Positions 1-53,779 of a DNA stretch of 53,779 nt are shown here, piece by piece. Made by a program: the position numbers and the translations under genes. The stretch spans positions 1-53,779 of the forward strand of contig DASROP010000147.1 of assembly GCA_035646835.1 (NCBI GenBank), given 5' to 3'. The notes below the pieces were generated by a model. That model was not told where the DNA came from and searched no databases. It was given only the letters and a program-made list of their open reading frames with translations. Positions within the stretch are counted from its first letter, which is position 1. Each line of letters starts with the position of its first letter. The DNA is from Actinomycetales bacterium (GTDB lineage Bacteria > Actinomycetota > Actinomycetes > Actinomycetales > DASROP01).

Positions 1-374
1 CGCTGCTGCCTGCGCTGGCCGACGTGCAATCACAGCTCGACGGCTTGGTGCACAGGGGTTTCGTGACCGAGGTCGGTGCCACGAGGCTGCCCGACCTGCT
101 GCGCTACCTGCGCGGCGTCGATGTGCGGTTGGAGCGGCTGACGGGCGACGTCGTCCGCGACCGCGACGCGACGGGTGTCGTGCAGCGGCTGGCCGAGGAG
201 TACGCGCGGGTCGTCTCGTCACTGCCGGCGTCCCGCCGCCTGGACGACGACGTCGTGCACGTGCGGTGGATGCTGGAGGAGCTCCGTCTCTCCCTCTTCG
301 CGCAGACCGTCAAGACCGCCTACCCCGTCTCCGACAAGCGGATCCGCAAGGCCCTCGCCGCCCTCCCCCGGTGA
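1..374 (+). CDS. hrpA: ATP-dependent helicase HrpA, C-terminal fragment (5' end lies outside the window)
   Basis: The reading frame is open to the window edge. The tail ...LPDLLRYLRGVDVRLERL...VRWMLEELRLSLFAQTVKTAYPVSDKRIRKAL matches the conserved HrpA C-terminal (DUF3418) region as I remember it. Stop TGA at 372-374. Confidence 0.75.
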   Translation, partial: LLPALADVQSQLDGLVHRGFVTEVGATRLPDLLRYLRGVDVRLERLTGDVVRDRDATGVVQRLAEEYARVVSSLPASRRLDDDVVHVRWMLEELRLSLFAQTVKTAYPVSDKRIRKALAALPR

Positions 375-404
375 TCAAGCACTTCCGCGTGATCATGCAC
401 GTCG
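371..404. repeat. Two tandem copies of the TGATCA-core 16-mer repeat (type A), in reverse orientation
   Basis: gtgatcaagcacttcc (371-386) and gtgatcatgcacgtcg (389-404). Their reverse complements differ from CGACGTGCTTGATCAC (16444-16459) by 2 and 1 bases. The first copy contains the hrpA stop codon. Confidence 0.6.
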
Positions 405-428
405 TTGCGTTCAGGCATCATCTCCGGC

Positions 429-827
429 ATGAACCTGGACTTGCGCCGTAGTTTCGACGTCGACAACGAGGCGCTCTCCGCACTTCATGCTTCGACGTTC
501 GGCGGTGTGAGCGAGCCGCGCGACTGGCGAAGCCAGTTGCAGCGCCACAGTCTCGGTTGGGTGGGCGCCTTCGTTGGCGAGCAGCTCGTCGGCTTCGTCA
601 ACCTGGCCTGGGACGGTGGAGCGCACGCCTTCGTTCTCGACACGGCGGTCGCGCCGTCGCACCAGCGCCGCGGCATCGGCTCGAGGCTCGTTCATGAGGC
701 GGCCGACCTCGCTGCCGATGCCGGATGCGAGTGGCTGCACGCCGACTACGAACCTCACCTCGCGCACTTCTATCTCAAGGCGTGTGGAATGAGGCGGACG
801 GAGGCCGGACTACTCGAGCTGAAGTGA
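429..827 (+). CDS. GNAT family N-acetyltransferase
   Basis: Acetyl-CoA binding motif ...VAPSHQRRGIGSRLV... (Q/RxxGxG/A) within about 130 aa. The listed ORF begins at a TTG (405). The first ATG is at 429. The start is uncertain. Confidence 0.7.
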   Translation: MNLDLRRSFDVDNEALSALHASTFGGVSEPRDWRSQLQRHSLGWVGAFVGEQLVGFVNLAWDGGAHAFVLDTAVAPSHQRRGIGSRLVHEAADLAADAGCEWLHADYEPHLAHFYLKACGMRRTEAGLLELK

Positions 828-851
828 TCAGGAACGAAGCTGGATTCGAGC

Positions 852-2183
852 CTACGCGGGCTCGTCGTCGGGTGGTCTGCGGGCGGGGTCGAAGCGTCGC
901 AGGCCGATCCGCCAGGGTTCGACAGCCTCGTCGATAAGGGTGTTGCCGCCGGGCAGGGTGAACCGGGGTCGCCCGTTGATCATTGCGACCTTGAGCTGGC
1001 GGTCGTGGATGCGCCGGTGGTGGTAGCCGCAGACCAGCACCAGATTCGACAGGGCGGTGATGCCGCCGTCGGCCCAGTGGTCGATGTGGTGCGCGTGACA
1101 CCAGGTCGCCGGCCGGCCGCAGCCGGGCACCGCGCAGCCCCCGTCGCGCAGGATCAGCGCCCGGCGAAGCGCCGGAGGCACCGTGTACATCGAGCGGCCG
1201 AGGTCCAGCACGGTCGCGTCGGCGCCCAGCACGGCGGGGACCAGGTTCGCGTCGCAGGCCAGACGCCGGATCGCCGCGGCGGACAGCGGGGTGTCGGCAT
1301 CGGTGAACCCGGCCGCCGAGACTCGCCGTGCCAGGGCGTCGTAGTCGATGGTGACCACCACCGTCGGCCGCGCACCGCCCTGAGAGGGCAACGCACAGGC
1401 CTCGGACTCGGCCAGGCCGAGCATCCGCTGGGCGAGGTCGACCAAGCCGTCCGCCCGGCGCTGCGCCGGGCTGCGCAGGTCGGGCCCGTCGGCGCCGGAT
1501 GGGCGCGGCCCGGACAGCGGGTCCAGAGCCGCGTGCAGCACCCGGCCGCCCTCGCCGTCGAGGTAGCCGTTGAGCCACCAGCCCCCGTCTGGCTCCTCCA
1601 CCAGGGAGAACCGGCGCCGTTGGTGCTGACGGCCCTCCTCCCGCTGAAGGGCGTCCGGGGTGGTGGGGTCCAGCTTCGCCCTCAGAGCGCGGGCGACCTT
1701 GGTCAGCTGGCCGGCGTCCATCACCTGCGCCTGCTCGATCAGGAACTCCTCACCATCGACGCGGTCGGCGTCGCAGACATCGGGGTGCAACCGCCCGATC
1801 CCACGGGTGATCACCTGCGCGTGGTCCAGGTGGATCCGACCCTCCTCCAGAGCCAGACGGGTCGCGCTCATCGACCGCGCCAGCACCGCCGCGGTGTCGA
1901 CGCGCGCCTTGGCGTCGCCCGGACGCAGACCCAACGTCCGGGCCAGCCACGACGCCGTGTCGGTCATCGCCCGTGACGCCGCCACCCCACGCGCCCCGAC
2001 CTCCTGCGTCAGCGCGAGCTTGGCCGCGTCCAGGCGCCGCTCGTGCGTCTCGATGTCCCGCACGACCGCGCACAGGTCGTCATCGCCCAGCCGCCACCAC
2101 TCGGCGTCCGCCACAGCGTCCACGGCAGCACCCAGCCCGGCCACCGCGGCGGCGGGGCCGGCGAGCACCGGGCTGCTGGACAT
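852..2183 (-). CDS. DUF222-domain HNH endonuclease (13E12-repeat-like family)
   Basis: The C-terminal HNH motif is ...CAVPGCGRPATWCHAHHIDHWADGGITALSNLVLVCGYHHRRIH.... The long N-terminal region is typical of actinobacterial DUF222 proteins. The ATG at 2183 (MSSSPVLAG...) is preferred over the listed 2243 start. Confidence 0.8.
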   Translation of the reverse strand: MSSSPVLAGPAAAVAGLGAAVDAVADAEWWRLGDDDLCAVVRDIETHERRLDAAKLALTQEVGARGVAASRAMTDTASWLARTLGLRPGDAKARVDTAAVLARSMSATRLALEEGRIHLDHAQVITRGIGRLHPDVCDADRVDGEEFLIEQAQVMDAGQLTKVARALRAKLDPTTPDALQREEGRQHQRRRFSLVEEPDGGWWLNGYLDGEGGRVLHAALDPLSGPRPSGADGPDLRSPAQRRADGLVDLAQRMLGLAESEACALPSQGGARPTVVVTIDYDALARRVSAAGFTDADTPLSAAAIRRLACDANLVPAVLGADATVLDLGRSMYTVPPALRRALILRDGGCAVPGCGRPATWCHAHHIDHWADGGITALSNLVLVCGYHHRRIHDRQLKVAMINGRPRFTLPGGNTLIDEAVEPWRIGLRRFDPARRPPDDEPA

Positions 2184-2270
2184 GCCCCCAACGTAGAGGC
2201 CACCACCGACAACACCCCGAACCCCAGAACCGTTCACCCACAACCGGAGTGGACGTGCACCGAGGGGTAT

Positions 2271-2286
2271 CGAAGTGCTTGATCAC
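2271..2286. repeat. TGATCA-core 16-mer repeat (type A), forward orientation
   Basis: cgaagtgcttgatcac has 1 mismatch to CGACGTGCTTGATCAC (16444-16459). It lies in the gap between the HNH gene start and the sirtuin stop. Confidence 0.55.
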
Positions 2287-3137
2287 GATGGGAGGTGGGA
2301 GAGCAGGGCGGGGAGGGCGGTGCCGAGGGCGGCGTCGATCCGCAGGGTGGCCTGGTCGTCACCGCGGGTGGGCCCGGAGTTCACGATCGCGACGGGCTTG
2401 CCGTGTGTGGCGGCGTGCCGCACGAACCGGTACCCCGACATCACCGTCAACGAGGAGCCGAGCACCAGCAGCGCCCTCGCTGCGTCCACGAGGTCGAAGC
2501 AGCGGGCCACCCGGTCGCGGGGCACGTTCTCGCCGAAGAACACCACGTCCGGCTTGAGTGCACCCGTCCCGCAGACGGCGCACGCCACGATGCGGAACCC
2601 CGAGACGGCCGCGTCGGGCAGGTCCGCGTCACCGTCCGGGTTCACGCGCCGGACGTCGGCGTCGAAGCCGGGATTGGCCTCCCGCAGCCGCTGGTCCAGC
2701 CACTCGCGCGACGAGACGTCCCCGCAGCGCAGGCAGACCACGCGCTCGAGGTTGCCGTGCAGCTCGACCACCCCGGCGGCCCCACCTGCCTGGTGCAGGC
2801 CGTCCACGTTCTGCGTCACCAGCCCCGACAGCAGGCCGGCGGCCTGGAGCGCGGCGACGGCCCGGTGACCCGCGTTCGGGCTCGCCCGCGCGATGTGCCG
2901 CCACCCGAGGTGGCTGCGCGCCCAGTAACGCCGGCGCGATGCCGGGTCGGCCGTGAACTCCGAGTAGGTCATCGGTGCGACGCGACGGCGCGCGCCGGTG
3001 GGCCCCCGGTAATCGGGGATCCCCGACTCCGTCGAGATACCTGCCCCAGACAGCACGACGACTCCGCCGCCGGACACCAGCCCCGCCAGTGCCGGCAGCG
3101 CGCCGACGTCCTCCACCGCGGCCACCACCGCGACCAT
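2283..3137 (-). CDS. NAD-dependent protein deacylase (Sir2/CobB family)
   Basis: GAGISTESGIPDYRG NAD-binding motif, catalytic ...VELHGN..., and Zn ribbon CLRCG...CAVCG. Confidence 0.9.
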   Translation of the reverse strand: MVAVVAAVEDVGALPALAGLVSGGGVVVLSGAGISTESGIPDYRGPTGARRRVAPMTYSEFTADPASRRRYWARSHLGWRHIARASPNAGHRAVAALQAAGLLSGLVTQNVDGLHQAGGAAGVVELHGNLERVVCLRCGDVSSREWLDQRLREANPGFDADVRRVNPDGDADLPDAAVSGFRIVACAVCGTGALKPDVVFFGENVPRDRVARCFDLVDAARALLVLGSSLTVMSGYRFVRHAATHGKPVAIVNSGPTRGDDQATLRIDAALGTALPALLSHLPS

Positions 3138-3182
3138 GCTGCCTCACCAGGGGTCCACCCCACGCCGGTAGCGTCGTCGGTC

Positions 3183-4307
3183 ATGCGGGTCGTCGTCGCG
3201 CCGGACAAGTTCAGGGGATCCCTCACCGCCAGCGAGGCGGCGGAGGCGATCGCGGACGGCGTGCGGGACGCCGACCCCTCGGCCGACGTCGCCACGGTGC
3301 CGGTCGCGGACGGCGGCGAGGGCACGATCGAGGCCGCGTTGTCGGCCGGGTACCGGCGCATCGACCATGACGTGACCGGGCCCACGGGCGAGCAGGTCAC
3401 CGCCGCGGTCGCCCTCTCCCCGGACGGCGGCACCGCCGTGGTCGAGCTTGCGGCGGCCTCCGGACTGTCCCTGCTGGACGAACCGGCCCCGTTGACCGCC
3501 TCGACCCGCGGCACCGGCGAGCTCGTCCGCCACGCCCTGGACGCCGGCGCCCGCACCGTGGTCCTCGCGGTCGGCGGCAGCGCCGGTACCGACGGCGGCG
3601 CCGGCCTGTTGGCCGCGCTCGGAGCCCGCGCACTCGACGCCGAGGGCTCCGAGCTCGGGGACGGCGGGGCGGCACTCCGCGGGATCAGCCGGCTCGACCT
3701 CGACGGCCTCGACCCCCGCCTGTCGCCGGCCGGGGTCGTCCTCGCCTGCGACGTCGACAACCCCCTGCTCGGCCCGCGGGGGGCCGCCGCGGTCTTCGGC
3801 CCGCAGAAGGGCGCCACGCCGGACGACGTCCGCCTCCTCGACGAGGCCCTCCAGCGCTGGGCCGACGCCGTCGAGGCAGCCACCGGCGCCGACCACCGGG
3901 ACGTCCCCGGCGCCGGGGCCGCGGGCGGCGCGGGCATCGCCGCCCTCGGGGTGCTCGGCGCCCGCGCGGTCCCTGGCGTCGACGTCGTCCTCGACCTCGT
4001 CGACTTCGACGACCGCCTCCTCGGGGCCGACCTGGTGATCACGGGCGAGGGCAGCTTCGACGCCCAGAGCCTGGCCGGGAAGGCCCCGGTCGGTGTGGCG
4101 CTGCGAGCCCGGGCGGCCGGCGTCCCCGCCGTCGTCCTCGCCGGGCGGCTGGACGGCGTCGACGACGCGGCACTGCGGTCGGTGGGCATCGAGGCCGCGC
4201 ACGACCTCTCCGAGGTCTGCGACGACCCCGACCGCCGGATGAGCGACGCCGCCGAGCTGCTGCGCCGCCTCGCCGCCTGGGTGGTCTCGGCCCGCCTGCC
4301 GAGGTGA
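3183..4307 (+). CDS. glxK: Glycerate kinase
   Basis: MRVVVAPDKFRGSLTA..., ADGGEGT and VITGEGSFDAQSLAGKAP are hallmark glycerate kinase motifs. The ATG at 3183 is in frame within the longer listed ORF 2295..4307. Confidence 0.9.
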   Translation: MRVVVAPDKFRGSLTASEAAEAIADGVRDADPSADVATVPVADGGEGTIEAALSAGYRRIDHDVTGPTGEQVTAAVALSPDGGTAVVELAAASGLSLLDEPAPLTASTRGTGELVRHALDAGARTVVLAVGGSAGTDGGAGLLAALGARALDAEGSELGDGGAALRGISRLDLDGLDPRLSPAGVVLACDVDNPLLGPRGAAAVFGPQKGATPDDVRLLDEALQRWADAVEAATGADHRDVPGAGAAGGAGIAALGVLGARAVPGVDVVLDLVDFDDRLLGADLVITGEGSFDAQSLAGKAPVGVALRARAAGVPAVVLAGRLDGVDDAALRSVGIEAAHDLSEVCDDPDRRMSDAAELLRRLAAWVVSARLPR

Positions 4308-7207
4308 TCAGGCGAGGACCTCGCGGACCAGCTCGACAGGATGCCAGGCCGAGCGCTGGGTGCCGTGGTGGATCTGCTGCCGGCACGAGACTCCGGTGGC
4401 CGCGACGACGACGTCCGGGCCGGCGTCGCGGACGGCGGGGAACAGCCGGTCCTCGCCCACCTGCAGCGACAGCTCGTAGTGCTCGGACTCGAAGCCGAAC
4501 GAGCCCGCCATCCCGCAGCAGCCGGCATCGAGCTCGGTGACCTCCACGCCGGGGATGCGGCGCAGCAGGGCGAGCGTGGCCGCCGTCCCGACCTCGGCCT
4601 TCTGGTGGCAGTGCCCGTGGAACAGCACGGTCCGGCCGCTGAGCCACGAGTCCTCGCGCAGCAGCAGCCGGCCGGCGTCGATCGCCTCGACGAGCAGCTC
4701 CTCGGGCAGCCGGACCCGGCCCGCGACGTCGCGCACGTTGGGGTCGTCCGGTAGCAGGTCAAGGTGCTCGGAGCGCAGCGTGAGGATGCACGACGGCTCG
4801 CAGCCCACCACCGGCGACCCCGGCTCGGACCCCTCGCACAGGGACGCGGCGAGCGCCCTGGCCTTGCCGCGGGCGTCGTCCAGGAGCCCCTTGGAGATGC
4901 TGGCCCGGCCGCAGCAGCCCCCGCTCTCCAGCCTCACCGCGTACCCGGCGCGCTCGAGCAGCTCGACGACCGCCCGCCCGATGCCCGGTTCGGTGTAGGT
5001 GGTGAACGAGTCGGCCAGCAGGGTCACCTGCCCCTGCGCGGCGGGCGCGGCGGTCGGCCCCCGACCCCGGAACCACCGCACCAGGTTGTCGCGCCGGAAC
5101 TGCGGCAGGGGACGCTGGCGCGCGATGCCGAGCCTGCGGTCGAGCAGCACGCGCAGCGGTGCGAGGCGCCCCGGCAGGTTCGACAGCGGCGCGGTGGCGG
5201 AACCGAGCCGGTTCAGGGTGCGGATGGCGCCGAAGACCCGCGACCGCAGCGGCGTCCCGTGCACGTCGTGGCGCGCCGCCAGGGCCTCGCTCTTGAGGGA
5301 GGCCATGTCGACCCCGAGCGGGCACTCGCTCTTGCAGGCCTTGCACATCAGGCACAGGTCGAGCACCTCGTGCAGCCGGTCGTCGCCCAGGGCCGCGCGC
5401 GGGTCGGGCTCGGTCAGCGCCTTGACCAGGGCACCCGCCCGGCCCCGGGTCGAGTCCTCCTCCGCCAGGGTCGCGATGTAGGACGGGCACATCGCGCCGG
5501 TGGTGGACTTGCGGCACAGCCCGATGTTCATGCACCGGTCCGCGGCGCCGTGCATCCCGCCGACGACGTCGAACCGCAGCCGCGTTCGCATCGCGGGTGG
5601 TTCGGGCGCCAGCGCGTCCCGCAGGTGCTGGGTCATCAACGGCGAGTCGACGATCTTGCCCGGGTTCATCAGGTCCCGGGGGTCGAAGAGCGCCTTGACG
5701 TCGCGCATCGCCTCGTACAGCTCGTCACCGAAGAGCTCCCGGTTGAACTCGCTGCGAGCGAGCCCGTCGCCGTGCTCGCTGGAGTTCACCCCGCCGTACT
5801 CGCGGACCAGGTCCTTGATCTCCACCGCCACCGACCGCATCGTCTCGACCTGGTCCGGCCGGGAGAGGTCGACGAACGGACGGATGTGCAGGCACCCCAC
5901 CGAGCAGTGCCCGTAGAACCCCGCCTCCAGCCCGTGCCGGTCGAGGACCTCACGGAACCGGCCCGTGTACTCGGCGAGGTGCACGGGGTCGACAGCGGTG
6001 TCCTCGACGAACGCCAGGGGACGCATCGCCCCGACGCTCGACGCCATCAACAGGCCCAGGCTGGCCTTGCGGACCTTGAGCAGCGCGCCCTGCTGCGCCG
6101 GTGTCACCGCGCGCAGCGTGTGGTAGCCGTGACCGTGCCTCTCCCACAAGGAGACCAGCCGGTCCATCGACGCGACCAGCCCGGCCTCGTCGTCGCCGGT
6201 GAACGACACGAAGAGCAGGGCCGCGGGGTCGCCCTCCAGGATCTCGCCGAGAGCCGCGTACTCGATCTTGCTGCGCGACAGGTCGAGGATCGTCCTGTCG
6301 ATCATCTCCACGCCGGCCGGGTCGCACGCCAGCGCGTCCTGGGTCGCCTCGATCGCGGCCTGCGTGGACGTGAAGTGCCCGAGGGCGAACACCTGCCGCG
6401 ACGGCTTCGGCACCAGGTCGACGAGCGCGGACGTCGTCACCGCCAGCGTGCCCTCCGAGCCGACGACGAGCTTCGCCAGGTCGAACGGGGAATCGGCGAG
6501 CCGATCCAGTCGGTAGCCCCCGGCCCGGCGCCAGTACGAGGGGAACCCCGTCGCGATCGCACCGGCGTGCGCCTCGAGGAGGCGAGGCAGCTCGGCGTAC
6601 AGGCGGGCCTCGAGCGTCGACCCGGTGGCCCGACGGACCCGCCCGTCCTCGTCGACCGGCTCGAACCGTGCGGCGGACGCGTCCGACAGGACGACGTCGA
6701 GCGTCCGCACGTGGTCGATCGTCATGCCGAGCGCACGGACCCGCTGCCGGCCGAGTTGTTGCCGATCATCCCGCCGATCGTGGCCCGGTTGCTCGTGGAG
6801 GTGTCGGGCCCGAACATCAGGCCGTGCGGGGCCGCGGCCGCGTTCAGGTCGTCCTGCACGACCCCGGGCTCGACGCGCGCCGTCCTGTCCTCCGGGTCGA
6901 CCTCCAGGATCCGCGCCATGTGGCGCGAGACGTCGAGGACCAGCCCCGGCCCGACCGTCTGCCCGGCCAGGCTGGTGCCCGCGCCGCGGGGCAGCACCGG
7001 CACTCCGGCCTGGCCGGCGAGGCGCACCGCCTCGGCGATGTCGCCCGCGTGCCGCGGGTAGACCACGCCGAGCGGGGTGATGGCGTACATGCTCGCGTCG
7101 CGAGAGAAGAGATGGCGCGTGTAGTCGTCGAAGGCGACCTCGCCCTCGAGGTGGCGTGCCAGCTCGTGCGCCAGCTCCGGGGCCTGGGTGCCGGGGACAG
7201 CCGTCAC
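4308..7207 (-). pseudogene. FAD-binding + (Fe-S)-binding oxidoreductase (GlcD/GlcF-fusion, D-lactate/glycolate dehydrogenase-like), split by a 1-nt frameshift near 6726-6733
   Basis: The N-terminal FAD_binding_4 part (GTG at 7207, ...LPRGAGTSLAGQ...GGMIGNNSAGSGSVRSA*) stops at 6722-6724. The rest (GMTIDHVRTLDVV...VGSEGTL...CxxCxxC clusters, CCG motifs) continues in another frame down to 4308. The minus-strand junction reads CGC TCG GCA TGA versus GGC ATG ACG ATC. Homologs, as I recall them, read ...GSVRYGMT.... Confidence 0.7.
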
Positions 7208-8376
7208 GGCGCCTGCAGCCGCTCGAGCCCGGCCGCCAGTCCGTCGGGGTCGATGGGGACCCCGGCCTGAGCCAGCCCCATCTGCACCCCGGCCAGGGTC
7301 CCTGCGAGCGTGAGGTCGTTGAAGTGCCCCAGGTGGCCGATCCGGAACACCGTGCCAGCGAGCCTGCCGAGGCCCGACCCCAGCGACATGTCGTACCGCT
7401 CGAGGATGGTGGCACGGACGGCGTCGGCGTCGTGGCCGTCCGGCAGCAGGATCGCCGTCAGCGACCCGGAGTACTCCCGCTCGTCGGCAGCCAGCACCTC
7501 CAGTCCCCAGCCACGGACGGCGGCCCGCGTCGCCGCGGCGTGCCGGGCGTGCCGGGCGAACACCTGGTCGAGGCCTTCCTCGGCGAGCATCGCCAGTGCC
7601 TCGCGCAGGCCGTAGAGGAGGTTGGTGGCGGGTGTGTAGGGGAAGAAGCCTCGCTCGTTGGCCGCCAGGATCGGTCCCCAGTCCCAGTACGACCGCGGCA
7701 GTGCCGCCGTCCTCGACGCCTCCAGCGCCTTGTCGCTGACGGCGTTGAAGCTGAGCCCGGGCGGCAGCATCAGGCCCTTCTGCGACCCGGCCACGGTGAC
7801 GTCCACGCCCCACTCGTCGTGGCGGTAGTCGATGCTGGCCAGCGACGAGATCGTGTCGACGAGCAGCAGGGCCGGGTGCGCGGCCGCGTCCATCGCGGTG
7901 CGGACGTCGGCCACCCGGCTGGTCACGCCCGTCGACGTCTCGTTGTGCACCACCATGACGGCCTTGATCTCGTGACCGGCGTCGGCGGACAGCTTCTCCT
8001 CGACGACTTCCGGGTCGACGCCGTGGCGCCAGTCGCCCGGCACGAGCTCGACCTTCACGCCGAGCCTGACGGCCATGTCGTTCCACAACGTGGCGAAGTG
8101 ACCGGTCTCGAAGCAGAGCACCCGGTCGCCGGGGCTCAGTGTGTTGACCAGCGCGGCCTCCCAGGCACCGGTGCCTGACGCCGGGTAGATCACCACGGGG
8201 TTCGTCGTCCCGAACACCGGCCTGACCGCCGCGAGCACGTCGAGGCCGAGATCGGCGAAGTCCGGCCCGCGGTGGTCGATCGTCGGGGCGGCCATCGCGC
8301 GCAGGACGCGGTCGGGCACGTTCGTCGGACCGGGGATCTGCAGGAAGTGACGTCCGGTGGTGACGGTGGTCGGCAT
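7204..8376 (-). CDS. Class-V aminotransferase (serine-glyoxylate / alanine-glyoxylate type)
   Basis: GRHFLQIPGPTNVPDRVLRAM..TIDHRGPDF, and the PLP lysine context VAGSQKGLMLPPGL. ATG at 8376 with GAGG 7 nt upstream. Its stop overlaps the GTG of the downstream oxidoreductase (GTGA at 7204-7207). Confidence 0.85.
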   Translation of the reverse strand: MPTTVTTGRHFLQIPGPTNVPDRVLRAMAAPTIDHRGPDFADLGLDVLAAVRPVFGTTNPVVIYPASGTGAWEAALVNTLSPGDRVLCFETGHFATLWNDMAVRLGVKVELVPGDWRHGVDPEVVEEKLSADAGHEIKAVMVVHNETSTGVTSRVADVRTAMDAAAHPALLLVDTISSLASIDYRHDEWGVDVTVAGSQKGLMLPPGLSFNAVSDKALEASRTAALPRSYWDWGPILAANERGFFPYTPATNLLYGLREALAMLAEEGLDQVFARHARHAAATRAAVRGWGLEVLAADEREYSGSLTAILLPDGHDADAVRATILERYDMSLGSGLGRLAGTVFRIGHLGHFNDLTLAGTLAGVQMGLAQAGVPIDPDGLAAGLERLQAP

Positions 8377-8422
8377 GGTGTACCTCATTCGTCGGCGGTC
8401 GCGGGACGGGCGAGTCGTGCGG

Positions 8423-9208
8423 TCAGCGGGGAGGGGCACTGAGCGAGCCGCGACTGTCGTCGCGCAGCTCGGCGGCCAGCGCCTCGGCCGCCGAGCGCAG
8501 CTGGGGGACGATGCCCGGTACCGCCTCCATGCTGACGCGGGCTGCCGGACCGGAGACCGAGATGGCCACGGAGGAGCCGGCCGGCACCCGCACCGCGACG
8601 CACCGGACGCCGATCTCCTGCTCGCCGTCGTCCAGGGCGTAGCCCAGTTCCCCCACCCGGTCCAGCTCGGCCATCAGCGACTCGACGGCGGTGATGGTGT
8701 GCTCGGTGCGCCCGGGCATGCCGGCCCGCTCGAGGATGGCGCGGGCGGTCTCGCGCGGCAGCCCTGCGAGCAGCACCTTGCCGACGCCGGTGCAGTGCAC
8801 GTGCACCCGGCGGCCGACCTCGGTGAACATCCGCATCGAGTGCCGGCTCGGTACCTGGGCGACGTAGACGACGCGGTCGCCGTCCAGCATGGCGAGGTTC
8901 GCGGTCTCGCCGATCGAGTCGACGAGCCGGGAGAGGTGCGGGCGGGCCCACGTGCCCATGGTGCGCGACGAGCTCTCCCCCAGGTGGATCAGGCGCGGGC
9001 CGAGCGCGTAGCGGCGCGAGGGCAGCTGCCGGACGTAGCCCCGCCGGACCAGGGTGCGCACGAGCCGGTGGATGGTCGACAGCGGCAGCCCGGACTCGCT
9101 CGCGAGCTGGCTCAGGGCCACCTCCCCCCCGGCGTCCGCCATCAGCTCCAGCAGGACGAAGGCCCGCTCCAGCGACTGCACCCCGTCCCCCGCACCACCT
9201 GCTGCCAC
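8423..9208 (-). CDS. IclR family transcriptional regulator
   Basis: N-terminal wHTH VQSLERAFVLLELMADAGGEVALSQLASESGLPLSTIHRLVRTLV, plus a C-terminal IclR effector domain. It is divergent from malate synthase. Confidence 0.85.
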   Translation of the reverse strand: MAAGGAGDGVQSLERAFVLLELMADAGGEVALSQLASESGLPLSTIHRLVRTLVRRGYVRQLPSRRYALGPRLIHLGESSSRTMGTWARPHLSRLVDSIGETANLAMLDGDRVVYVAQVPSRHSMRMFTEVGRRVHVHCTGVGKVLLAGLPRETARAILERAGMPGRTEHTITAVESLMAELDRVGELGYALDDGEQEIGVRCVAVRVPAGSSVAISVSGPAARVSMEAVPGIVPQLRSAAEALAAELRDDSRGSLSAPPR

Positions 9209-9296
9209 CTTGGGTCGCTCCCCTCAACCGGCGCGACGGCCAGCCGCCTTGACCATGCCCGACTGTCGCCCGTAAGTTTCCAGATGGCAGATCATA

Positions 9297-9315
9297 CCTT
9301 CCGCATGTCGGAAGG
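9297..9315. promoter_or_regulatory. Candidate IclR operator in the iclR/aceB divergent promoter region
   Basis: Perfect inverted repeat ccttccg-catgt-cggaagg, 25 nt upstream of the aceB ATG. A GGGAGAG RBS follows it. Confidence 0.3.
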
Positions 9316-9339
9316 GAAGCCCCGAGAGGCGGGAGAGTC

Positions 9340-10950
<1,611 letters not shown>

Positions 10951-10957
10951 GCGAGCC

Positions 10958-12424
10958 GTGAACCGGACCGGTCTGAACGCCGTCACCATTGCCGCGCAAC
11001 GGGTGCTGCCTCCGGACGCGGTGATCACCGACCACACCCGGTTGCGCACCTACGACTGTGACGGCCTCGCCCAGTACCGCGTCACCCCCGCGCTGGTCGT
11101 GCTCCCGCAGACGACCGGGCAGCTGGCGGCCGTCGTCCGCGCCTGCGCGGAGCACGGCGTGCCGTTCGTGGCTCGCGGGTCCGGCACCGGCCTCTCCGGC
11201 GGCGCGCTCCCGCACGCCGACGGCGTCCTGGTCGTGACCTCGCGGATGCGCGCGATCCTCGCCGTCCGACCCGACGACCAGCGCGCGGTCGTCCAACCCG
11301 GCGTCGTCAACCTCGACGTCACCAAGGCCGCCACCGGGTTCGGCTACTACTACGCCCCGGACCCGAGCAGCCAGCAGGTCTGCTCGATCGGCGGGAACCT
11401 GGCCGAGAACTCCGGCGGTGCCCACTGCCTCAAGTACGGCTTCACCACCAACCACGTCGTCGGCGCCGAGTTCGTCACACCGGACGGCGACGTGGTGGCG
11501 CTGGGCGGCACGGCCCCGGACGCGCCGGGCTACGACCTGCTCGGCGCGGTCGTCGGATCGGAGGGGACGCTCGGGGTGGCGACCTCCGTGACGCTGCGGT
11601 TGGTGCGTCTGCCCGAGGACGTCCAGACGGTGCTGTGCGGCTTCGCGACCACGGACGACGCCGGGGCGGCCACGACGGCGATCATCTCCGCGGGCATCGT
11701 GCCGGCCGCCATCGAGATGATGGACGCACTCGCGATCGAGGCGGCCGAGGCGGCGGTGCACTGCCAGTACCCGGAGGGCGCCGGCGCGGTGCTGGTGATC
11801 GAGCTGGACGGGCCGGCGGCCGACGTGAGCGCCGAGCTGGACGACGTGCAGCGGTTGTGCCGCGAGAGCGCCGCCTTCGAGATCCGCGTCGCCGCGGACG
11901 ACGCGGAGCGCGCGCTGATCTGGAAGGGCCGCAAGTCGGCCTTCGCCGCCGTCGGCCGGATCAGCCCCGACTACATCGTCCAGGACGGCGTGATCCCGCG
12001 CACCGCCCTGCCCGAGGTGCTGCTGGCGATCGCCGACCTGTCGTCGCGCACCGGTGTCCGGGTCGCCAACGTCTTCCACGCCGGCGACGGCAACCTGCAC
12101 CCGCTGGTGCTCTTCGACGACTCGGTCGACGGAGCGGGGACGGCGGCGGAAGAGGTCAGCGGGGCCATCCTCGACCTGTGCCTGGCCCACGGGGGGTCGA
12201 TCACGGGCGAGCACGGCGTGGGCGCCGACAAGGTGGCGTACATGCCGAGGATGTTCACCGACGACGACCTCGACACGATGCAGATGGTGCGGTGCGCGTT
12301 CGACCCGGCCGGGATCGCCAACCCGGGCAAGGTGTTCCCGACCCCGCGGCTGTGCGGCGAGGTGCCGGGCCGCCACCGCGGCGCGCACCCGCTCGTCGAG
12401 GCAGGCGTGGCCGAGGCCTTCTGA
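10958..12424 (+). CDS. glcD: Glycolate oxidase subunit GlcD (FAD-linked oxidase)
   Basis: FVARGSGTGLSGGA, GSEGTLGV and GEHGVG motifs. GTG start 7 nt after the aceB stop. Confidence 0.88.
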   Translation: MNRTGLNAVTIAAQRVLPPDAVITDHTRLRTYDCDGLAQYRVTPALVVLPQTTGQLAAVVRACAEHGVPFVARGSGTGLSGGALPHADGVLVVTSRMRAILAVRPDDQRAVVQPGVVNLDVTKAATGFGYYYAPDPSSQQVCSIGGNLAENSGGAHCLKYGFTTNHVVGAEFVTPDGDVVALGGTAPDAPGYDLLGAVVGSEGTLGVATSVTLRLVRLPEDVQTVLCGFATTDDAGAATTAIISAGIVPAAIEMMDALAIEAAEAAVHCQYPEGAGAVLVIELDGPAADVSAELDDVQRLCRESAAFEIRVAADDAERALIWKGRKSAFAAVGRISPDYIVQDGVIPRTALPEVLLAIADLSSRTGVRVANVFHAGDGNLHPLVLFDDSVDGAGTAAEEVSGAILDLCLAHGGSITGEHGVGADKVAYMPRMFTDDDLDTMQMVRCAFDPAGIANPGKVFPTPRLCGEVPGRHRGAHPLVEAGVAEAF

Positions 12425-13668
12425 TGGCGACCCGCACGCTGGACGAGGCCCGTTCGGCCGTGAAGTCGGCCTGCGGCGACGTGCGGGACGCCGGGACGTC
12501 CGACGACGTGGACGGCGTGACGCCCTCGCTGGTGGCCAGGCCGGCGTCCACCGAGCAGGTGGCCGACGTGATGCGAGCCGCCGCCTCGCACGGGCTCGCG
12601 GTCGTCCCCCGCGGGCACGGCACCAAGCTGTCGTGGGGCCGGCCGCCGGAACGCGCGGACCTCGTCGTCGACCTCTCCCGGATGGACGCCGTCCTCGACC
12701 ACGCGAGCGGTGACCTCATCGTCGAGGCGCAGGCGGGTGCGGGGCTGGCCGACGTCCAGCGCGCCGTCGCCATTGCTGGACAACGACTCTCGGTCGACGA
12801 GACGGTCCCGGGCGCCACCGTCGGCGGCACGCTGGCCACCGCCGCGAGCGGGCCGGGTCGCCTGCTCTCGGGCACGGTCCGCGACCTGCTCATCGGCGTC
12901 ACCGTGGTCCGCGCGGACGGCGTCGTCGCGCACGCGGGCGGGCGCGTCGTCAAGAACGTCGCGGGCTACGACCTCGGCAAGCTCGTGGTGGGTTCGTTCG
13001 GGACGCTGGCGGTGGTCACCGAGGCGGTGTTCCGGCTGCACCCGATCCCGGCGGCGCGCAGCCTGGTGACGCGGGACGTGGCGACGCCCGCCGAGGCGCA
13101 GCGCCTGGTGCAGGCCGTCCTGCACGCACAGGTGGTGCCGTCGGCGGTGGAGATCCGGTGGGGCGACGGCCGTGGCGCCGTGTCGGTGCTGCTGGAGGGC
13201 CGCGAGACCGGCGTCCGGGCGCGGACGGCGGCCACCGTCGCGCTCCTCGGGGACGGTGCGACCACGGCGACCGGTGACCTGCCCGACGACTGGTCTCGCT
13301 ACCCCTGGCACGGCACGCCGGCGACGGCGCTGAAGGCCACGTTCGCCGTCTCCGGCCTGGAGCGAGTGCTCGCCGATGCGACGGCGGGCGGTGACCGGAT
13401 CGACCTGCGCGGCAGCGCCGGGGCGGGCGTCACCTACCTGGCGGTGCACGAGACGGACGTCGGCGCCGTGGCCGCCCTCGTCGAGCGCCTGCGCCGCACG
13501 TGCGCGTCGCTCGGCGGGGCCCTCGTCGTCCTCGACGGACCCGCCGACGTCAAGGCCGCCGTCGACTCCTGGGGGCCGGTCCCGGCGCTCGACCTGATGC
13601 GCCGGGTCAAGCACCAGTTCGACCCGGCACGCACCTTGTCACCCGGCCGCTTCGTCGGGGGCATCTGA
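12424..13668 (+). CDS. glcE: Glycolate oxidase FAD-binding subunit GlcE
   Basis: FAD_binding_4-like VVPRGHGTKLSWG...NVAGYDLGKLVVGSFGTLAV. ATGA overlap with the glcD stop at 12422-12426. Confidence 0.82.
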   Translation: MATRTLDEARSAVKSACGDVRDAGTSDDVDGVTPSLVARPASTEQVADVMRAAASHGLAVVPRGHGTKLSWGRPPERADLVVDLSRMDAVLDHASGDLIVEAQAGAGLADVQRAVAIAGQRLSVDETVPGATVGGTLATAASGPGRLLSGTVRDLLIGVTVVRADGVVAHAGGRVVKNVAGYDLGKLVVGSFGTLAVVTEAVFRLHPIPAARSLVTRDVATPAEAQRLVQAVLHAQVVPSAVEIRWGDGRGAVSVLLEGRETGVRARTAATVALLGDGATTATGDLPDDWSRYPWHGTPATALKATFAVSGLERVLADATAGGDRIDLRGSAGAGVTYLAVHETDVGAVAALVERLRRTCASLGGALVVLDGPADVKAAVDSWGPVPALDLMRRVKHQFDPARTLSPGRFVGGI

Positions 13669-14969
13669 TGGCCGCGTTCGACGACCACCGGCCGCCCTCG
13701 CTCGAGCTGATCGGCGACTGCGTGCACTGCGGGTTCTGCCTACCGACCTGCCCGACGTTCGCCCTGTGGGGCGAGGAGATGGACTCGCCTCGCGGACGCA
13801 TCCACCTGATGGAACAGGGCCTGCAGGGCGAGCCGATGACCGAGTCGATGGTCGGCCACATCGACGCCTGCCTCGGGTGCATGGCGTGTGTCACGGCCTG
13901 CCCGTCGGGGGTGCAGTACAACCGGCTGATCGAGGCCACCCGGGCGCAGGTCGAGCGGCGGCACGACCGGGGGTGGCGCGACCGGCTGCTGCGCGGAGCG
14001 GTCTTCGCGGTCTTCCCGCACCCGCGTCGACTGCGGGCGCTGCGCGGTCCCCTGCGCACCTACCAGCGCACCGGACTGGACCGTCTCGTGCGCCGGTCGG
14101 GGCTGCTCGAGCGGCTGGCGCCGAGGTTGGCGGCGATGGCGGCCCTGGCCCCCCGGCTCGGACCGCGCGAGCGCGTGCCGACGCGGGTGCCCGCCGTCGG
14201 GGAGCGGCGGGCCGTCGTGGGGCTGCTGACCGGCTGCGTGCAGGGCGAGTTCTTCCCCGGTGTCAACGCCGCCACGGCACGGGTGCTGGCCGCCGAGGGG
14301 TGCGACGTGGTGGTGCCGCCGTCACAGGGCTGCTGCGGCGCCCTGTCCGTGCACAACGGCCGCGAGGCCGAGGCCCGGCGTTACGCCCGCGCCACGATCG
14401 ACGGCTTCGAGGCTGCCGGCGTCCAGACGGTGGTGGTCAACGCGGCGGGCTGCGGGTCGAGCATGAAGGAGTACGCCGACCTGCTCTCCGACGAGAACGC
14501 CTACGCCGAGCGCGCGGCCGCCTTCTCGTCGCGGGTGCGGGACGTGTCCGAGCTGCTCGCCGAGCTCGGCACCGTGGCCCCGCGCCACCCGCTGGGCGTC
14601 ACGGTGGCCTACCACGACGCCTGCCACCTCGGCCACGCGCAGGGCGTGCGCAGCCAGCCGCGGGCCCTGCTGCGCGAGATCCCTGGCGTGCAGCTGCGCG
14701 AGATCGCCGACGCCGACATCTGCTGCGGCTCGGCGGGCATCTACAACATCCTGGCCCCGGAGCCGGCCCGCGAGCTGGGTGACCGCAAGGCCGCCGACGT
14801 CCTTGCCACCGGGGCAGACCTGCTCGTCACCGCCAACCCCGGGTGCCTGATGCAGGTCGCGGCGGCGCTCGAGCGCCGGGGCGCCCGGATGCCGATGGCC
14901 CACACCATCGAGGTGCTCGATGCCTCCATCCGCGGCCTCCCCGTGAACGAGCTCCTCCGTCGCGGTTGA
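13668..14969 (+). CDS. glcF: Glycolate oxidase iron-sulfur subunit GlcF
   Basis: Two ferredoxin-type clusters, CVHCGFCLPTCP and CLGCMACVTACP, plus CCG domains (GCCGA, ICCGSAG). TGATG overlap with the glcE stop at 13666-13670. Confidence 0.88.
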   Translation: MAAFDDHRPPSLELIGDCVHCGFCLPTCPTFALWGEEMDSPRGRIHLMEQGLQGEPMTESMVGHIDACLGCMACVTACPSGVQYNRLIEATRAQVERRHDRGWRDRLLRGAVFAVFPHPRRLRALRGPLRTYQRTGLDRLVRRSGLLERLAPRLAAMAALAPRLGPRERVPTRVPAVGERRAVVGLLTGCVQGEFFPGVNAATARVLAAEGCDVVVPPSQGCCGALSVHNGREAEARRYARATIDGFEAAGVQTVVVNAAGCGSSMKEYADLLSDENAYAERAAAFSSRVRDVSELLAELGTVAPRHPLGVTVAYHDACHLGHAQGVRSQPRALLREIPGVQLREIADADICCGSAGIYNILAPEPARELGDRKAADVLATGADLLVTANPGCLMQVAAALERRGARMPMAHTIEVLDASIRGLPVNELLRRG

Positions 14970-14999
14970 TCAAGGACTGCGTGCTCGGTTCCCGGGAAC
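14966..14999. repeat. Half-copy of the type B TGATCA repeat followed by a 12-bp palindrome
   Basis: ttgatcaaggactgcgtgc (14966-14984) differs at 2 of 19 positions from ttgatcaaggactccatgc (42888-42906). It contains the glcF stop TGA. gttcccgggaac (14988-14999) is a perfect palindrome. Confidence 0.5.
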
Positions 15000-15029
15000 A
15001 CGACCGCGCCGTCACGCCTTGTACGTGGC

Positions 15030-15446
15030 ATGGCCACTATCGACCTGACCACAGACACGTTCGCGAAGGCCGTCGAGAGCGACGGCATCGTCCTGATCGA
15101 CTTCTGGGCGGAGTGGTGCGGCCCGTGCCGTCAGTTCGCCCCGGTGTACTCCGCGGCGTCCGAGACCCACTCCGACGTCACCTTCGGCAAGGTGGACACC
15201 GAGGCCGAGCAGGCCCTGGCGTCGATGGCGAACATCACGTCGATCCCGACGCTGATGGCGTTCCGCGACGGCATCCTCGTCTTCGCGCAGGCCGGCGCCC
15301 TGCCCGCTCCCGCGCTGGAGCAGGTCGTCGACGGCGTCAAGGCGCTCGACATGGACGACGTCCGCCGCAAGGTCGCGGCCGAGCAGGCCGACCAGGCCGA
15401 CCACGCCGAGCACACCCAGCACTCCCACGCCGGCGTCCGGGAGTAG
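15030..15446 (+). CDS. Thioredoxin with a His/Asp/Gln-rich C-terminal extension
   Basis: WAEWCGPC active site. About 30 extra C-terminal residues (...AAEQADQADHAEHTQHSHAGVRE). Confidence 0.9.
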   Translation: MATIDLTTDTFAKAVESDGIVLIDFWAEWCGPCRQFAPVYSAASETHSDVTFGKVDTEAEQALASMANITSIPTLMAFRDGILVFAQAGALPAPALEQVVDGVKALDMDDVRRKVAAEQADQADHAEHTQHSHAGVRE

Positions 15447-15449
15447 GAC

Positions 15450-16436
15450 ATGGCCGCCGTCACCGTCGAGAACCTGCTGACGCTCCCCCGCGTGCCCGTC
15501 GTCGACCCTGGCACGGAGCAGGCGCGACCGGTCGTCTCCGTCACCACCGCGCCGAGGGGTTTCGAGGGCGAGGGCTTCCCGGTGCGCCGCGCCTTCCACG
15601 GTGTGGACCTGCGCGAGCTGGACCCGTTCATCCACATGGACCAGATGGGCGAGGTCGAGTACGCGCCGGGCGAGCCCAAGGGCACCTCGTGGCACCCGCA
15701 CCGGGGCTTCGAGACCGTCACCTACATGATCGACGGCGAGATGGCGCACTCCGACTCCCACGGGGGCGGCGGCCTGATCGGCGGGGGCGACACGCAGTGG
15801 ATGACCGCCGGCGGGGGCATCCTGCACATCGAGACACCGCCCGAGCACCTGGTCACCAGCGGCGGGCTGTTCCACGGCCTCCAGCTCTGGGTGAACCTGC
15901 CCCGCACGCAGAAGCTCGCAACGCCGCGGTACCAGGACATCACCTCCGCGAAGGTCGCCCTGCTGAGCTCCCCGGACGGCGGCGCGCTGGTTCGCGTCAT
16001 CGCCGGCTCGGTCGGGGACGTCGAGGGCCCCGGGTCGACGTACACGCCGATCACGCTCGTGCACGCGACGATCGCCCGCGGTGCCTCCCTGACCCTGCCG
16101 TGGCGGTCGGACTTCAACGCCCTCGCCTACGCGCTGGGCGGGTCCGGCTCGGTCGGGCCCGGACGACGGCCCTTCGAGTCGGGCCAGCTCGCCGTCTACG
16201 GCGCCGGCGACAGCATCACCGTCGCGGCCGCGGACCGGCAGGACTCACGCACCGACGCGTTCGACGTGTTCATCCTCGGCGGCCGGCCGATCCGCGAGCC
16301 GGTCGCCGCCTACGGGCCGTTCGTGATGAACACCCGGGCCGAGCTGGTGCAGGCGTTCGAGGACTACCAGGCCGGACGGCTGGGCACCGTCCCCGCGGCC
16401 CACGCGGCGGTGAACGCCGCGACCCCGGACGCCTGA
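15450..16436 (+). CDS. Pirin family protein
   Basis: Cupin metal motif ...WHPHRGFETVTYMIDGE..H.DS.G... and a bicupin length of 328 aa. It starts 3 nt after the thioredoxin stop. Confidence 0.88.
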   Translation: MAAVTVENLLTLPRVPVVDPGTEQARPVVSVTTAPRGFEGEGFPVRRAFHGVDLRELDPFIHMDQMGEVEYAPGEPKGTSWHPHRGFETVTYMIDGEMAHSDSHGGGGLIGGGDTQWMTAGGGILHIETPPEHLVTSGGLFHGLQLWVNLPRTQKLATPRYQDITSAKVALLSSPDGGALVRVIAGSVGDVEGPGSTYTPITLVHATIARGASLTLPWRSDFNALAYALGGSGSVGPGRRPFESGQLAVYGAGDSITVAAADRQDSRTDAFDVFILGGRPIREPVAAYGPFVMNTRAELVQAFEDYQAGRLGTVPAAHAAVNAATPDA

Positions 16437-16443
16437 CCGGGAA

Positions 16444-16489
16444 CGACGTGCTTGATCACCACCATCCGTCCTCGTGATCAAGCACGTCG
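16444..16489. repeat. Type A TGATCA hairpin (16-bp perfect arms, 14-nt loop) between convergent genes
   Basis: cgacgtgcttgatcac (16444-16459) and gtgatcaagcacgtcg (16474-16489) are exact reverse complements. The right arm contains the DUF885 stop codon (tca 16478-16480). It is a possible bidirectional terminator. Confidence 0.6.
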
Positions 16490-18130
16490 ATCCGGGCTCC
16501 AGCGGTCGACCGCGGAGGCCAGCACCGTGAGCGGGAGGCCGCCGGTCGCCAGCAGCATGTCGTGGAACGCCTTGAGGTCGAACGCCTCGCCGAGCCGATC
16601 GCTCGTCGTCGTCCGCAGCCTGAGCAGCTCGTGCCGGCCGACCATGTACGACAGGGCCTGGCCCGGGTAGGCGATGTAGCGGTCGACCTCGGTCGCGACC
16701 TCGAGCCGCGAGAGCGGGGTGTTCTCGGTCATCCAGTCGATCGCCTGCTGCCGCAACCAGCCGCGAGCGTGCAGCCCGGTGTCGACGACCAGCCGGGCCG
16801 CCCGCCACGAGTCCGCCGCGAGCATCCCGAGCCGCGCGACGTCGCCGGAGTACAGGCCCATCTCGTCGGCGAGGCGCTCGCAGTACAGCCCCCAGCCCTC
16901 GGCGAAGGCGGTGTCGATCATCACCCGGCGGACGACGGGGAGATCGTCCTGCTCCTGCGCCACGGTGAGCTGGAAGTGGTGGCCAGGAACGGCTTCGTGG
17001 AACGCCACGGTCTCCGCGGTGTGGCGCCGACGCTGCGTGGCCTCGTGCGTGTTGAGGAAGTACGTGCCCGGCCGCGACCCGTCCATCGCCGGCGGCAGGT
17101 AGTACGCGGGCGGGGCGCCCGGTGCGGCGGCGGCCGGGATCGCCTCGACCTGGCACCGCTGGGACGGCACCGTGCCGAACCACCGCGGCGCCACGCCCTC
17201 GGCCCGCTCGATCGCGGTCCTGGCCGCCTCGAGCATCTCCTCCGCGCTGTCGAACGCGAGCTCGTCGTCGTCCCGGAGGTGGGAGAAGATCTCGGCCTGG
17301 TCCGAGGTCGCGAACACCCTCTGGCCAACCTCGGCGTACTCCTTCACCAGGTTCTCGACCAGGCCGAGGCCCATGTCGTGCAGCTCGTCCGGCGCCAGAC
17401 CGGTCGACGTGTGCTGGCGGACCAGCGTCGCGTAGATGGCCTCGCCGCCCGGCAGGTTCGTCAGGCCGACGTGGTCGTCGTCCCGGCCGGACGGCAGGAC
17501 GTCCGCGACCAGGGAGTCGCGGTACGCCTCCAGCGCAGGCCGGACGACGTCCGTGACCAGGGTGTCGCGCTCGGCGACGAAGCCGGCGTCGTCGGACGGC
17601 ACGCGGAGACCGGCCAGGTCGCCGTCCAGGACCCGTCCCAGGTGGTCGATGGCGGCGCGCACGAGGCGCTCGACCGGCGTCCGGCCCGCCGCCACGCCGT
17701 CGCGGTGACGCGAGGCGGCGTCCGACAGGTACGCGGGCACCTGGGCCAGCCGGGCCAGGTGCCCGGCCCGCCGCCCAGGGGTGTCCAGCGGCGTGCGCGG
17801 CAGGAACTCGAGCAGCGCGGACGCCGGCGCGACCCACAGGTCGGTCACCGTCCACTCGATCGCACCCAGCCGGGCGGAGTCGCGTTCGGTGGCGGCCACG
17901 TGCCGGACGAACTCGACCGTCTGCCGGTCGGTCTCGCCCAGCCCGTCCACCGGCATCGCCGCCGCGGCCGAGGCGATCGCGTCGTAGCGCTCGGCGGCGC
18001 GGACGGCGGCGTCGGCGGAGAGGTCGTCCAGGCGGTCGTCGTATCCCGGCAGCCCGAGGAGGGACGCCGACAGCGGCGAGGCGGTCAGGACGGCGTCGAG
18101 GAGGTCGTCGGCGAGGTCGCGTGGGGTCAC
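16478..18130 (-). CDS. DUF885 family protein (metallopeptidase-like HExxH fold)
   Basis: HEAVPGHHFQ motif and a length of about 550 aa. The GTG at 18130 (VTPRDLADDLLD...) is chosen because the listed ORF upstream of it overlaps the preceding gene. Confidence 0.8.
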   Translation of the reverse strand: MTPRDLADDLLDAVLTASPLSASLLGLPGYDDRLDDLSADAAVRAAERYDAIASAAAAMPVDGLGETDRQTVEFVRHVAATERDSARLGAIEWTVTDLWVAPASALLEFLPRTPLDTPGRRAGHLARLAQVPAYLSDAASRHRDGVAAGRTPVERLVRAAIDHLGRVLDGDLAGLRVPSDDAGFVAERDTLVTDVVRPALEAYRDSLVADVLPSGRDDDHVGLTNLPGGEAIYATLVRQHTSTGLAPDELHDMGLGLVENLVKEYAEVGQRVFATSDQAEIFSHLRDDDELAFDSAEEMLEAARTAIERAEGVAPRWFGTVPSQRCQVEAIPAAAAPGAPPAYYLPPAMDGSRPGTYFLNTHEATQRRRHTAETVAFHEAVPGHHFQLTVAQEQDDLPVVRRVMIDTAFAEGWGLYCERLADEMGLYSGDVARLGMLAADSWRAARLVVDTGLHARGWLRQQAIDWMTENTPLSRLEVATEVDRYIAYPGQALSYMVGRHELLRLRTTTSDRLGEAFDLKAFHDMLLATGGLPLTVLASAVDRWSPDRRA

Positions 18131-18147
18131 CGGCGCGACGGTACCGG

Positions 18148-20655
18148 TCAGGTCAGGTCGAGCTCGAACCACACGCGCTTGCCGTCGGGCAGCAGGTCGG
18201 CGCCCCACCGGCTGGCCACCTGGTCGACCAGCGCCAGGCCCCGGCCGCCCTCGGCGAGGCTGTCGGCCTGGAGCCCCGACCGGGGAATCACCGCGTCGGC
18301 GTCGTGGACCGCGATCGAGACCAGGGTGTCGGTGATCGCGACGGAGACGCTCAGGGCGTTCTCGGCGTGCACGATCACGTTGGTGACGAGCTCGCTGACG
18401 AGCAGCTCTGCCGAGTCGGCGACCGCCGCGGCGACCGCGTGCGACTCGAGCCTCGCGCGCACGAACCGCCGCGCCCGCTGCGGGGATCGCAGCGAGGCGC
18501 CCAGCTCGATCACGCCGACGCCCTCGCCGCGGTCGTCGCCCGGCAAGGACCGGACGGCGAGGAGCGCGGTGTCGTCGTCGTGGGCCAGGTCGCGCCCCAG
18601 CGCCTGCAACGCGCGGTCGCACAGCTCCTCGGCGGACGTTCCCGGCCATCCGACGGCCTCGCGGAGTTGCTCCAGCCCCTGCCCGAGGGACCGTCCCCGC
18701 TCCTCGATCAGGCCGTCGGTGAAGAGCAGCATGCTGGACCCGGGCGCGAGGCCCAGCACGACGTCGCGGTAGTCGGGTTCGACCCCGTTGCCGCCGGCGC
18801 CGAGGGGAAGGCCCGGGTCGAGCTCGAGCAGCAACGCGCCCCCGCCCGGGCTGATCACCACGGGTGGCAGGTGCCCGGCCGTCGCCATCGTCAGCGTCCG
18901 TCGCGCCGGGTCGTAGATCGCGTACGTGCACGTCGTGAGCTGGGTCTCGTCGAAGGACCGGACGACGAGGTCCAGCCTCGTCAGCAGGGCCGCCGGCGCC
19001 AGGCCCTCCAGGGCGTAGGCACGCAGGACGGCGCGCAGCTGGCCCATCACCGCCGCGGCCCGGACACCCCGCCCGAGCACGTCCCCGATCACCAGGCCGG
19101 TGCACCGGTCGGGCAGCTCGATCACGTCGTACCAGTCACCGCCGACCTCGGTGCCGTCGGCGCCCGGGAGGTAGCGCGACGCGACGACGAGCCCGGGCGC
19201 AGGGGGCATCGCCTGGGGCAGCAGGCTGCGCTGCAGTGCGACGGCCACGTCGCGCTCGCGCTCGTACAGGCGGGTGTTCTCGATCCGCGCGCTGGCCATC
19301 TGCGCGAACTGCGCCAGCACCGCCTCGTCGTCCGGTGTGTACCGGCCGACCACGCGCTCGCCGACCCGCAGCGCCCCCAGCCTCTGCCCGTCCCGGCCGA
19401 CGAGCGGCACGACCAGGTCGTCGGCCCGGGACCCGGTGGTCCGCGGCTGCGGCGAGGGTCCTCCGGGGGTGATGGCACCCTCCCAGCCGTCCCCCACCTC
19501 CAGGTCGACCGCGGCGTCCAGCGCGCCGACGAGGGCGCGCGACTGCTCCGTCACCGTGTCGAGGACGGCTCCGAGCGTCGCCACGCCCGACAGCGCCAGC
19601 GAGGCGGCCGCCAGCGCCTCACGTCGGGCGGCGCGGCGCTGGGCGGCCAGCGCCGTCGCCACGTGGGCCGCGACGAGGTCGACGAAGTCACGGAGGTCAC
19701 GGTCGAGGCGGCGTCGTGGGTTGACGCAGAGCACGAGGACGCCGAGGGGCCCCTCCGCGTCGGTGTAGACCACCGGCACCATGAACATCGAGCGACGGCC
19801 GCTCGCGGTGTCGACGTCCACCTCCTCGACGACGACGGCGGCATACTCCAGCACGGACCAGAGGCTCGCATCCAGCCCACCGGCGGCGGCGTCGCGACCC
19901 ACGGACGCCGGCCAGGCGCGCACCGGGGTGCCCTCCGATGCGGTCAGCCCCAACGACGCCCACCGGTCGTCGGCCAGGTACAGCGCCGCGAAGGGCAGGT
20001 CCGCGTCGTCGCTCGCGATGGCCTCGACCGCCCGCTGGCAGACCTCGGCCTCGGTGCGGGCGTCGCCCACGCGGTCCGACAGCAGGCGCAGGGTGCCCAG
20101 ACGCCGCTCGGTCAGGACCCGGCCCGTCGTCTCGCTCACCGCCGCCATCACACCGCCGACGCTCCCGTCGTCGTCGAACACCGGGCTGTAGGAGAGGGTG
20201 AAGTAGCACTCCTCCGGGTACCCGTGGCGGTTGAGGACCAGGAGGTGGTCCTCCGACCACGTGCCCGGCCCCCCGTCGAGCACGCCGGCGATCAGCGGCC
20301 CGACGTCGTCCCAGACCTCGGGCCACACCTCCGCGCACGGCCGGCCGAGGCAGGCCGGGTGCTTGTCACCGGGGATCGGGCTGTAGGCGTCGTTGTAGAT
20401 CATCACGAGCTCGGGGCCCCAGAAGAGGCGCATCGGGAAGCGTGACGACACGCACAGGGCGACCGCGCTGCGCAGGCTCGTCGACCACTGCCCGGGAGGG
20501 CCGAGCGGCGTCGCCGCCCAGTCGCGGGCGCGGATCAGCTCGCCCATCCGGCCGCCGCCGTCGAGGGCGCGGCCGAGGACGCCCCAGTCCTGGCCCCGGA
20601 GGTCGACGGTCGCGGACGGCTCCGTGGAGACGGAGCCTCCGACCGTCATCCGCAT
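18148..20655 (-). CDS. PAS/GAF-sensor PP2C (SpoIIE-type) phosphatase fused to an RsbW-like HATPase domain
   Basis: The N-terminal PAS-like part is LFWGPELVMIYNDAY...YFTLSYSPV. GAF-like segments follow. The PP2C core is GGDWYDV...VIGDVLGRG...LFTDGLIE. The C-terminal part is ELVTNVIVHA...GGRGLALV. Confidence 0.82.
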   Translation of the reverse strand: MRMTVGGSVSTEPSATVDLRGQDWGVLGRALDGGGRMGELIRARDWAATPLGPPGQWSTSLRSAVALCVSSRFPMRLFWGPELVMIYNDAYSPIPGDKHPACLGRPCAEVWPEVWDDVGPLIAGVLDGGPGTWSEDHLLVLNRHGYPEECYFTLSYSPVFDDDGSVGGVMAAVSETTGRVLTERRLGTLRLLSDRVGDARTEAEVCQRAVEAIASDDADLPFAALYLADDRWASLGLTASEGTPVRAWPASVGRDAAAGGLDASLWSVLEYAAVVVEEVDVDTASGRRSMFMVPVVYTDAEGPLGVLVLCVNPRRRLDRDLRDFVDLVAAHVATALAAQRRAARREALAAASLALSGVATLGAVLDTVTEQSRALVGALDAAVDLEVGDGWEGAITPGGPSPQPRTTGSRADDLVVPLVGRDGQRLGALRVGERVVGRYTPDDEAVLAQFAQMASARIENTRLYERERDVAVALQRSLLPQAMPPAPGLVVASRYLPGADGTEVGGDWYDVIELPDRCTGLVIGDVLGRGVRAAAVMGQLRAVLRAYALEGLAPAALLTRLDLVVRSFDETQLTTCTYAIYDPARRTLTMATAGHLPPVVISPGGGALLLELDPGLPLGAGGNGVEPDYRDVVLGLAPGSSMLLFTDGLIEERGRSLGQGLEQLREAVGWPGTSAEELCDRALQALGRDLAHDDDTALLAVRSLPGDDRGEGVGVIELGASLRSPQRARRFVRARLESHAVAAAVADSAELLVSELVTNVIVHAENALSVSVAITDTLVSIAVHDADAVIPRSGLQADSLAEGGRGLALVDQVASRWGADLLPDGKRVWFELDLT

Positions 20656-20853
20656 CGCCCTTCGTCCTCGCCGGGGCCGGCCCAGCCGGCCGGTTCGCCA
20701 AAGTACGGCAGCGGCGGCGGCTCCCGCAGGACAATCGCGGACCTCGGGCGACGCGTTCGATTCGGGATGTTTCGTCGCGCAACGGTGTGAACGTGCGGTG
20801 AATCATCGCGTGTCCCGCGGCCCGATGCCGCGATCTCGTGTCAGCGTTGTCCC

Positions 20854-21180
20854 ATGGCTCCCCTGCCGCCCCAGGACGTCGACCGAGTGGCCGCGTGGTG
20901 CCGGACGCGGCTGCCGGAGAGCGTGCATGACGCCGTCCGCACCGAGTGCGACGTCGACGACGGCCACGTGACGATCATCGAGTCCCGGATCCCGGTGCAG
21001 GGTGGGTCGCTATGGAGCCGGTGCGCGGTGGCGCGACTGGAGTACAGCGGCACGTGGGCCCTGTACTGGAGGGACCGGCAGGGGAACTACCAGCACTATG
21101 ACTTCCTGCCGGCGTCCGGGCGGGTCGACGACCTGCTGACCGAGCTCGACCGCGACCCCGTCTCCGTCTTCTGGCGCTGA
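20854..21180 (+). CDS. DUF3024 domain protein
   Basis: 108 aa. ...VTIIESR...W....VARLEYS...WALYWRDRQGNYQHYD matches the DUF3024 pattern as I remember it. Confidence 0.6.
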   Translation: MAPLPPQDVDRVAAWCRTRLPESVHDAVRTECDVDDGHVTIIESRIPVQGGSLWSRCAVARLEYSGTWALYWRDRQGNYQHYDFLPASGRVDDLLTELDRDPVSVFWR

Positions 21181-22130
21181 GCGAGCACGCGCGAGAGCAG
21201 CGCGGGGTCGACGTTGCCGCCGGACACGACCGCCGCCGTCGTCCGCGCCGCCGGGACGAGGCCGTGCATCCAGGCGGCCACCGCGACGGCGCCCGACGGC
21301 TCGGTGACCAGCCGGCCGGCGAGTGCGAGGTGCCGCATCGCGGCGAGGATCTGCTCCTCCGTCACGGTGACGATGTCGTCGACCAGGCGGCGCACGTGCT
21401 CCCACGGGTGGACGCCGAGGGCCGTCGTCCGCAGCCCGTCGGCGAGGGTGCGGTAGGTCAGCGACCCGTCCCAGGTGACGCGCGTTCCCTCGCGCAGGCT
21501 CTGCGCCGCGTCGGCGGCCAGCTCGGGCTCGACGCCGATCACCCGGACGTCGGGCCGCAGCGCCTTGACCGCCGTCGCGACCCCGGAGATCAACCCACCG
21601 CCCGAGATCGGAACCAGCACCACGTCGAGGTCGTCGACCTGCTCGCACAGCTCGAGCCCGACGGTGCCCTGCCCGGCGATGATGTGCGGATGGTCGTACG
21701 GCGGCACGTGCACGAGACCGTGGGAGGCGACCAGCTCCAGCGGCCGGGTGTCCCGTTCGGACGACGGCACGATCTCGACGTCGGCGCCCAGCGCCCGGAC
21801 GCCCTCGATCTTGACCGGTGGCGCGGCATCGGGCATCACGATCACGGCGTGCAGGTCGAGCCGGCGGGCGAGCCAGGCGACCGCACGGGCGTGGTTGCCC
21901 GACGACTGCGCCACCACGCCGTGCTCGCGCGCCTCGGCCATCGCCAGCGTGATCGCGTTGGCGGCCCCGCGGACCTTGAACGCGCCGGTCGGCTGCAGCG
22001 ACTCGGCCTTGCAGTGCAGGACGTCGTCGATGCGGTCCGGGTGGGGCAGGGCGATAACCGGCGTGCGGATCGCCAGGCCGGCGACCCGCTCGGCGGCCGC
22101 GCGGACGTCGTCCAGGGTCACGAGGGTCAC
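21096..22130 (-). CDS. PLP-dependent serine/threonine dehydratase family enzyme
   Basis: PLP lysine motif SLQPTGAFKVRGA, SSGNHA, and glycine loop PISGGGLISG. GTG start at 22130. The 3' end overlaps the convergent DUF3024 gene by 85 nt. Confidence 0.82.
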   Translation of the reverse strand: MTLVTLDDVRAAAERVAGLAIRTPVIALPHPDRIDDVLHCKAESLQPTGAFKVRGAANAITLAMAEAREHGVVAQSSGNHARAVAWLARRLDLHAVIVMPDAAPPVKIEGVRALGADVEIVPSSERDTRPLELVASHGLVHVPPYDHPHIIAGQGTVGLELCEQVDDLDVVLVPISGGGLISGVATAVKALRPDVRVIGVEPELAADAAQSLREGTRVTWDGSLTYRTLADGLRTTALGVHPWEHVRRLVDDIVTVTEEQILAAMRHLALAGRLVTEPSGAVAVAAWMHGLVPAARTTAAVVSGGNVDPALLSRVLAQRQKTETGSRSSSVSRSSTRPDAGRKS

Positions 22131-22146
22131 CCGCCGACCGTAGCGG

Positions 22147-25100
22147 TCAGCCGGGGCCGGCGACCTCGACGAACCGGCACAGGGCGTTGACCTTGCGCAG
22201 CTGTTCCGGGGAGTGCACCGCCGCGTCCAGGAGGCGAGGGCTGCCGACGAGGACGGCCAGGCACTTGGCCCGCGAGACCGCGACGTTGAGCCGGTGCGTG
22301 TCGTAGAGGAAGTCGACGCCGCGGGGCGCGTCGTCGGCACTGGAGCTCGCGGTCGTGTAGATCACGACCGGCGCCTCCTTGCCCTGGAACTTGTCGACCG
22401 TCCCGACCCGGACGCCGGGTAGCGCGGCCTTCAGCCGCGCGACGTGGCTGTTGTAGGGCGCGACGACCAGGACGTCGTCCGGCCCCATCGTGTGCTCGGT
22501 TCCCTCGTGGTCGCGCCAGCGGGCGCCCACGAGCCCGTCGACCAGCCGGCGGACGGCGTCGCACTCCTCCTCCGAGGCCGCGGCGCGACCGACGTGCTCG
22601 ACCGGCACGAACCGCAGCCCGCTCCCCTCGATCGACGTCGTGCCCTCGATGCGTTGCCGTTCACGACCCGGCGCCGAGCTCAGCCGCCCCTCGTAGGAGA
22701 GGTCGGAGACGAAACCGGCGATGGCCGGGTGCATCCGCCAGGTCGTGGCGAGGAAGACGCCGCGGTCGGCCGGCACCGTGTCGTGGCCGTCGAGCAGGTG
22801 CTCGAGCACCGAGACGCCGGCCCCGTCGGGGTGCAGGGCCTGGCTCGGCTGGCTCAGCTGCTGCGGGTCGCCGAGCAGCACCATCGACGTGGCGGCCTGC
22901 GAGACGGCGAGGGCGTTCGCCAGGCTGAACTGGCCGGCCTCGTCGACGACCAGGACGTCGACGCTGCCCGCCATGTCCTCCCGCGACCACAACCAGGCGG
23001 TGCCGCCGACGAGTCGGGCGCTCCCGTCGCCGAGGCGGGTCACGACGTCGTCGTTGCCGGCCTGCTCGACACCGGGCGCGCCGCAGAAGTCGTCGACGTC
23101 GTTGCACCGCTGGAGGGCGGGACGCGCCACCGACCTCAGCAGGTGCCCGATCACCTCGTGGGACTGGGCCACCACACCGACGCGCAGTCCCTCGTCGAGC
23201 AGGGCGCGGATCAGTGCCGCGCCGATCGTGGTCTTGCCCGTTCCCGGCGGTCCCTGGACGGCGAGCACCTCGCCCGACAGCGACCGTCCGAGCCGGATGA
23301 CGGCCGCCTCGGACGACTCCCCCGGCGCCAGCTCGGTGGCGGCGGGCACGCGCCGGTCGAGGACGTTTCGCCCGAGCGGTTGCTCACCTGCGAGCACCGA
23401 GGTGCCGAGCCGGTGGACGGCGCCACGGAGGGCACGGTCGTCGATCGGCCCCGGTGGTCCGAAACCGCGTGACGTCAAGGGTTCTCGCTTCTTGCCCAGC
23501 CGGAGGACGACGTAGCCTTCGACGGCGTCGATCTCCTCGACGGTCCCGGCGCTGTCGTGCGTGTCGACGTCCAGGGCGGTCTTGCCGACGCCGATCTTGC
23601 AGTCCTGGGGCGGGAACTCGTACCGCCACAGCCGGCTCTGCTTGATCTCACCGACCTCGACGGGGGCGCCCAGCCGGCCGATCGCGCTGCCGTCGTCCGT
23701 CAGCTCGTCGTCGTCGAGGTCCTCCAGACGGAAGACGTCCCACCAGCCGGGCCGGGCCTCGCGGCGGTGCCACTGCACGAGGTCGGCGAGCAGCGGGTGG
23801 CCACCGTCGCGCAGGCGCTCGGCGAGCTCGATCTCGGCGACCTCGGCGTCGCTCAGCGGCTCCGCCGGGTCGAACGGCTCGTTGTCCGGTCGCGGCTGCG
23901 GGCCGTGCACCCCCTCCAGCTCGGAGCGGCGCTCCTCGAGCCAGTCATGCAGGGCGAGGGTGCTCTCGACGTCTGTGCGGTTGTAGGCCTCGATCTGCGG
24001 CAGGGTCTCGTCGTCGTGCTCGACCATCCAACGCTCGTAGGCGATCACACTCGACATCGCGTCGGCGACGTCGCCCGCCCCCCGCACCTCTTCCCAGTAG
24101 AAGGCCTCCATCTTCTTGATGGAGTAGGACTCCTTGCTGATCCGCAGCCCCTGCCTGACGACGGCGTACAGGTCGACGAAGCGCTCGGCACGCAGCAGCT
24201 GGTCGAGCTCGGTCTCCCGGACGCCGTGGCGCGCGGTCATCCGTTTCAGCGCCGTCGTCTCGTACGGGGCGTAGTGGTAGACGTGCATGCCCGGGTCGGC
24301 CCGCCAACGGGCCGTGAGGTCGTCGACGAGGTCGATCACGAGTCGGCGCTCGGCGTCGGGGTCATGGGCCCACAGCCCCGTGAAGGCGCCGGCGCGGTCG
24401 CCGAGACCGGCCAGGTAGTCGCGGCCCTCCCCGCCGTCCGCCCACGGGTCGCCCTCGAAGTCGAGGTACACGTCGCCGTCGCTGGGGGGCGGTAGCCGCA
24501 GCAGCCCGCGTCGCGGCTCGGGGTCCAGCAGCGCGTAGTGGGGCCCGCGGGTCTGGCGCTCGCGCACCTGCAGGGCGGCCTGTTGCACCATGCGCTCCCG
24601 GGTGCCGGAGCCGATGCCCTCGAGCGACAGCGGGTCCGAGCCCGCCAGCTGCTCGACGGTGCGGACGCCCTGCTCGCGGAGGCGTTCGCGGTGGTCGGCG
24701 CGCATGAACGCCACCAGGGAGAGGTCGTCGTCCGCCCGCCACTGCCCCTGGCACCGGCCGAGCCAGCGGCACTGGGAGCAGTGCGCCACCGGCACCGGCT
24801 CGGTGGGTGCCGGCGCGGTGACCGCGGCGCGGAGCCGGGTCCGGGCGCGCCGTGCGTACGAGGCGACGTCGAACAGGCGCCAGGGGTGCGAGACCCCGTC
24901 GCCGGTCACCACGTAGAGGTGCTCGGGGTCGGTGCCCTGAAGGACGGCGAGCCGTTCGGCGTAGGTGGCCATCTGGAGCAGGGCGGGCACCTTGAGCCGC
25001 CGGGCCAGCTTCGTGTCCGCGACCTCGTACGACCAGGCGCCGAGGTCGGAGGGCCGGTCTACCTTGAGCAGGAAGTCGGCCTGGCCGCCCCACATCCCGT

Positions 25101-25425
25101 CGTACAGCGTGGCCTGGTAGACGACGTCGATGCCGGAGCGCATCGCCTCCAGCGTCTGCCGCTCGGCCTCCTGCCGCTCGGTGTGCCCGAAGACGGTGTC
25201 GACCTCGACGACGGAGAGCCCGTCGCCCTTGAGCTTCGCGAGGTAGTCCGCCTCGTGGGCCAGGCCCTTCGCGAAGATCAGCTGCAGCGCCTCGTCGTCA
25301 CCCTGGTCCGGCTTGGCCAGGCCGCGGTGGGCCACGGCGAGGTCGAGGGTCGTGAGGTGCGCGCACGCGAGGTGCTTGGTCAGGTCGGTCGGGCTGAGCA
25401 CCAGCCGACCGTCCACGTCTCTCAT
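22147..25425 (-). CDS. RecB-like (TM0106-type) nuclease / RNase H-like exonuclease domain fused to an SF1 (DNA2/UPF1-like) helicase
   Basis: PD-(D/E)xK signature GQADFLLKV...YEVADTKLA, Cys cluster CSQCRWLGRC, and DEDD-like VYLDFEGDPW. Helicase motifs are Walker A GPPGTGKT, Walker B VLVVDEAGQ, VDKFQGKEAPVVI and LNVAVSRAK. ATG at 25425 with a GGGAGCGGG RBS. Confidence 0.82.
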   Translation of the reverse strand: MRDVDGRLVLSPTDLTKHLACAHLTTLDLAVAHRGLAKPDQGDDEALQLIFAKGLAHEADYLAKLKGDGLSVVEVDTVFGHTERQEAERQTLEAMRSGIDVVYQATLYDGMWGGQADFLLKVDRPSDLGAWSYEVADTKLARRLKVPALLQMATYAERLAVLQGTDPEHLYVVTGDGVSHPWRLFDVASYARRARTRLRAAVTAPAPTEPVPVAHCSQCRWLGRCQGQWRADDDLSLVAFMRADHRERLREQGVRTVEQLAGSDPLSLEGIGSGTRERMVQQAALQVRERQTRGPHYALLDPEPRRGLLRLPPPSDGDVYLDFEGDPWADGGEGRDYLAGLGDRAGAFTGLWAHDPDAERRLVIDLVDDLTARWRADPGMHVYHYAPYETTALKRMTARHGVRETELDQLLRAERFVDLYAVVRQGLRISKESYSIKKMEAFYWEEVRGAGDVADAMSSVIAYERWMVEHDDETLPQIEAYNRTDVESTLALHDWLEERRSELEGVHGPQPRPDNEPFDPAEPLSDAEVAEIELAERLRDGGHPLLADLVQWHRREARPGWWDVFRLEDLDDDELTDDGSAIGRLGAPVEVGEIKQSRLWRYEFPPQDCKIGVGKTALDVDTHDSAGTVEEIDAVEGYVVLRLGKKREPLTSRGFGPPGPIDDRALRGAVHRLGTSVLAGEQPLGRNVLDRRVPAATELAPGESSEAAVIRLGRSLSGEVLAVQGPPGTGKTTIGAALIRALLDEGLRVGVVAQSHEVIGHLLRSVARPALQRCNDVDDFCGAPGVEQAGNDDVVTRLGDGSARLVGGTAWLWSREDMAGSVDVLVVDEAGQFSLANALAVSQAATSMVLLGDPQQLSQPSQALHPDGAGVSVLEHLLDGHDTVPADRGVFLATTWRMHPAIAGFVSDLSYEGRLSSAPGRERQRIEGTTSIEGSGLRFVPVEHVGRAAASEEECDAVRRLVDGLVGARWRDHEGTEHTMGPDDVLVVAPYNSHVARLKAALPGVRVGTVDKFQGKEAPVVIYTTASSSADDAPRGVDFLYDTHRLNVAVSRAKCLAVLVGSPRLLDAAVHSPEQLRKVNALCRFVEVAGPG

Positions 25426-25495
25426 CCCGCTCCCCCCTCGGTCGTCGTGACCCCAGTCTGGGCCACCCCACCGACACCGCTGGCTGGGAGACGGG

Positions 25496-26242
25496 TCAGA
25501 GCCAGGTGGGCAGCTTCGGGAGAGCCACGTCGGCACCCGGACGACGGACGGTCAGCAGGCTGCCGTCCGCGCGGCCCACCAGCCACCCCAGCACATCGGT
25601 CGCCGACCCGGTGACGACGACGGGGACCGCGTCGTCCGGGCCGAGCACCCACCGCCGGTCGCGGTCGGTCGGCTCGAGCGTCACCGCGGGGCACCCGTCG
25701 CGCCCGGACAGGAAGCCGGAGGCATCGTCGAGCAGCAGGTCGACCACTCCGACCGGCAGGTCCGCGACCACGGCCCCGGCGGCGAGGTCGACGGCGTGCA
25801 GCCACACCTCCCGGATCCGCATCCACGGGATGTCGGACGCCGGCATGTCGCGGCCCAGCGCACTGCGCACGCGGGCCCGTCGGCCGGCGTCGTCCAGGGC
25901 GTCGAGCGCCTCGTCGAGCTCTGCCGCCGTCCGCACCAGGTCGTCACGCAGCCGGTCCGCGGGCAACGTGGCCGACACCTCGATCTCGGCGGCACGCTCC
26001 GAGCGGCTGGCGTACATCGGAGTCTCGACACCGGTCCGGGCCCACGCGACGAGTCGCCCGAGTGCCTCGGCGTTGCGGGCGAGGTGCCCGACGACGTGCG
26101 CCCGGCTCCAGCCCGGCAGCCCGCTCGGCTCGGCCAGCTGCCCGTCGTCCAGCCGATCCACGGCAGCCAGCAGGAACGCCGTCCCCTCCCTCATCCACGG
26201 CAACGTGACCGTGACGTCGTCGCGCCGTCCCGCCGTCCCCAT
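25496..26242 (-). CDS. Maleylpyruvate isomerase family mycothiol-dependent enzyme (DinB/MDMPI fold)
   Basis: ...GWSRAHVVGHLARNAEAL... is typical of TIGR03083-type proteins. The start is taken at MGTAGRRDD (26242); this choice is uncertain. Confidence 0.72.
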   Translation of the reverse strand: MGTAGRRDDVTVTLPWMREGTAFLLAAVDRLDDGQLAEPSGLPGWSRAHVVGHLARNAEALGRLVAWARTGVETPMYASRSERAAEIEVSATLPADRLRDDLVRTAAELDEALDALDDAGRRARVRSALGRDMPASDIPWMRIREVWLHAVDLAAGAVVADLPVGVVDLLLDDASGFLSGRDGCPAVTLEPTDRDRRWVLGPDDAVPVVVTGSATDVLGWLVGRADGSLLTVRRPGADVALPKLPTWL

Positions 26243-26541
26243 CGCCGACCCACTTCCTGCCGCGCCACATGTGCTGTCTGCCCAGTTGATCACGTTCTGG
26301 TCCGGCACCAGGCTGCAGAAGTCGTCGAAACCGCTTGGCACCACGCCCGGCGGGGCGCACGATGGGTGGTCATCGAGAGGTGGTCGAATGAGCTCCGGAC
26401 GTTACTGGGACCTGCGCGAGTGCCGCTGGGTCGCCTGGCAACCACAGGCGCCCGGAATCCCCGAGCCCCGAGAGTCGACGGACACGCCGGCCCAGCCTCG
26501 ACCGACCTCCCGCGACGCGATCCGCGACCAGGAGGCGACAC

Positions 26542-27147
26542 ATGTTCGTGCAGGTCATCCAGGGACAGCTCACTGACGACGGGCCGGTGCTGAAGGCGCT
26601 CGACGACTGGGTCGAGCGCCTGTCGGCGGGCGCGGACGGCTGGCTGGGCAGTACCTCGGGCACGACGGACGACGGCAGCTTCGTCGGCATCGTCTGCTTC
26701 GACGACGAGCCGTCGGCACGGCGCAACAGCGCCCGGCCGGAGCAGGACGACTGGTGGTCGAGGACGTCGGGTCTCTTCGCCGGTGACGTGGCCTTCCACG
26801 ACAGTGCCGAGGCGGAGACGCTCCGCGGGGGTCCGTCGTCCGACGCGGGCTTCGTGCAGGTGATCCGGGGCCGCACGAGTGACGCCACTCGGCTGCGGGA
26901 GTCCGAGAGGACGCTGGAGACCACCTCCTCCGGGCTTCGGCCGGACCTGCTGGGCCTCGTCGTGGCCACGCACGACGACGGCACCTTCACCGAGGTGGCG
27001 TACTTCTCCAGCGAGGAAGATGCCCGCCGCGGCGAGGCCGAGGACCCGCCGCACGACGCCCGCGCGGCGATGGAGGAGGGGATGTCGGTGATGGACGACG
27101 TCACCTACCTCGACCTGCGCCGGCCGGTACTGCACCAGCCGGCCTGA
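26542..27147 (+). CDS. Hypothetical protein with an internal two-fold duplication
   Basis: ATG with GGAGG 6 nt upstream. The halves MFVQVIQGQLTD...DDGSFVGIVCFDDEPSARR and GFVQVIRGRTSD...DDGTFTEVAYFSSEEDARR align with each other. A ferredoxin-like/ABM-like fold is a guess. Confidence 0.55.
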   Translation: MFVQVIQGQLTDDGPVLKALDDWVERLSAGADGWLGSTSGTTDDGSFVGIVCFDDEPSARRNSARPEQDDWWSRTSGLFAGDVAFHDSAEAETLRGGPSSDAGFVQVIRGRTSDATRLRESERTLETTSSGLRPDLLGLVVATHDDGTFTEVAYFSSEEDARRGEAEDPPHDARAAMEEGMSVMDDVTYLDLRRPVLHQPA

Positions 27148-27404
27148 CCAGGGTCACCGGCGCCGTCCCCTGCCCGTAGCGGGCGCGAAGCTGGCCGGGC
27201 GCCACCTCGGTCCCGCGGCACTGCGGGGCCACGACTGGAGGCTGGACGTCCCGAAGCCGCCGGTGGCGCCCTTCCCGAAGACCTCGTCGCACTGGTGCAG
27301 GGCGTCGGACGGCGGCACGGGCACGTGCGCGTGGAGGCCGCCGTCCCCTGGGAGGTCCCGGCACCCAGCGCGCTGGGCCCGGGGATCGAGCGGGTTCGAC
27401 GTAT

Positions 27405-27440
27405 GGTAGACGTAGTCTACCACCAGGGTAGAGTGCTACC
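27405..27440. promoter_or_regulatory. Candidate VapB operator: two GGTAG..CTACC palindromes
   Basis: ggtagac-gta-gtctacc (27405-27421) and ggtag-agtg-ctacc (27427-27440). They end 8 nt before the vapB ATG. Confidence 0.45.
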
Positions 27441-27447
27441 CGTGGGG

Positions 27448-27705
27448 ATGAACATCAAGAACGAGAGGACGCAGCGCCTCACCCGTGAGCTCGCCGAGCG
27501 GACCGGTGAGAGCCTCACGACGGCGATCACGGTCGCGGTCGAGGAGCGGCTCGCGCGGCTCGATGCCGCCGACTCCGACCACGTCACGGACCTCACCGAG
27601 CGGATCCTCGCGATAGGCCGCGGCATCGCCCCACGACTGAAGGGCCCGTTCGCGGACCAGGATCACGGGGACCTCCTGTACGACAGCAAGGGTCTTCCCC
27701 GGTGA
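27448..27705 (+). CDS. vapB: Type II antitoxin VapB (Rv0623-like)
   Basis: MNIKNERTQRLTRELAERTGESLTTAITVAVEERL resembles Rv0623-like antitoxins. GTGA overlap with the downstream PIN gene. Confidence 0.82.
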   Translation: MNIKNERTQRLTRELAERTGESLTTAITVAVEERLARLDAADSDHVTDLTERILAIGRGIAPRLKGPFADQDHGDLLYDSKGLPR

Positions 27706-28097
27706 TCGTCGACGCGTCCGCGCTCGTCGCCATCGTCAGGGACGAGCCCGACAGCGACGTGTACGCCCGCGCGCTCGCCCGGAGCCGGGACGCGCGCCTG
27801 TCGGCGGCGACCTACGTCGAGGCCGCCGTCGTCGTCGACTCAGCCGAGGACCCGGTGGCCTCGCGCCAGTTCGATGACCTCCTCCAGACGTCGGGGGTGA
27901 CCGTCGTGGCAGTGACTTCCGCGCATGCGGAGATCGCGCGCGAGGCGTACCGCGACTACGGCAAGGGCAGCGGGCACCCCGCGAGACTGAACCTCGGCGA
28001 CTGCTTCTCCTACGCGCTGGCGCGTGCCACCGGCGAGCCCTTGCTGTTCAAGGGTGACGACTTCTCGCACACCGATCTGCGCTCGGCCCTGGAGTAA
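27702..28097 (+). CDS. vapC: Type II toxin VapC (PIN-domain ribonuclease)
   Basis: MIVDASALVA (first acidic residue), ...YVEAA... and ...LNLGDCFSYALA... PIN signature, 131 aa. Confidence 0.88.
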   Translation: MIVDASALVAIVRDEPDSDVYARALARSRDARLSAATYVEAAVVVDSAEDPVASRQFDDLLQTSGVTVVAVTSAHAEIAREAYRDYGKGSGHPARLNLGDCFSYALARATGEPLLFKGDDFSHTDLRSALE

Positions 28098-28135
28098 CGC
28101 CCTCACGCCGTCGATGTCGTCGCCCGGCGGCGCGG

Positions 28136-28771
28136 TCAGGTGCCGAGGCCCGCCTCGCGGGCGATCACGATGGCTGCGCCGCGGTGGGTGACGCCGAGCT
28201 TGGCGAACAGGCTGCTCATCGCGTTCTGCACCGTCTTGACCGACAGGAAGAGCTGCCGCGCGATCTGAGGGTTGGTCAGCCCGCGGGCGACGAGGTCGAG
28301 GATCTCCCGTTCACGGGGGGTCAGCTCGGGGATCGGTCCGTGCCCGGGCGGGCGGACGGCGGCCTGCAGGATCTGGTGCCCGACCGGCCCGGCCAGGACG
28401 GTGTGCCCGTCGGCGACACCGCGGATCGCCCGGGCTATCTCGTCCGGCGCCGCTCCCTTGAGCAGGTAGCCGTGGGCCCCAGCCCGCATCGCTCGGAGCA
28501 CCACCTCCTCCTCGTCGTGCATGGTGAGCACCAGCACGCGCACGCCCGCCTCACGGGCGCGGAGCTCGGCGACCACCGAGCTGCCATCGAGCACCGGCAT
28601 GTCGAGGTCGACCACGGCGACGTCGGCGGGCACCTCGCCGGCCAGGTCGAGCATGGCCTGGCCGTCGTCCGCCGTCCCGACGACCTCGATCCCGTCGACG
28701 GTCTCGAGCAGCATCCGCAGGCCCGCGAGGAAGACGGGGTGGTCGTCGGCGAGGAGCACCCGGACGGTCAC
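28136..28771 (-). CDS. NarL/LuxR-family response regulator
   Basis: Receiver VLLADDH...DLDMPVLDG, plus LuxR HTH TPREREILDLVARGLTNPQIARQLFLSVKTVQNAMSSLFAKLGV. Confidence 0.9.
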   Translation of the reverse strand: MTVRVLLADDHPVFLAGLRMLLETVDGIEVVGTADDGQAMLDLAGEVPADVAVVDLDMPVLDGSSVVAELRAREAGVRVLVLTMHDEEEVVLRAMRAGAHGYLLKGAAPDEIARAIRGVADGHTVLAGPVGHQILQAAVRPPGHGPIPELTPREREILDLVARGLTNPQIARQLFLSVKTVQNAMSSLFAKLGVTHRGAAIVIAREAGLGT

Positions 28772-30756
28772 GACGTCGCCTGCAGGGGAAGCACACCGCG
28801 GACGACGGCGCCCCGCGCGTGCGCGGCCGTCACCTCCAACCGGCCACCCAGCTGCTCCGCGCGAGAACGCATCGAGAGCAGCCCGACGCCGGCCGGCGCC
28901 TGCGCGTCGAGCCCGACGCCGTCGTCCGACACCTCCACGGTCAGCCGCCTGTCGTCCACCGCGAGCCTCACCACCGCTCGGCGCCCGCCGCTGTGCCTCT
29001 CCGCGTTGCGCAGCCCTTCGAGCGCGATGCGGTAGGCGGTGGCCTCCGTGACCGGATCGAGCGGAGGCAGGCGGTCGGGGACGTCGAGCTCCACAGCGAG
29101 CCCTCCGGCCCAGCCGCGGACGTGGTCCTGAAGCGCCGCGAGCAACCCGACCTCGTCGAGCGTCGTGGGGCGCAGGCCGGCCAGGATGCGACGCACCTCC
29201 TCCACGGCGCTGTCGACGTCAGCCCCCACGTACGACAGCACGTCGTCGACCCGACCGGCGCCAGCGCCCGCGGCGATGAGGTTGCGCGCGGCGCCGACCC
29301 GCATCCCCGCGGCGCCGAGCACGGGCCCGAGGCCGTCGTGCAGGTCCCGCTGCAACCGTTGTCGTTCCTCGGTTCTGGCCCCGAGCAGACGCTCGTGACT
29401 TCGGCGCAGGTCGGTGCGCAGGGAGACCGCGCGGACGGCGACACCCAGGTGGGCTGCGACGTCCGTCAGCAGGGCGACGTCGCGTGGGTGCAGCTCCTCG
29501 GCGGGGTGGCGACGTGAGACCTCCAGGCGGCCCACGAGCTCGCCGGCGTGACTGAGCGGCAGGGACAGGTCGGTGGCGAGCGGTGCGCCGTGACGTGCCT
29601 CGACGGTGCCGTCTGCCAGCGTGACGACGAGGTGCGGGAGTCGCAGGCTGCTCCCCAGCTCGCTCAGCGCCCCCGCGATCGGGCTGTCCGCCGGCGTCTG
29701 CTCGAGCCGGCGTCCGAGGTTGCGGACCACCTCGAGCGCGTCGCCCCCGTCGCCGAAGAGCATCCTGTCGATCTCGTGGCCCACGAGCCTGCGCAGCGGG
29801 AGCGCGGCGAGTGCCACGACGGCGGTCGTCACGAGCCCGGGCAGCAGCTCGGGGTCCGCGGGCAGCAGGGAGCGCAGCACCAGGGCCAGACCGAGGTAGA
29901 GGGCCAGGAGCAGGCCGGTCAGCACCGCGTAGGTCAGCCCGCGGCGCAGGACCAGCCCCAGGTCCCACAACCGGTGACGCAGCACGGCCACGGCCAGGCA
30001 GGCCACGAACGCCAGCGCGCCGACCACCTCCGTAACCCACCACAGTCCCAGGACGGTCGTGGACAGGACGGAGGCGACGAGCAGGCCGGCCCCGAGGCCG
30101 ACCCACCGGAGCTGTTGTCGCTCAACGGGTCCCGCCCGCCGGAAGCGGAGCGACAGGGACACGAGTCCGGCCAGCAGGAGCAGCGCGAGCAGGAGGGCCA
30201 GGCCGTCGACAGCAGGGGTGAGCGGCGCGAGGGCCGCGACGCCGAGCGGGTTGGGGACTCCCCCGACCGTGCCCTCGCCGCCGGGCACCAGGGCGCAGAG
30301 CAGGGCCAGGGTGGCGCTCAGGGCGACGGCGACCCGCTCGACGCGGACCCAGGCGTGACCGGCAGGGCGACCGTCGGGCAGTCGCAGCAGGACGACGACC
30401 AGACCGAGCGGCAGGGACACCCAGAGCCAGGTGGTGAGCCACACCGGCACCGAGACGAACGGCCACCCCTGGTCGAGGGCGAGGGCTGCCCAGACGCCCG
30501 CGGCCAGGGACAGCTGGGTCACGCACGACGTGGCCAGCAGGACCCAGGCGAGCGGGGCGTCCGGACGGCGGCCCGCCAACGTGGCGCCGATCAGCATCAG
30601 CCCGGTGAGCACCACGGTGAGCAGGACGACGGCAACCCGGTCGTCGGGACTCCCACCGAGATGGGCGGGGACGAACCAGAGGCCCGAGAGCACCACGCAG
30701 GCCAGCACGACCTGAACCGCGGCGACAGCGCGGGCGCCCGTGCGCCGTCCGTTCAT
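28768..30756 (-). CDS. Multi-pass membrane sensor histidine kinase (HisKA_3 type)
   Basis: About 8 hydrophobic segments in the N-terminal 330 aa. H-box RLQRDLHDGLGP. HATPase NAERHSGG...DDGVG. ATG at 30756 preceded by GGGGGAGGG. 4-nt overlap with the response regulator gene. Confidence 0.82.
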   Translation of the reverse strand: MNGRRTGARAVAAVQVVLACVVLSGLWFVPAHLGGSPDDRVAVVLLTVVLTGLMLIGATLAGRRPDAPLAWVLLATSCVTQLSLAAGVWAALALDQGWPFVSVPVWLTTWLWVSLPLGLVVVLLRLPDGRPAGHAWVRVERVAVALSATLALLCALVPGGEGTVGGVPNPLGVAALAPLTPAVDGLALLLALLLLAGLVSLSLRFRRAGPVERQQLRWVGLGAGLLVASVLSTTVLGLWWVTEVVGALAFVACLAVAVLRHRLWDLGLVLRRGLTYAVLTGLLLALYLGLALVLRSLLPADPELLPGLVTTAVVALAALPLRRLVGHEIDRMLFGDGGDALEVVRNLGRRLEQTPADSPIAGALSELGSSLRLPHLVVTLADGTVEARHGAPLATDLSLPLSHAGELVGRLEVSRRHPAEELHPRDVALLTDVAAHLGVAVRAVSLRTDLRRSHERLLGARTEERQRLQRDLHDGLGPVLGAAGMRVGAARNLIAAGAGAGRVDDVLSYVGADVDSAVEEVRRILAGLRPTTLDEVGLLAALQDHVRGWAGGLAVELDVPDRLPPLDPVTEATAYRIALEGLRNAERHSGGRRAVVRLAVDDRRLTVEVSDDGVGLDAQAPAGVGLLSMRSRAEQLGGRLEVTAAHARGAVVRGVLPLQATS

Positions 30757-30822
30757 GGCCCTCCCCCGCCAGCCAGCGTCCACAGCGTAGGCCGTGGCGT
30801 CGCCGTCCGGACTCGATTCGTC

Positions 30823-31407
30823 CTACACCAGGGCGGGAGCGGGCTTCCGTGAGGTGGCCAGCGAACGGCCGGCGACGATCAGGGCCACGCCCGTCACGGC
30901 CATGAAGGCCAGCGACAACGGCGCGCACAGCCCGCCCAGCACGATCAAGACCCCCGCCGTCCGGCCGACCACGCCGCTGCGCAGGCACCCGACGCCGAGC
31001 GCGATGGTGCCGAGCGTGAAGGCCGCGATCAGGGCGTAGAAGCCGACGCCGCCGAGCTCGCCGGCGAGGTCGGGAGCCGACGACCTCGCCTGCCACGGGA
31101 TGACGACGGCGACGTACCACTGGAGGGTGCTGCCGGCGAAGGCGCCGAGGGTGCCGAGCAGGGTGGCCGCCGTCCCGAGACCACCTCGGCTGCCCGGCCG
31201 CGCGGCCAGCCCCGGGACGGCGAGGCCGAGGAGGACGAAGCCTGCCATCGCCAGCCAGGCCGCGGCCGCGTGGGCGGGTGACTGGGCGACCTCGGCGAAG
31301 GGCCGGTCGCTCAGGACCGTGCTCTCGAGCTCGAACGGCAGGGCGAGCAGGAAGCACGCGCCTGCGGCGAGGAGCAGCGGGCGCGTCAGCTGGTGGAGTC
31401 GGGACAC
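30823..31407 (-). CDS. Hypothetical integral membrane protein
   Basis: Five to six hydrophobic helices. GTG start with GGAGG about 9 nt upstream. I recognise no family. Confidence 0.55.
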   Translation of the reverse strand: MSRLHQLTRPLLLAAGACFLLALPFELESTVLSDRPFAEVAQSPAHAAAAWLAMAGFVLLGLAVPGLAARPGSRGGLGTAATLLGTLGAFAGSTLQWYVAVVIPWQARSSAPDLAGELGGVGFYALIAAFTLGTIALGVGCLRSGVVGRTAGVLIVLGGLCAPLSLAFMAVTGVALIVAGRSLATSRKPAPALV

Positions 31408-31513
31408 GGTGGGTACCTCCGGAGGGCGGTCGCCGAGGACGTCTCGACGTGGCCACCAACGTGGCGTTCCCGCCTTCCCGAGCGCACGGGTGCAGGCTCC
31501 CGTTCAGTCTCCG

Positions 31514-31924
31514 TCACCAGACGGCGGTGACGCTGCGGTCCGTTCGTGCGTAACGGTGGATGAGGCGGTCCTTGGTGAGCAGCGGCACGCCGTGCCGCCG
31601 CGCGCTGGCGTAGAGGAAGCGGTCCGCAGGGTCGCCGTGGAAGCCGGGCAGCTCCGCGGCCGCGACGGCCACGGCTGCTGTCAGCTCGGCGAGCACCACC
31701 CGGTCGGCCGCGAACAGGTCGCGGGTCCAGGCCGCCGTCGGCCGGTCGAGGCGGACCCGGCCGCGCGCCACCAGCATGGCGATCTCCCAGCAGCTGATCG
31801 GGCTCACCAGGAGGGTGCGCGCGGTGGCCAGGTGGTCGCGGGCCGGTTCCGACAGCCGGTCGGATCCGGCTTGCCACCAGAGCAGCGCGTGCGTGTCCAG
31901 CAGGACCGGGTCAGCGCTCTGCAC
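31514..31924 (-). CDS. PIN-domain toxin (VapC family)
   Basis: VLLDTHALLWW...ISCWEIAML...DPADRFLYASA is the pattern of PIN toxins paired with Phd/YefM antitoxins. 14-nt overlap with the upstream antitoxin. Confidence 0.82.
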   Translation of the reverse strand: MQSADPVLLDTHALLWWQAGSDRLSEPARDHLATARTLLVSPISCWEIAMLVARGRVRLDRPTAAWTRDLFAADRVVLAELTAAVAVAAAELPGFHGDPADRFLYASARRHGVPLLTKDRLIHRYARTDRSVTAVW

Positions 31925-32141
31925 CCCAGGCCTCTCCCGTCGCGTAGTACGCCTCGTCGTCCTCGGCGAGCAGGGTCACGGACCCGAGGGTCGGCGCGGG
32001 CTCGTCGTCCAGGGGAACCAGCCTCGCGACGGGCCTCCCGCGTTTGGTGACGACGATGCTCGTGCGAGAGCGCGCGACCTCGTCGATGAGGGCGAGGCAG
32101 CGCGCCTTGAAGATGCTGGCCTGGATCCAGTTCTCCTCCAC
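31911..32141 (-). CDS. Phd/YefM family antitoxin
   Basis: ...ASIFKARCLALIDEVARSRTSIVVTKRGRPVARLVPL..., 76 aa. Confidence 0.8.
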   Translation of the reverse strand: MEENWIQASIFKARCLALIDEVARSRTSIVVTKRGRPVARLVPLDDEPAPTLGSVTLLAEDDEAYYATGEAWGAER

Positions 32142-32152
32142 CCCCGCAGATT

Positions 32153-32173
32153 ACTATGGTCCCCGACCATAGT
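32153..32173. promoter_or_regulatory. Candidate operator of the Phd-PIN module
   Basis: Perfect inverted repeat actatggtc-ccc-gaccatagt, beginning 12 nt upstream of the antitoxin start codon (minus strand). Confidence 0.4.
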
Positions 32174-32178
32174 CACAT

Positions 32179-32220
32179 TGCCCCGGGACAGTCAGGTGCC
32201 CGGGGCAGCCTTTCAGGCTG
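32179..32220 (+). promoter_or_regulatory. Two adjacent stem-loops in the jetA upstream region
   Basis: tgccccggg (32179-32187) pairs with cccggggca (32199-32207) across an 11-nt loop. cagcct-ttc-aggctg spans 32206-32220. They lie about 70-110 nt upstream of the jetA ATG. Function is unknown. Confidence 0.3.
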
Positions 32221-32288
32221 TCCGACCCCTGTGATTATCTACCGCCCAGCCGGTGGACGGCGACGGAGCGGGAGGAGGCAGCCAGGAC

Positions 32289-33851
32289 ATGTCGGAGACC
32301 ACCTCGTCGCTACGGCCGTTCACCCACCTGGCGGTGGAGAAAACGACGGCGTACCGCGACGTGCTCGACACGTTCGCGGCGGCCAAGGCGCGCTTCACGG
32401 TGCACCTGCGCCCCGAGGACGTCGCGGACGATATGCGAGAACCACCAGCTGACCACGAGCTGACCCTCCTGCTCGACCAGCTGGTCACCTGGGGCAACCT
32501 GCGGGCCGACCCCGACACGAGCCGGGTGACGACGGTCGAGGACTTCCACCGCGCCCGTTACCTGTACTCGCTCACGCGTGACGGCGACGCGGTGGAGGCG
32601 GCGCTGGTCGCCTACGATGCGGCCCTCGGCCAGCGCGGAGAGCTGCAGGCCGTGGCGCTGGCCGACATCCGCGACCAGCTGCGGGGCTTGGACACCCTCG
32701 ACCCCGCCGATGACGCAAAGGCGCACGCGGGGCTGATCCTGCTTACCGACCGGTTCGCCGGCCTGGCAGCCAATGCGCAGGCGTTCATGTCGTCGGTGCA
32801 GCGGTCGGTCGACCTCGCGGACGCGGACGTCGAGGTGTTCCTGGCGTACAAGGACCGCCTGGTGGAGTACCTCCAGCGGTTCCTGCGGGACCTCGTGGTG
32901 GCCGGGGCCGACATCGCGGCCCAGCTCGACGCGCTCGAGCCGGACGTCGACGCCCTCCTGCTGGCCGCGGCCCGGCGGGAGGCGCGGGACGCGGCACCCG
33001 GCGAGGACGCCGGCACGGAGTCGGCCGACGAGAGCGTCGCGCTGCGGGTGCGGCAGTGGCGGTCACGCTGGGCGGGGTTGCGGCACTGGTTCATCGGCGA
33101 CCGTCACCACCCCTCGCAGTCCGCGCTGCTGCGAGACCGCGCGCGAGCCGCCGTCCCCGCCCTGCTGACCGCGGCGGCCGCGCTGCACGACCGGCGGTCC
33201 GGGCGCTCGGACCGGTCCGCCGACTTCCGCAGGCTCGCCCTGTGGTTCGCCCAGGCCCCCGACGACACGAGCTGCCACCGGATCTGGAGGGCCGCCTTCG
33301 GCCTCGCGCCGGCGCGGCACCTCACGGTGGACGTGGAGACGCTGGACGCACGGGAGCAGACCATGGTGCCGCCGTCCACCCCCTGGTCGCAGGCTCCACC
33401 GGTGGTGATCACCCCGCGGCTCCGCCGCACCGGGCGGATCGAGCGACGCGGCAAGCCGGCTTCGGTGACCGACCGCTCGGCGCAGCGCACGCACCTGGCG
33501 GCCCTGGCGGCCGCCGAGCACGAGCAGGTCGAGGCTGCGCGGCGCCGGCTGGCCACGGGGCGCCCGACCAGGCTCTCCGAGCTCGACGAGCTCGACCCGG
33601 ACTCCTTCGGGCTTTTCCTGTCGCTGCTCGGCGACGCACTGTCGGCTCGGGTCCCGGGCGCCGCGACGGTCGAGACGACCACCAGCGACGGCTCGCTCGC
33701 GGTGCGCCTGTCTCCCACGCACGACGGTCGTCGGGCCGCCGTCCGCACCCCCGGTGGGGTGCTGCGCGGGCCGGACCACGTCCTGACGGTGCACGACGTC
33801 ACCGGCGACGCACGGCGTGACGACGACCTCCGTGAAGGAGCCGCGTCGTGA
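32289..33851 (+). CDS. jetA: Wadjet JetA (TIGR02677 / DUF2397 family, kleisin-like)
   Basis: LRPFTHLAVEKTTAYRDVLDTFAAAKARFTVHLRPEDV matches the N-terminal pattern of TIGR02677 proteins as I remember it. It is the first gene of a four-gene overlapping operon. Confidence 0.82.
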   Translation: MSETTSSLRPFTHLAVEKTTAYRDVLDTFAAAKARFTVHLRPEDVADDMREPPADHELTLLLDQLVTWGNLRADPDTSRVTTVEDFHRARYLYSLTRDGDAVEAALVAYDAALGQRGELQAVALADIRDQLRGLDTLDPADDAKAHAGLILLTDRFAGLAANAQAFMSSVQRSVDLADADVEVFLAYKDRLVEYLQRFLRDLVVAGADIAAQLDALEPDVDALLLAAARREARDAAPGEDAGTESADESVALRVRQWRSRWAGLRHWFIGDRHHPSQSALLRDRARAAVPALLTAAAALHDRRSGRSDRSADFRRLALWFAQAPDDTSCHRIWRAAFGLAPARHLTVDVETLDAREQTMVPPSTPWSQAPPVVITPRLRRTGRIERRGKPASVTDRSAQRTHLAALAAAEHEQVEAARRRLATGRPTRLSELDELDPDSFGLFLSLLGDALSARVPGAATVETTTSDGSLAVRLSPTHDGRRAAVRTPGGVLRGPDHVLTVHDVTGDARRDDDLREGAAS

Positions 33852-35044
33852 CCGACGGGCTGACCGACGCGCTGGAGGCCAGCCGGCTCGCCGAGCGGCG
33901 GCGGGCCGCCCGGGCGCTGCTCCGCAGGCCCCTGCTGCCCAGCACCGACCCGGCGTTCGGCGCCGTGAAGCGACAGTCCGTGTGGCTGCGGGACTGGTTC
34001 GCACGGGAGACGGGCTGGCACGTTCAGGTGGACCCCGAGACGGTGCGGCTGCGCAAGCGGCCGGCTGACCTGGACGACGGGACGCGTCCCGCGATGTCGG
34101 CCCCGGGCCAGCCGTTGCGCCGCCGCCGCTACGTGCTGCTCTGCCTGGCGCTCGCCGCGCTCGAACGGTCGGACGCCCAGACCACACTCGGCCGGCTCGC
34201 GGAGTCGGTGCTCGCAGGCGCGGCCGACCCCGACCTGGGGGCTGCCGGGGTCCGGCTCGACCTCGACACGCGCGAGGACCGGGCCGACCTGGTCGCTGCG
34301 GTGCGGGTGCTGCTCGCGCTCGGCGTGCTGCGACGCGTCGCGGGTGACGAGACGGGATACGTCCACGGCCCCGGCGACGCGCTCTACGACGTGGACCGCA
34401 GGGTCCTCTCCGGGCTGCTGGTGACCGGCCGCGGGCCGTCCACGGTCGACGCGACGGGTCTCGACGAGCGTCTGGCCCTGGCAGCAGACGAGCTGGTCGC
34501 CGATACCGACGAGGCCCGGACCCGCGCAGTCCGCCACCGGCTGACCCGACGCCTGCTGGACGACCCCGTCGTGTACTACTCCGACCTGACGGACGACGAG
34601 ACGGCCTACCTCTCGTCGCAGCGCGCCGCCGTCTTGCGCCGCATCCGCGAAGCGACGGGACTGGTGGAGGAGGTGCGCGCCGAGGGCATCGCCCTGGTCG
34701 ATCCCGCGGGACGCGACGCGCTCAGCGACGTGACGATGCCCGAGGAGGGCACCGACGGGCACGTCACCCTGCTCCTGGCCGAGCACCTGGCCGCGTTCGA
34801 CGGCGCCGCGGTGCCGCTGGCTGCGCTGGAGAGCCACGCAGCCGCGCTCGCGGTCGAGCACCGCACGCACTGGCGCAAGGGGTCCGACGAACCCGCCGCG
34901 GTCGCCGAGCTGACCGCCAGGGCGGTCGACCGTCTGGCGGCGCTGCGGCTGGCCGACCGGGACGACGACGGGGTGCGCGCGCTGCCCGCGCTCGCCCGGT
35001 TCCGCGTCGCCGCGGCCGTCGTCCCGGAGGAAGCACTCGCGTGA
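33848..35044 (+). CDS. jetB: Wadjet JetB (TIGR02678 / DUF2398 family, KITE-like)
   Basis: ARALLRRPLLPSTDPAFGAVKRQSVWLRDWFARETGWHVQVDPETVRLRKRP matches the TIGR02678 pattern. GTGA overlap with jetA. Confidence 0.82.
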   Translation: MTDGLTDALEASRLAERRRAARALLRRPLLPSTDPAFGAVKRQSVWLRDWFARETGWHVQVDPETVRLRKRPADLDDGTRPAMSAPGQPLRRRRYVLLCLALAALERSDAQTTLGRLAESVLAGAADPDLGAAGVRLDLDTREDRADLVAAVRVLLALGVLRRVAGDETGYVHGPGDALYDVDRRVLSGLLVTGRGPSTVDATGLDERLALAADELVADTDEARTRAVRHRLTRRLLDDPVVYYSDLTDDETAYLSSQRAAVLRRIREATGLVEEVRAEGIALVDPAGRDALSDVTMPEEGTDGHVTLLLAEHLAAFDGAAVPLAALESHAAALAVEHRTHWRKGSDEPAAVAELTARAVDRLAALRLADRDDDGVRALPALARFRVAAAVVPEEALA

Positions 35045-38000
35045 CCGCGACCCGTTGGCAGCCGGTACGCGCCGGCCTGGTGGACCTCTTCTACTACGAC
35101 GCGGAGGAGTTCGCGTTCCGCGACGGCCACCTCCTGCTGCGCGGCAACAACGGGACCGGCAAGTCGAAGGTGCTCGCGCTGCTGCTGCCTTTCCTGCTGG
35201 AGGGCAACACGGCATCGCACCGGGTCGAACCGGACGGCGACCCCGGCAAGCGGATGGAGTGGAACCTGCTGCTCGGCGGCCGGCACCCGCACAGCGAGCG
35301 CACCGGCTACGCCTGGTGTGAGTTCGGTCGCCGCGACGCCGCGGGGCAACAGCACCGCCTGACGATCGGCGCCGGGCTGAAGGCGGTCACGGGACGAACC
35401 GGGGTGACGAGCTGGTTCTTCGTCACCGACCAGGGGGTCGGGGACGACCTGCACCTGGTCGGCCCCGACCGCAGGGTCCTGACCCGTGAGCGGCTGAGCG
35501 AGGCGATCGGCGAGCGCGGCACCGTTCACCGGGAGGCGGAGCGCTACCGCCGCGCGGTCAACGAGGCGCTGTTCGACCTCTCCCCCGACCGCTACGACGC
35601 CCTGGTGACCCTGCTGGTGCAGCTGCGGCAGCCCTCGCTGTCCAAGCGCCCCGACGAGCGCCGCCTCTCGGCCGCGCTGACCGAGGCGCTGCCGCCGCTG
35701 GACGACGCCGTGGTCGTGGACGTCGCCGACGCCTTCCGGAGCCTGGAGGAGGAGCGGCTGGCCCTGGCGGCGCACCGGGAGGCACGGGACGCCGCGGCAG
35801 CGTTCGCGACGACATACGGCGCTTACGCCCGCATCGCGTCCCGCCGCAGGGCCGCCGAGCCACGCACCGCGCAGTCACGGTACGAGGAGACGGGGCGTCG
35901 GCTGACCGCAGCGCGCGACGCACTGACCAGGGCCCGCGAGGACGAGCAGCGGGCCACGGCAGCACAGCAGGACGTCGAGCGGTCGCGTGTCGTCGCGGCC
36001 GAGCACGAGCGGGTGCTGATCTCCAGTCCCGAGATGCGCTCGGCCGAGGACCTCCGGCGTGCGGAGCAGGACGTGGTCGACGCCGGTGGGCGGGCCACGG
36101 TCGCGAGGGCCGAGGCCGAGACCGCCACCGACGACGTCGCACGGCAGACCAAGCGGACGGCGTCCGCGACCCGGCGCCACGACGACGCGGTCGAGGCGGC
36201 GGGCGGCCTCGGTGCCGACGCGCAGCGGCAGGCGTCGCAGGCGCGTGTCCCCACGGCGGACCTGCACGAGCCGGACCGCGGCCAGGTCGAGCGTGACGTG
36301 GACACGACGCTGCGGGCCGTCGAGCAGCTCAGGCAGCTGGTGGACCGTGCCGACCGCCGGCGGGTCGAGCACACCGACGCGCAGCGCCGCCGGGAGGAGT
36401 CGGCGCAGGCCGCCGATGCCGCCGTCGAGCAGCTCTCGCAGGCTCGCGCCCAGGTTGCCGCGTCCGGCGAGGCCCTGGTCTCGGCCGCGCGCGGCTGGCT
36501 GGACGGTGCGACGGCACTGCGGTCGGTCGTCCCCGGCGCGGTCGGCCCCGAGGACCCGGTGGAGGCCCTCGGCGGCTGGGTCGAGACGCTGGCGGGCCGC
36601 TACCCGCTCGCCGCCTTCGCCGAGACCGCCGGCCGCGCCGCCGCCGACCTGCTGGGGCGCCGTGACGCGGGGCTCCAGGCCGGCGAGAGGGCACTGGGCG
36701 TCCAGCGCGCCGTGATCGTCGAGGAGCGGGCCGAGCTCGAGGCCGGGGTCGACGTCGTCCCCGACCCCTCCCCGACCCGCGACCACCCGTCACGCCGTGA
36801 CCGCGCTGGCGCACCGCTGTGGCGGCTGGTCGACTTCGCCGACGACACCGACCCCGCCGCCCGGGCGGGGGTCGAGGCCGCGCTCGAAGCGGCAGGGCTG
36901 CTCGACGCCTGGGTCACCCCGACCGGTGAGCTGCTGGACGCCGACGACGCCGTCGTGGCCACGGCCGTGCCGGTAGAGCGCAACCTGGGGACGACGCTGC
37001 GGGTGGCCGTCGACCGGGGCGACACGCAGTCGGCCGCCGTGCCGGACGACGTGGTGGGCGCCGTCCTGTCCGGCATCGGCCTCGGGCCCGGCGACGCACC
37101 CACCTGGGTGTCGACCGACGGGCGGTACCGGGTCGGGTCCCTGACCGGCCGCTGGCGCAAGGACGAGGCGCGCTACATCGGCGCCGGTACCCGGGAGCGC
37201 ACGCGGCGGGACCGTCTCGCCGAGCTGGCGGCCGAGCTGGAGAGCGTGGACGCGCGGCTGACGACCGTGGCCGGCGACCGCGCAGCGGTCGCCGTGCAGC
37301 TCGCGGCCGTCGAGGCCGAGCTCGCCGCGGTGCCCGACGACGGTCACCTGCGGGGGGCGCACGCGACGGTCAGCGAGCGGGTCACCTTGCGCGCCCGCGC
37401 CGCCGAGCGGCTCACCCGCGACGAGACCGCCGAAGCCGCGGCCCGCGAGCAGCTGACGGCCGCGGAGACCGAGCGGAACCGAGCGGCGGCAGAGCGCGGC
37501 CTGCCTGGCGAGCGGGACGCGCTGGACGCCGTCGCCCGGGCCCTGGAGGACTACCGGCGGACGCTGGCTCAGCTGTGGCCCGCGCTGTCGGCGCGGGATG
37601 CCGCCGGAGCCGCCCTGGCCGAGGCCGAGGAAGACCTGGGTCGGGCGCGGCACGAGCTCGGGCGCCGCCGGGAGGTCACCGGCGAGGTCGCGGCTGTCGA
37701 GCACCGGGCCGCCGCGCACCGTGACGGCCTGCGCTCGACCGTCGGCGCCGCCGTCGCCGACCTGGAGCGGAGGCTGGCCGAGGTCCAGGCCGAGCTAGAC
37801 CGCCTGTCGCGTGCGACCGAGGAGCTCACGCAGCGACGCCTGGACCTGGCCAGAGCCGTCGGCGACGCCGAGGGCCGCGAGCAGGAGCTGGCCGAACAGC
37901 TCCAGCGGGTCACCGACACGCGTGCCGGGGCCACCGAACGGCTGCGCGCCTTCGCGCGGACGGGGCTGCTGGCGGCCGCCGTCCCGGACCTCGAGATCCC

Positions 38001-39093
38001 CGACCCCGACTCGGAGTGGGCACCGACGCCGACGGTCGTCCTAGCCCGGTCGGTGGAGGCAGCGCTGGCCGACGTCCGCGAGGACGACGACGCCTGGCAG
38101 CGCGCCACGCGCCAGGTCACCGAGGGCCTGGCCGGCCTCGGCGAGGTGCTCTCACGCTCCGGCAACGCCGTCTCGCACATCCCGGGTGACGACGGGGTCG
38201 TCGTCACCACCAGCTTCCGCAACCGCGACCTGAGCGTCGGGCAGCTGACGGCCGCGCTGAACGACGAGCTCACCGAGCGCGAGCGTGTCCTGTCCGCGCA
38301 CGAGCGAACGGTGCTGGAGAACCACCTGGTCGACGAGGTCGCGGCGCGGCTTGCCGAGCTGATCCGGGGCGCCGAGGCACAGGTCGAGCGGATGAACACC
38401 GAGCTGTCGCAACGACCGACGAGCACCGGCATGCGGCTCCGGTTCGAGTGGACCCCCGCGGACGACGGCCCCGCCGGCCTGGCCGAGGCGCGTGGCCGGC
38501 TGCTGCGTCAGACCAGCGACGCGTGGAGCGAGCCCGACCGGGAAGCCGTCGGAGACTTCCTGCAGGCGCAGATCGCGGCGGTCCGCGCCCGCGACGAGGG
38601 CGGCACGTGGAGCGAGCATCTCAGCGCGGCGCTGGACTACCGGGCGTGGCACCGGTTCGCCGTCCAGCGTTATGCCGAGGGCCGCTGGCGGCCGGCGAGC
38701 GGCCCGGCGTCCGGCGGCGAGCGGGTGCTGGCCGCGACCATCCCCCTGTTCGCCGCGGCCGCGTCCCACTACGCCTCGGCCGGAAACCCGCACGCCCCAC
38801 GGCTCGTCCTGCTCGACGAGGCCTTCGCCGGCGTGGACGACGACAGCCGGGCGAAGTGCCTCGGGCTGCTGTCGGAGTTCGACCTCGACTACGTCCTGAC
38901 GAGCGAGCGGGAGTGGGGCTGCTACCCGACGGTGCCGGGTCTGGCCATCGCCCACCTCTCCCGTCGCGACGGGATCGACGCCGTCCTCGTCTCCCGCTGG
39001 GAGTGGGACGGCACCCGGCGCACTAGGGCCGACGAGCCGACCCGGGCTGTGGCGGCGAGGGCGAGCCCGGCGGACGACGGCCTGTTCGCGTGA
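35041..39093 (+). CDS. jetC: Wadjet JetC (TIGR02680, SMC-like ATPase)
   Basis: 1350 aa. Walker A GNNGTGKSK near the N-terminus. A long Ala/Glu/Arg-rich coiled-coil middle. Signature-like SGGERV and Walker B RLVLLDEAFAGVDD near the C-terminus. GTGA overlap with jetB. Confidence 0.9.
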   Translation: MTATRWQPVRAGLVDLFYYDAEEFAFRDGHLLLRGNNGTGKSKVLALLLPFLLEGNTASHRVEPDGDPGKRMEWNLLLGGRHPHSERTGYAWCEFGRRDAAGQQHRLTIGAGLKAVTGRTGVTSWFFVTDQGVGDDLHLVGPDRRVLTRERLSEAIGERGTVHREAERYRRAVNEALFDLSPDRYDALVTLLVQLRQPSLSKRPDERRLSAALTEALPPLDDAVVVDVADAFRSLEEERLALAAHREARDAAAAFATTYGAYARIASRRRAAEPRTAQSRYEETGRRLTAARDALTRAREDEQRATAAQQDVERSRVVAAEHERVLISSPEMRSAEDLRRAEQDVVDAGGRATVARAEAETATDDVARQTKRTASATRRHDDAVEAAGGLGADAQRQASQARVPTADLHEPDRGQVERDVDTTLRAVEQLRQLVDRADRRRVEHTDAQRRREESAQAADAAVEQLSQARAQVAASGEALVSAARGWLDGATALRSVVPGAVGPEDPVEALGGWVETLAGRYPLAAFAETAGRAAADLLGRRDAGLQAGERALGVQRAVIVEERAELEAGVDVVPDPSPTRDHPSRRDRAGAPLWRLVDFADDTDPAARAGVEAALEAAGLLDAWVTPTGELLDADDAVVATAVPVERNLGTTLRVAVDRGDTQSAAVPDDVVGAVLSGIGLGPGDAPTWVSTDGRYRVGSLTGRWRKDEARYIGAGTRERTRRDRLAELAAELESVDARLTTVAGDRAAVAVQLAAVEAELAAVPDDGHLRGAHATVSERVTLRARAAERLTRDETAEAAAREQLTAAETERNRAAAERGLPGERDALDAVARALEDYRRTLAQLWPALSARDAAGAALAEAEEDLGRARHELGRRREVTGEVAAVEHRAAAHRDGLRSTVGAAVADLERRLAEVQAELDRLSRATEELTQRRLDLARAVGDAEGREQELAEQLQRVTDTRAGATERLRAFARTGLLAAAVPDLEIPDPDSEWAPTPTVVLARSVEAALADVREDDDAWQRATRQVTEGLAGLGEVLSRSGNAVSHIPGDDGVVVTTSFRNRDLSVGQLTAALNDELTERERVLSAHERTVLENHLVDEVAARLAELIRGAEAQVERMNTELSQRPTSTGMRLRFEWTPADDGPAGLAEARGRLLRQTSDAWSEPDREAVGDFLQAQIAAVRARDEGGTWSEHLSAALDYRAWHRFAVQRYAEGRWRPASGPASGGERVLAATIPLFAAAASHYASAGNPHAPRLVLLDEAFAGVDDDSRAKCLGLLSEFDLDYVLTSEREWGCYPTVPGLAIAHLSRRDGIDAVLVSRWEWDGTRRTRADEPTRAVAARASPADDGLFA

Positions 39094-40358
39094 GCGGTGC
39101 CCACCCCCCGGCGCCGGTCGACCTCCCGAAGCTGCAACGGCTTCTCGGCGACGAGACCCTGGCGTGGCTGGTGCACCGGGTCCGCGACCGGCGCGAGCGA
39201 GGGTGGCCGCCGGCGGATCGGCTGAGGCTGGCCGAACCGACCGCCGCCCAGCGCGAGTCGCTGATCGCGCTGCTCGGCCGGCGTCCGCGGTCTTCGGGTG
39301 CACTGTCGGTCCGGGTCGGCGAGCTCGACGCCGTGCTCCGCGGGGCGGGGGCGGCGCCGGACCTCCAGACCGCCGTCGTCGCCCTGACCGGTCCCCTGCG
39401 CGACCGTGCCGGTGAGCTGGTTGCCCAGGCGTCAGCGTGGGAGCGGGTGCGGTCGCGCCTGCTCGAGGCGGTGGGACCACGACCGGCCCTGCAGCCCTGG
39501 GCTCAGACCGTGTGGGCGACGGGACTGCTGCGCCGCCTGGCCGGCACACCGTCCCGCGCGTTGGAGCTGCTCGGGCAGCTGGACGCCGTGCTGAGGGAGC
39601 TGCCCGCCGGCGACCCGGTGCTGCGCAGCCGCCTGGCGACGACGGCACTGCACGACGCCCACGGGCTCGACGACGACCGGCCACTGACGACGCTGGTCCT
39701 CGGCGCCGCGGCCGCGCTCGGGGACGTGGCGCCGGGCGAGGGCGCCGCGGCCAGGCGCCGCGTCTGGGCGGGTGTCAGGGTCGGGGTCGGTGACCTGAGC
39801 GCGCCGGCGCTCACGCTGGGGCTGCCCGGTGACGGGGTGTCGGGCCTGGGTCGGGTGCTCGACGCGTGGCGCCGTGCGGGCGAGCCGGTTCACCTGACGC
39901 TGCGACAGTTGACCACCGGGCCAGGACGGTTACCCCTCACGGGCACCGACGTGTACGTCTGCGAGAACCCGTCGGTGGTGGCGATCGCCGCGGACGTCCT
40001 CGGGGCCGGCTGCAGGCCGCTGGTCTGCACGCACGGCCAGCCGAGCTCTGCGGTCGCGGCCGTGCTCGACCTCATGGTGACCAGCGGCGCACGCCTGCAC
40101 TATCACGGCGACTTCGACTGGGGTGGTCTACGGATCGCCGTCCGGGTCGTCGACCGGTGGCGCGCCGAGCCCTGGCGGTACGAGCGCGAGCAGTACGAGG
40201 CGGCCGTGGCTGCCGGCCACGGCGGGCGGGCGCTCACCGACTCCTCCCGCGCGCAGGCGCCCTGGTCGCCGGGGCTCGTGACGTCAATGCGCACGAACGG
40301 CCGCGCCGTCGAGGAGGAGGCCGTCGTCGCCGACCTGCTCGATGACCTGGCCCGCTGA
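39090..40358 (+). CDS. jetD: Wadjet JetD (TIGR02679, DUF3323 + DUF2399 Toprim nuclease)
   Basis: Toprim Glu in VYVCENPSVV and DxD in HYHGDFDWGGLRIA. 422 aa. GTGA overlap with jetC. Confidence 0.88.
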   Translation: MSGAHPPAPVDLPKLQRLLGDETLAWLVHRVRDRRERGWPPADRLRLAEPTAAQRESLIALLGRRPRSSGALSVRVGELDAVLRGAGAAPDLQTAVVALTGPLRDRAGELVAQASAWERVRSRLLEAVGPRPALQPWAQTVWATGLLRRLAGTPSRALELLGQLDAVLRELPAGDPVLRSRLATTALHDAHGLDDDRPLTTLVLGAAAALGDVAPGEGAAARRRVWAGVRVGVGDLSAPALTLGLPGDGVSGLGRVLDAWRRAGEPVHLTLRQLTTGPGRLPLTGTDVYVCENPSVVAIAADVLGAGCRPLVCTHGQPSSAVAAVLDLMVTSGARLHYHGDFDWGGLRIAVRVVDRWRAEPWRYEREQYEAAVAAGHGGRALTDSSRAQAPWSPGLVTSMRTNGRAVEEEAVVADLLDDLAR

Positions 40359-40391
40359 GTGGTGGCGCCGCTCGGCGGTCAGGTCAGGCGC

Positions 40392-40799
40392 TCAGGCGCC
40401 GATCACTGCCCAGCCGAGCGATCGGGCCGCCTGCGCCTGCCGCGCGTCGAACGTCACCAGACGGACGACGGGCGCCCCGACGCGCTGGGCCGCGGCCAGG
40501 TGCAGCGCATCGAGACTCCGGGCACCGGTCAGCTCGGCCAGCTCCGCGGCCGTGCGGCAGGTGATCGCGTCGAGCTGGACGACGGCGGTCCGTCGCCAGT
40601 CGCCTGCGAACGCCTCGCGAGCGGCAGCGAGTCCGACCGGATCGACCGCCAGGCGAATCGCCAGCGTCCGCCGGACCTCGACCTCGGTGTGAGCAGCGGT
40701 CACCCATTCGGGGTCGGAGGCCAGTAGTCGAGCCGCTGCCGACGAGTCGGGCTCCGCCACGTACCGCTTCACCAATGCGCTGCTGTCCAGGTACTGCAC
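40392..40799 (-). CDS. PIN-domain toxin (VapC family)
   Basis: YLDSSALVKRYV (first acidic residue), ...AHTEVEV..., ...LDALHLAAA..., 135 aa. GTG start directly abuts the antitoxin stop. Confidence 0.82.
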   Translation of the reverse strand: MQYLDSSALVKRYVAEPDSSAAARLLASDPEWVTAAHTEVEVRRTLAIRLAVDPVGLAAAREAFAGDWRRTAVVQLDAITCRTAAELAELTGARSLDALHLAAAQRVGAPVVRLVTFDARQAQAARSLGWAVIGA

Positions 40800-41063
40800 C
40801 TACTCGCCCCGGTCGCCGGAGAGGATCTCGGTCGTACTCGGGCCGATCGGGGGCTGGACGGGCTCGACGGCCGCGGGCACCTCGATGGTCTCGCGCACGA
40901 TCCAGCCGTCGACGAGACCGCGGTCGACGTTGTCGCCGGCCGGCAGCGGCATCAGCACGGCGCGAGGCACCCCCCGGTCCGTCACGCGGACCAGCTCACC
41001 CCGTGACGCGCGCTCGACGTACTCGGAGAGACGTGCCTTCAGCTCGCGGATGCCGACGTCCAT
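40800..41063 (-). CDS. Phd/YefM-type antitoxin
   Basis: MDVGIRELKARLSEYVERASRGELVRVTDRGVPRAVLMPL. The ATG at 41063 is in frame within the longer listed ORF. Confidence 0.8.
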   Translation of the reverse strand: MDVGIRELKARLSEYVERASRGELVRVTDRGVPRAVLMPLPAGDNVDRGLVDGWIVRETIEVPAAVEPVQPPIGPSTTEILSGDRGE

Positions 41064-41093
41064 GTAGTCACTGTACCCACAGAAAGTGACTAC
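41064..41093. promoter_or_regulatory. Candidate operator of the second Phd-PIN module
   Basis: Perfect inverted repeat gtagtcact (41064-41072) / agtgactac (41085-41093) with a 12-nt spacer. It immediately abuts the antitoxin start codon. Confidence 0.4.
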
Positions 41094-41095
41094 AC

Positions 41096-41554
41096 TTAGT
41101 ACGCCGGGCCGAGGGACAGACGACGCGCGAGCTCGGCGTTGTGGCGGTTGGCGAGACCGACGGCGTCGACGAGCGCCCAGATGAAGATGCCGAGCGGCAG
41201 GAAGAACAGGAAGCCCAGCGTCACGAACATGAGGAGGTAGGCGACGAACGACCCGCCGAGGAACGCCAGGCCCCGGCCGACGTGGCCGCAGTACATCTGC
41301 CCCGCACCCACCAGCAGGATCGACAGCACCGCGGCCAGGCCGCCCGACTTGCGGCCGAGGATGGCCAGGGCAGCCGCGTTCTGCGCAGACGGCGGCGGGT
41401 AGCCCTGGCCGTACGCCACGGGGACGTTGCGGGACGGCGGTGGCGGCGCCCCGTACGGCTGCACCTGTCCGTACCCGGCAGGCGCGGGCCCAGCGGTGTA
41501 GGGCTGCTGCGCCGGCTGGGCGTAGAACGGCGGCTGTTCGCCTGGTACCGACAT
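41096..41554 (-). CDS. TM2-domain-like membrane protein with a Pro/Gln/Tyr-rich N-terminus
   Basis: ...RKSGGLAAVLSILLVGAGQMYCGHVGRGLAFL...IWALVDAV resembles the TM2 domain pattern (two helices). The low-complexity N-terminal 60 aa reads PYGAPPPP.... Confidence 0.55.
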   Translation of the reverse strand: MSVPGEQPPFYAQPAQQPYTAGPAPAGYGQVQPYGAPPPPSRNVPVAYGQGYPPPSAQNAAALAILGRKSGGLAAVLSILLVGAGQMYCGHVGRGLAFLGGSFVAYLLMFVTLGFLFFLPLGIFIWALVDAVGLANRHNAELARRLSLGPAY

Positions 41555-41692
41555 GGCGCTCCCCCGGGGTAGACCGTGCTCGACGCTCGCAGCCGCCGTC
41601 CCGCTGCCGCAGCCGAACACCCACATGTCCCCCGAACGGGTCACATCGGCCGGCAGCACTGGATTCGGGCTGCGAGCTGGTAGGAAGGCGGG

Positions 41693-42583
41693 GTGCTGTC
41701 CGAGAGCGAGGACCGGCTGCTGCGCCAGCTGGTGATGGACCGCCTCGCCGAGCGCACGGTGCACAACGGCGGCTTCGTCAGCCGGGCCGAGCTCAGCAGC
41801 TTTCCGCTCGAGGGGACCACGCGGCGGCTGATCGACACGTCGAAGGGCATCTGGAACCCGCGCGACCTGGTGGCGACGCTGACGATCGTCAGCTCGCCCG
41901 ACGGGCCCTACGAGGACCAGGACGTCGAGGGCGGCTTCTTCCGCTACGACTACCGGGCCGGTTCGGACGCCGGCGACAACACGAAGCTGCGACGCGCGGC
42001 CGAGCTCGGGCTGCCCCTGATCCTGCTGCGCAAGATCGCCACTGGCGTCTATGTCCCGGTCTTTCCGGTCTACGTCATGGACGACGACCGCTCGGCCCGG
42101 CGCTTCACCATCGCCGTGGACGAGAGCCTGAGGTTCATGCCCAAGCCGGCGGAGTGGACGGACGACCAGCGTCGCTACGCGGAGCGGCTCGTACGCCAGC
42201 GGCTGCACCAGCCGGAGTTCCGCGGGCGGGTGATCCGCGCCTACGCGACGCGGTGCACGGTGTGCTCATTGCGGCACGGCGAGCTCCTCGACGCCGCGCA
42301 CATCATCGGGGACACCGAGGTCGGCGGCCTGCCGATCGTCACCAACGGCCTGGCCATGTGCAAGATCCACCACAGCGCCTACGACGCCCGGCTGCTGGGG
42401 ATCTCCCCGGACTACAGGGTCACCATCGACTCCGACCTGCTCGCCGAGACGGACGGCCCGATGCTGCGGTACGGCATCCAGGCGATGCACGGCGGAACGT
42501 TGCAGCTGCCCGCGCGCAGGGCCGACTGGCCCGACAAGGAGCGCCTGGCAGCCAGGTTCGAGGCGTTCGGCCGATGCGCCTGA
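41693..42583 (+). CDS. HNH_2-type endonuclease with an uncharacterised ~170-aa N-terminal domain (putative modification-dependent restriction enzyme)
   Basis: C-terminal CTVCSL...LDAAHIIG...NGLAMCKIHHSAYD is the HNH_2 (PF13391-like) motif as I recall it. The N-terminal part (GIWNPRDL...FRYDYRAGSDAGDNTKLRRAAELGLPLILL) recalls DNA-reader domains fused to such nucleases. Confidence 0.75.
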   Translation: MLSESEDRLLRQLVMDRLAERTVHNGGFVSRAELSSFPLEGTTRRLIDTSKGIWNPRDLVATLTIVSSPDGPYEDQDVEGGFFRYDYRAGSDAGDNTKLRRAAELGLPLILLRKIATGVYVPVFPVYVMDDDRSARRFTIAVDESLRFMPKPAEWTDDQRRYAERLVRQRLHQPEFRGRVIRAYATRCTVCSLRHGELLDAAHIIGDTEVGGLPIVTNGLAMCKIHHSAYDARLLGISPDYRVTIDSDLLAETDGPMLRYGIQAMHGGTLQLPARRADWPDKERLAARFEAFGRCA

Positions 42584-42620
42584 CGCCGGCCACTCCCTCG
42601 ACGCCCATTGCGGCTCCTGC

Positions 42621-42851
42621 TCAATGAGTCTCGGCGTCGCTCGAGGCCAGGAGCTCCAGGTCGAGCCGGCGGAGCCAGTCCGTCTCCATGAACTCGAGCA
42701 TCGGCGACATCTGACGGGTCGCGTAGCGGCCGGCTTCGCTCTCGTCGAGGGGAAGGACGACGTCGCGTTCGGCCGTCGTCCTGTAGCCCACGGCGATGTC
42801 CAGGTCACGAGCCGCCGCGGGGTCGATCAGTACGCTGCCGAACACCGTCAC
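42621..42851 (-). pseudogene. Short nucleotidyltransferase-like ORF (possible MNT-type remnant)
   Basis: VFGSVLIDPAAARDLDIAV resembles the GS...D.D motif of NTP_transf_2 proteins. The usual ~25 N-terminal residues are missing and there is no HEPN partner. GTG start; a stop codon lies just upstream. Confidence 0.3.
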
Positions 42852-42887
42852 ACGGCCGCCACGAGACCTAGGGTTTCAAACCCCAAG

Positions 42888-42936
42888 TTGATCAAGGACT
42901 CCATGCTCGCGAGCCGGGCATGGAGTCCTTGATCAA
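42888..42936. repeat. Type B TGATCA hairpin (18-bp perfect arms, 13-nt loop)
   Basis: ttgatcaaggactccatg (42888-42905) and catggagtccttgatcaa (42919-42936) are exact reverse complements. The hairpin lies 27 nt downstream of the NERD-helicase stop. gggtttcaaaccc (42871-42883) just beside it is also self-complementary. Confidence 0.65.
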
Positions 42937-42962
42937 CGTTGAGGGAGGGGGGTTTGACCGTC

Positions 42963-44594
42963 TCAGGTGATGCCGAGCCGGTGGGCGACACCCTCGCCGC
43001 CGATGTCGCGGATCAGCCCTGGGTCCCCGCAGACGACGAGCCGGTCGCGGGCACGGGACAGGCCGACGTACAGCTTCTCTCGGGCCCGCTCGTCGCGACC
43101 GAACCCGTTCACGGCGAGGACGACGGCCGGTCGTTCGAGCCCCTTGAAGCCGAGGACGTGCCCGTAGAAGACCTGGTCCGCGTCGTAGAAGGACTCCCAG
43201 TAGTGGCCCTGGCCTCGGGCCTGGCGTTCGACCTGCTCGGGGTGGCGCTTGCCCGTGGTCAGCAGGGCGACGTGCTCGGCCGGCCAGCCCTCCTCGAGAA
43301 GAACCTCGACCTCGTCGTCCGCCTGACCCAGCGCCTCGTCGTCCGAGCAGGCGACGAAACGCACCGGGTCGCCGTCCCCGCCGCGGTAGCGCATCTGCAT
43401 CTGGGTCAGGGACCCGAAGGTCTGGGCGATCGGGAGCGTGTTGCGGAGGTTCTCGTCCAGGAGCACCGGGACGAGCGACAGCGGCGCACGGCCCTGCCGG
43501 GCGAAGACCCTCTGGCCCTCGTCCGCGAAGACGTAGACACCACCACGCTCCTGGTCGCGCAGTGCGGACAGCAGCGCAGGCCACCAGGAGTCCGCGAAGT
43601 CCTGTGCCTCGTCGACGACGACCGCGTCGAAGAGCTGGTCGTCGGGCAGGTCGAGCGCGAGGCGGGCCATCTCGGCCGGGAGGCGTTCTTCCCAGAACCG
43701 GCTGTCGTCGTCCGAGCCGCTGGGAGCACCCCACACCTGCCCGAGCCCGTGGAAGGTGCCGACGTACGCGGGACGCTCGTGGCGTTTGAGCCCCGCCACA
43801 CGGCGACGCAGGTACTCGGCCAGGCCGCGGCTGTAGCAGGTGAGCGCGACGCGCTGGCCGGCCTTGGACAGGCGCCGGGCCTGCTCCAGGGCGAGCCAGG
43901 TCTTGCCCGAACCGGCGCCGCCGATCACCTCGACGCGTGGCACGGCCCGCAGCGCGGAGAGGATCGTCGCCTGGCGCTCGGTCATCAGGTCGACGTCCGC
44001 GGCCCGCTCGGCGATCTCGGCGATCAGGTCGCCCTGCGGCAGCATCCGGCCGCTGAGGACGTCGACCATCGTGTCCACGTCGTCCTGGGTCGCGCACGGG
44101 TTCTCGCTGCGCTGGTCGGTGACGAGGTCGTACAGCATCCCGGCGGGGCTGCCGGGCAGGTCGTCGCGGTCGAGCACCATCGCTCGCGGGCACTCCGGCC
44201 GGTCGAAGGACGGCGCGATCGCGCTGTGCGGGAAGGCGACGGCGTGGGCGAAGCGGGTGCGACGGCGTCCCCATCGCGGGTCGCGGTCGAGGTAGTCGCG
44301 GATCGCGTATTTGCACCTGCGTGCCTGGGCCACCGGGTCGAGGTGGCGGCTGTTGTTGCCCTGGCGCCAGCGCTGGCCGTCGTGGCTGATCCGGCCGCCC
44401 TTGACCTCGACGACCACGATGCCGGCGTCCGGCATCGCCACCACGACGTCGGCCTCGTGGTCGCCGTCGTCGTCGGTGATCCGCAGGTTCGCCATCAGGA
44501 CGTCGTGCGGCCTGAGGCTCTGCTTCAGCGCCTGCCACACCTGTTGCTCCGCGGCAGAGGTGAACACGGGATCGGCGGGGATGCACCGCGGCAT
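42963..44594 (-). CDS. NERD-domain nuclease fused to a UvrD/SF1-like helicase
   Basis: NERD core HEADVVVAMPDAGIVVVEVKGGRIS. Walker A GGAGSGKT, Walker B AVVVDEAQDF, and motif VI-like YVGLSRARDRLVV. Confidence 0.82.
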   Translation of the reverse strand: MPRCIPADPVFTSAAEQQVWQALKQSLRPHDVLMANLRITDDDGDHEADVVVAMPDAGIVVVEVKGGRISHDGQRWRQGNNSRHLDPVAQARRCKYAIRDYLDRDPRWGRRRTRFAHAVAFPHSAIAPSFDRPECPRAMVLDRDDLPGSPAGMLYDLVTDQRSENPCATQDDVDTMVDVLSGRMLPQGDLIAEIAERAADVDLMTERQATILSALRAVPRVEVIGGAGSGKTWLALEQARRLSKAGQRVALTCYSRGLAEYLRRRVAGLKRHERPAYVGTFHGLGQVWGAPSGSDDDSRFWEERLPAEMARLALDLPDDQLFDAVVVDEAQDFADSWWPALLSALRDQERGGVYVFADEGQRVFARQGRAPLSLVPVLLDENLRNTLPIAQTFGSLTQMQMRYRGGDGDPVRFVACSDDEALGQADDEVEVLLEEGWPAEHVALLTTGKRHPEQVERQARGQGHYWESFYDADQVFYGHVLGFKGLERPAVVLAVNGFGRDERAREKLYVGLSRARDRLVVCGDPGLIRDIGGEGVAHRLGIT

Positions 44595-44608
44595 GGTCGT
44601 CTCTCAGC

Positions 44609-45067
44609 TCACGCCACGTCGCGACCGGGCTCGGCATCGCCGGAGACCAGCTCGTCGTCGAACGGCGTCTCGCCCCCGAAGACGGCCGCCAGCATCGGGC
44701 CGAGGGCGCTGGCCTGACCTCCGACGAGGCCGCAGGTGCCTTGCAGCGACTCGCGATCGACGGCCTCGGCGGGCAGCGCGTACTCGCAGACGACCACGCC
44801 GCACGACCAGTAGACGCTGCCGAACCGGGACCGCGCGGTGACGCTGTTCAGCTCGGTCAGCAGCTTCGCCGTCCGCCTCACCCCGAGCGCGGCGTGCGCG
44901 AACACGCGGACCGCCATCGGCGACCCGAGCTCCACCGTGACCCACGCGGCCGCCGTCCCGACCCGGAACGGGTAGTCGCCGTCGTCGTCCACCACCAGCT
45001 CGTGGCGGTCCCAGATCTCCTGCAGCAGCCGCTCCACGTGCGAGCGGAACCAGACGTCCTCGGCCAT
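44609..45067 (-). CDS. YbjN-like (T3SS-chaperone-like) domain protein
   Basis: VERLLQEIW...DDDGDYPFRVGTAAAWVTV...MAVRVFAHAALGV..TAKLLTELN...MLAAVFGGETPF fits the actinobacterial YbjN-domain pattern I remember. Strong RBS AAGGGGGAG. Its stop lies 14 nt before the helicase start. Confidence 0.65.
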   Translation of the reverse strand: MAEDVWFRSHVERLLQEIWDRHELVVDDDGDYPFRVGTAAAWVTVELGSPMAVRVFAHAALGVRRTAKLLTELNSVTARSRFGSVYWSCGVVVCEYALPAEAVDRESLQGTCGLVGGQASALGPMLAAVFGGETPFDDELVSGDAEPGRDVA

Positions 45068-45125
45068 GACGCTCCCCCTTCTCGACCCTGTAGCGACCAC
45101 GATGCCACCCACCACCGACAGCCGG

Positions 45126-45164
45126 GACGGCGACGCGGCGCCACGCGGGCGCCACGTCGCCGTC
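45126..45164 (-). terminator. Possible intrinsic terminator hairpin after the lipoprotein gene
   Basis: gacggcgacg (45126-45135) / cgtcgccgtc (45155-45164) form 10-bp perfect arms with a 19-nt loop, starting 4 nt after the lipoprotein stop. There is no U-tract, so the call is weak. Confidence 0.3.
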
Positions 45165-45167
45165 ACC

Positions 45168-45929
45168 TCAGCCCAGCAAGGACAGGCCCGAGAGCTGGAC
45201 ATAGACCTCGGACGACGCCGGCGCCGGCAGGTCTGCCGCCGTCGAGATCTCCACGCCGGCGGTCCCCCCGGCGGGCACGAAGGACAGGTACGTGAAGTCC
45301 CCACCGACGATCGCGCCGTCCGCACCACGGTGGATCGCCGTGGCGTACAGGTCCTGCAGGTCCTTGGAGAACGGCGACGACACCGTGGCGGTCGTCGTCA
45401 GACCGCCGTACTCCTCAGCGCTCGTCGCGACCTGGGTCACCTCGAAGCTTCCGGCGACGTCGTCGGCCGGCTCGGTACCGCCGGGCAGCACCTGCACGGA
45501 CATCGAGGTCACGCCGTCGAGGTCGTAGACGCTCGCGCCGAGGGCGGCCTGCTGGCCCGGCAGGACCGCGGTCAGGTAGTTCTCCTCGGCGCTGACGACG
45601 GCGCCGTCCGCCCCGGTGAACGTGATCTGCACCCGCGCGTCGACCGCGATCGCGGTCCCGCTGTTCGCGAAAACCACCCCGTAGCTCACCTGCGGCGAGC
45701 TGTACTCCCCCGCCGGCACCTGCGTGAAGCCGTACTCGACGACCTCGATCACCGCAGCCGGCTCGGCCTCGACCTCGGTCTCAGCCTCGACGACCGGAGC
45801 CGCCGACTCCCCCGACACCACCTGCGAACCCTCGCCGTCGCTCGAGACCGCGTCCCCCACCGACCCGCAGCCCGACAGCACCGACACCACCAACAGCGCC
45901 ACCACGGCGCCCAGAATCCGTCGCATCAC
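45168..45929 (-). CDS. Hypothetical lipoprotein
   Basis: Signal peptide with lipobox MMRRILGAVVALLVVSVLSGC. Ser/Gly/Ala/Val-rich beta-like body. RBS AGGGGGA. Confidence 0.65.
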   Translation of the reverse strand: MMRRILGAVVALLVVSVLSGCGSVGDAVSSDGEGSQVVSGESAAPVVEAETEVEAEPAAVIEVVEYGFTQVPAGEYSSPQVSYGVVFANSGTAIAVDARVQITFTGADGAVVSAEENYLTAVLPGQQAALGASVYDLDGVTSMSVQVLPGGTEPADDVAGSFEVTQVATSAEEYGGLTTTATVSSPFSKDLQDLYATAIHRGADGAIVGGDFTYLSFVPAGGTAGVEISTAADLPAPASSEVYVQLSGLSLLG

Positions 45930-46112
45930 GACGTCCCCCTCTCGTCATCGTCGCCCGGAAGGACGACGAGAACGACGTTGACAGCCACCACCGACAACGC
46001 CTTCGGACGGCGTCACCCACATGGAGCAGGCGATGGTCGAGGCACCAGCGTCACCCTGATTGTCGCGTGGCCCTACGTCTGGCTTCGGTACTTCGCCTTC
46101 ACCTGACCTGAG

Positions 46113-46772
46113 CTACGGCTCGATCAGTCCCGCTCGGATGGCGTACCTGGTCAACTCGGTGCGATCTCGCATGCCGAGCTTCTGAAGCATGTTGGCCCGG
46201 TGCCGTTCCACCGTCTTGAGGCTGATCGTCAGGATCTCGGCGATCTCCTTGGAGGAGCTGCCCTCCGCCACCAGCTTGAGGACCTCGTCCTCCCGCGGGG
46301 TCAGCACCTTGGCCGGCACCCGTTCTCCACGACGCACTCGCTCGAGGTAGTTGCGGACCAGCGCGCTCATGGCCCCTGGGTAGAGGAACGACTCACCTCG
46401 CATCGCCGCGTGACACGCCTCCACGAGGTCCTGGTCGGCCACGGACTTCAGCACGTACCCGGAAGCCCCTGCCCTCAACGACTCGAAGAAGTACTGCTCG
46501 TTGTCGTACATGGACAGCATGAGGATCCGTGGCCGTGACCGCCCCCGGGAGATCTCACGCGCGGCCTGCAAGCCGGTCATCCTCGGCATCGCCACGTCGA
46601 GTACCGCCAGGTCGATCTCCTGGTCCCGCGCGAGGGCCACTGCCTCCGCGCCGTCACCGGCCTCGGCGACCACGGTGAGGCCCGGATCACTGTCCAGGAT
46701 CAGGCGCACCCCACGCCGGACGAGACCGTGGTCGTCTGCGAGCAGGATCCGAGTCGTGCCGGCTGGGGTCAT
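46113..46772 (-). CDS. NarL/LuxR-family response regulator
   Basis: Receiver ILLADDH...DVAMPRMTGL. HTH TPREDEVLKLVAEGSSSKEIAEILTISLKTVERHRANMLQKLG. Confidence 0.9.
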   Translation of the reverse strand: MTPAGTTRILLADDHGLVRRGVRLILDSDPGLTVVAEAGDGAEAVALARDQEIDLAVLDVAMPRMTGLQAAREISRGRSRPRILMLSMYDNEQYFFESLRAGASGYVLKSVADQDLVEACHAAMRGESFLYPGAMSALVRNYLERVRRGERVPAKVLTPREDEVLKLVAEGSSSKEIAEILTISLKTVERHRANMLQKLGMRDRTELTRYAIRAGLIEP

Positions 46773-47755
46773 GGCTTCGCCCGGACGGGTAGGACCAGGC
46801 GCACCTCGGTGCCTCCACCGATCCGCGGACCGACGTTCAGTTCCCCATCGACCAGCAGTGCTCGTTCGCGCATGCCGCGGATACCGGCACCTTCGGGCCG
46901 GCTGCCAAGTCCGCGGCCGTTGTCGGCGACAAGCAACGCGACACCATCGCCCTGCTTGCTCAACGAGAGCTCCACGGTGTCGGCGTTCGCGTGCCGGGCC
47001 GCATTGGTCAGTGCCTCTTGGGCGACCCGGTAGATCACCAGCTCTGTCTCCGGCGTGAGCCCCGGTAGGCCGGGAGCGAACCCGCGCCGGACGTGCACGC
47101 CGCTGTGCGTGGACAGGTCCGTCGCGAGGGCGGACAGCGCGCTGAGCAGGCCCAGGTCCTCGAGCACGCCCGGTCGCAGCCGGCGGGCCACGTCCCGGAC
47201 CTCGTCCAGGCTGGAGCGAGCGGTCTCCTGCACCAGGCGCAGCTCCTCGGCGATCTCGTCGGGGGCCCGGTCGACAGCCCGTTTGAGGCCCAGGAGCACG
47301 ACGGTCAGACCTTGACCCACTTCGTCGTGCAACTCCTGCGCGATCCGGTGACGTTCGGCCTCCTTCGCTGCCAGGGCCATCGCGTTGCTCCTGCCCCGCT
47401 CGGTCTCGAGGCGCTCGAGCATGGCGTTGAAGCTGCGCACCAAGTGCGACACGGCGCCGCTGCCCGCTTCAGGGAGCCGTTGTCCCGGGTGTCGCATGTC
47501 CACGCTCTCCATCAGCCGGATGAGCCGGTCCAGCGGCGCCAGGCTCGTGCGCAAGAGCAAGGAGTTCAGCACCAAGATCACGCTGAGCCCGATGGTGAGC
47601 ACGACGGCCTCAGAGACCAGCACCCGCGGTGACACCGTGGCCGGGGAGATCGCTAGTGCCGCTGTGCCCACGACGAAGACCATGCCGTTGATGAGGCAGA
47701 CCCTCCAGTACAGCGGTAGACGCGAGAAGGAGTTCACTCCTGCAGCCTCACCCAT
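46769..47755 (-). CDS. Sensor histidine kinase (HAMP + HisKA_3 + HATPase)
   Basis: Two TM helices, HAMP-like VSHLVRSFNAMLERLE, H-box AQELHDEVGQGL, and TNAARHANA...DNGRGL. ATG at 47755. The longer listed ORF upstream is Ser/Arg/Thr-rich and implausible. Confidence 0.78.
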   Translation of the reverse strand: MGEAAGVNSFSRLPLYWRVCLINGMVFVVGTAALAISPATVSPRVLVSEAVVLTIGLSVILVLNSLLLRTSLAPLDRLIRLMESVDMRHPGQRLPEAGSGAVSHLVRSFNAMLERLETERGRSNAMALAAKEAERHRIAQELHDEVGQGLTVVLLGLKRAVDRAPDEIAEELRLVQETARSSLDEVRDVARRLRPGVLEDLGLLSALSALATDLSTHSGVHVRRGFAPGLPGLTPETELVIYRVAQEALTNAARHANADTVELSLSKQGDGVALLVADNGRGLGSRPEGAGIRGMRERALLVDGELNVGPRIGGGTEVRLVLPVRAKP

Positions 47756-47879
47756 CCCTGAGTTCGCTGTCCACGAGACAGCACCTGTCTCGCAAGAGTT
47801 GGGTGGCACCACGGATATCGCAGCCCCCGCATGCGGGAGAGACTTGCCGCACAAGACGACTGCGACGGAGGGGATAAGG

Positions 47880-48482
47880 GTGCATACCGCGACTGCCCGT
47901 CTCGCGGCCGGGACGGGCCTGGATCTGCCGACAACCGGCTGGTTCTGGATCGCGATGGGTGCGACAGCGCTGGTGGTTCTGGCCGGCTTCTCCGTGCGGG
48001 TCGTGTCGGAGCACGAGCGCATGGTGGTGTCGCGGCTCGGTCGCGTCGTGGGTGTCCGCGGCCCTGGGCTCGTCCTCCGGCTACCGGGTCTCGAGCGGCT
48101 CACCCCCGTGTCGCTGCGTCCGGTACACCTGCCACTGTTCGTGATGTCCACGACTCGCGACGGTGTGCAGGTCCGCCTGCTGGCCGACGGCCTGTACCGG
48201 GTCACGGATCCGTCGCGGTCGACGAGCGCGTCCCCTGATGCGTTCGGCGCCACCTCCCGCGCGCTGGAGAGCGGACTCTCCAAGGAGGTCGCTCGCACCG
48301 ACCTGGCGGCCCTGCTCATCGCCCGTGAGCGCTTCGAGTCGCAGCTTCCTCTCGACGTCACGACACTCACCGCGACCTGGGGCGTCGAGGTGTGCGCGCT
48401 CGAGATCACCGACATCGAGACCCGGCTCACGGCTGACCTGTTGCACGGCGTGGCCCGGCAGACCGGGCCAGGTGATCGGTAG
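47880..48482 (+). CDS. SPFH / band-7 (stomatin-like) domain protein
   Basis: TM helix then VRVVSEHERMVVSRLGRVVGVRGPGLVLRLPGLERL...WGVEVCALEITDIE. GTG at 47880 with GGAGGGG 7-13 nt upstream. Confidence 0.72.
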   Translation: MHTATARLAAGTGLDLPTTGWFWIAMGATALVVLAGFSVRVVSEHERMVVSRLGRVVGVRGPGLVLRLPGLERLTPVSLRPVHLPLFVMSTTRDGVQVRLLADGLYRVTDPSRSTSASPDAFGATSRALESGLSKEVARTDLAALLIARERFESQLPLDVTTLTATWGVEVCALEITDIETRLTADLLHGVARQTGPGDR

Positions 48483-48525
48483 TGCGCCGGCTCCTCACGC
48501 CACCTCCCACCGGCACCGTGCGACG

Positions 48526-50124
48526 GTGAACCCGTCCGACCTCAACCTCGTCCTGCTTGCCGTCACAGCGGTGCTGCTCGCCGGGGTGGCGGCGGTGCGG
48601 ATCTCGACCCGGGCCGGCCTGCCCAGCCTCCTCCTCTACCTCGCGATCGGCCTGGTGATCGGGGAGGCGGGCATCGGGCTCGGGTTCGAGGACACCGATC
48701 TCACGATGGTTCTGGGCTCCATCGCCCTGGCGGTGATCCTCGCCGAGGGTGGGTTCACGACGCAGTGGCACGTGATCCGTCCCGTCGCCGGACTCTCCGT
48801 CGTCCTGGCGACCGTTGGTGTCGCCGTCAGCGTCGCGGTCACAGCGGGCCTGGCCTACGTCGCGCTCGACGTGGACCTGCGCACGGCGGTCCTCCTCGGT
48901 GCCGTGATCTCGTCGACGGACGCTGCGGCCGTGTTCTCTGTGCTCAGGAGGATTCCGCTCCAGCGGAGGGTCCGCGCCACGCTCGAGGCCGAGTCGGGGT
49001 TCAACGACCCGCCCGTCATCATCCTGGTCACCGTCGTCACCTCTGACGCCTGGGAGGAGGCCAACGCGCTGACGATCGGGGGGATGATGCTGTACCAGCT
49101 CGTGGTCGGCGCGGTCCTCGGCCTGCTCGTCGCCCGCGCCGGGCAGTGGATGCTGTCGAGGAGCGCCCTCCCCTCGGCCGGCCTGTACCCACTGGCCACC
49201 ATGGCGATCGCCTTTCTTGCGTTCGCGATCGCCGGCCTGGCCGGCGGCAGCCCTTTCCTCGCCGTCTACGTCGCGGGCCTGTGGCTGGGGAACGCCACCC
49301 TGCCCCACCGCAACGCGACGACGGGATTCGCGGAGGGGCTCGCCTGGCTCGCCCAGATCGGGCTGTTCATCATGCTCGGCCTGCTGGCGAGTCCCAGCCG
49401 TCTTCCCGACGCACTCCTCCCGGCCCTCATCGTCGGCGGCGCCTTGCTCCTGGTCGCCCGCCCGCTCTCGGTCCTGCTGTGTGCCACGCCGTACCGCATC
49501 CCGTGGCGAGAACAGGCGTTCATGTCCTGGGCCGGACTGCGGGGGGCCGTCCCCATCGTCCTCGCGACCATCCCGATCACCGTCGGGCTCCCTTCCGCGC
49601 AGAAGATCTTCGACGTCATCTTCGTGCTGGTCGTCGTGTTCACCCTCATCCAGGGACCCACCCTGCCGTTCGCCGCACGGCTCCTCGGTGTCGGCGAGCC
49701 GGGGGCGACCCGTGAGGTGAACATCGAGTCCGCGCCGCTGGAGGAGATCGACGCCACCCTTCTGCAGTTCGCCGTTCCGGACGAGTCCAGGCTGGCCGGG
49801 GTGTACCTGTCAGAGCTGCGACTTCCCGGCGACGCCGCCATCACCCTCATCCTGCGGGACGGCGAGATCTTCGTTCCGGACGACAGCACGATCCTCCGCA
49901 CTCACGACCATCTGCTGCTGGCCACCTCCAACCAGGGCCGAGCCGCCACCGAGCGTCGGCTCCGGGCGGTGAGCCGCGCCGGACGGCTGGCGACCTGGCA
50001 CGGCGAACGCGGCGACCCCGTAGACGACAGCCCACGCCGACCGCCGGTCGACGGTGCCCCTGAGGTCGCCGGCGCAGAGCCGATGTCCGGAGTACAGAGG
50101 CTTCGCGCCGAACAGGCCCGGTAG
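48526..50124 (+). CDS. K+/H+ antiporter (CPA1, NhaP2/CvrA-like) with a C-terminal TrkA-C domain
   Basis: About 11-12 TM helices. AESGFNDPP motif. C-terminal RCK_C-like ...LSELRLPGDAAITLILRDGEIFVPDDSTILRTHDHLLL. GTG start at 48526. Confidence 0.82.
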   Translation: MNPSDLNLVLLAVTAVLLAGVAAVRISTRAGLPSLLLYLAIGLVIGEAGIGLGFEDTDLTMVLGSIALAVILAEGGFTTQWHVIRPVAGLSVVLATVGVAVSVAVTAGLAYVALDVDLRTAVLLGAVISSTDAAAVFSVLRRIPLQRRVRATLEAESGFNDPPVIILVTVVTSDAWEEANALTIGGMMLYQLVVGAVLGLLVARAGQWMLSRSALPSAGLYPLATMAIAFLAFAIAGLAGGSPFLAVYVAGLWLGNATLPHRNATTGFAEGLAWLAQIGLFIMLGLLASPSRLPDALLPALIVGGALLLVARPLSVLLCATPYRIPWREQAFMSWAGLRGAVPIVLATIPITVGLPSAQKIFDVIFVLVVVFTLIQGPTLPFAARLLGVGEPGATREVNIESAPLEEIDATLLQFAVPDESRLAGVYLSELRLPGDAAITLILRDGEIFVPDDSTILRTHDHLLLATSNQGRAATERRLRAVSRAGRLATWHGERGDPVDDSPRRPPVDGAPEVAGAEPMSGVQRLRAEQAR

Positions 50125-50193
50125 CGGACAGGAACTGGCCTCTACGACGCCTAGCGTCGGGGCGTTCACACCGCCACCGAGAAGGAGCCAGCC

Positions 50194-50577
50194 ATGGACA
50201 TGAAGATCGAGCTCATCTTCGTCCCGGTCACCGACGTCGACCGGGCGATCGAGTTCTACCGCGACAAGGTCGGGTTCACCCTCGACATCGAGGCCAGGGT
50301 CGACGAGAACACGCGCTTCGCCCAGCTGACCCCGCCCGGCTCCGCCTGCTCGATCGCGATCGGTGAGGGCATCTCCGAGATGCCGCCCGGCTCGCAGGAC
50401 GGCATCCAGGTCGTGGTCGAGGACGCCGAGGCGGCTCGCGCGTACCTCGTCGAGCGCGGCGTCGAAGCCGGCGAGGTGCAGGTGCTGGCGTGGGGGTCGT
50501 TCACCGGCTTCACCGACCCCGACGGCAACACGTGGGCCCTGCAGCAGCTGCCGCCTCCCGGTTCGTACGACAGCTGA
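50194..50577 (+). CDS. VOC / glyoxalase family protein
   Basis: 127 aa. ...VPVTDVDRAIEFYRDKVGF...F.DPDGNTWALQQ is typical of glyoxalase-fold proteins. Confidence 0.82.
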   Translation: MDMKIELIFVPVTDVDRAIEFYRDKVGFTLDIEARVDENTRFAQLTPPGSACSIAIGEGISEMPPGSQDGIQVVVEDAEAARAYLVERGVEAGEVQVLAWGSFTGFTDPDGNTWALQQLPPPGSYDS

Positions 50578-50597
50578 CGGGGGATAGCGTCGTCGGC

Positions 50598-51374
50598 ATG
50601 CTGATCGGTGCACACGTTCGGGACGACGACCCCCTGGCTGCCGCTGCGGAGTGCGGCGCCGGGGTGGTCCAGTTCTTCCTCTCCGACCCGCAGGGGTGGA
50701 AGAAGCCGCCGGCGCACCCGCAGGCCGAGGCGCTCGTCGCGTCCGACGTCGCCGTGTACGTGCACGCGCCCTACGTGCTGAACGTGGCGTCGACCAACAA
50801 CCGCATCCGGATCCCCTCGCGCAAGACGGTCATGCAGCACGCGACGGCGGCGGCCACGGTCGGCGCCCGCGGGCTGATCGTCCACGCCGGCCACGTCACC
50901 CAGAGCGAGGACCCCGCGGAGGGCTTCGCCAACTGGCGCAAGTTCGTCGAGCGGCAGGCGGCAGAGGGCGGCTTCGACACGCCGATCCTGATCGAGAACA
51001 CCGCCGGCGGCGACAACGCGATGGCCCGCCGCTTCGACGCCGTCGCCCGGCTGTGGGACGCCGTCGGCGAGTTCGGCGTCGGGTTCTGCCTGGACACCTG
51101 TCACGCGTTCGCCGCGGGCGAGGACCTCGACGGCATCGTCGACCGCGTGAAGGCGATCACCGGCCGCGTCGACCTGGTGCACCTCAACAACTCCCGCGAC
51201 CCGTTCGGGTCGTCGCGCGACCGGCACGCCAACATCGCCGATGGCACCATCGCGCCCGAGGTGCTGGCCGGCGTCGCCGCCGCGGCCGGCTCCCCGGTTC
51301 TGGTCGAGACGCCGAGCGAGGGCCAGGCCGCCGACATCGCCTACCTACGTGAGCAGCTGGCCGCCCGGTCCTGA
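50598..51374 (+). CDS. nfo: Deoxyribonuclease IV (endonuclease IV, AP endonuclease family 2)
   Basis: YVHAPYVLNVAS, LIVHAGH, LIENTAG, CLDTCHAFAAG and HLNNSRD metal-ligand motifs. Confidence 0.88.
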   Translation: MLIGAHVRDDDPLAAAAECGAGVVQFFLSDPQGWKKPPAHPQAEALVASDVAVYVHAPYVLNVASTNNRIRIPSRKTVMQHATAAATVGARGLIVHAGHVTQSEDPAEGFANWRKFVERQAAEGGFDTPILIENTAGGDNAMARRFDAVARLWDAVGEFGVGFCLDTCHAFAAGEDLDGIVDRVKAITGRVDLVHLNNSRDPFGSSRDRHANIADGTIAPEVLAGVAAAAGSPVLVETPSEGQAADIAYLREQLAARS

Positions 51375-51399
51375 GCGCCGTGGGGCGCCGCCACCGTGA

Positions 51400-52053
51400 T
51401 CAGAGCCGGACGACGGGTCCCACCGTGGCGATCCGCCGGCGCCGGCGCAGCTCGTCGAGCCGGTCGATCTCCCGCTCGTACGGAAACAGCCCCCACACCA
51501 CGCTCTCGGGGACACCGGGCGCCAGGTCCTTCTCGGTGACCCGGTTGCGTGTCACCCGGATCACCCAGAGCCGCCTCGTGTCGCGTCGACAGGCGGCGAT
51601 GACGCCGTTCAGCTCGTGGTCGAAGGTGAAGCTTTCGAAGCAGGGCAGGCCCGAGCGGCTCGCCGTCGCGCCTGGCTTCATGAAGTGGTCGATCAGGTAG
51701 CGCATCCAGACGGTCGGCTCGTAGAACTTCTCGTGCCCGTCGTCGCTGAGGCAGCAGCCGTCGGGGCAGGGGACCCACTGGCACCGCAGCTGCGGCTGAC
51801 CGCGCGCCGGCCGGTTGAACCGCTCGGTGCCCGCCCCCTCGGAGATCGGCCCCCGGACGTTCGGGGCGCCGGTCTCCGGGTCGGGCTCGCCGAGGACGAC
51901 CGCGTCGTCCCGCGGGTTGTCCGGCACCTCGTACGGCCCGCCGGGGCGGTCCCAGCGGCGGCTCTCGCTGAACGCGGTCAGGTACTCCACCTCCGCCGGG
52001 TTCAGGGGCGGGGTGATCTCGATGTGTCCGAGGAAGTCTGTCGAGTAGCCCAT
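51400..52053 (-). CDS. Conserved hypothetical protein with a Cys cluster
   Basis: ATG at 52053 with GGAGG 6 nt upstream. MGYSTDFLGHIEITPPLNPAEVEYL... and CQWVPCPDGCC. I recognise no family. Confidence 0.55.
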   Translation of the reverse strand: MGYSTDFLGHIEITPPLNPAEVEYLTAFSESRRWDRPGGPYEVPDNPRDDAVVLGEPDPETGAPNVRGPISEGAGTERFNRPARGQPQLRCQWVPCPDGCCLSDDGHEKFYEPTVWMRYLIDHFMKPGATASRSGLPCFESFTFDHELNGVIAACRRDTRRLWVIRVTRNRVTEKDLAPGVPESVVWGLFPYEREIDRLDELRRRRRIATVGPVVRL

Positions 52054-52210
52054 CGGTGCCTCCAGGTGTCGCGTTTGAGCTGGTCGGCAGAGAGCATGGC
52101 GCCGTCCAGAGGCGGGATGGGGGTTGTCCACAGGACGGCGGACTCGACGAGTGGCGCCCGAGTCTGTGGACAACGCCGGACCGGACGGCGACCCGGTGCA
52201 GCATCGGGGG

Positions 52211-52732
52211 ATGGCCCCGTTCCCGATGCCCACGACGACCGCCGACCCCGAGCCGCGCCCTTCCCAGCTCCGTGATCCGGCCCGCTTCCTCACACAGTTG
52301 TCGACCGTGCTGTCGATGACGCCCGGGACCATCGTGTCCCTCGTCCACCTGCCGACGACGAAGCAGGCGCTGTGCGCCGCCGTCCGGATCGACTGGGCCG
52401 ACGTCAAACCCACCGACCAGATGGACGCCGACCTGAGCCGCACCGCCCGGTCGGAGCTGCTCCACGACGTCGCCCACGACCTCTGGGGGTCCCTGCCCAC
52501 CGCCCGGGGTCGACCGGAGCACGCGTTCGTAACCGTCGTCGCGAGGCCGGGTCGTGTCGTCTTCGGGCCGCCTGAGTACCGGGTTCTCAGCGGCTGGCGG
52601 TACGCGAACCACCTGCTGCCCGCGTTCCAGGGCGACCTGCTGCTCGTCACCCCGCACGGCTGGCGGGCGTTCATCGACGACAGCTGCGGCACTGTCCCCG
52701 CCCTCGACGACGAGGCATCATGGGAGGCGTGA
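52211..52732 (+). CDS. Hypothetical protein (start uncertain)
   Basis: The ORF is open from a TTG at 52124. The first ATG is at 52211, after a G-run. The 3' end overlaps the Uma2 gene start by 13 nt, which suggests co-transcription. Confidence 0.4.
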   Translation: MAPFPMPTTTADPEPRPSQLRDPARFLTQLSTVLSMTPGTIVSLVHLPTTKQALCAAVRIDWADVKPTDQMDADLSRTARSELLHDVAHDLWGSLPTARGRPEHAFVTVVARPGRVVFGPPEYRVLSGWRYANHLLPAFQGDLLLVTPHGWRAFIDDSCGTVPALDDEASWEA

Positions 52733-53271
52733 CCGGTGACATCGAGATCGACCGTCGCTTCACCGTCGATGAGCTGGAGGGTCTGCCCGACGACGGACGG
52801 CGGTACGAGCTGTCCGACGGGTGGCTGCTCGTGAGTCCGATGGTCCGTCGGCTGCACCAGGTGGGCTGCAAGAACCTGGCGCGGATTCTCGACGCGAGCT
52901 GTCCCGGGCACTTGTATGTGTTCCCGTTGCCGATCAACGTCGACGACCCGGACCGGACCCACTTCGAGCCGGACCTCACGATCGTCCGTCGCGAGTTCGC
53001 CACGATCGAGAACGGTGACGTCCCGCTTCTGGTCGCCGAGGTGCGCTCGCCGTCGACCGCCGGGCGAGAAGCGGTCCTCAAGCGCTCCGGTTACGCCCGG
53101 CTCGCGGTCCCCCACTACTGGCTGGTCGACGTCGACGAACCGAGCGTCCGCATACTCCGCTGGCGTGCCGGTGGCTACGACGAGATCGCGTTCGCGGCCG
53201 GGGACGAACCGGTGACCGTCACCGAGCCGTTCACGGTGACGGTCGTGCCGTCACAGCTGGTCCGGGTCTGA
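52720..53271 (+). CDS. Uma2 family (DUF820) PD-(D/E)xK endonuclease
   Basis: YELSDGWLLVSP, ...FEPDLTIV..., VPLLVAEVRSPST and VPHYWLVD are the standard Uma2 motifs. Confidence 0.82.
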   Translation: MGGVTGDIEIDRRFTVDELEGLPDDGRRYELSDGWLLVSPMVRRLHQVGCKNLARILDASCPGHLYVFPLPINVDDPDRTHFEPDLTIVRREFATIENGDVPLLVAEVRSPSTAGREAVLKRSGYARLAVPHYWLVDVDEPSVRILRWRAGGYDEIAFAAGDEPVTVTEPFTVTVVPSQLVRV

Positions 53272-53384
53272 CTCCGTCGCCGGCGGGGCTCGGTCGCGGT
53301 GGTCCACGCGGACGGCGTTGTCGGTGGCCGTCCTTACAGTCCCGCGCATCAGCCGATGAGGCGCCGCCGGACGAGTGAGGGACC

Positions 53385-53708
53385 ATGGCCGCAACGTGGA
53401 TCGAGGAGCCGCTCGGCCCTGAGCCCGGCCGGAGGCCTCCCCCGGTCACGAGGCCCGAGGGCCCGCGCCATCGTCGGGCTCTTGCTGCGCGCCACCGGCA
53501 TCATCCGGACCGTCGTCCCCCGGCCGCGCCGCTCGTCGGCAGCGACTTCCCCAGCCGCATCGGGCAGCACCCGCTCCTGACCGCCGCCGACGAGGTCGAG
53601 CTGGCGAGGCAAATCGAGGTTGGCGTCCTCGCCGGCGCCAGGCTGTGCTCCGACCCCGGGCAGAACCTGCGGGCGCGCCGTGAGCTACGAGCGCTGGCTC
53701 GCCTCGGC
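53385..53708 (+). CDS. Sigma-70 family factor, N-terminal part only (reading frame runs into the terminal palindrome)
   Basis: IGQHPLLTAADEVELARQIEVGVLA is a region 1.2-like motif. An Arg/Pro-rich leader precedes it, and the start is uncertain. After 53708 the sequence is the reverse complement of what precedes it, so the listed stop at 53732 is not trustworthy. Confidence 0.4.
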
Positions 53709-53779
53709 GCCGAGGCGAGCCAGCGCTCGTAGCTCACGGCGCGCCCGCAGGTTCTGCCCGGGGTCGGAGCACAGCCTGG
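53638..53779. repeat. Perfect spacer-less palindrome (71-nt arms) reaching the window end
   Basis: I checked base by base that 53638-53708 is the exact reverse complement of 53709-53779. The symmetry centre is ggc|gcc at 53708/53709. The palindrome could extend beyond the window. Confidence 0.95.

Follow-up and report, generated by a model that had tools for sequence, protein, structure and literature searches.

A TY-Chap1 gene and a NERD nuclease-helicase gene as a candidate ARG-less module in an actinobacterium

Two neighbouring genes of an actinobacterium raise the question of what a small protein with a T3SS-chaperone fold could contribute to a nuclease fused to a helicase. The pair lies in a stretch of 53,779 nt (the window, which here means the whole of the DNA analyzed), in company that suggests a role in defence: a Wadjet system, an HNH endonuclease and toxin-antitoxin genes nearby, and further defence genes around its relatives. 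The features on which the argument depends are as follows.

40392-41030: PIN and PhdYefM genes (Pfam)
41693..42583, plus strand: HNH_2 endonuclease gene, 296 aa, convergent with the pair (PF13391; PADLOC HNH PDLC04132, E=1.8e-16)
42887..42937, minus strand: downstream palindrome, a near-perfect inverted repeat 26 nt past the helicase stop codon
42963..44594, minus strand: NERD nuclease / SF1 helicase fusion gene, 543 aa (Pfam and PADLOC)
43020..43982, minus strand: compact SF1 helicase core, residues ~205-525 (AAA_19, UvrD-helicase and UvrD_C_2 matches)
44232..44555, minus strand: NERD (PD-(D/E)xK) nuclease domain, residues 14-121 (PF08378, E=1.4e-14)
44595..44608, minus strand: intergenic spacer, 14 nt between the TY-Chap1 TGA and the helicase ATG at 44594, containing GAGAGA
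44609..45067, minus strand: TY-Chap1 gene, 152 aa, T3SS class I chaperone / YbjN fold
45072..45080, minus strand: Shine-Dalgarno sequence AAGGGGGAG, 4 nt 5' of the TY-Chap1 ATG, read from the sequence
45126..45164, minus strand: upstream hairpin, an inverted repeat between the lipoprotein stop codon and the TY-Chap1 gene

Judged by its domains and conserved residues, the 543-aa protein is predicted with confidence to be an intact PD-(D/E)xK (NERD) nuclease joined to an intact SF1 ATPase/helicase. The profile search proposed in the initial annotation, which had described an N-terminal NERD core and a C-terminal UvrD-like helicase, bears that description out: PF08378, AAA_19, UvrD-helicase and UvrD_C_2 all match, and the motifs quoted there are present, including Walker A (GGAGSGKT), Walker B (VVVDEAQD) and motif VI (GLSRARD) in the helicase core. 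Across 56 homologues the nuclease residues D45, E47, D49, E63 and K65 are invariant, as are G225-T232 of Walker A, D328, E329, Q331 and D332 of Walker B, and R514; GGAGSGKT, DEAQD and SRAR do not vary. A search of PDB sequences with the protein returned no match; its AF2 model (pLDDT 89.5) most closely resembles the folds of SLFN11, Ighmbp2/Upf1, UvrD and Dna2. The gene has a GC3 of 0.93 and belongs to a family of 3624 homologues that is widespread in actinobacteria, environmental mycobacteria included.

The smaller gene starts with the ATG at 45067 and stops with the TGA at 44609-44611, and the strong ribosome binding site claimed for it is indeed present, since AAGGGGGAG at 45080-45072 precedes the ATG. 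Its 152-aa product had been called YbjN/T3SS-chaperone-like. The fold part of that description stands, while the family needs revision: the strongest family is TY-Chap1 (PF22551, E=5.5e-25, whole domain covered), and YbjN (PF10722) matches only weakly. Modelling gives a high-confidence prediction (AF2, pLDDT 92) that firmly places the protein in the T3SS-chaperone / YbjN peptide-binding fold; the best Foldseek matches are 2plg, SycN/YscB, ExsC, SycE, CesT, YbjN and DR_1245, with probability 1.0 and TM up to 0.78 for the T3SS chaperone/YbjN folds. The modelled protein shares with the T3SS class I chaperones and YbjN proteins (SycE, SycN/YscB, ExsC, CesT, YbjN/AmyR, DR1245) the alpha-beta-beta-beta-alpha-beta-beta-alpha fold and small size. 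However, identity to them is only 10-20%, and DxDGDYPFR (residues 27-35), invariant in an alignment of relatives, is peculiar to the TY-Chap1 subfamily. A PDB sequence search found only a marginal match to 2plg, PADLOC has no model for TY-Chap1, and there are no T3SS genes among the called neighbours within 10 kb on either side.

The layout of the pair is that of a small operon. The spacer measures exactly the 14 nt reported initially and is consistent with co-transcription and coupled translation of TY-Chap1 and the helicase. Both of the hairpins said to bracket the pair were recovered by fold and inverted-repeat analysis. The upstream one, which probably terminates the lipoprotein gene, has arms of 17 nt each (45126-45142 and 45148-45164; RNA fold dG -52.2 kcal/mol, z -2.6). 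The downstream palindrome, with arms of 23 nt (42887-42909 and 42915-42937), forms a 20-bp perfect stem with dG -52.9 kcal/mol and z -8.0, a fold equalled by none of 200 shuffles, and is terminator-like, albeit lacking a U-tract. A scan for sigma-70 promoters gave no sites, although a sigma-70 model says little for a high-GC actinobacterium.

Whether the two genes belong together can be judged from their recurrence elsewhere, which was surveyed in 80 helicase loci and 52 metagenomic TY-Chap1 loci (individual loci carry L numbers below). In 16 of the 52 TY-Chap1 loci a helicase of this family lies on the same strand within 1 kb. Conversely, the 80 helicase loci contain six TY-Chap-domain genes, none of them farther than 2.5 kb from the helicase and five no farther than 700 bp; the positional control, which assumes uniform placement, gives P=0.003 and P=1e-4 respectively. 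When used for tblastn against the 80 loci, the TY-Chap protein of the window found L077 only; fusions in Nocardioides required a profile search and Pfam. The order TY-Chap1 then helicase is seen in the window and in L077, L138, L108, L109 and L132, with a 4-nt overlap in L138 and gaps of 3 nt in L077 and 25 nt in L108 and L109. The reverse order, with a gap of about 72 nt, occurs in L111, L114, L115, L117, L120, L121, L125, L131 and L133. In three Nocardioides species a TY-Chap3 / TY-Chap1 / Chap-C fusion stands immediately 5' of the helicase, in L005 a TY3-TY1 gene is divergent from it, in L144 the arrangement is convergent, and in Gordonia (L045) it is interrupted by IS110. The TY-linked helicases are scattered across the helicase tree, and the identity matrices of TY-Chap1 and the helicase correlate (r=0.96, Mantel p=6e-4). 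Synteny of the two genes thus extends to other genomes, a point on which the first reading had made its case depend, and TY-Chap-domain genes and this helicase family are neighbours far beyond chance, in at least five arrangements and with varied domain architectures.

The pair is nevertheless separable. In at least 70 of the 80 loci with a helicase, a search out to 8 kb shows no TY-Chap gene, and some TY-Chap1 genes of the window's subfamily are solitary, in ordinary contexts. In the closest relative (L081, 86% identity), Fic and lipoprotein genes stand between the two, which are 2.4 kb apart. Helicases with and without a TY-Chap neighbour do not differ in length or architecture, and so the former show no extension that could be dedicated to binding the chaperone. 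DUF5994, encoded immediately 3' of the helicase gene in some 18 Mycobacterium loci, was considered as a divergent TY-Chap and rejected (hhalign probability 1.9%).

The family name of the small protein leads to a published class of systems. TY-Chap1 was defined in ARG-centric systems, which are predicted to counter viral ADP-ribosylation and combine an ARG-phosphatase, ARPP, an NrtR regulator and a chaperone; optional parts include restriction-endonuclease-fold effectors that are at times linked to helicases (Iyer, Burroughs, Anantharaman, Aravind 2022, PMC9503650). The phosphatase of these systems is of the rhodanese-phosphatase/DSPc, HD or calcineurin-like kind, the regulator is a Nudix-HTH (NrtR) or WYL one-component protein, and the chaperone is TY-Chap1, 2 or 3, SseB or vWA. 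The text of that paper does not name NERD and nowhere describes TY-Chap1 and the helicase as a unit by themselves. Of the linked pairs, roughly half fall inside ARG-centric systems. In orthologous pairs, ARG-DSPc and ARPP-1 genes run divergently from an operon of NrtR, NERD-helicase and TY-Chap1 (followed by HD). The window's helicase is 47-48% identical to those of L111, L114 and L120, three loci that all contain ARG-DSPc, with NrtR in L114 and L120 and ARPP-1 in L114. The initial remark that the pairing was not recognized as a named system therefore needs correction, since TY-Chap1 and the optional nuclease and helicase parts are in the published account and orthologues adjoin ARG-DSPc, ARPP-1 and NrtR. 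What the window shares with these systems is the gene for a peptide-binding chaperone, here TY-Chap1 with the fold supported by its model, and a nuclease-fold effector with a helicase orthologous to those of full systems. It differs in having neither ARG, the central gene, nor the phosphatase, nor a Nudix or WYL regulator. Tblastn with two ARG proteins gave no match in the whole 53.8-kb window, which also has no NrtR-like, DSPc or HD_4 match; the ARG domain PF03747 has none among the genes up to 10 kb from the pair in either direction, and the nearest regulators in the window are a HisKA_3/GerE two-component pair. Roughly half of the linked pairs, namely L081, L138, L109 and the three from Nocardioides, likewise lack genes for ARG, phosphatase and regulator in their surroundings. 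Without ARG, NrtR and HD genes, the pair is best described as an ARG-less minimal variant, and any link to ADP-ribosylation at this locus would be indirect.

Comparison with other nuclease-helicase systems reveals relatives rather than counterparts. The best PADLOC match of the 543-aa protein is to PDLC03813 RTasNERD-Hel (E=1.6e-41, 141 bits, full length), the effector of UG34 (DRT; Mestre et al. 2022), which likewise has an N-terminal NERD and a C-terminal helicase; the window pair has no reverse transcriptase, and its partner is a chaperone-fold protein. Gabija (GajAB) and Hachiman (HamAB) also combine a nuclease with an SF1-type helicase, and the fusions Dna2 and SLFN11 share the architecture, the helicase model matching SLFN11, UvrD and Dna2. 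However, matches of GajB profiles are marginal (best E=2.6e-9, residues 205-286, ~80 residues), there is no GajA- or HamA-type partner, with no GajA (ATPase-TOPRIM) in the genes near the pair, and only helicase motifs are held in common.

The surroundings of the pair contain the defence genes that had been reported. Wadjet II is confirmed by JetA2, B2, C2 and D2, with 2.6 kb between the end of JetD (40358) and the helicase stop, and the HNH_2 and PIN/PhdYefM genes are in place between them. A defence-rich neighbourhood is found around relatives as well: JetA near the pair in L109, and near the helicase a MmeI/Eco57I-type gene with Fic in L081, GmrSD, Z1 and DUF4420 in L082, and Mrr in L001. 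Plasmid-collection homologues, which are remote (28-34% identity), not orthologues, and serve for context, adjoin DUF1998-type and Gabija-like genes and a type III-B CRISPR locus. In a phage collection the sole helicase match was an unverified contig of 72% GC without a TY-Chap gene. Because homologues of HNH_2 adjoin TY-Chap or helicase genes in L011, L081, L077, L138 and L045, this endonuclease, for which a PDB sequence search gave no match, may be a third component of the module. Two other candidates for a conserved partner were rejected: the upstream lipoprotein is common to the window and L081 only, and orf76 is present only in identical contigs.

The explanation that we prefer, with confidence that is evenly poised, is that TY-Chap1 and the NERD-helicase form one functional module of an anti-phage or anti-mobile-element conflict system, a minimal form of the ARG-centric systems that lacks ARG. 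The NERD-helicase would be the effector, using ATP to translocate on nucleic acid and then cleaving it; DNA is the likelier substrate, though RNA may serve instead. TY-Chap1 would be the subunit that provides specificity or regulation, a sensor or adaptor that binds an extended peptide of the trigger; the trigger could be a protein of the phage, or one of the host that infection has altered, for example by ADP-ribosylation. Such binding would recruit or license the nuclease-helicase. Since the TY-Chap1 subfamily of the window also adjoins ARG-phosphatase genes alone, with no helicase, the protein probably reads a trigger and not one fixed enzyme partner. In full systems TY-Chap1 would then serve both a repair arm, in which ARG removes ADP-ribose, and a nucleolytic arm, of which the window would hold only the latter. 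A more far-reaching version is offered tentatively, and we think it rather doubtful: that TY-Chap1 and the NERD-helicase, possibly with HNH_2, are an autonomous, unnamed anti-phage system, in which a chaperone-fold infection sensor captures a phage peptide or a phage-modified host peptide and licenses a translocating nuclease, the sensor being swappable between ARG damage-reversing and nucleolytic arms.

A rival explanation is a housekeeping module for DNA repair or replication restart, with the NERD-helicase working on damaged or stalled DNA and TY-Chap1 as its partner in assembly or handover. The initial annotation had counted a core gene with fixed neighbours against a defence role, and for part of the family this is what is found: in Mycobacteriaceae the helicase has the conserved, housekeeping-looking neighbours DEAD-box helicase, CMAS, CspA and DUF5994. 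One relative is inserted in a pur operon, between purC and purS, and helicases are 53-60% identical across actinobacterial orders, a slower evolution than is usual for defence genes, which counts against the conflict reading. DR_1245 is among the fold matches of TY-Chap1, and YbjN-like DR1245 partners the SSB-like DdrB in Deinococcus (PMC3575483). Against this, outside Mycobacteriaceae the distribution is patchy and the neighbours vary, the helicase recurs among defence genes and in ARG-centric systems, and its nearest relative in the defence database is an accessory of a reverse-transcriptase system; a repair module is thus considered unlikely. Somewhat less probable still is an abortive-infection device of the toxin-antitoxin kind, with TY-Chap1 bound to the nuclease-helicase and keeping it silent, and a phage factor releasing it by displacing or destroying TY-Chap1. 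The tight coupling or overlap of the genes would suit such a device, as would the habit of T3SS-type chaperones of holding partner peptides (ExsC, one of the fold matches, works in a partner-switching circuit), and phage-sensing toxin-antitoxin-chaperone systems are a published analogue, cited in PMC13069673. However, most helicases of the family have no adjacent TY-Chap and so are not intrinsically dependent on a neutralizer, for which reason TY-Chap1 is probably not an obligate antitoxin; the pairing of the same subfamily with ARG-phosphatase genes and the likeness of TY-linked and solo helicases argue in the same direction.

That unrelated genes merely became neighbours in a variable island is strongly disfavoured already and very improbable: the separation in L081 and the occurrence of both families alone would allow it, but the independent arrangements (at least five), the share of TY loci with a helicase, the positional control and the divergence of the two proteins in step all speak against it. 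As for the helicase being an accessory of a defence-associated reverse transcriptase (UG34 / DRT), the full-length RTasNERD-Hel match and the co-location of a NERD-helicase cluster with 7 of 17 UG34 genes could be cited for it. However, neither the genes up to 10 kb away in each direction nor the contexts of relatives contain a reverse-transcriptase domain, and the 141-bit match points to a related effector family, not to the same system, leaving this explanation scarcely credible.

If the module does protect against phages, it would provide the first experimental handle on ARG-centric systems, a large predicted class in Actinomycetota. The two-gene minimal form is the simplest construct for the purpose, one in which what the chaperone does can be told apart from ADP-ribose chemistry. 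The widespread actinobacterial NERD-helicase family also gains a hypothesis at the level of function. Protection against phages would also show that proteins with the T3SS-chaperone fold can take part in immunity, as sensors or adaptors, where the bacterium lacks such a secretion system.

The two genes are tightly coupled and flanked on both sides by hairpins.

45126-45164: upstream hairpin with 17-nt arms (z -2.6)
44609-45067 (-): TY-Chap1 gene, 152 aa, with a TGA stop
42963-44594 (-): NERD-helicase gene, 543 aa, with an ATG start
42887-42937: downstream hairpin with a 20-bp stem (dG -52.9 kcal/mol; z -8)

A Shine-Dalgarno sequence, AAGGGGGAG, precedes the ATG of the TY-Chap1 gene in the window, and the spacer from its TGA to the helicase ATG is exactly 14 nt; thus, the two-ORF layout, strong ribosome-binding site, 14-nt gap and flanking hairpins of the initial annotation are all present. 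At a gene junction at 14966-14984 (+) lies a further near-copy (2 mismatches) of one arm (TTGATCAAGGACT...) of the terminator palindrome behind the helicase, although the full hairpin is absent there; 3 matches to the arm were observed versus a mean of 0.01 in shuffled sequences.

The proposed domains were also recovered. Pfam assigns the small protein to TY-Chap1 (PF22551, E=5.5e-25), described as "T3SS (YopN, CesT) and YbjN peptide-binding chaperone 1", and the large protein contains NERD (residues 14-121, E=1.4e-14) together with the UvrD-type domains AAA_19, UvrD-helicase and UvrD_C_2. In an alignment of 56 helicase homologues, nuclease residues D45, E47, D49, E63 and K65 are invariant, as are Walker A (residues 225-232), the DExQD box (residues 328-332) and the motif VI arginine. 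One polypeptide thus carries a nuclease and an SF1 ATPase that are both intact in sequence, and the invariance of their motifs indicates that selection acts on both activities. The AF2 model of TY-Chap1 (pLDDT 92) matches the T3SS class I chaperones SycN/YscB, ExsC, SycE and CesT as well as YbjN and Deinococcus DR_1245, and so predicts a peptide-binding chaperone fold for the helicase's partner; the best-conserved part of the family, DxDGDYPFR (residues 27-35), forms the loop and strand after helix 1. The helicase model (pLDDT 89.5) consists of an N-terminal nuclease domain, a linker (residues about 181-210) that is conserved, yet modeled with low confidence, and a compact SF1 core. Its best structural matches are SLFN11, SLFN14, Ighmbp2, Upf1, UvrD and Dna2; no solved structure detectable by sequence was found for it.

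The helicase family (3624 matches) extends, at 53-68% identity, through Motilibacter, Sporichthyaceae, Geodermatophilaceae, Nocardioides, Gordonia and many Mycobacteriaceae. When 80 genome loci were surveyed from the helicase, plain tblastn placed a window-type TY-Chap gene directly upstream of it only in L077 (Jiangellales, 68% identity); a profile search and Pfam added 5 more TY-Chap-linked loci. Three Nocardioides species carry a TY-Chap3/TY-Chap1 fusion gene, with or without Chap-C, directly upstream on the same strand. The TY3-TY1 gene of locus L005 is divergent from the helicase, and in the Gordonia locus L045 an IS110 transposase stands between the TY3-TY1-ChapC gene and the helicase. 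At least 70 of the 80 loci lack a TY-Chap gene within 8 kb. The suggested co-location of the two families is significant in this set: none of the 6 TY-Chap-domain genes is more than 2.5 kb from the helicase (P=0.003), and 5 of them are no more than 700 bp away (P=1e-4).

The pair is thus found together in other genomes, in several arrangements. In L138 (68% identity), HNH_2 is followed by TY-Chap1 and the helicase with a 4-nt overlap. The closest relative, L081 (86% identity), keeps both genes 2.4 kb apart in the order helicase, Fic, lipoprotein, TY-Chap1 (85% identical), with HNH_2 further on; the intervening Fic-domain and lipoprotein genes, the latter orthologous, occupy 9769-11952, and an MmeI/Eco57I-type gene lies upstream. 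The helicase is solo in L139 (65%), in L140 (1489-3123, 68% identical, between purC and purS, no partner gene nearby) and in L082 (Motilibacter), where it adjoins GmrSD, Z1, DUF4420 and IS481 genes. Fixed neighbors, as expected of a conserved core gene, do occur in Mycobacteriaceae (25 loci with a DEAD-box helicase, 23 with CMAS and about 18 with DUF5994, along with CspA); outside this family the neighbors vary. In these roughly 18 Mycobacterium loci (L015-L066, e.g. L018 9790-10311), DUF5994 is the next gene downstream of the NERD-helicase, on its strand, and could be an alternative partner; a relationship to TY-Chap1 was ruled out (hhalign probability 1.9%).

Metagenomes searched with the TY-Chap1 alignment yielded 52 loci; of those in which no helicase is seen, many lie on contigs too short to be informative. 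A NERD-helicase of the same family lies within 1 kb on the same strand in 16 of the 52, in both gene orders.

TY-Chap1 then helicase: L104, L106, L107, L108, L109, L132
Helicase then TY-Chap1, about 72 nt apart: L111, L114, L115, L117, L119, L120, L121, L125, L131, L133

On the large contig L144 the helicase is convergent, 1.2 kb away, and in L145 and L146 the chaperone is alone. TY-linked helicases are dispersed across the helicase tree, and the identity matrix of the chaperones is correlated with that of the helicases (r=0.96, Mantel p=6e-4) in a test that does not correct for shared species phylogeny. We conclude that the functional linkage is real yet facultative; the two-gene module is genuine, conserved and separable.

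The defense-related neighbors claimed for the pair are all real.

32235-40358 (+): complete Wadjet type II (JetA2, B2, C2, D2)
40392-41030: PIN/PhdYefM pair (Pfam)
41693-42583 (+): HNH_2 gene, 296 aa (Pfam)

On a different metagenome contig (L109, 4104-5786), an independent TY-Chap1/NERD-helicase pair directly abuts a JetA (DUF2397) gene. MmeI/Eco57I-type and Fic genes mark the L081 region; GmrSD, Z1 and DUF4420, that of L082; toxin-antitoxin and Uma2 genes lie near the helicase in L077 and L138; and an unusual Mrr_cat restriction nuclease-Serpin fusion (L001 6132-7943) is directly upstream on the same strand. Remote homologues on plasmids neighbor a type III-B CRISPR locus as well as DUF1998-type and Gabija-like genes. 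HNH_2 homologues stand beside TY-Chap or helicase genes, in varying orientation, in L011 (81%), L081 (56%), L077 (50%), L138 (45%) and L045 (42%), and HNH_2 may belong to the module as a third component. Its first ~160 residues match nothing; the protein weakly matches the NCBIfam phosphorothioated-DNA-binding restriction endonuclease model.

Other genes of the window include one for a membrane protein of 152 aa, its N-terminus proline-rich, between the HNH and Phd/PIN genes (41096-41554, -), a second PIN-domain gene just upstream of Wadjet (31514-31975, -), and, downstream of the terminator-like hairpin, a 76-aa ORF (42621-42851, -) with a minimal-nucleotidyltransferase-like motif, FGS...DLDIAV, which has no Pfam match and was recovered solely from window-identical contigs. 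A 1134-aa protein (22147-25551, -) with RNase_H_2 and an AAA_11/AAA_12 SF1 helicase, whose C-terminal part matches PADLOC MkoA and MkoC (Mokosh, E=3.8e-43), may be a separate defense gene. A 45.6%-identical helicase (L141, MT835574.1, 6759-8396) occurs in a human-feces record labeled 'Bacteriophage sp.' but unverified; the 15.4-kb stretch examined has 72% GC and is probably a bacterial contig, not phage.

The initial annotation did not recognize the pairing as a named system. However, TY-Chap1 was already defined by Iyer et al. 2022 (section 3.8, PMC9503650) within "ARG-centric" neighborhoods predicted to counter viral ADP-ribosylation. These combine an ADP-ribosylglycohydrolase (ARG), a phosphatase, a Nudix or WYL regulator, a chaperone (TY-Chap1, 2 or 3, SseB or vWA) and ARPP, with effectors of the restriction-endonuclease fold, some accompanied by helicase genes, as optional parts; NERD is not named in the text of that paper. 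Pfam identifies an ARG-DSPc fusion (E=3.7e-54), NrtR (NUDIX + NrtR_WHD), HD_4 and ARPP-1 (E=1.1e-58) beside orthologous pairs. Typically (L114, L115, L120, L131), NrtR, NERD-helicase, TY-Chap1 and sometimes HD form an operon, with ARG-DSPc and ARPP-1 divergent. About 12 Mycolicibacterium loci have ARG and NrtR a few kb from the helicase, and in L091, L097, L100 and L103 a same-subfamily TY-Chap1 is directly beside ARG-DSPc with no helicase visible. The window pair shares the chaperone; however, ARG, NrtR and HD_4 genes are absent from the whole 53.8-kb window and from the flanks examined of L081, L138, L109 and the Nocardioides loci, and therefore roughly half of the linked pairs lack ARG.

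The pair is best classed as an ARG-less variant of this computationally predicted conflict system, a reading to which we give about an even chance. The helicase-nuclease would then be a translocating nucleolytic effector and TY-Chap1 its sensor or adaptor; the trigger might be a protein of the phage or a host protein that infection has modified. Because the same subfamily partners ARG enzymes alone, TY-Chap1 more likely recognizes a trigger than one fixed enzyme. A NERD domain can act as an antiviral nuclease, even one that cuts RNA (ZwsA, bioRxiv 10.64898/2026.04.06.716636); therefore, the substrate here is uncertain.

A housekeeping repair module, with a precedent in DR1245-DdrB (PMC3575483), is unlikely, though less so than the other alternatives. 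It is doubtful that TY-Chap1 silences the nuclease-helicase in a toxin-antitoxin-like arrangement, and an obligate antitoxin is unlikely because most helicases lack a TY-Chap gene. Chance adjacency is very improbable given the 16 metagenomic pairs and the positional P=1e-4. Least probable is a reverse-transcriptase accessory: the helicase's best PADLOC match is RTasNERD-Hel (E=1.6e-41), the accessory of UG34 reverse transcriptases, but, unlike in UG34 systems, it has no such partner, with no reverse transcriptase among the genes within 10 kb either side of the pair. Thus, the NERD-helicase looks like a reusable effector joined to different partners. Overall, the observations of the initial annotation hold, and its reading as a defense module is supported in part only. 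The pair is one among many candidate defense modules, and its two genes would make a good minimal construct for testing the whole class of predicted ARG-centric systems.
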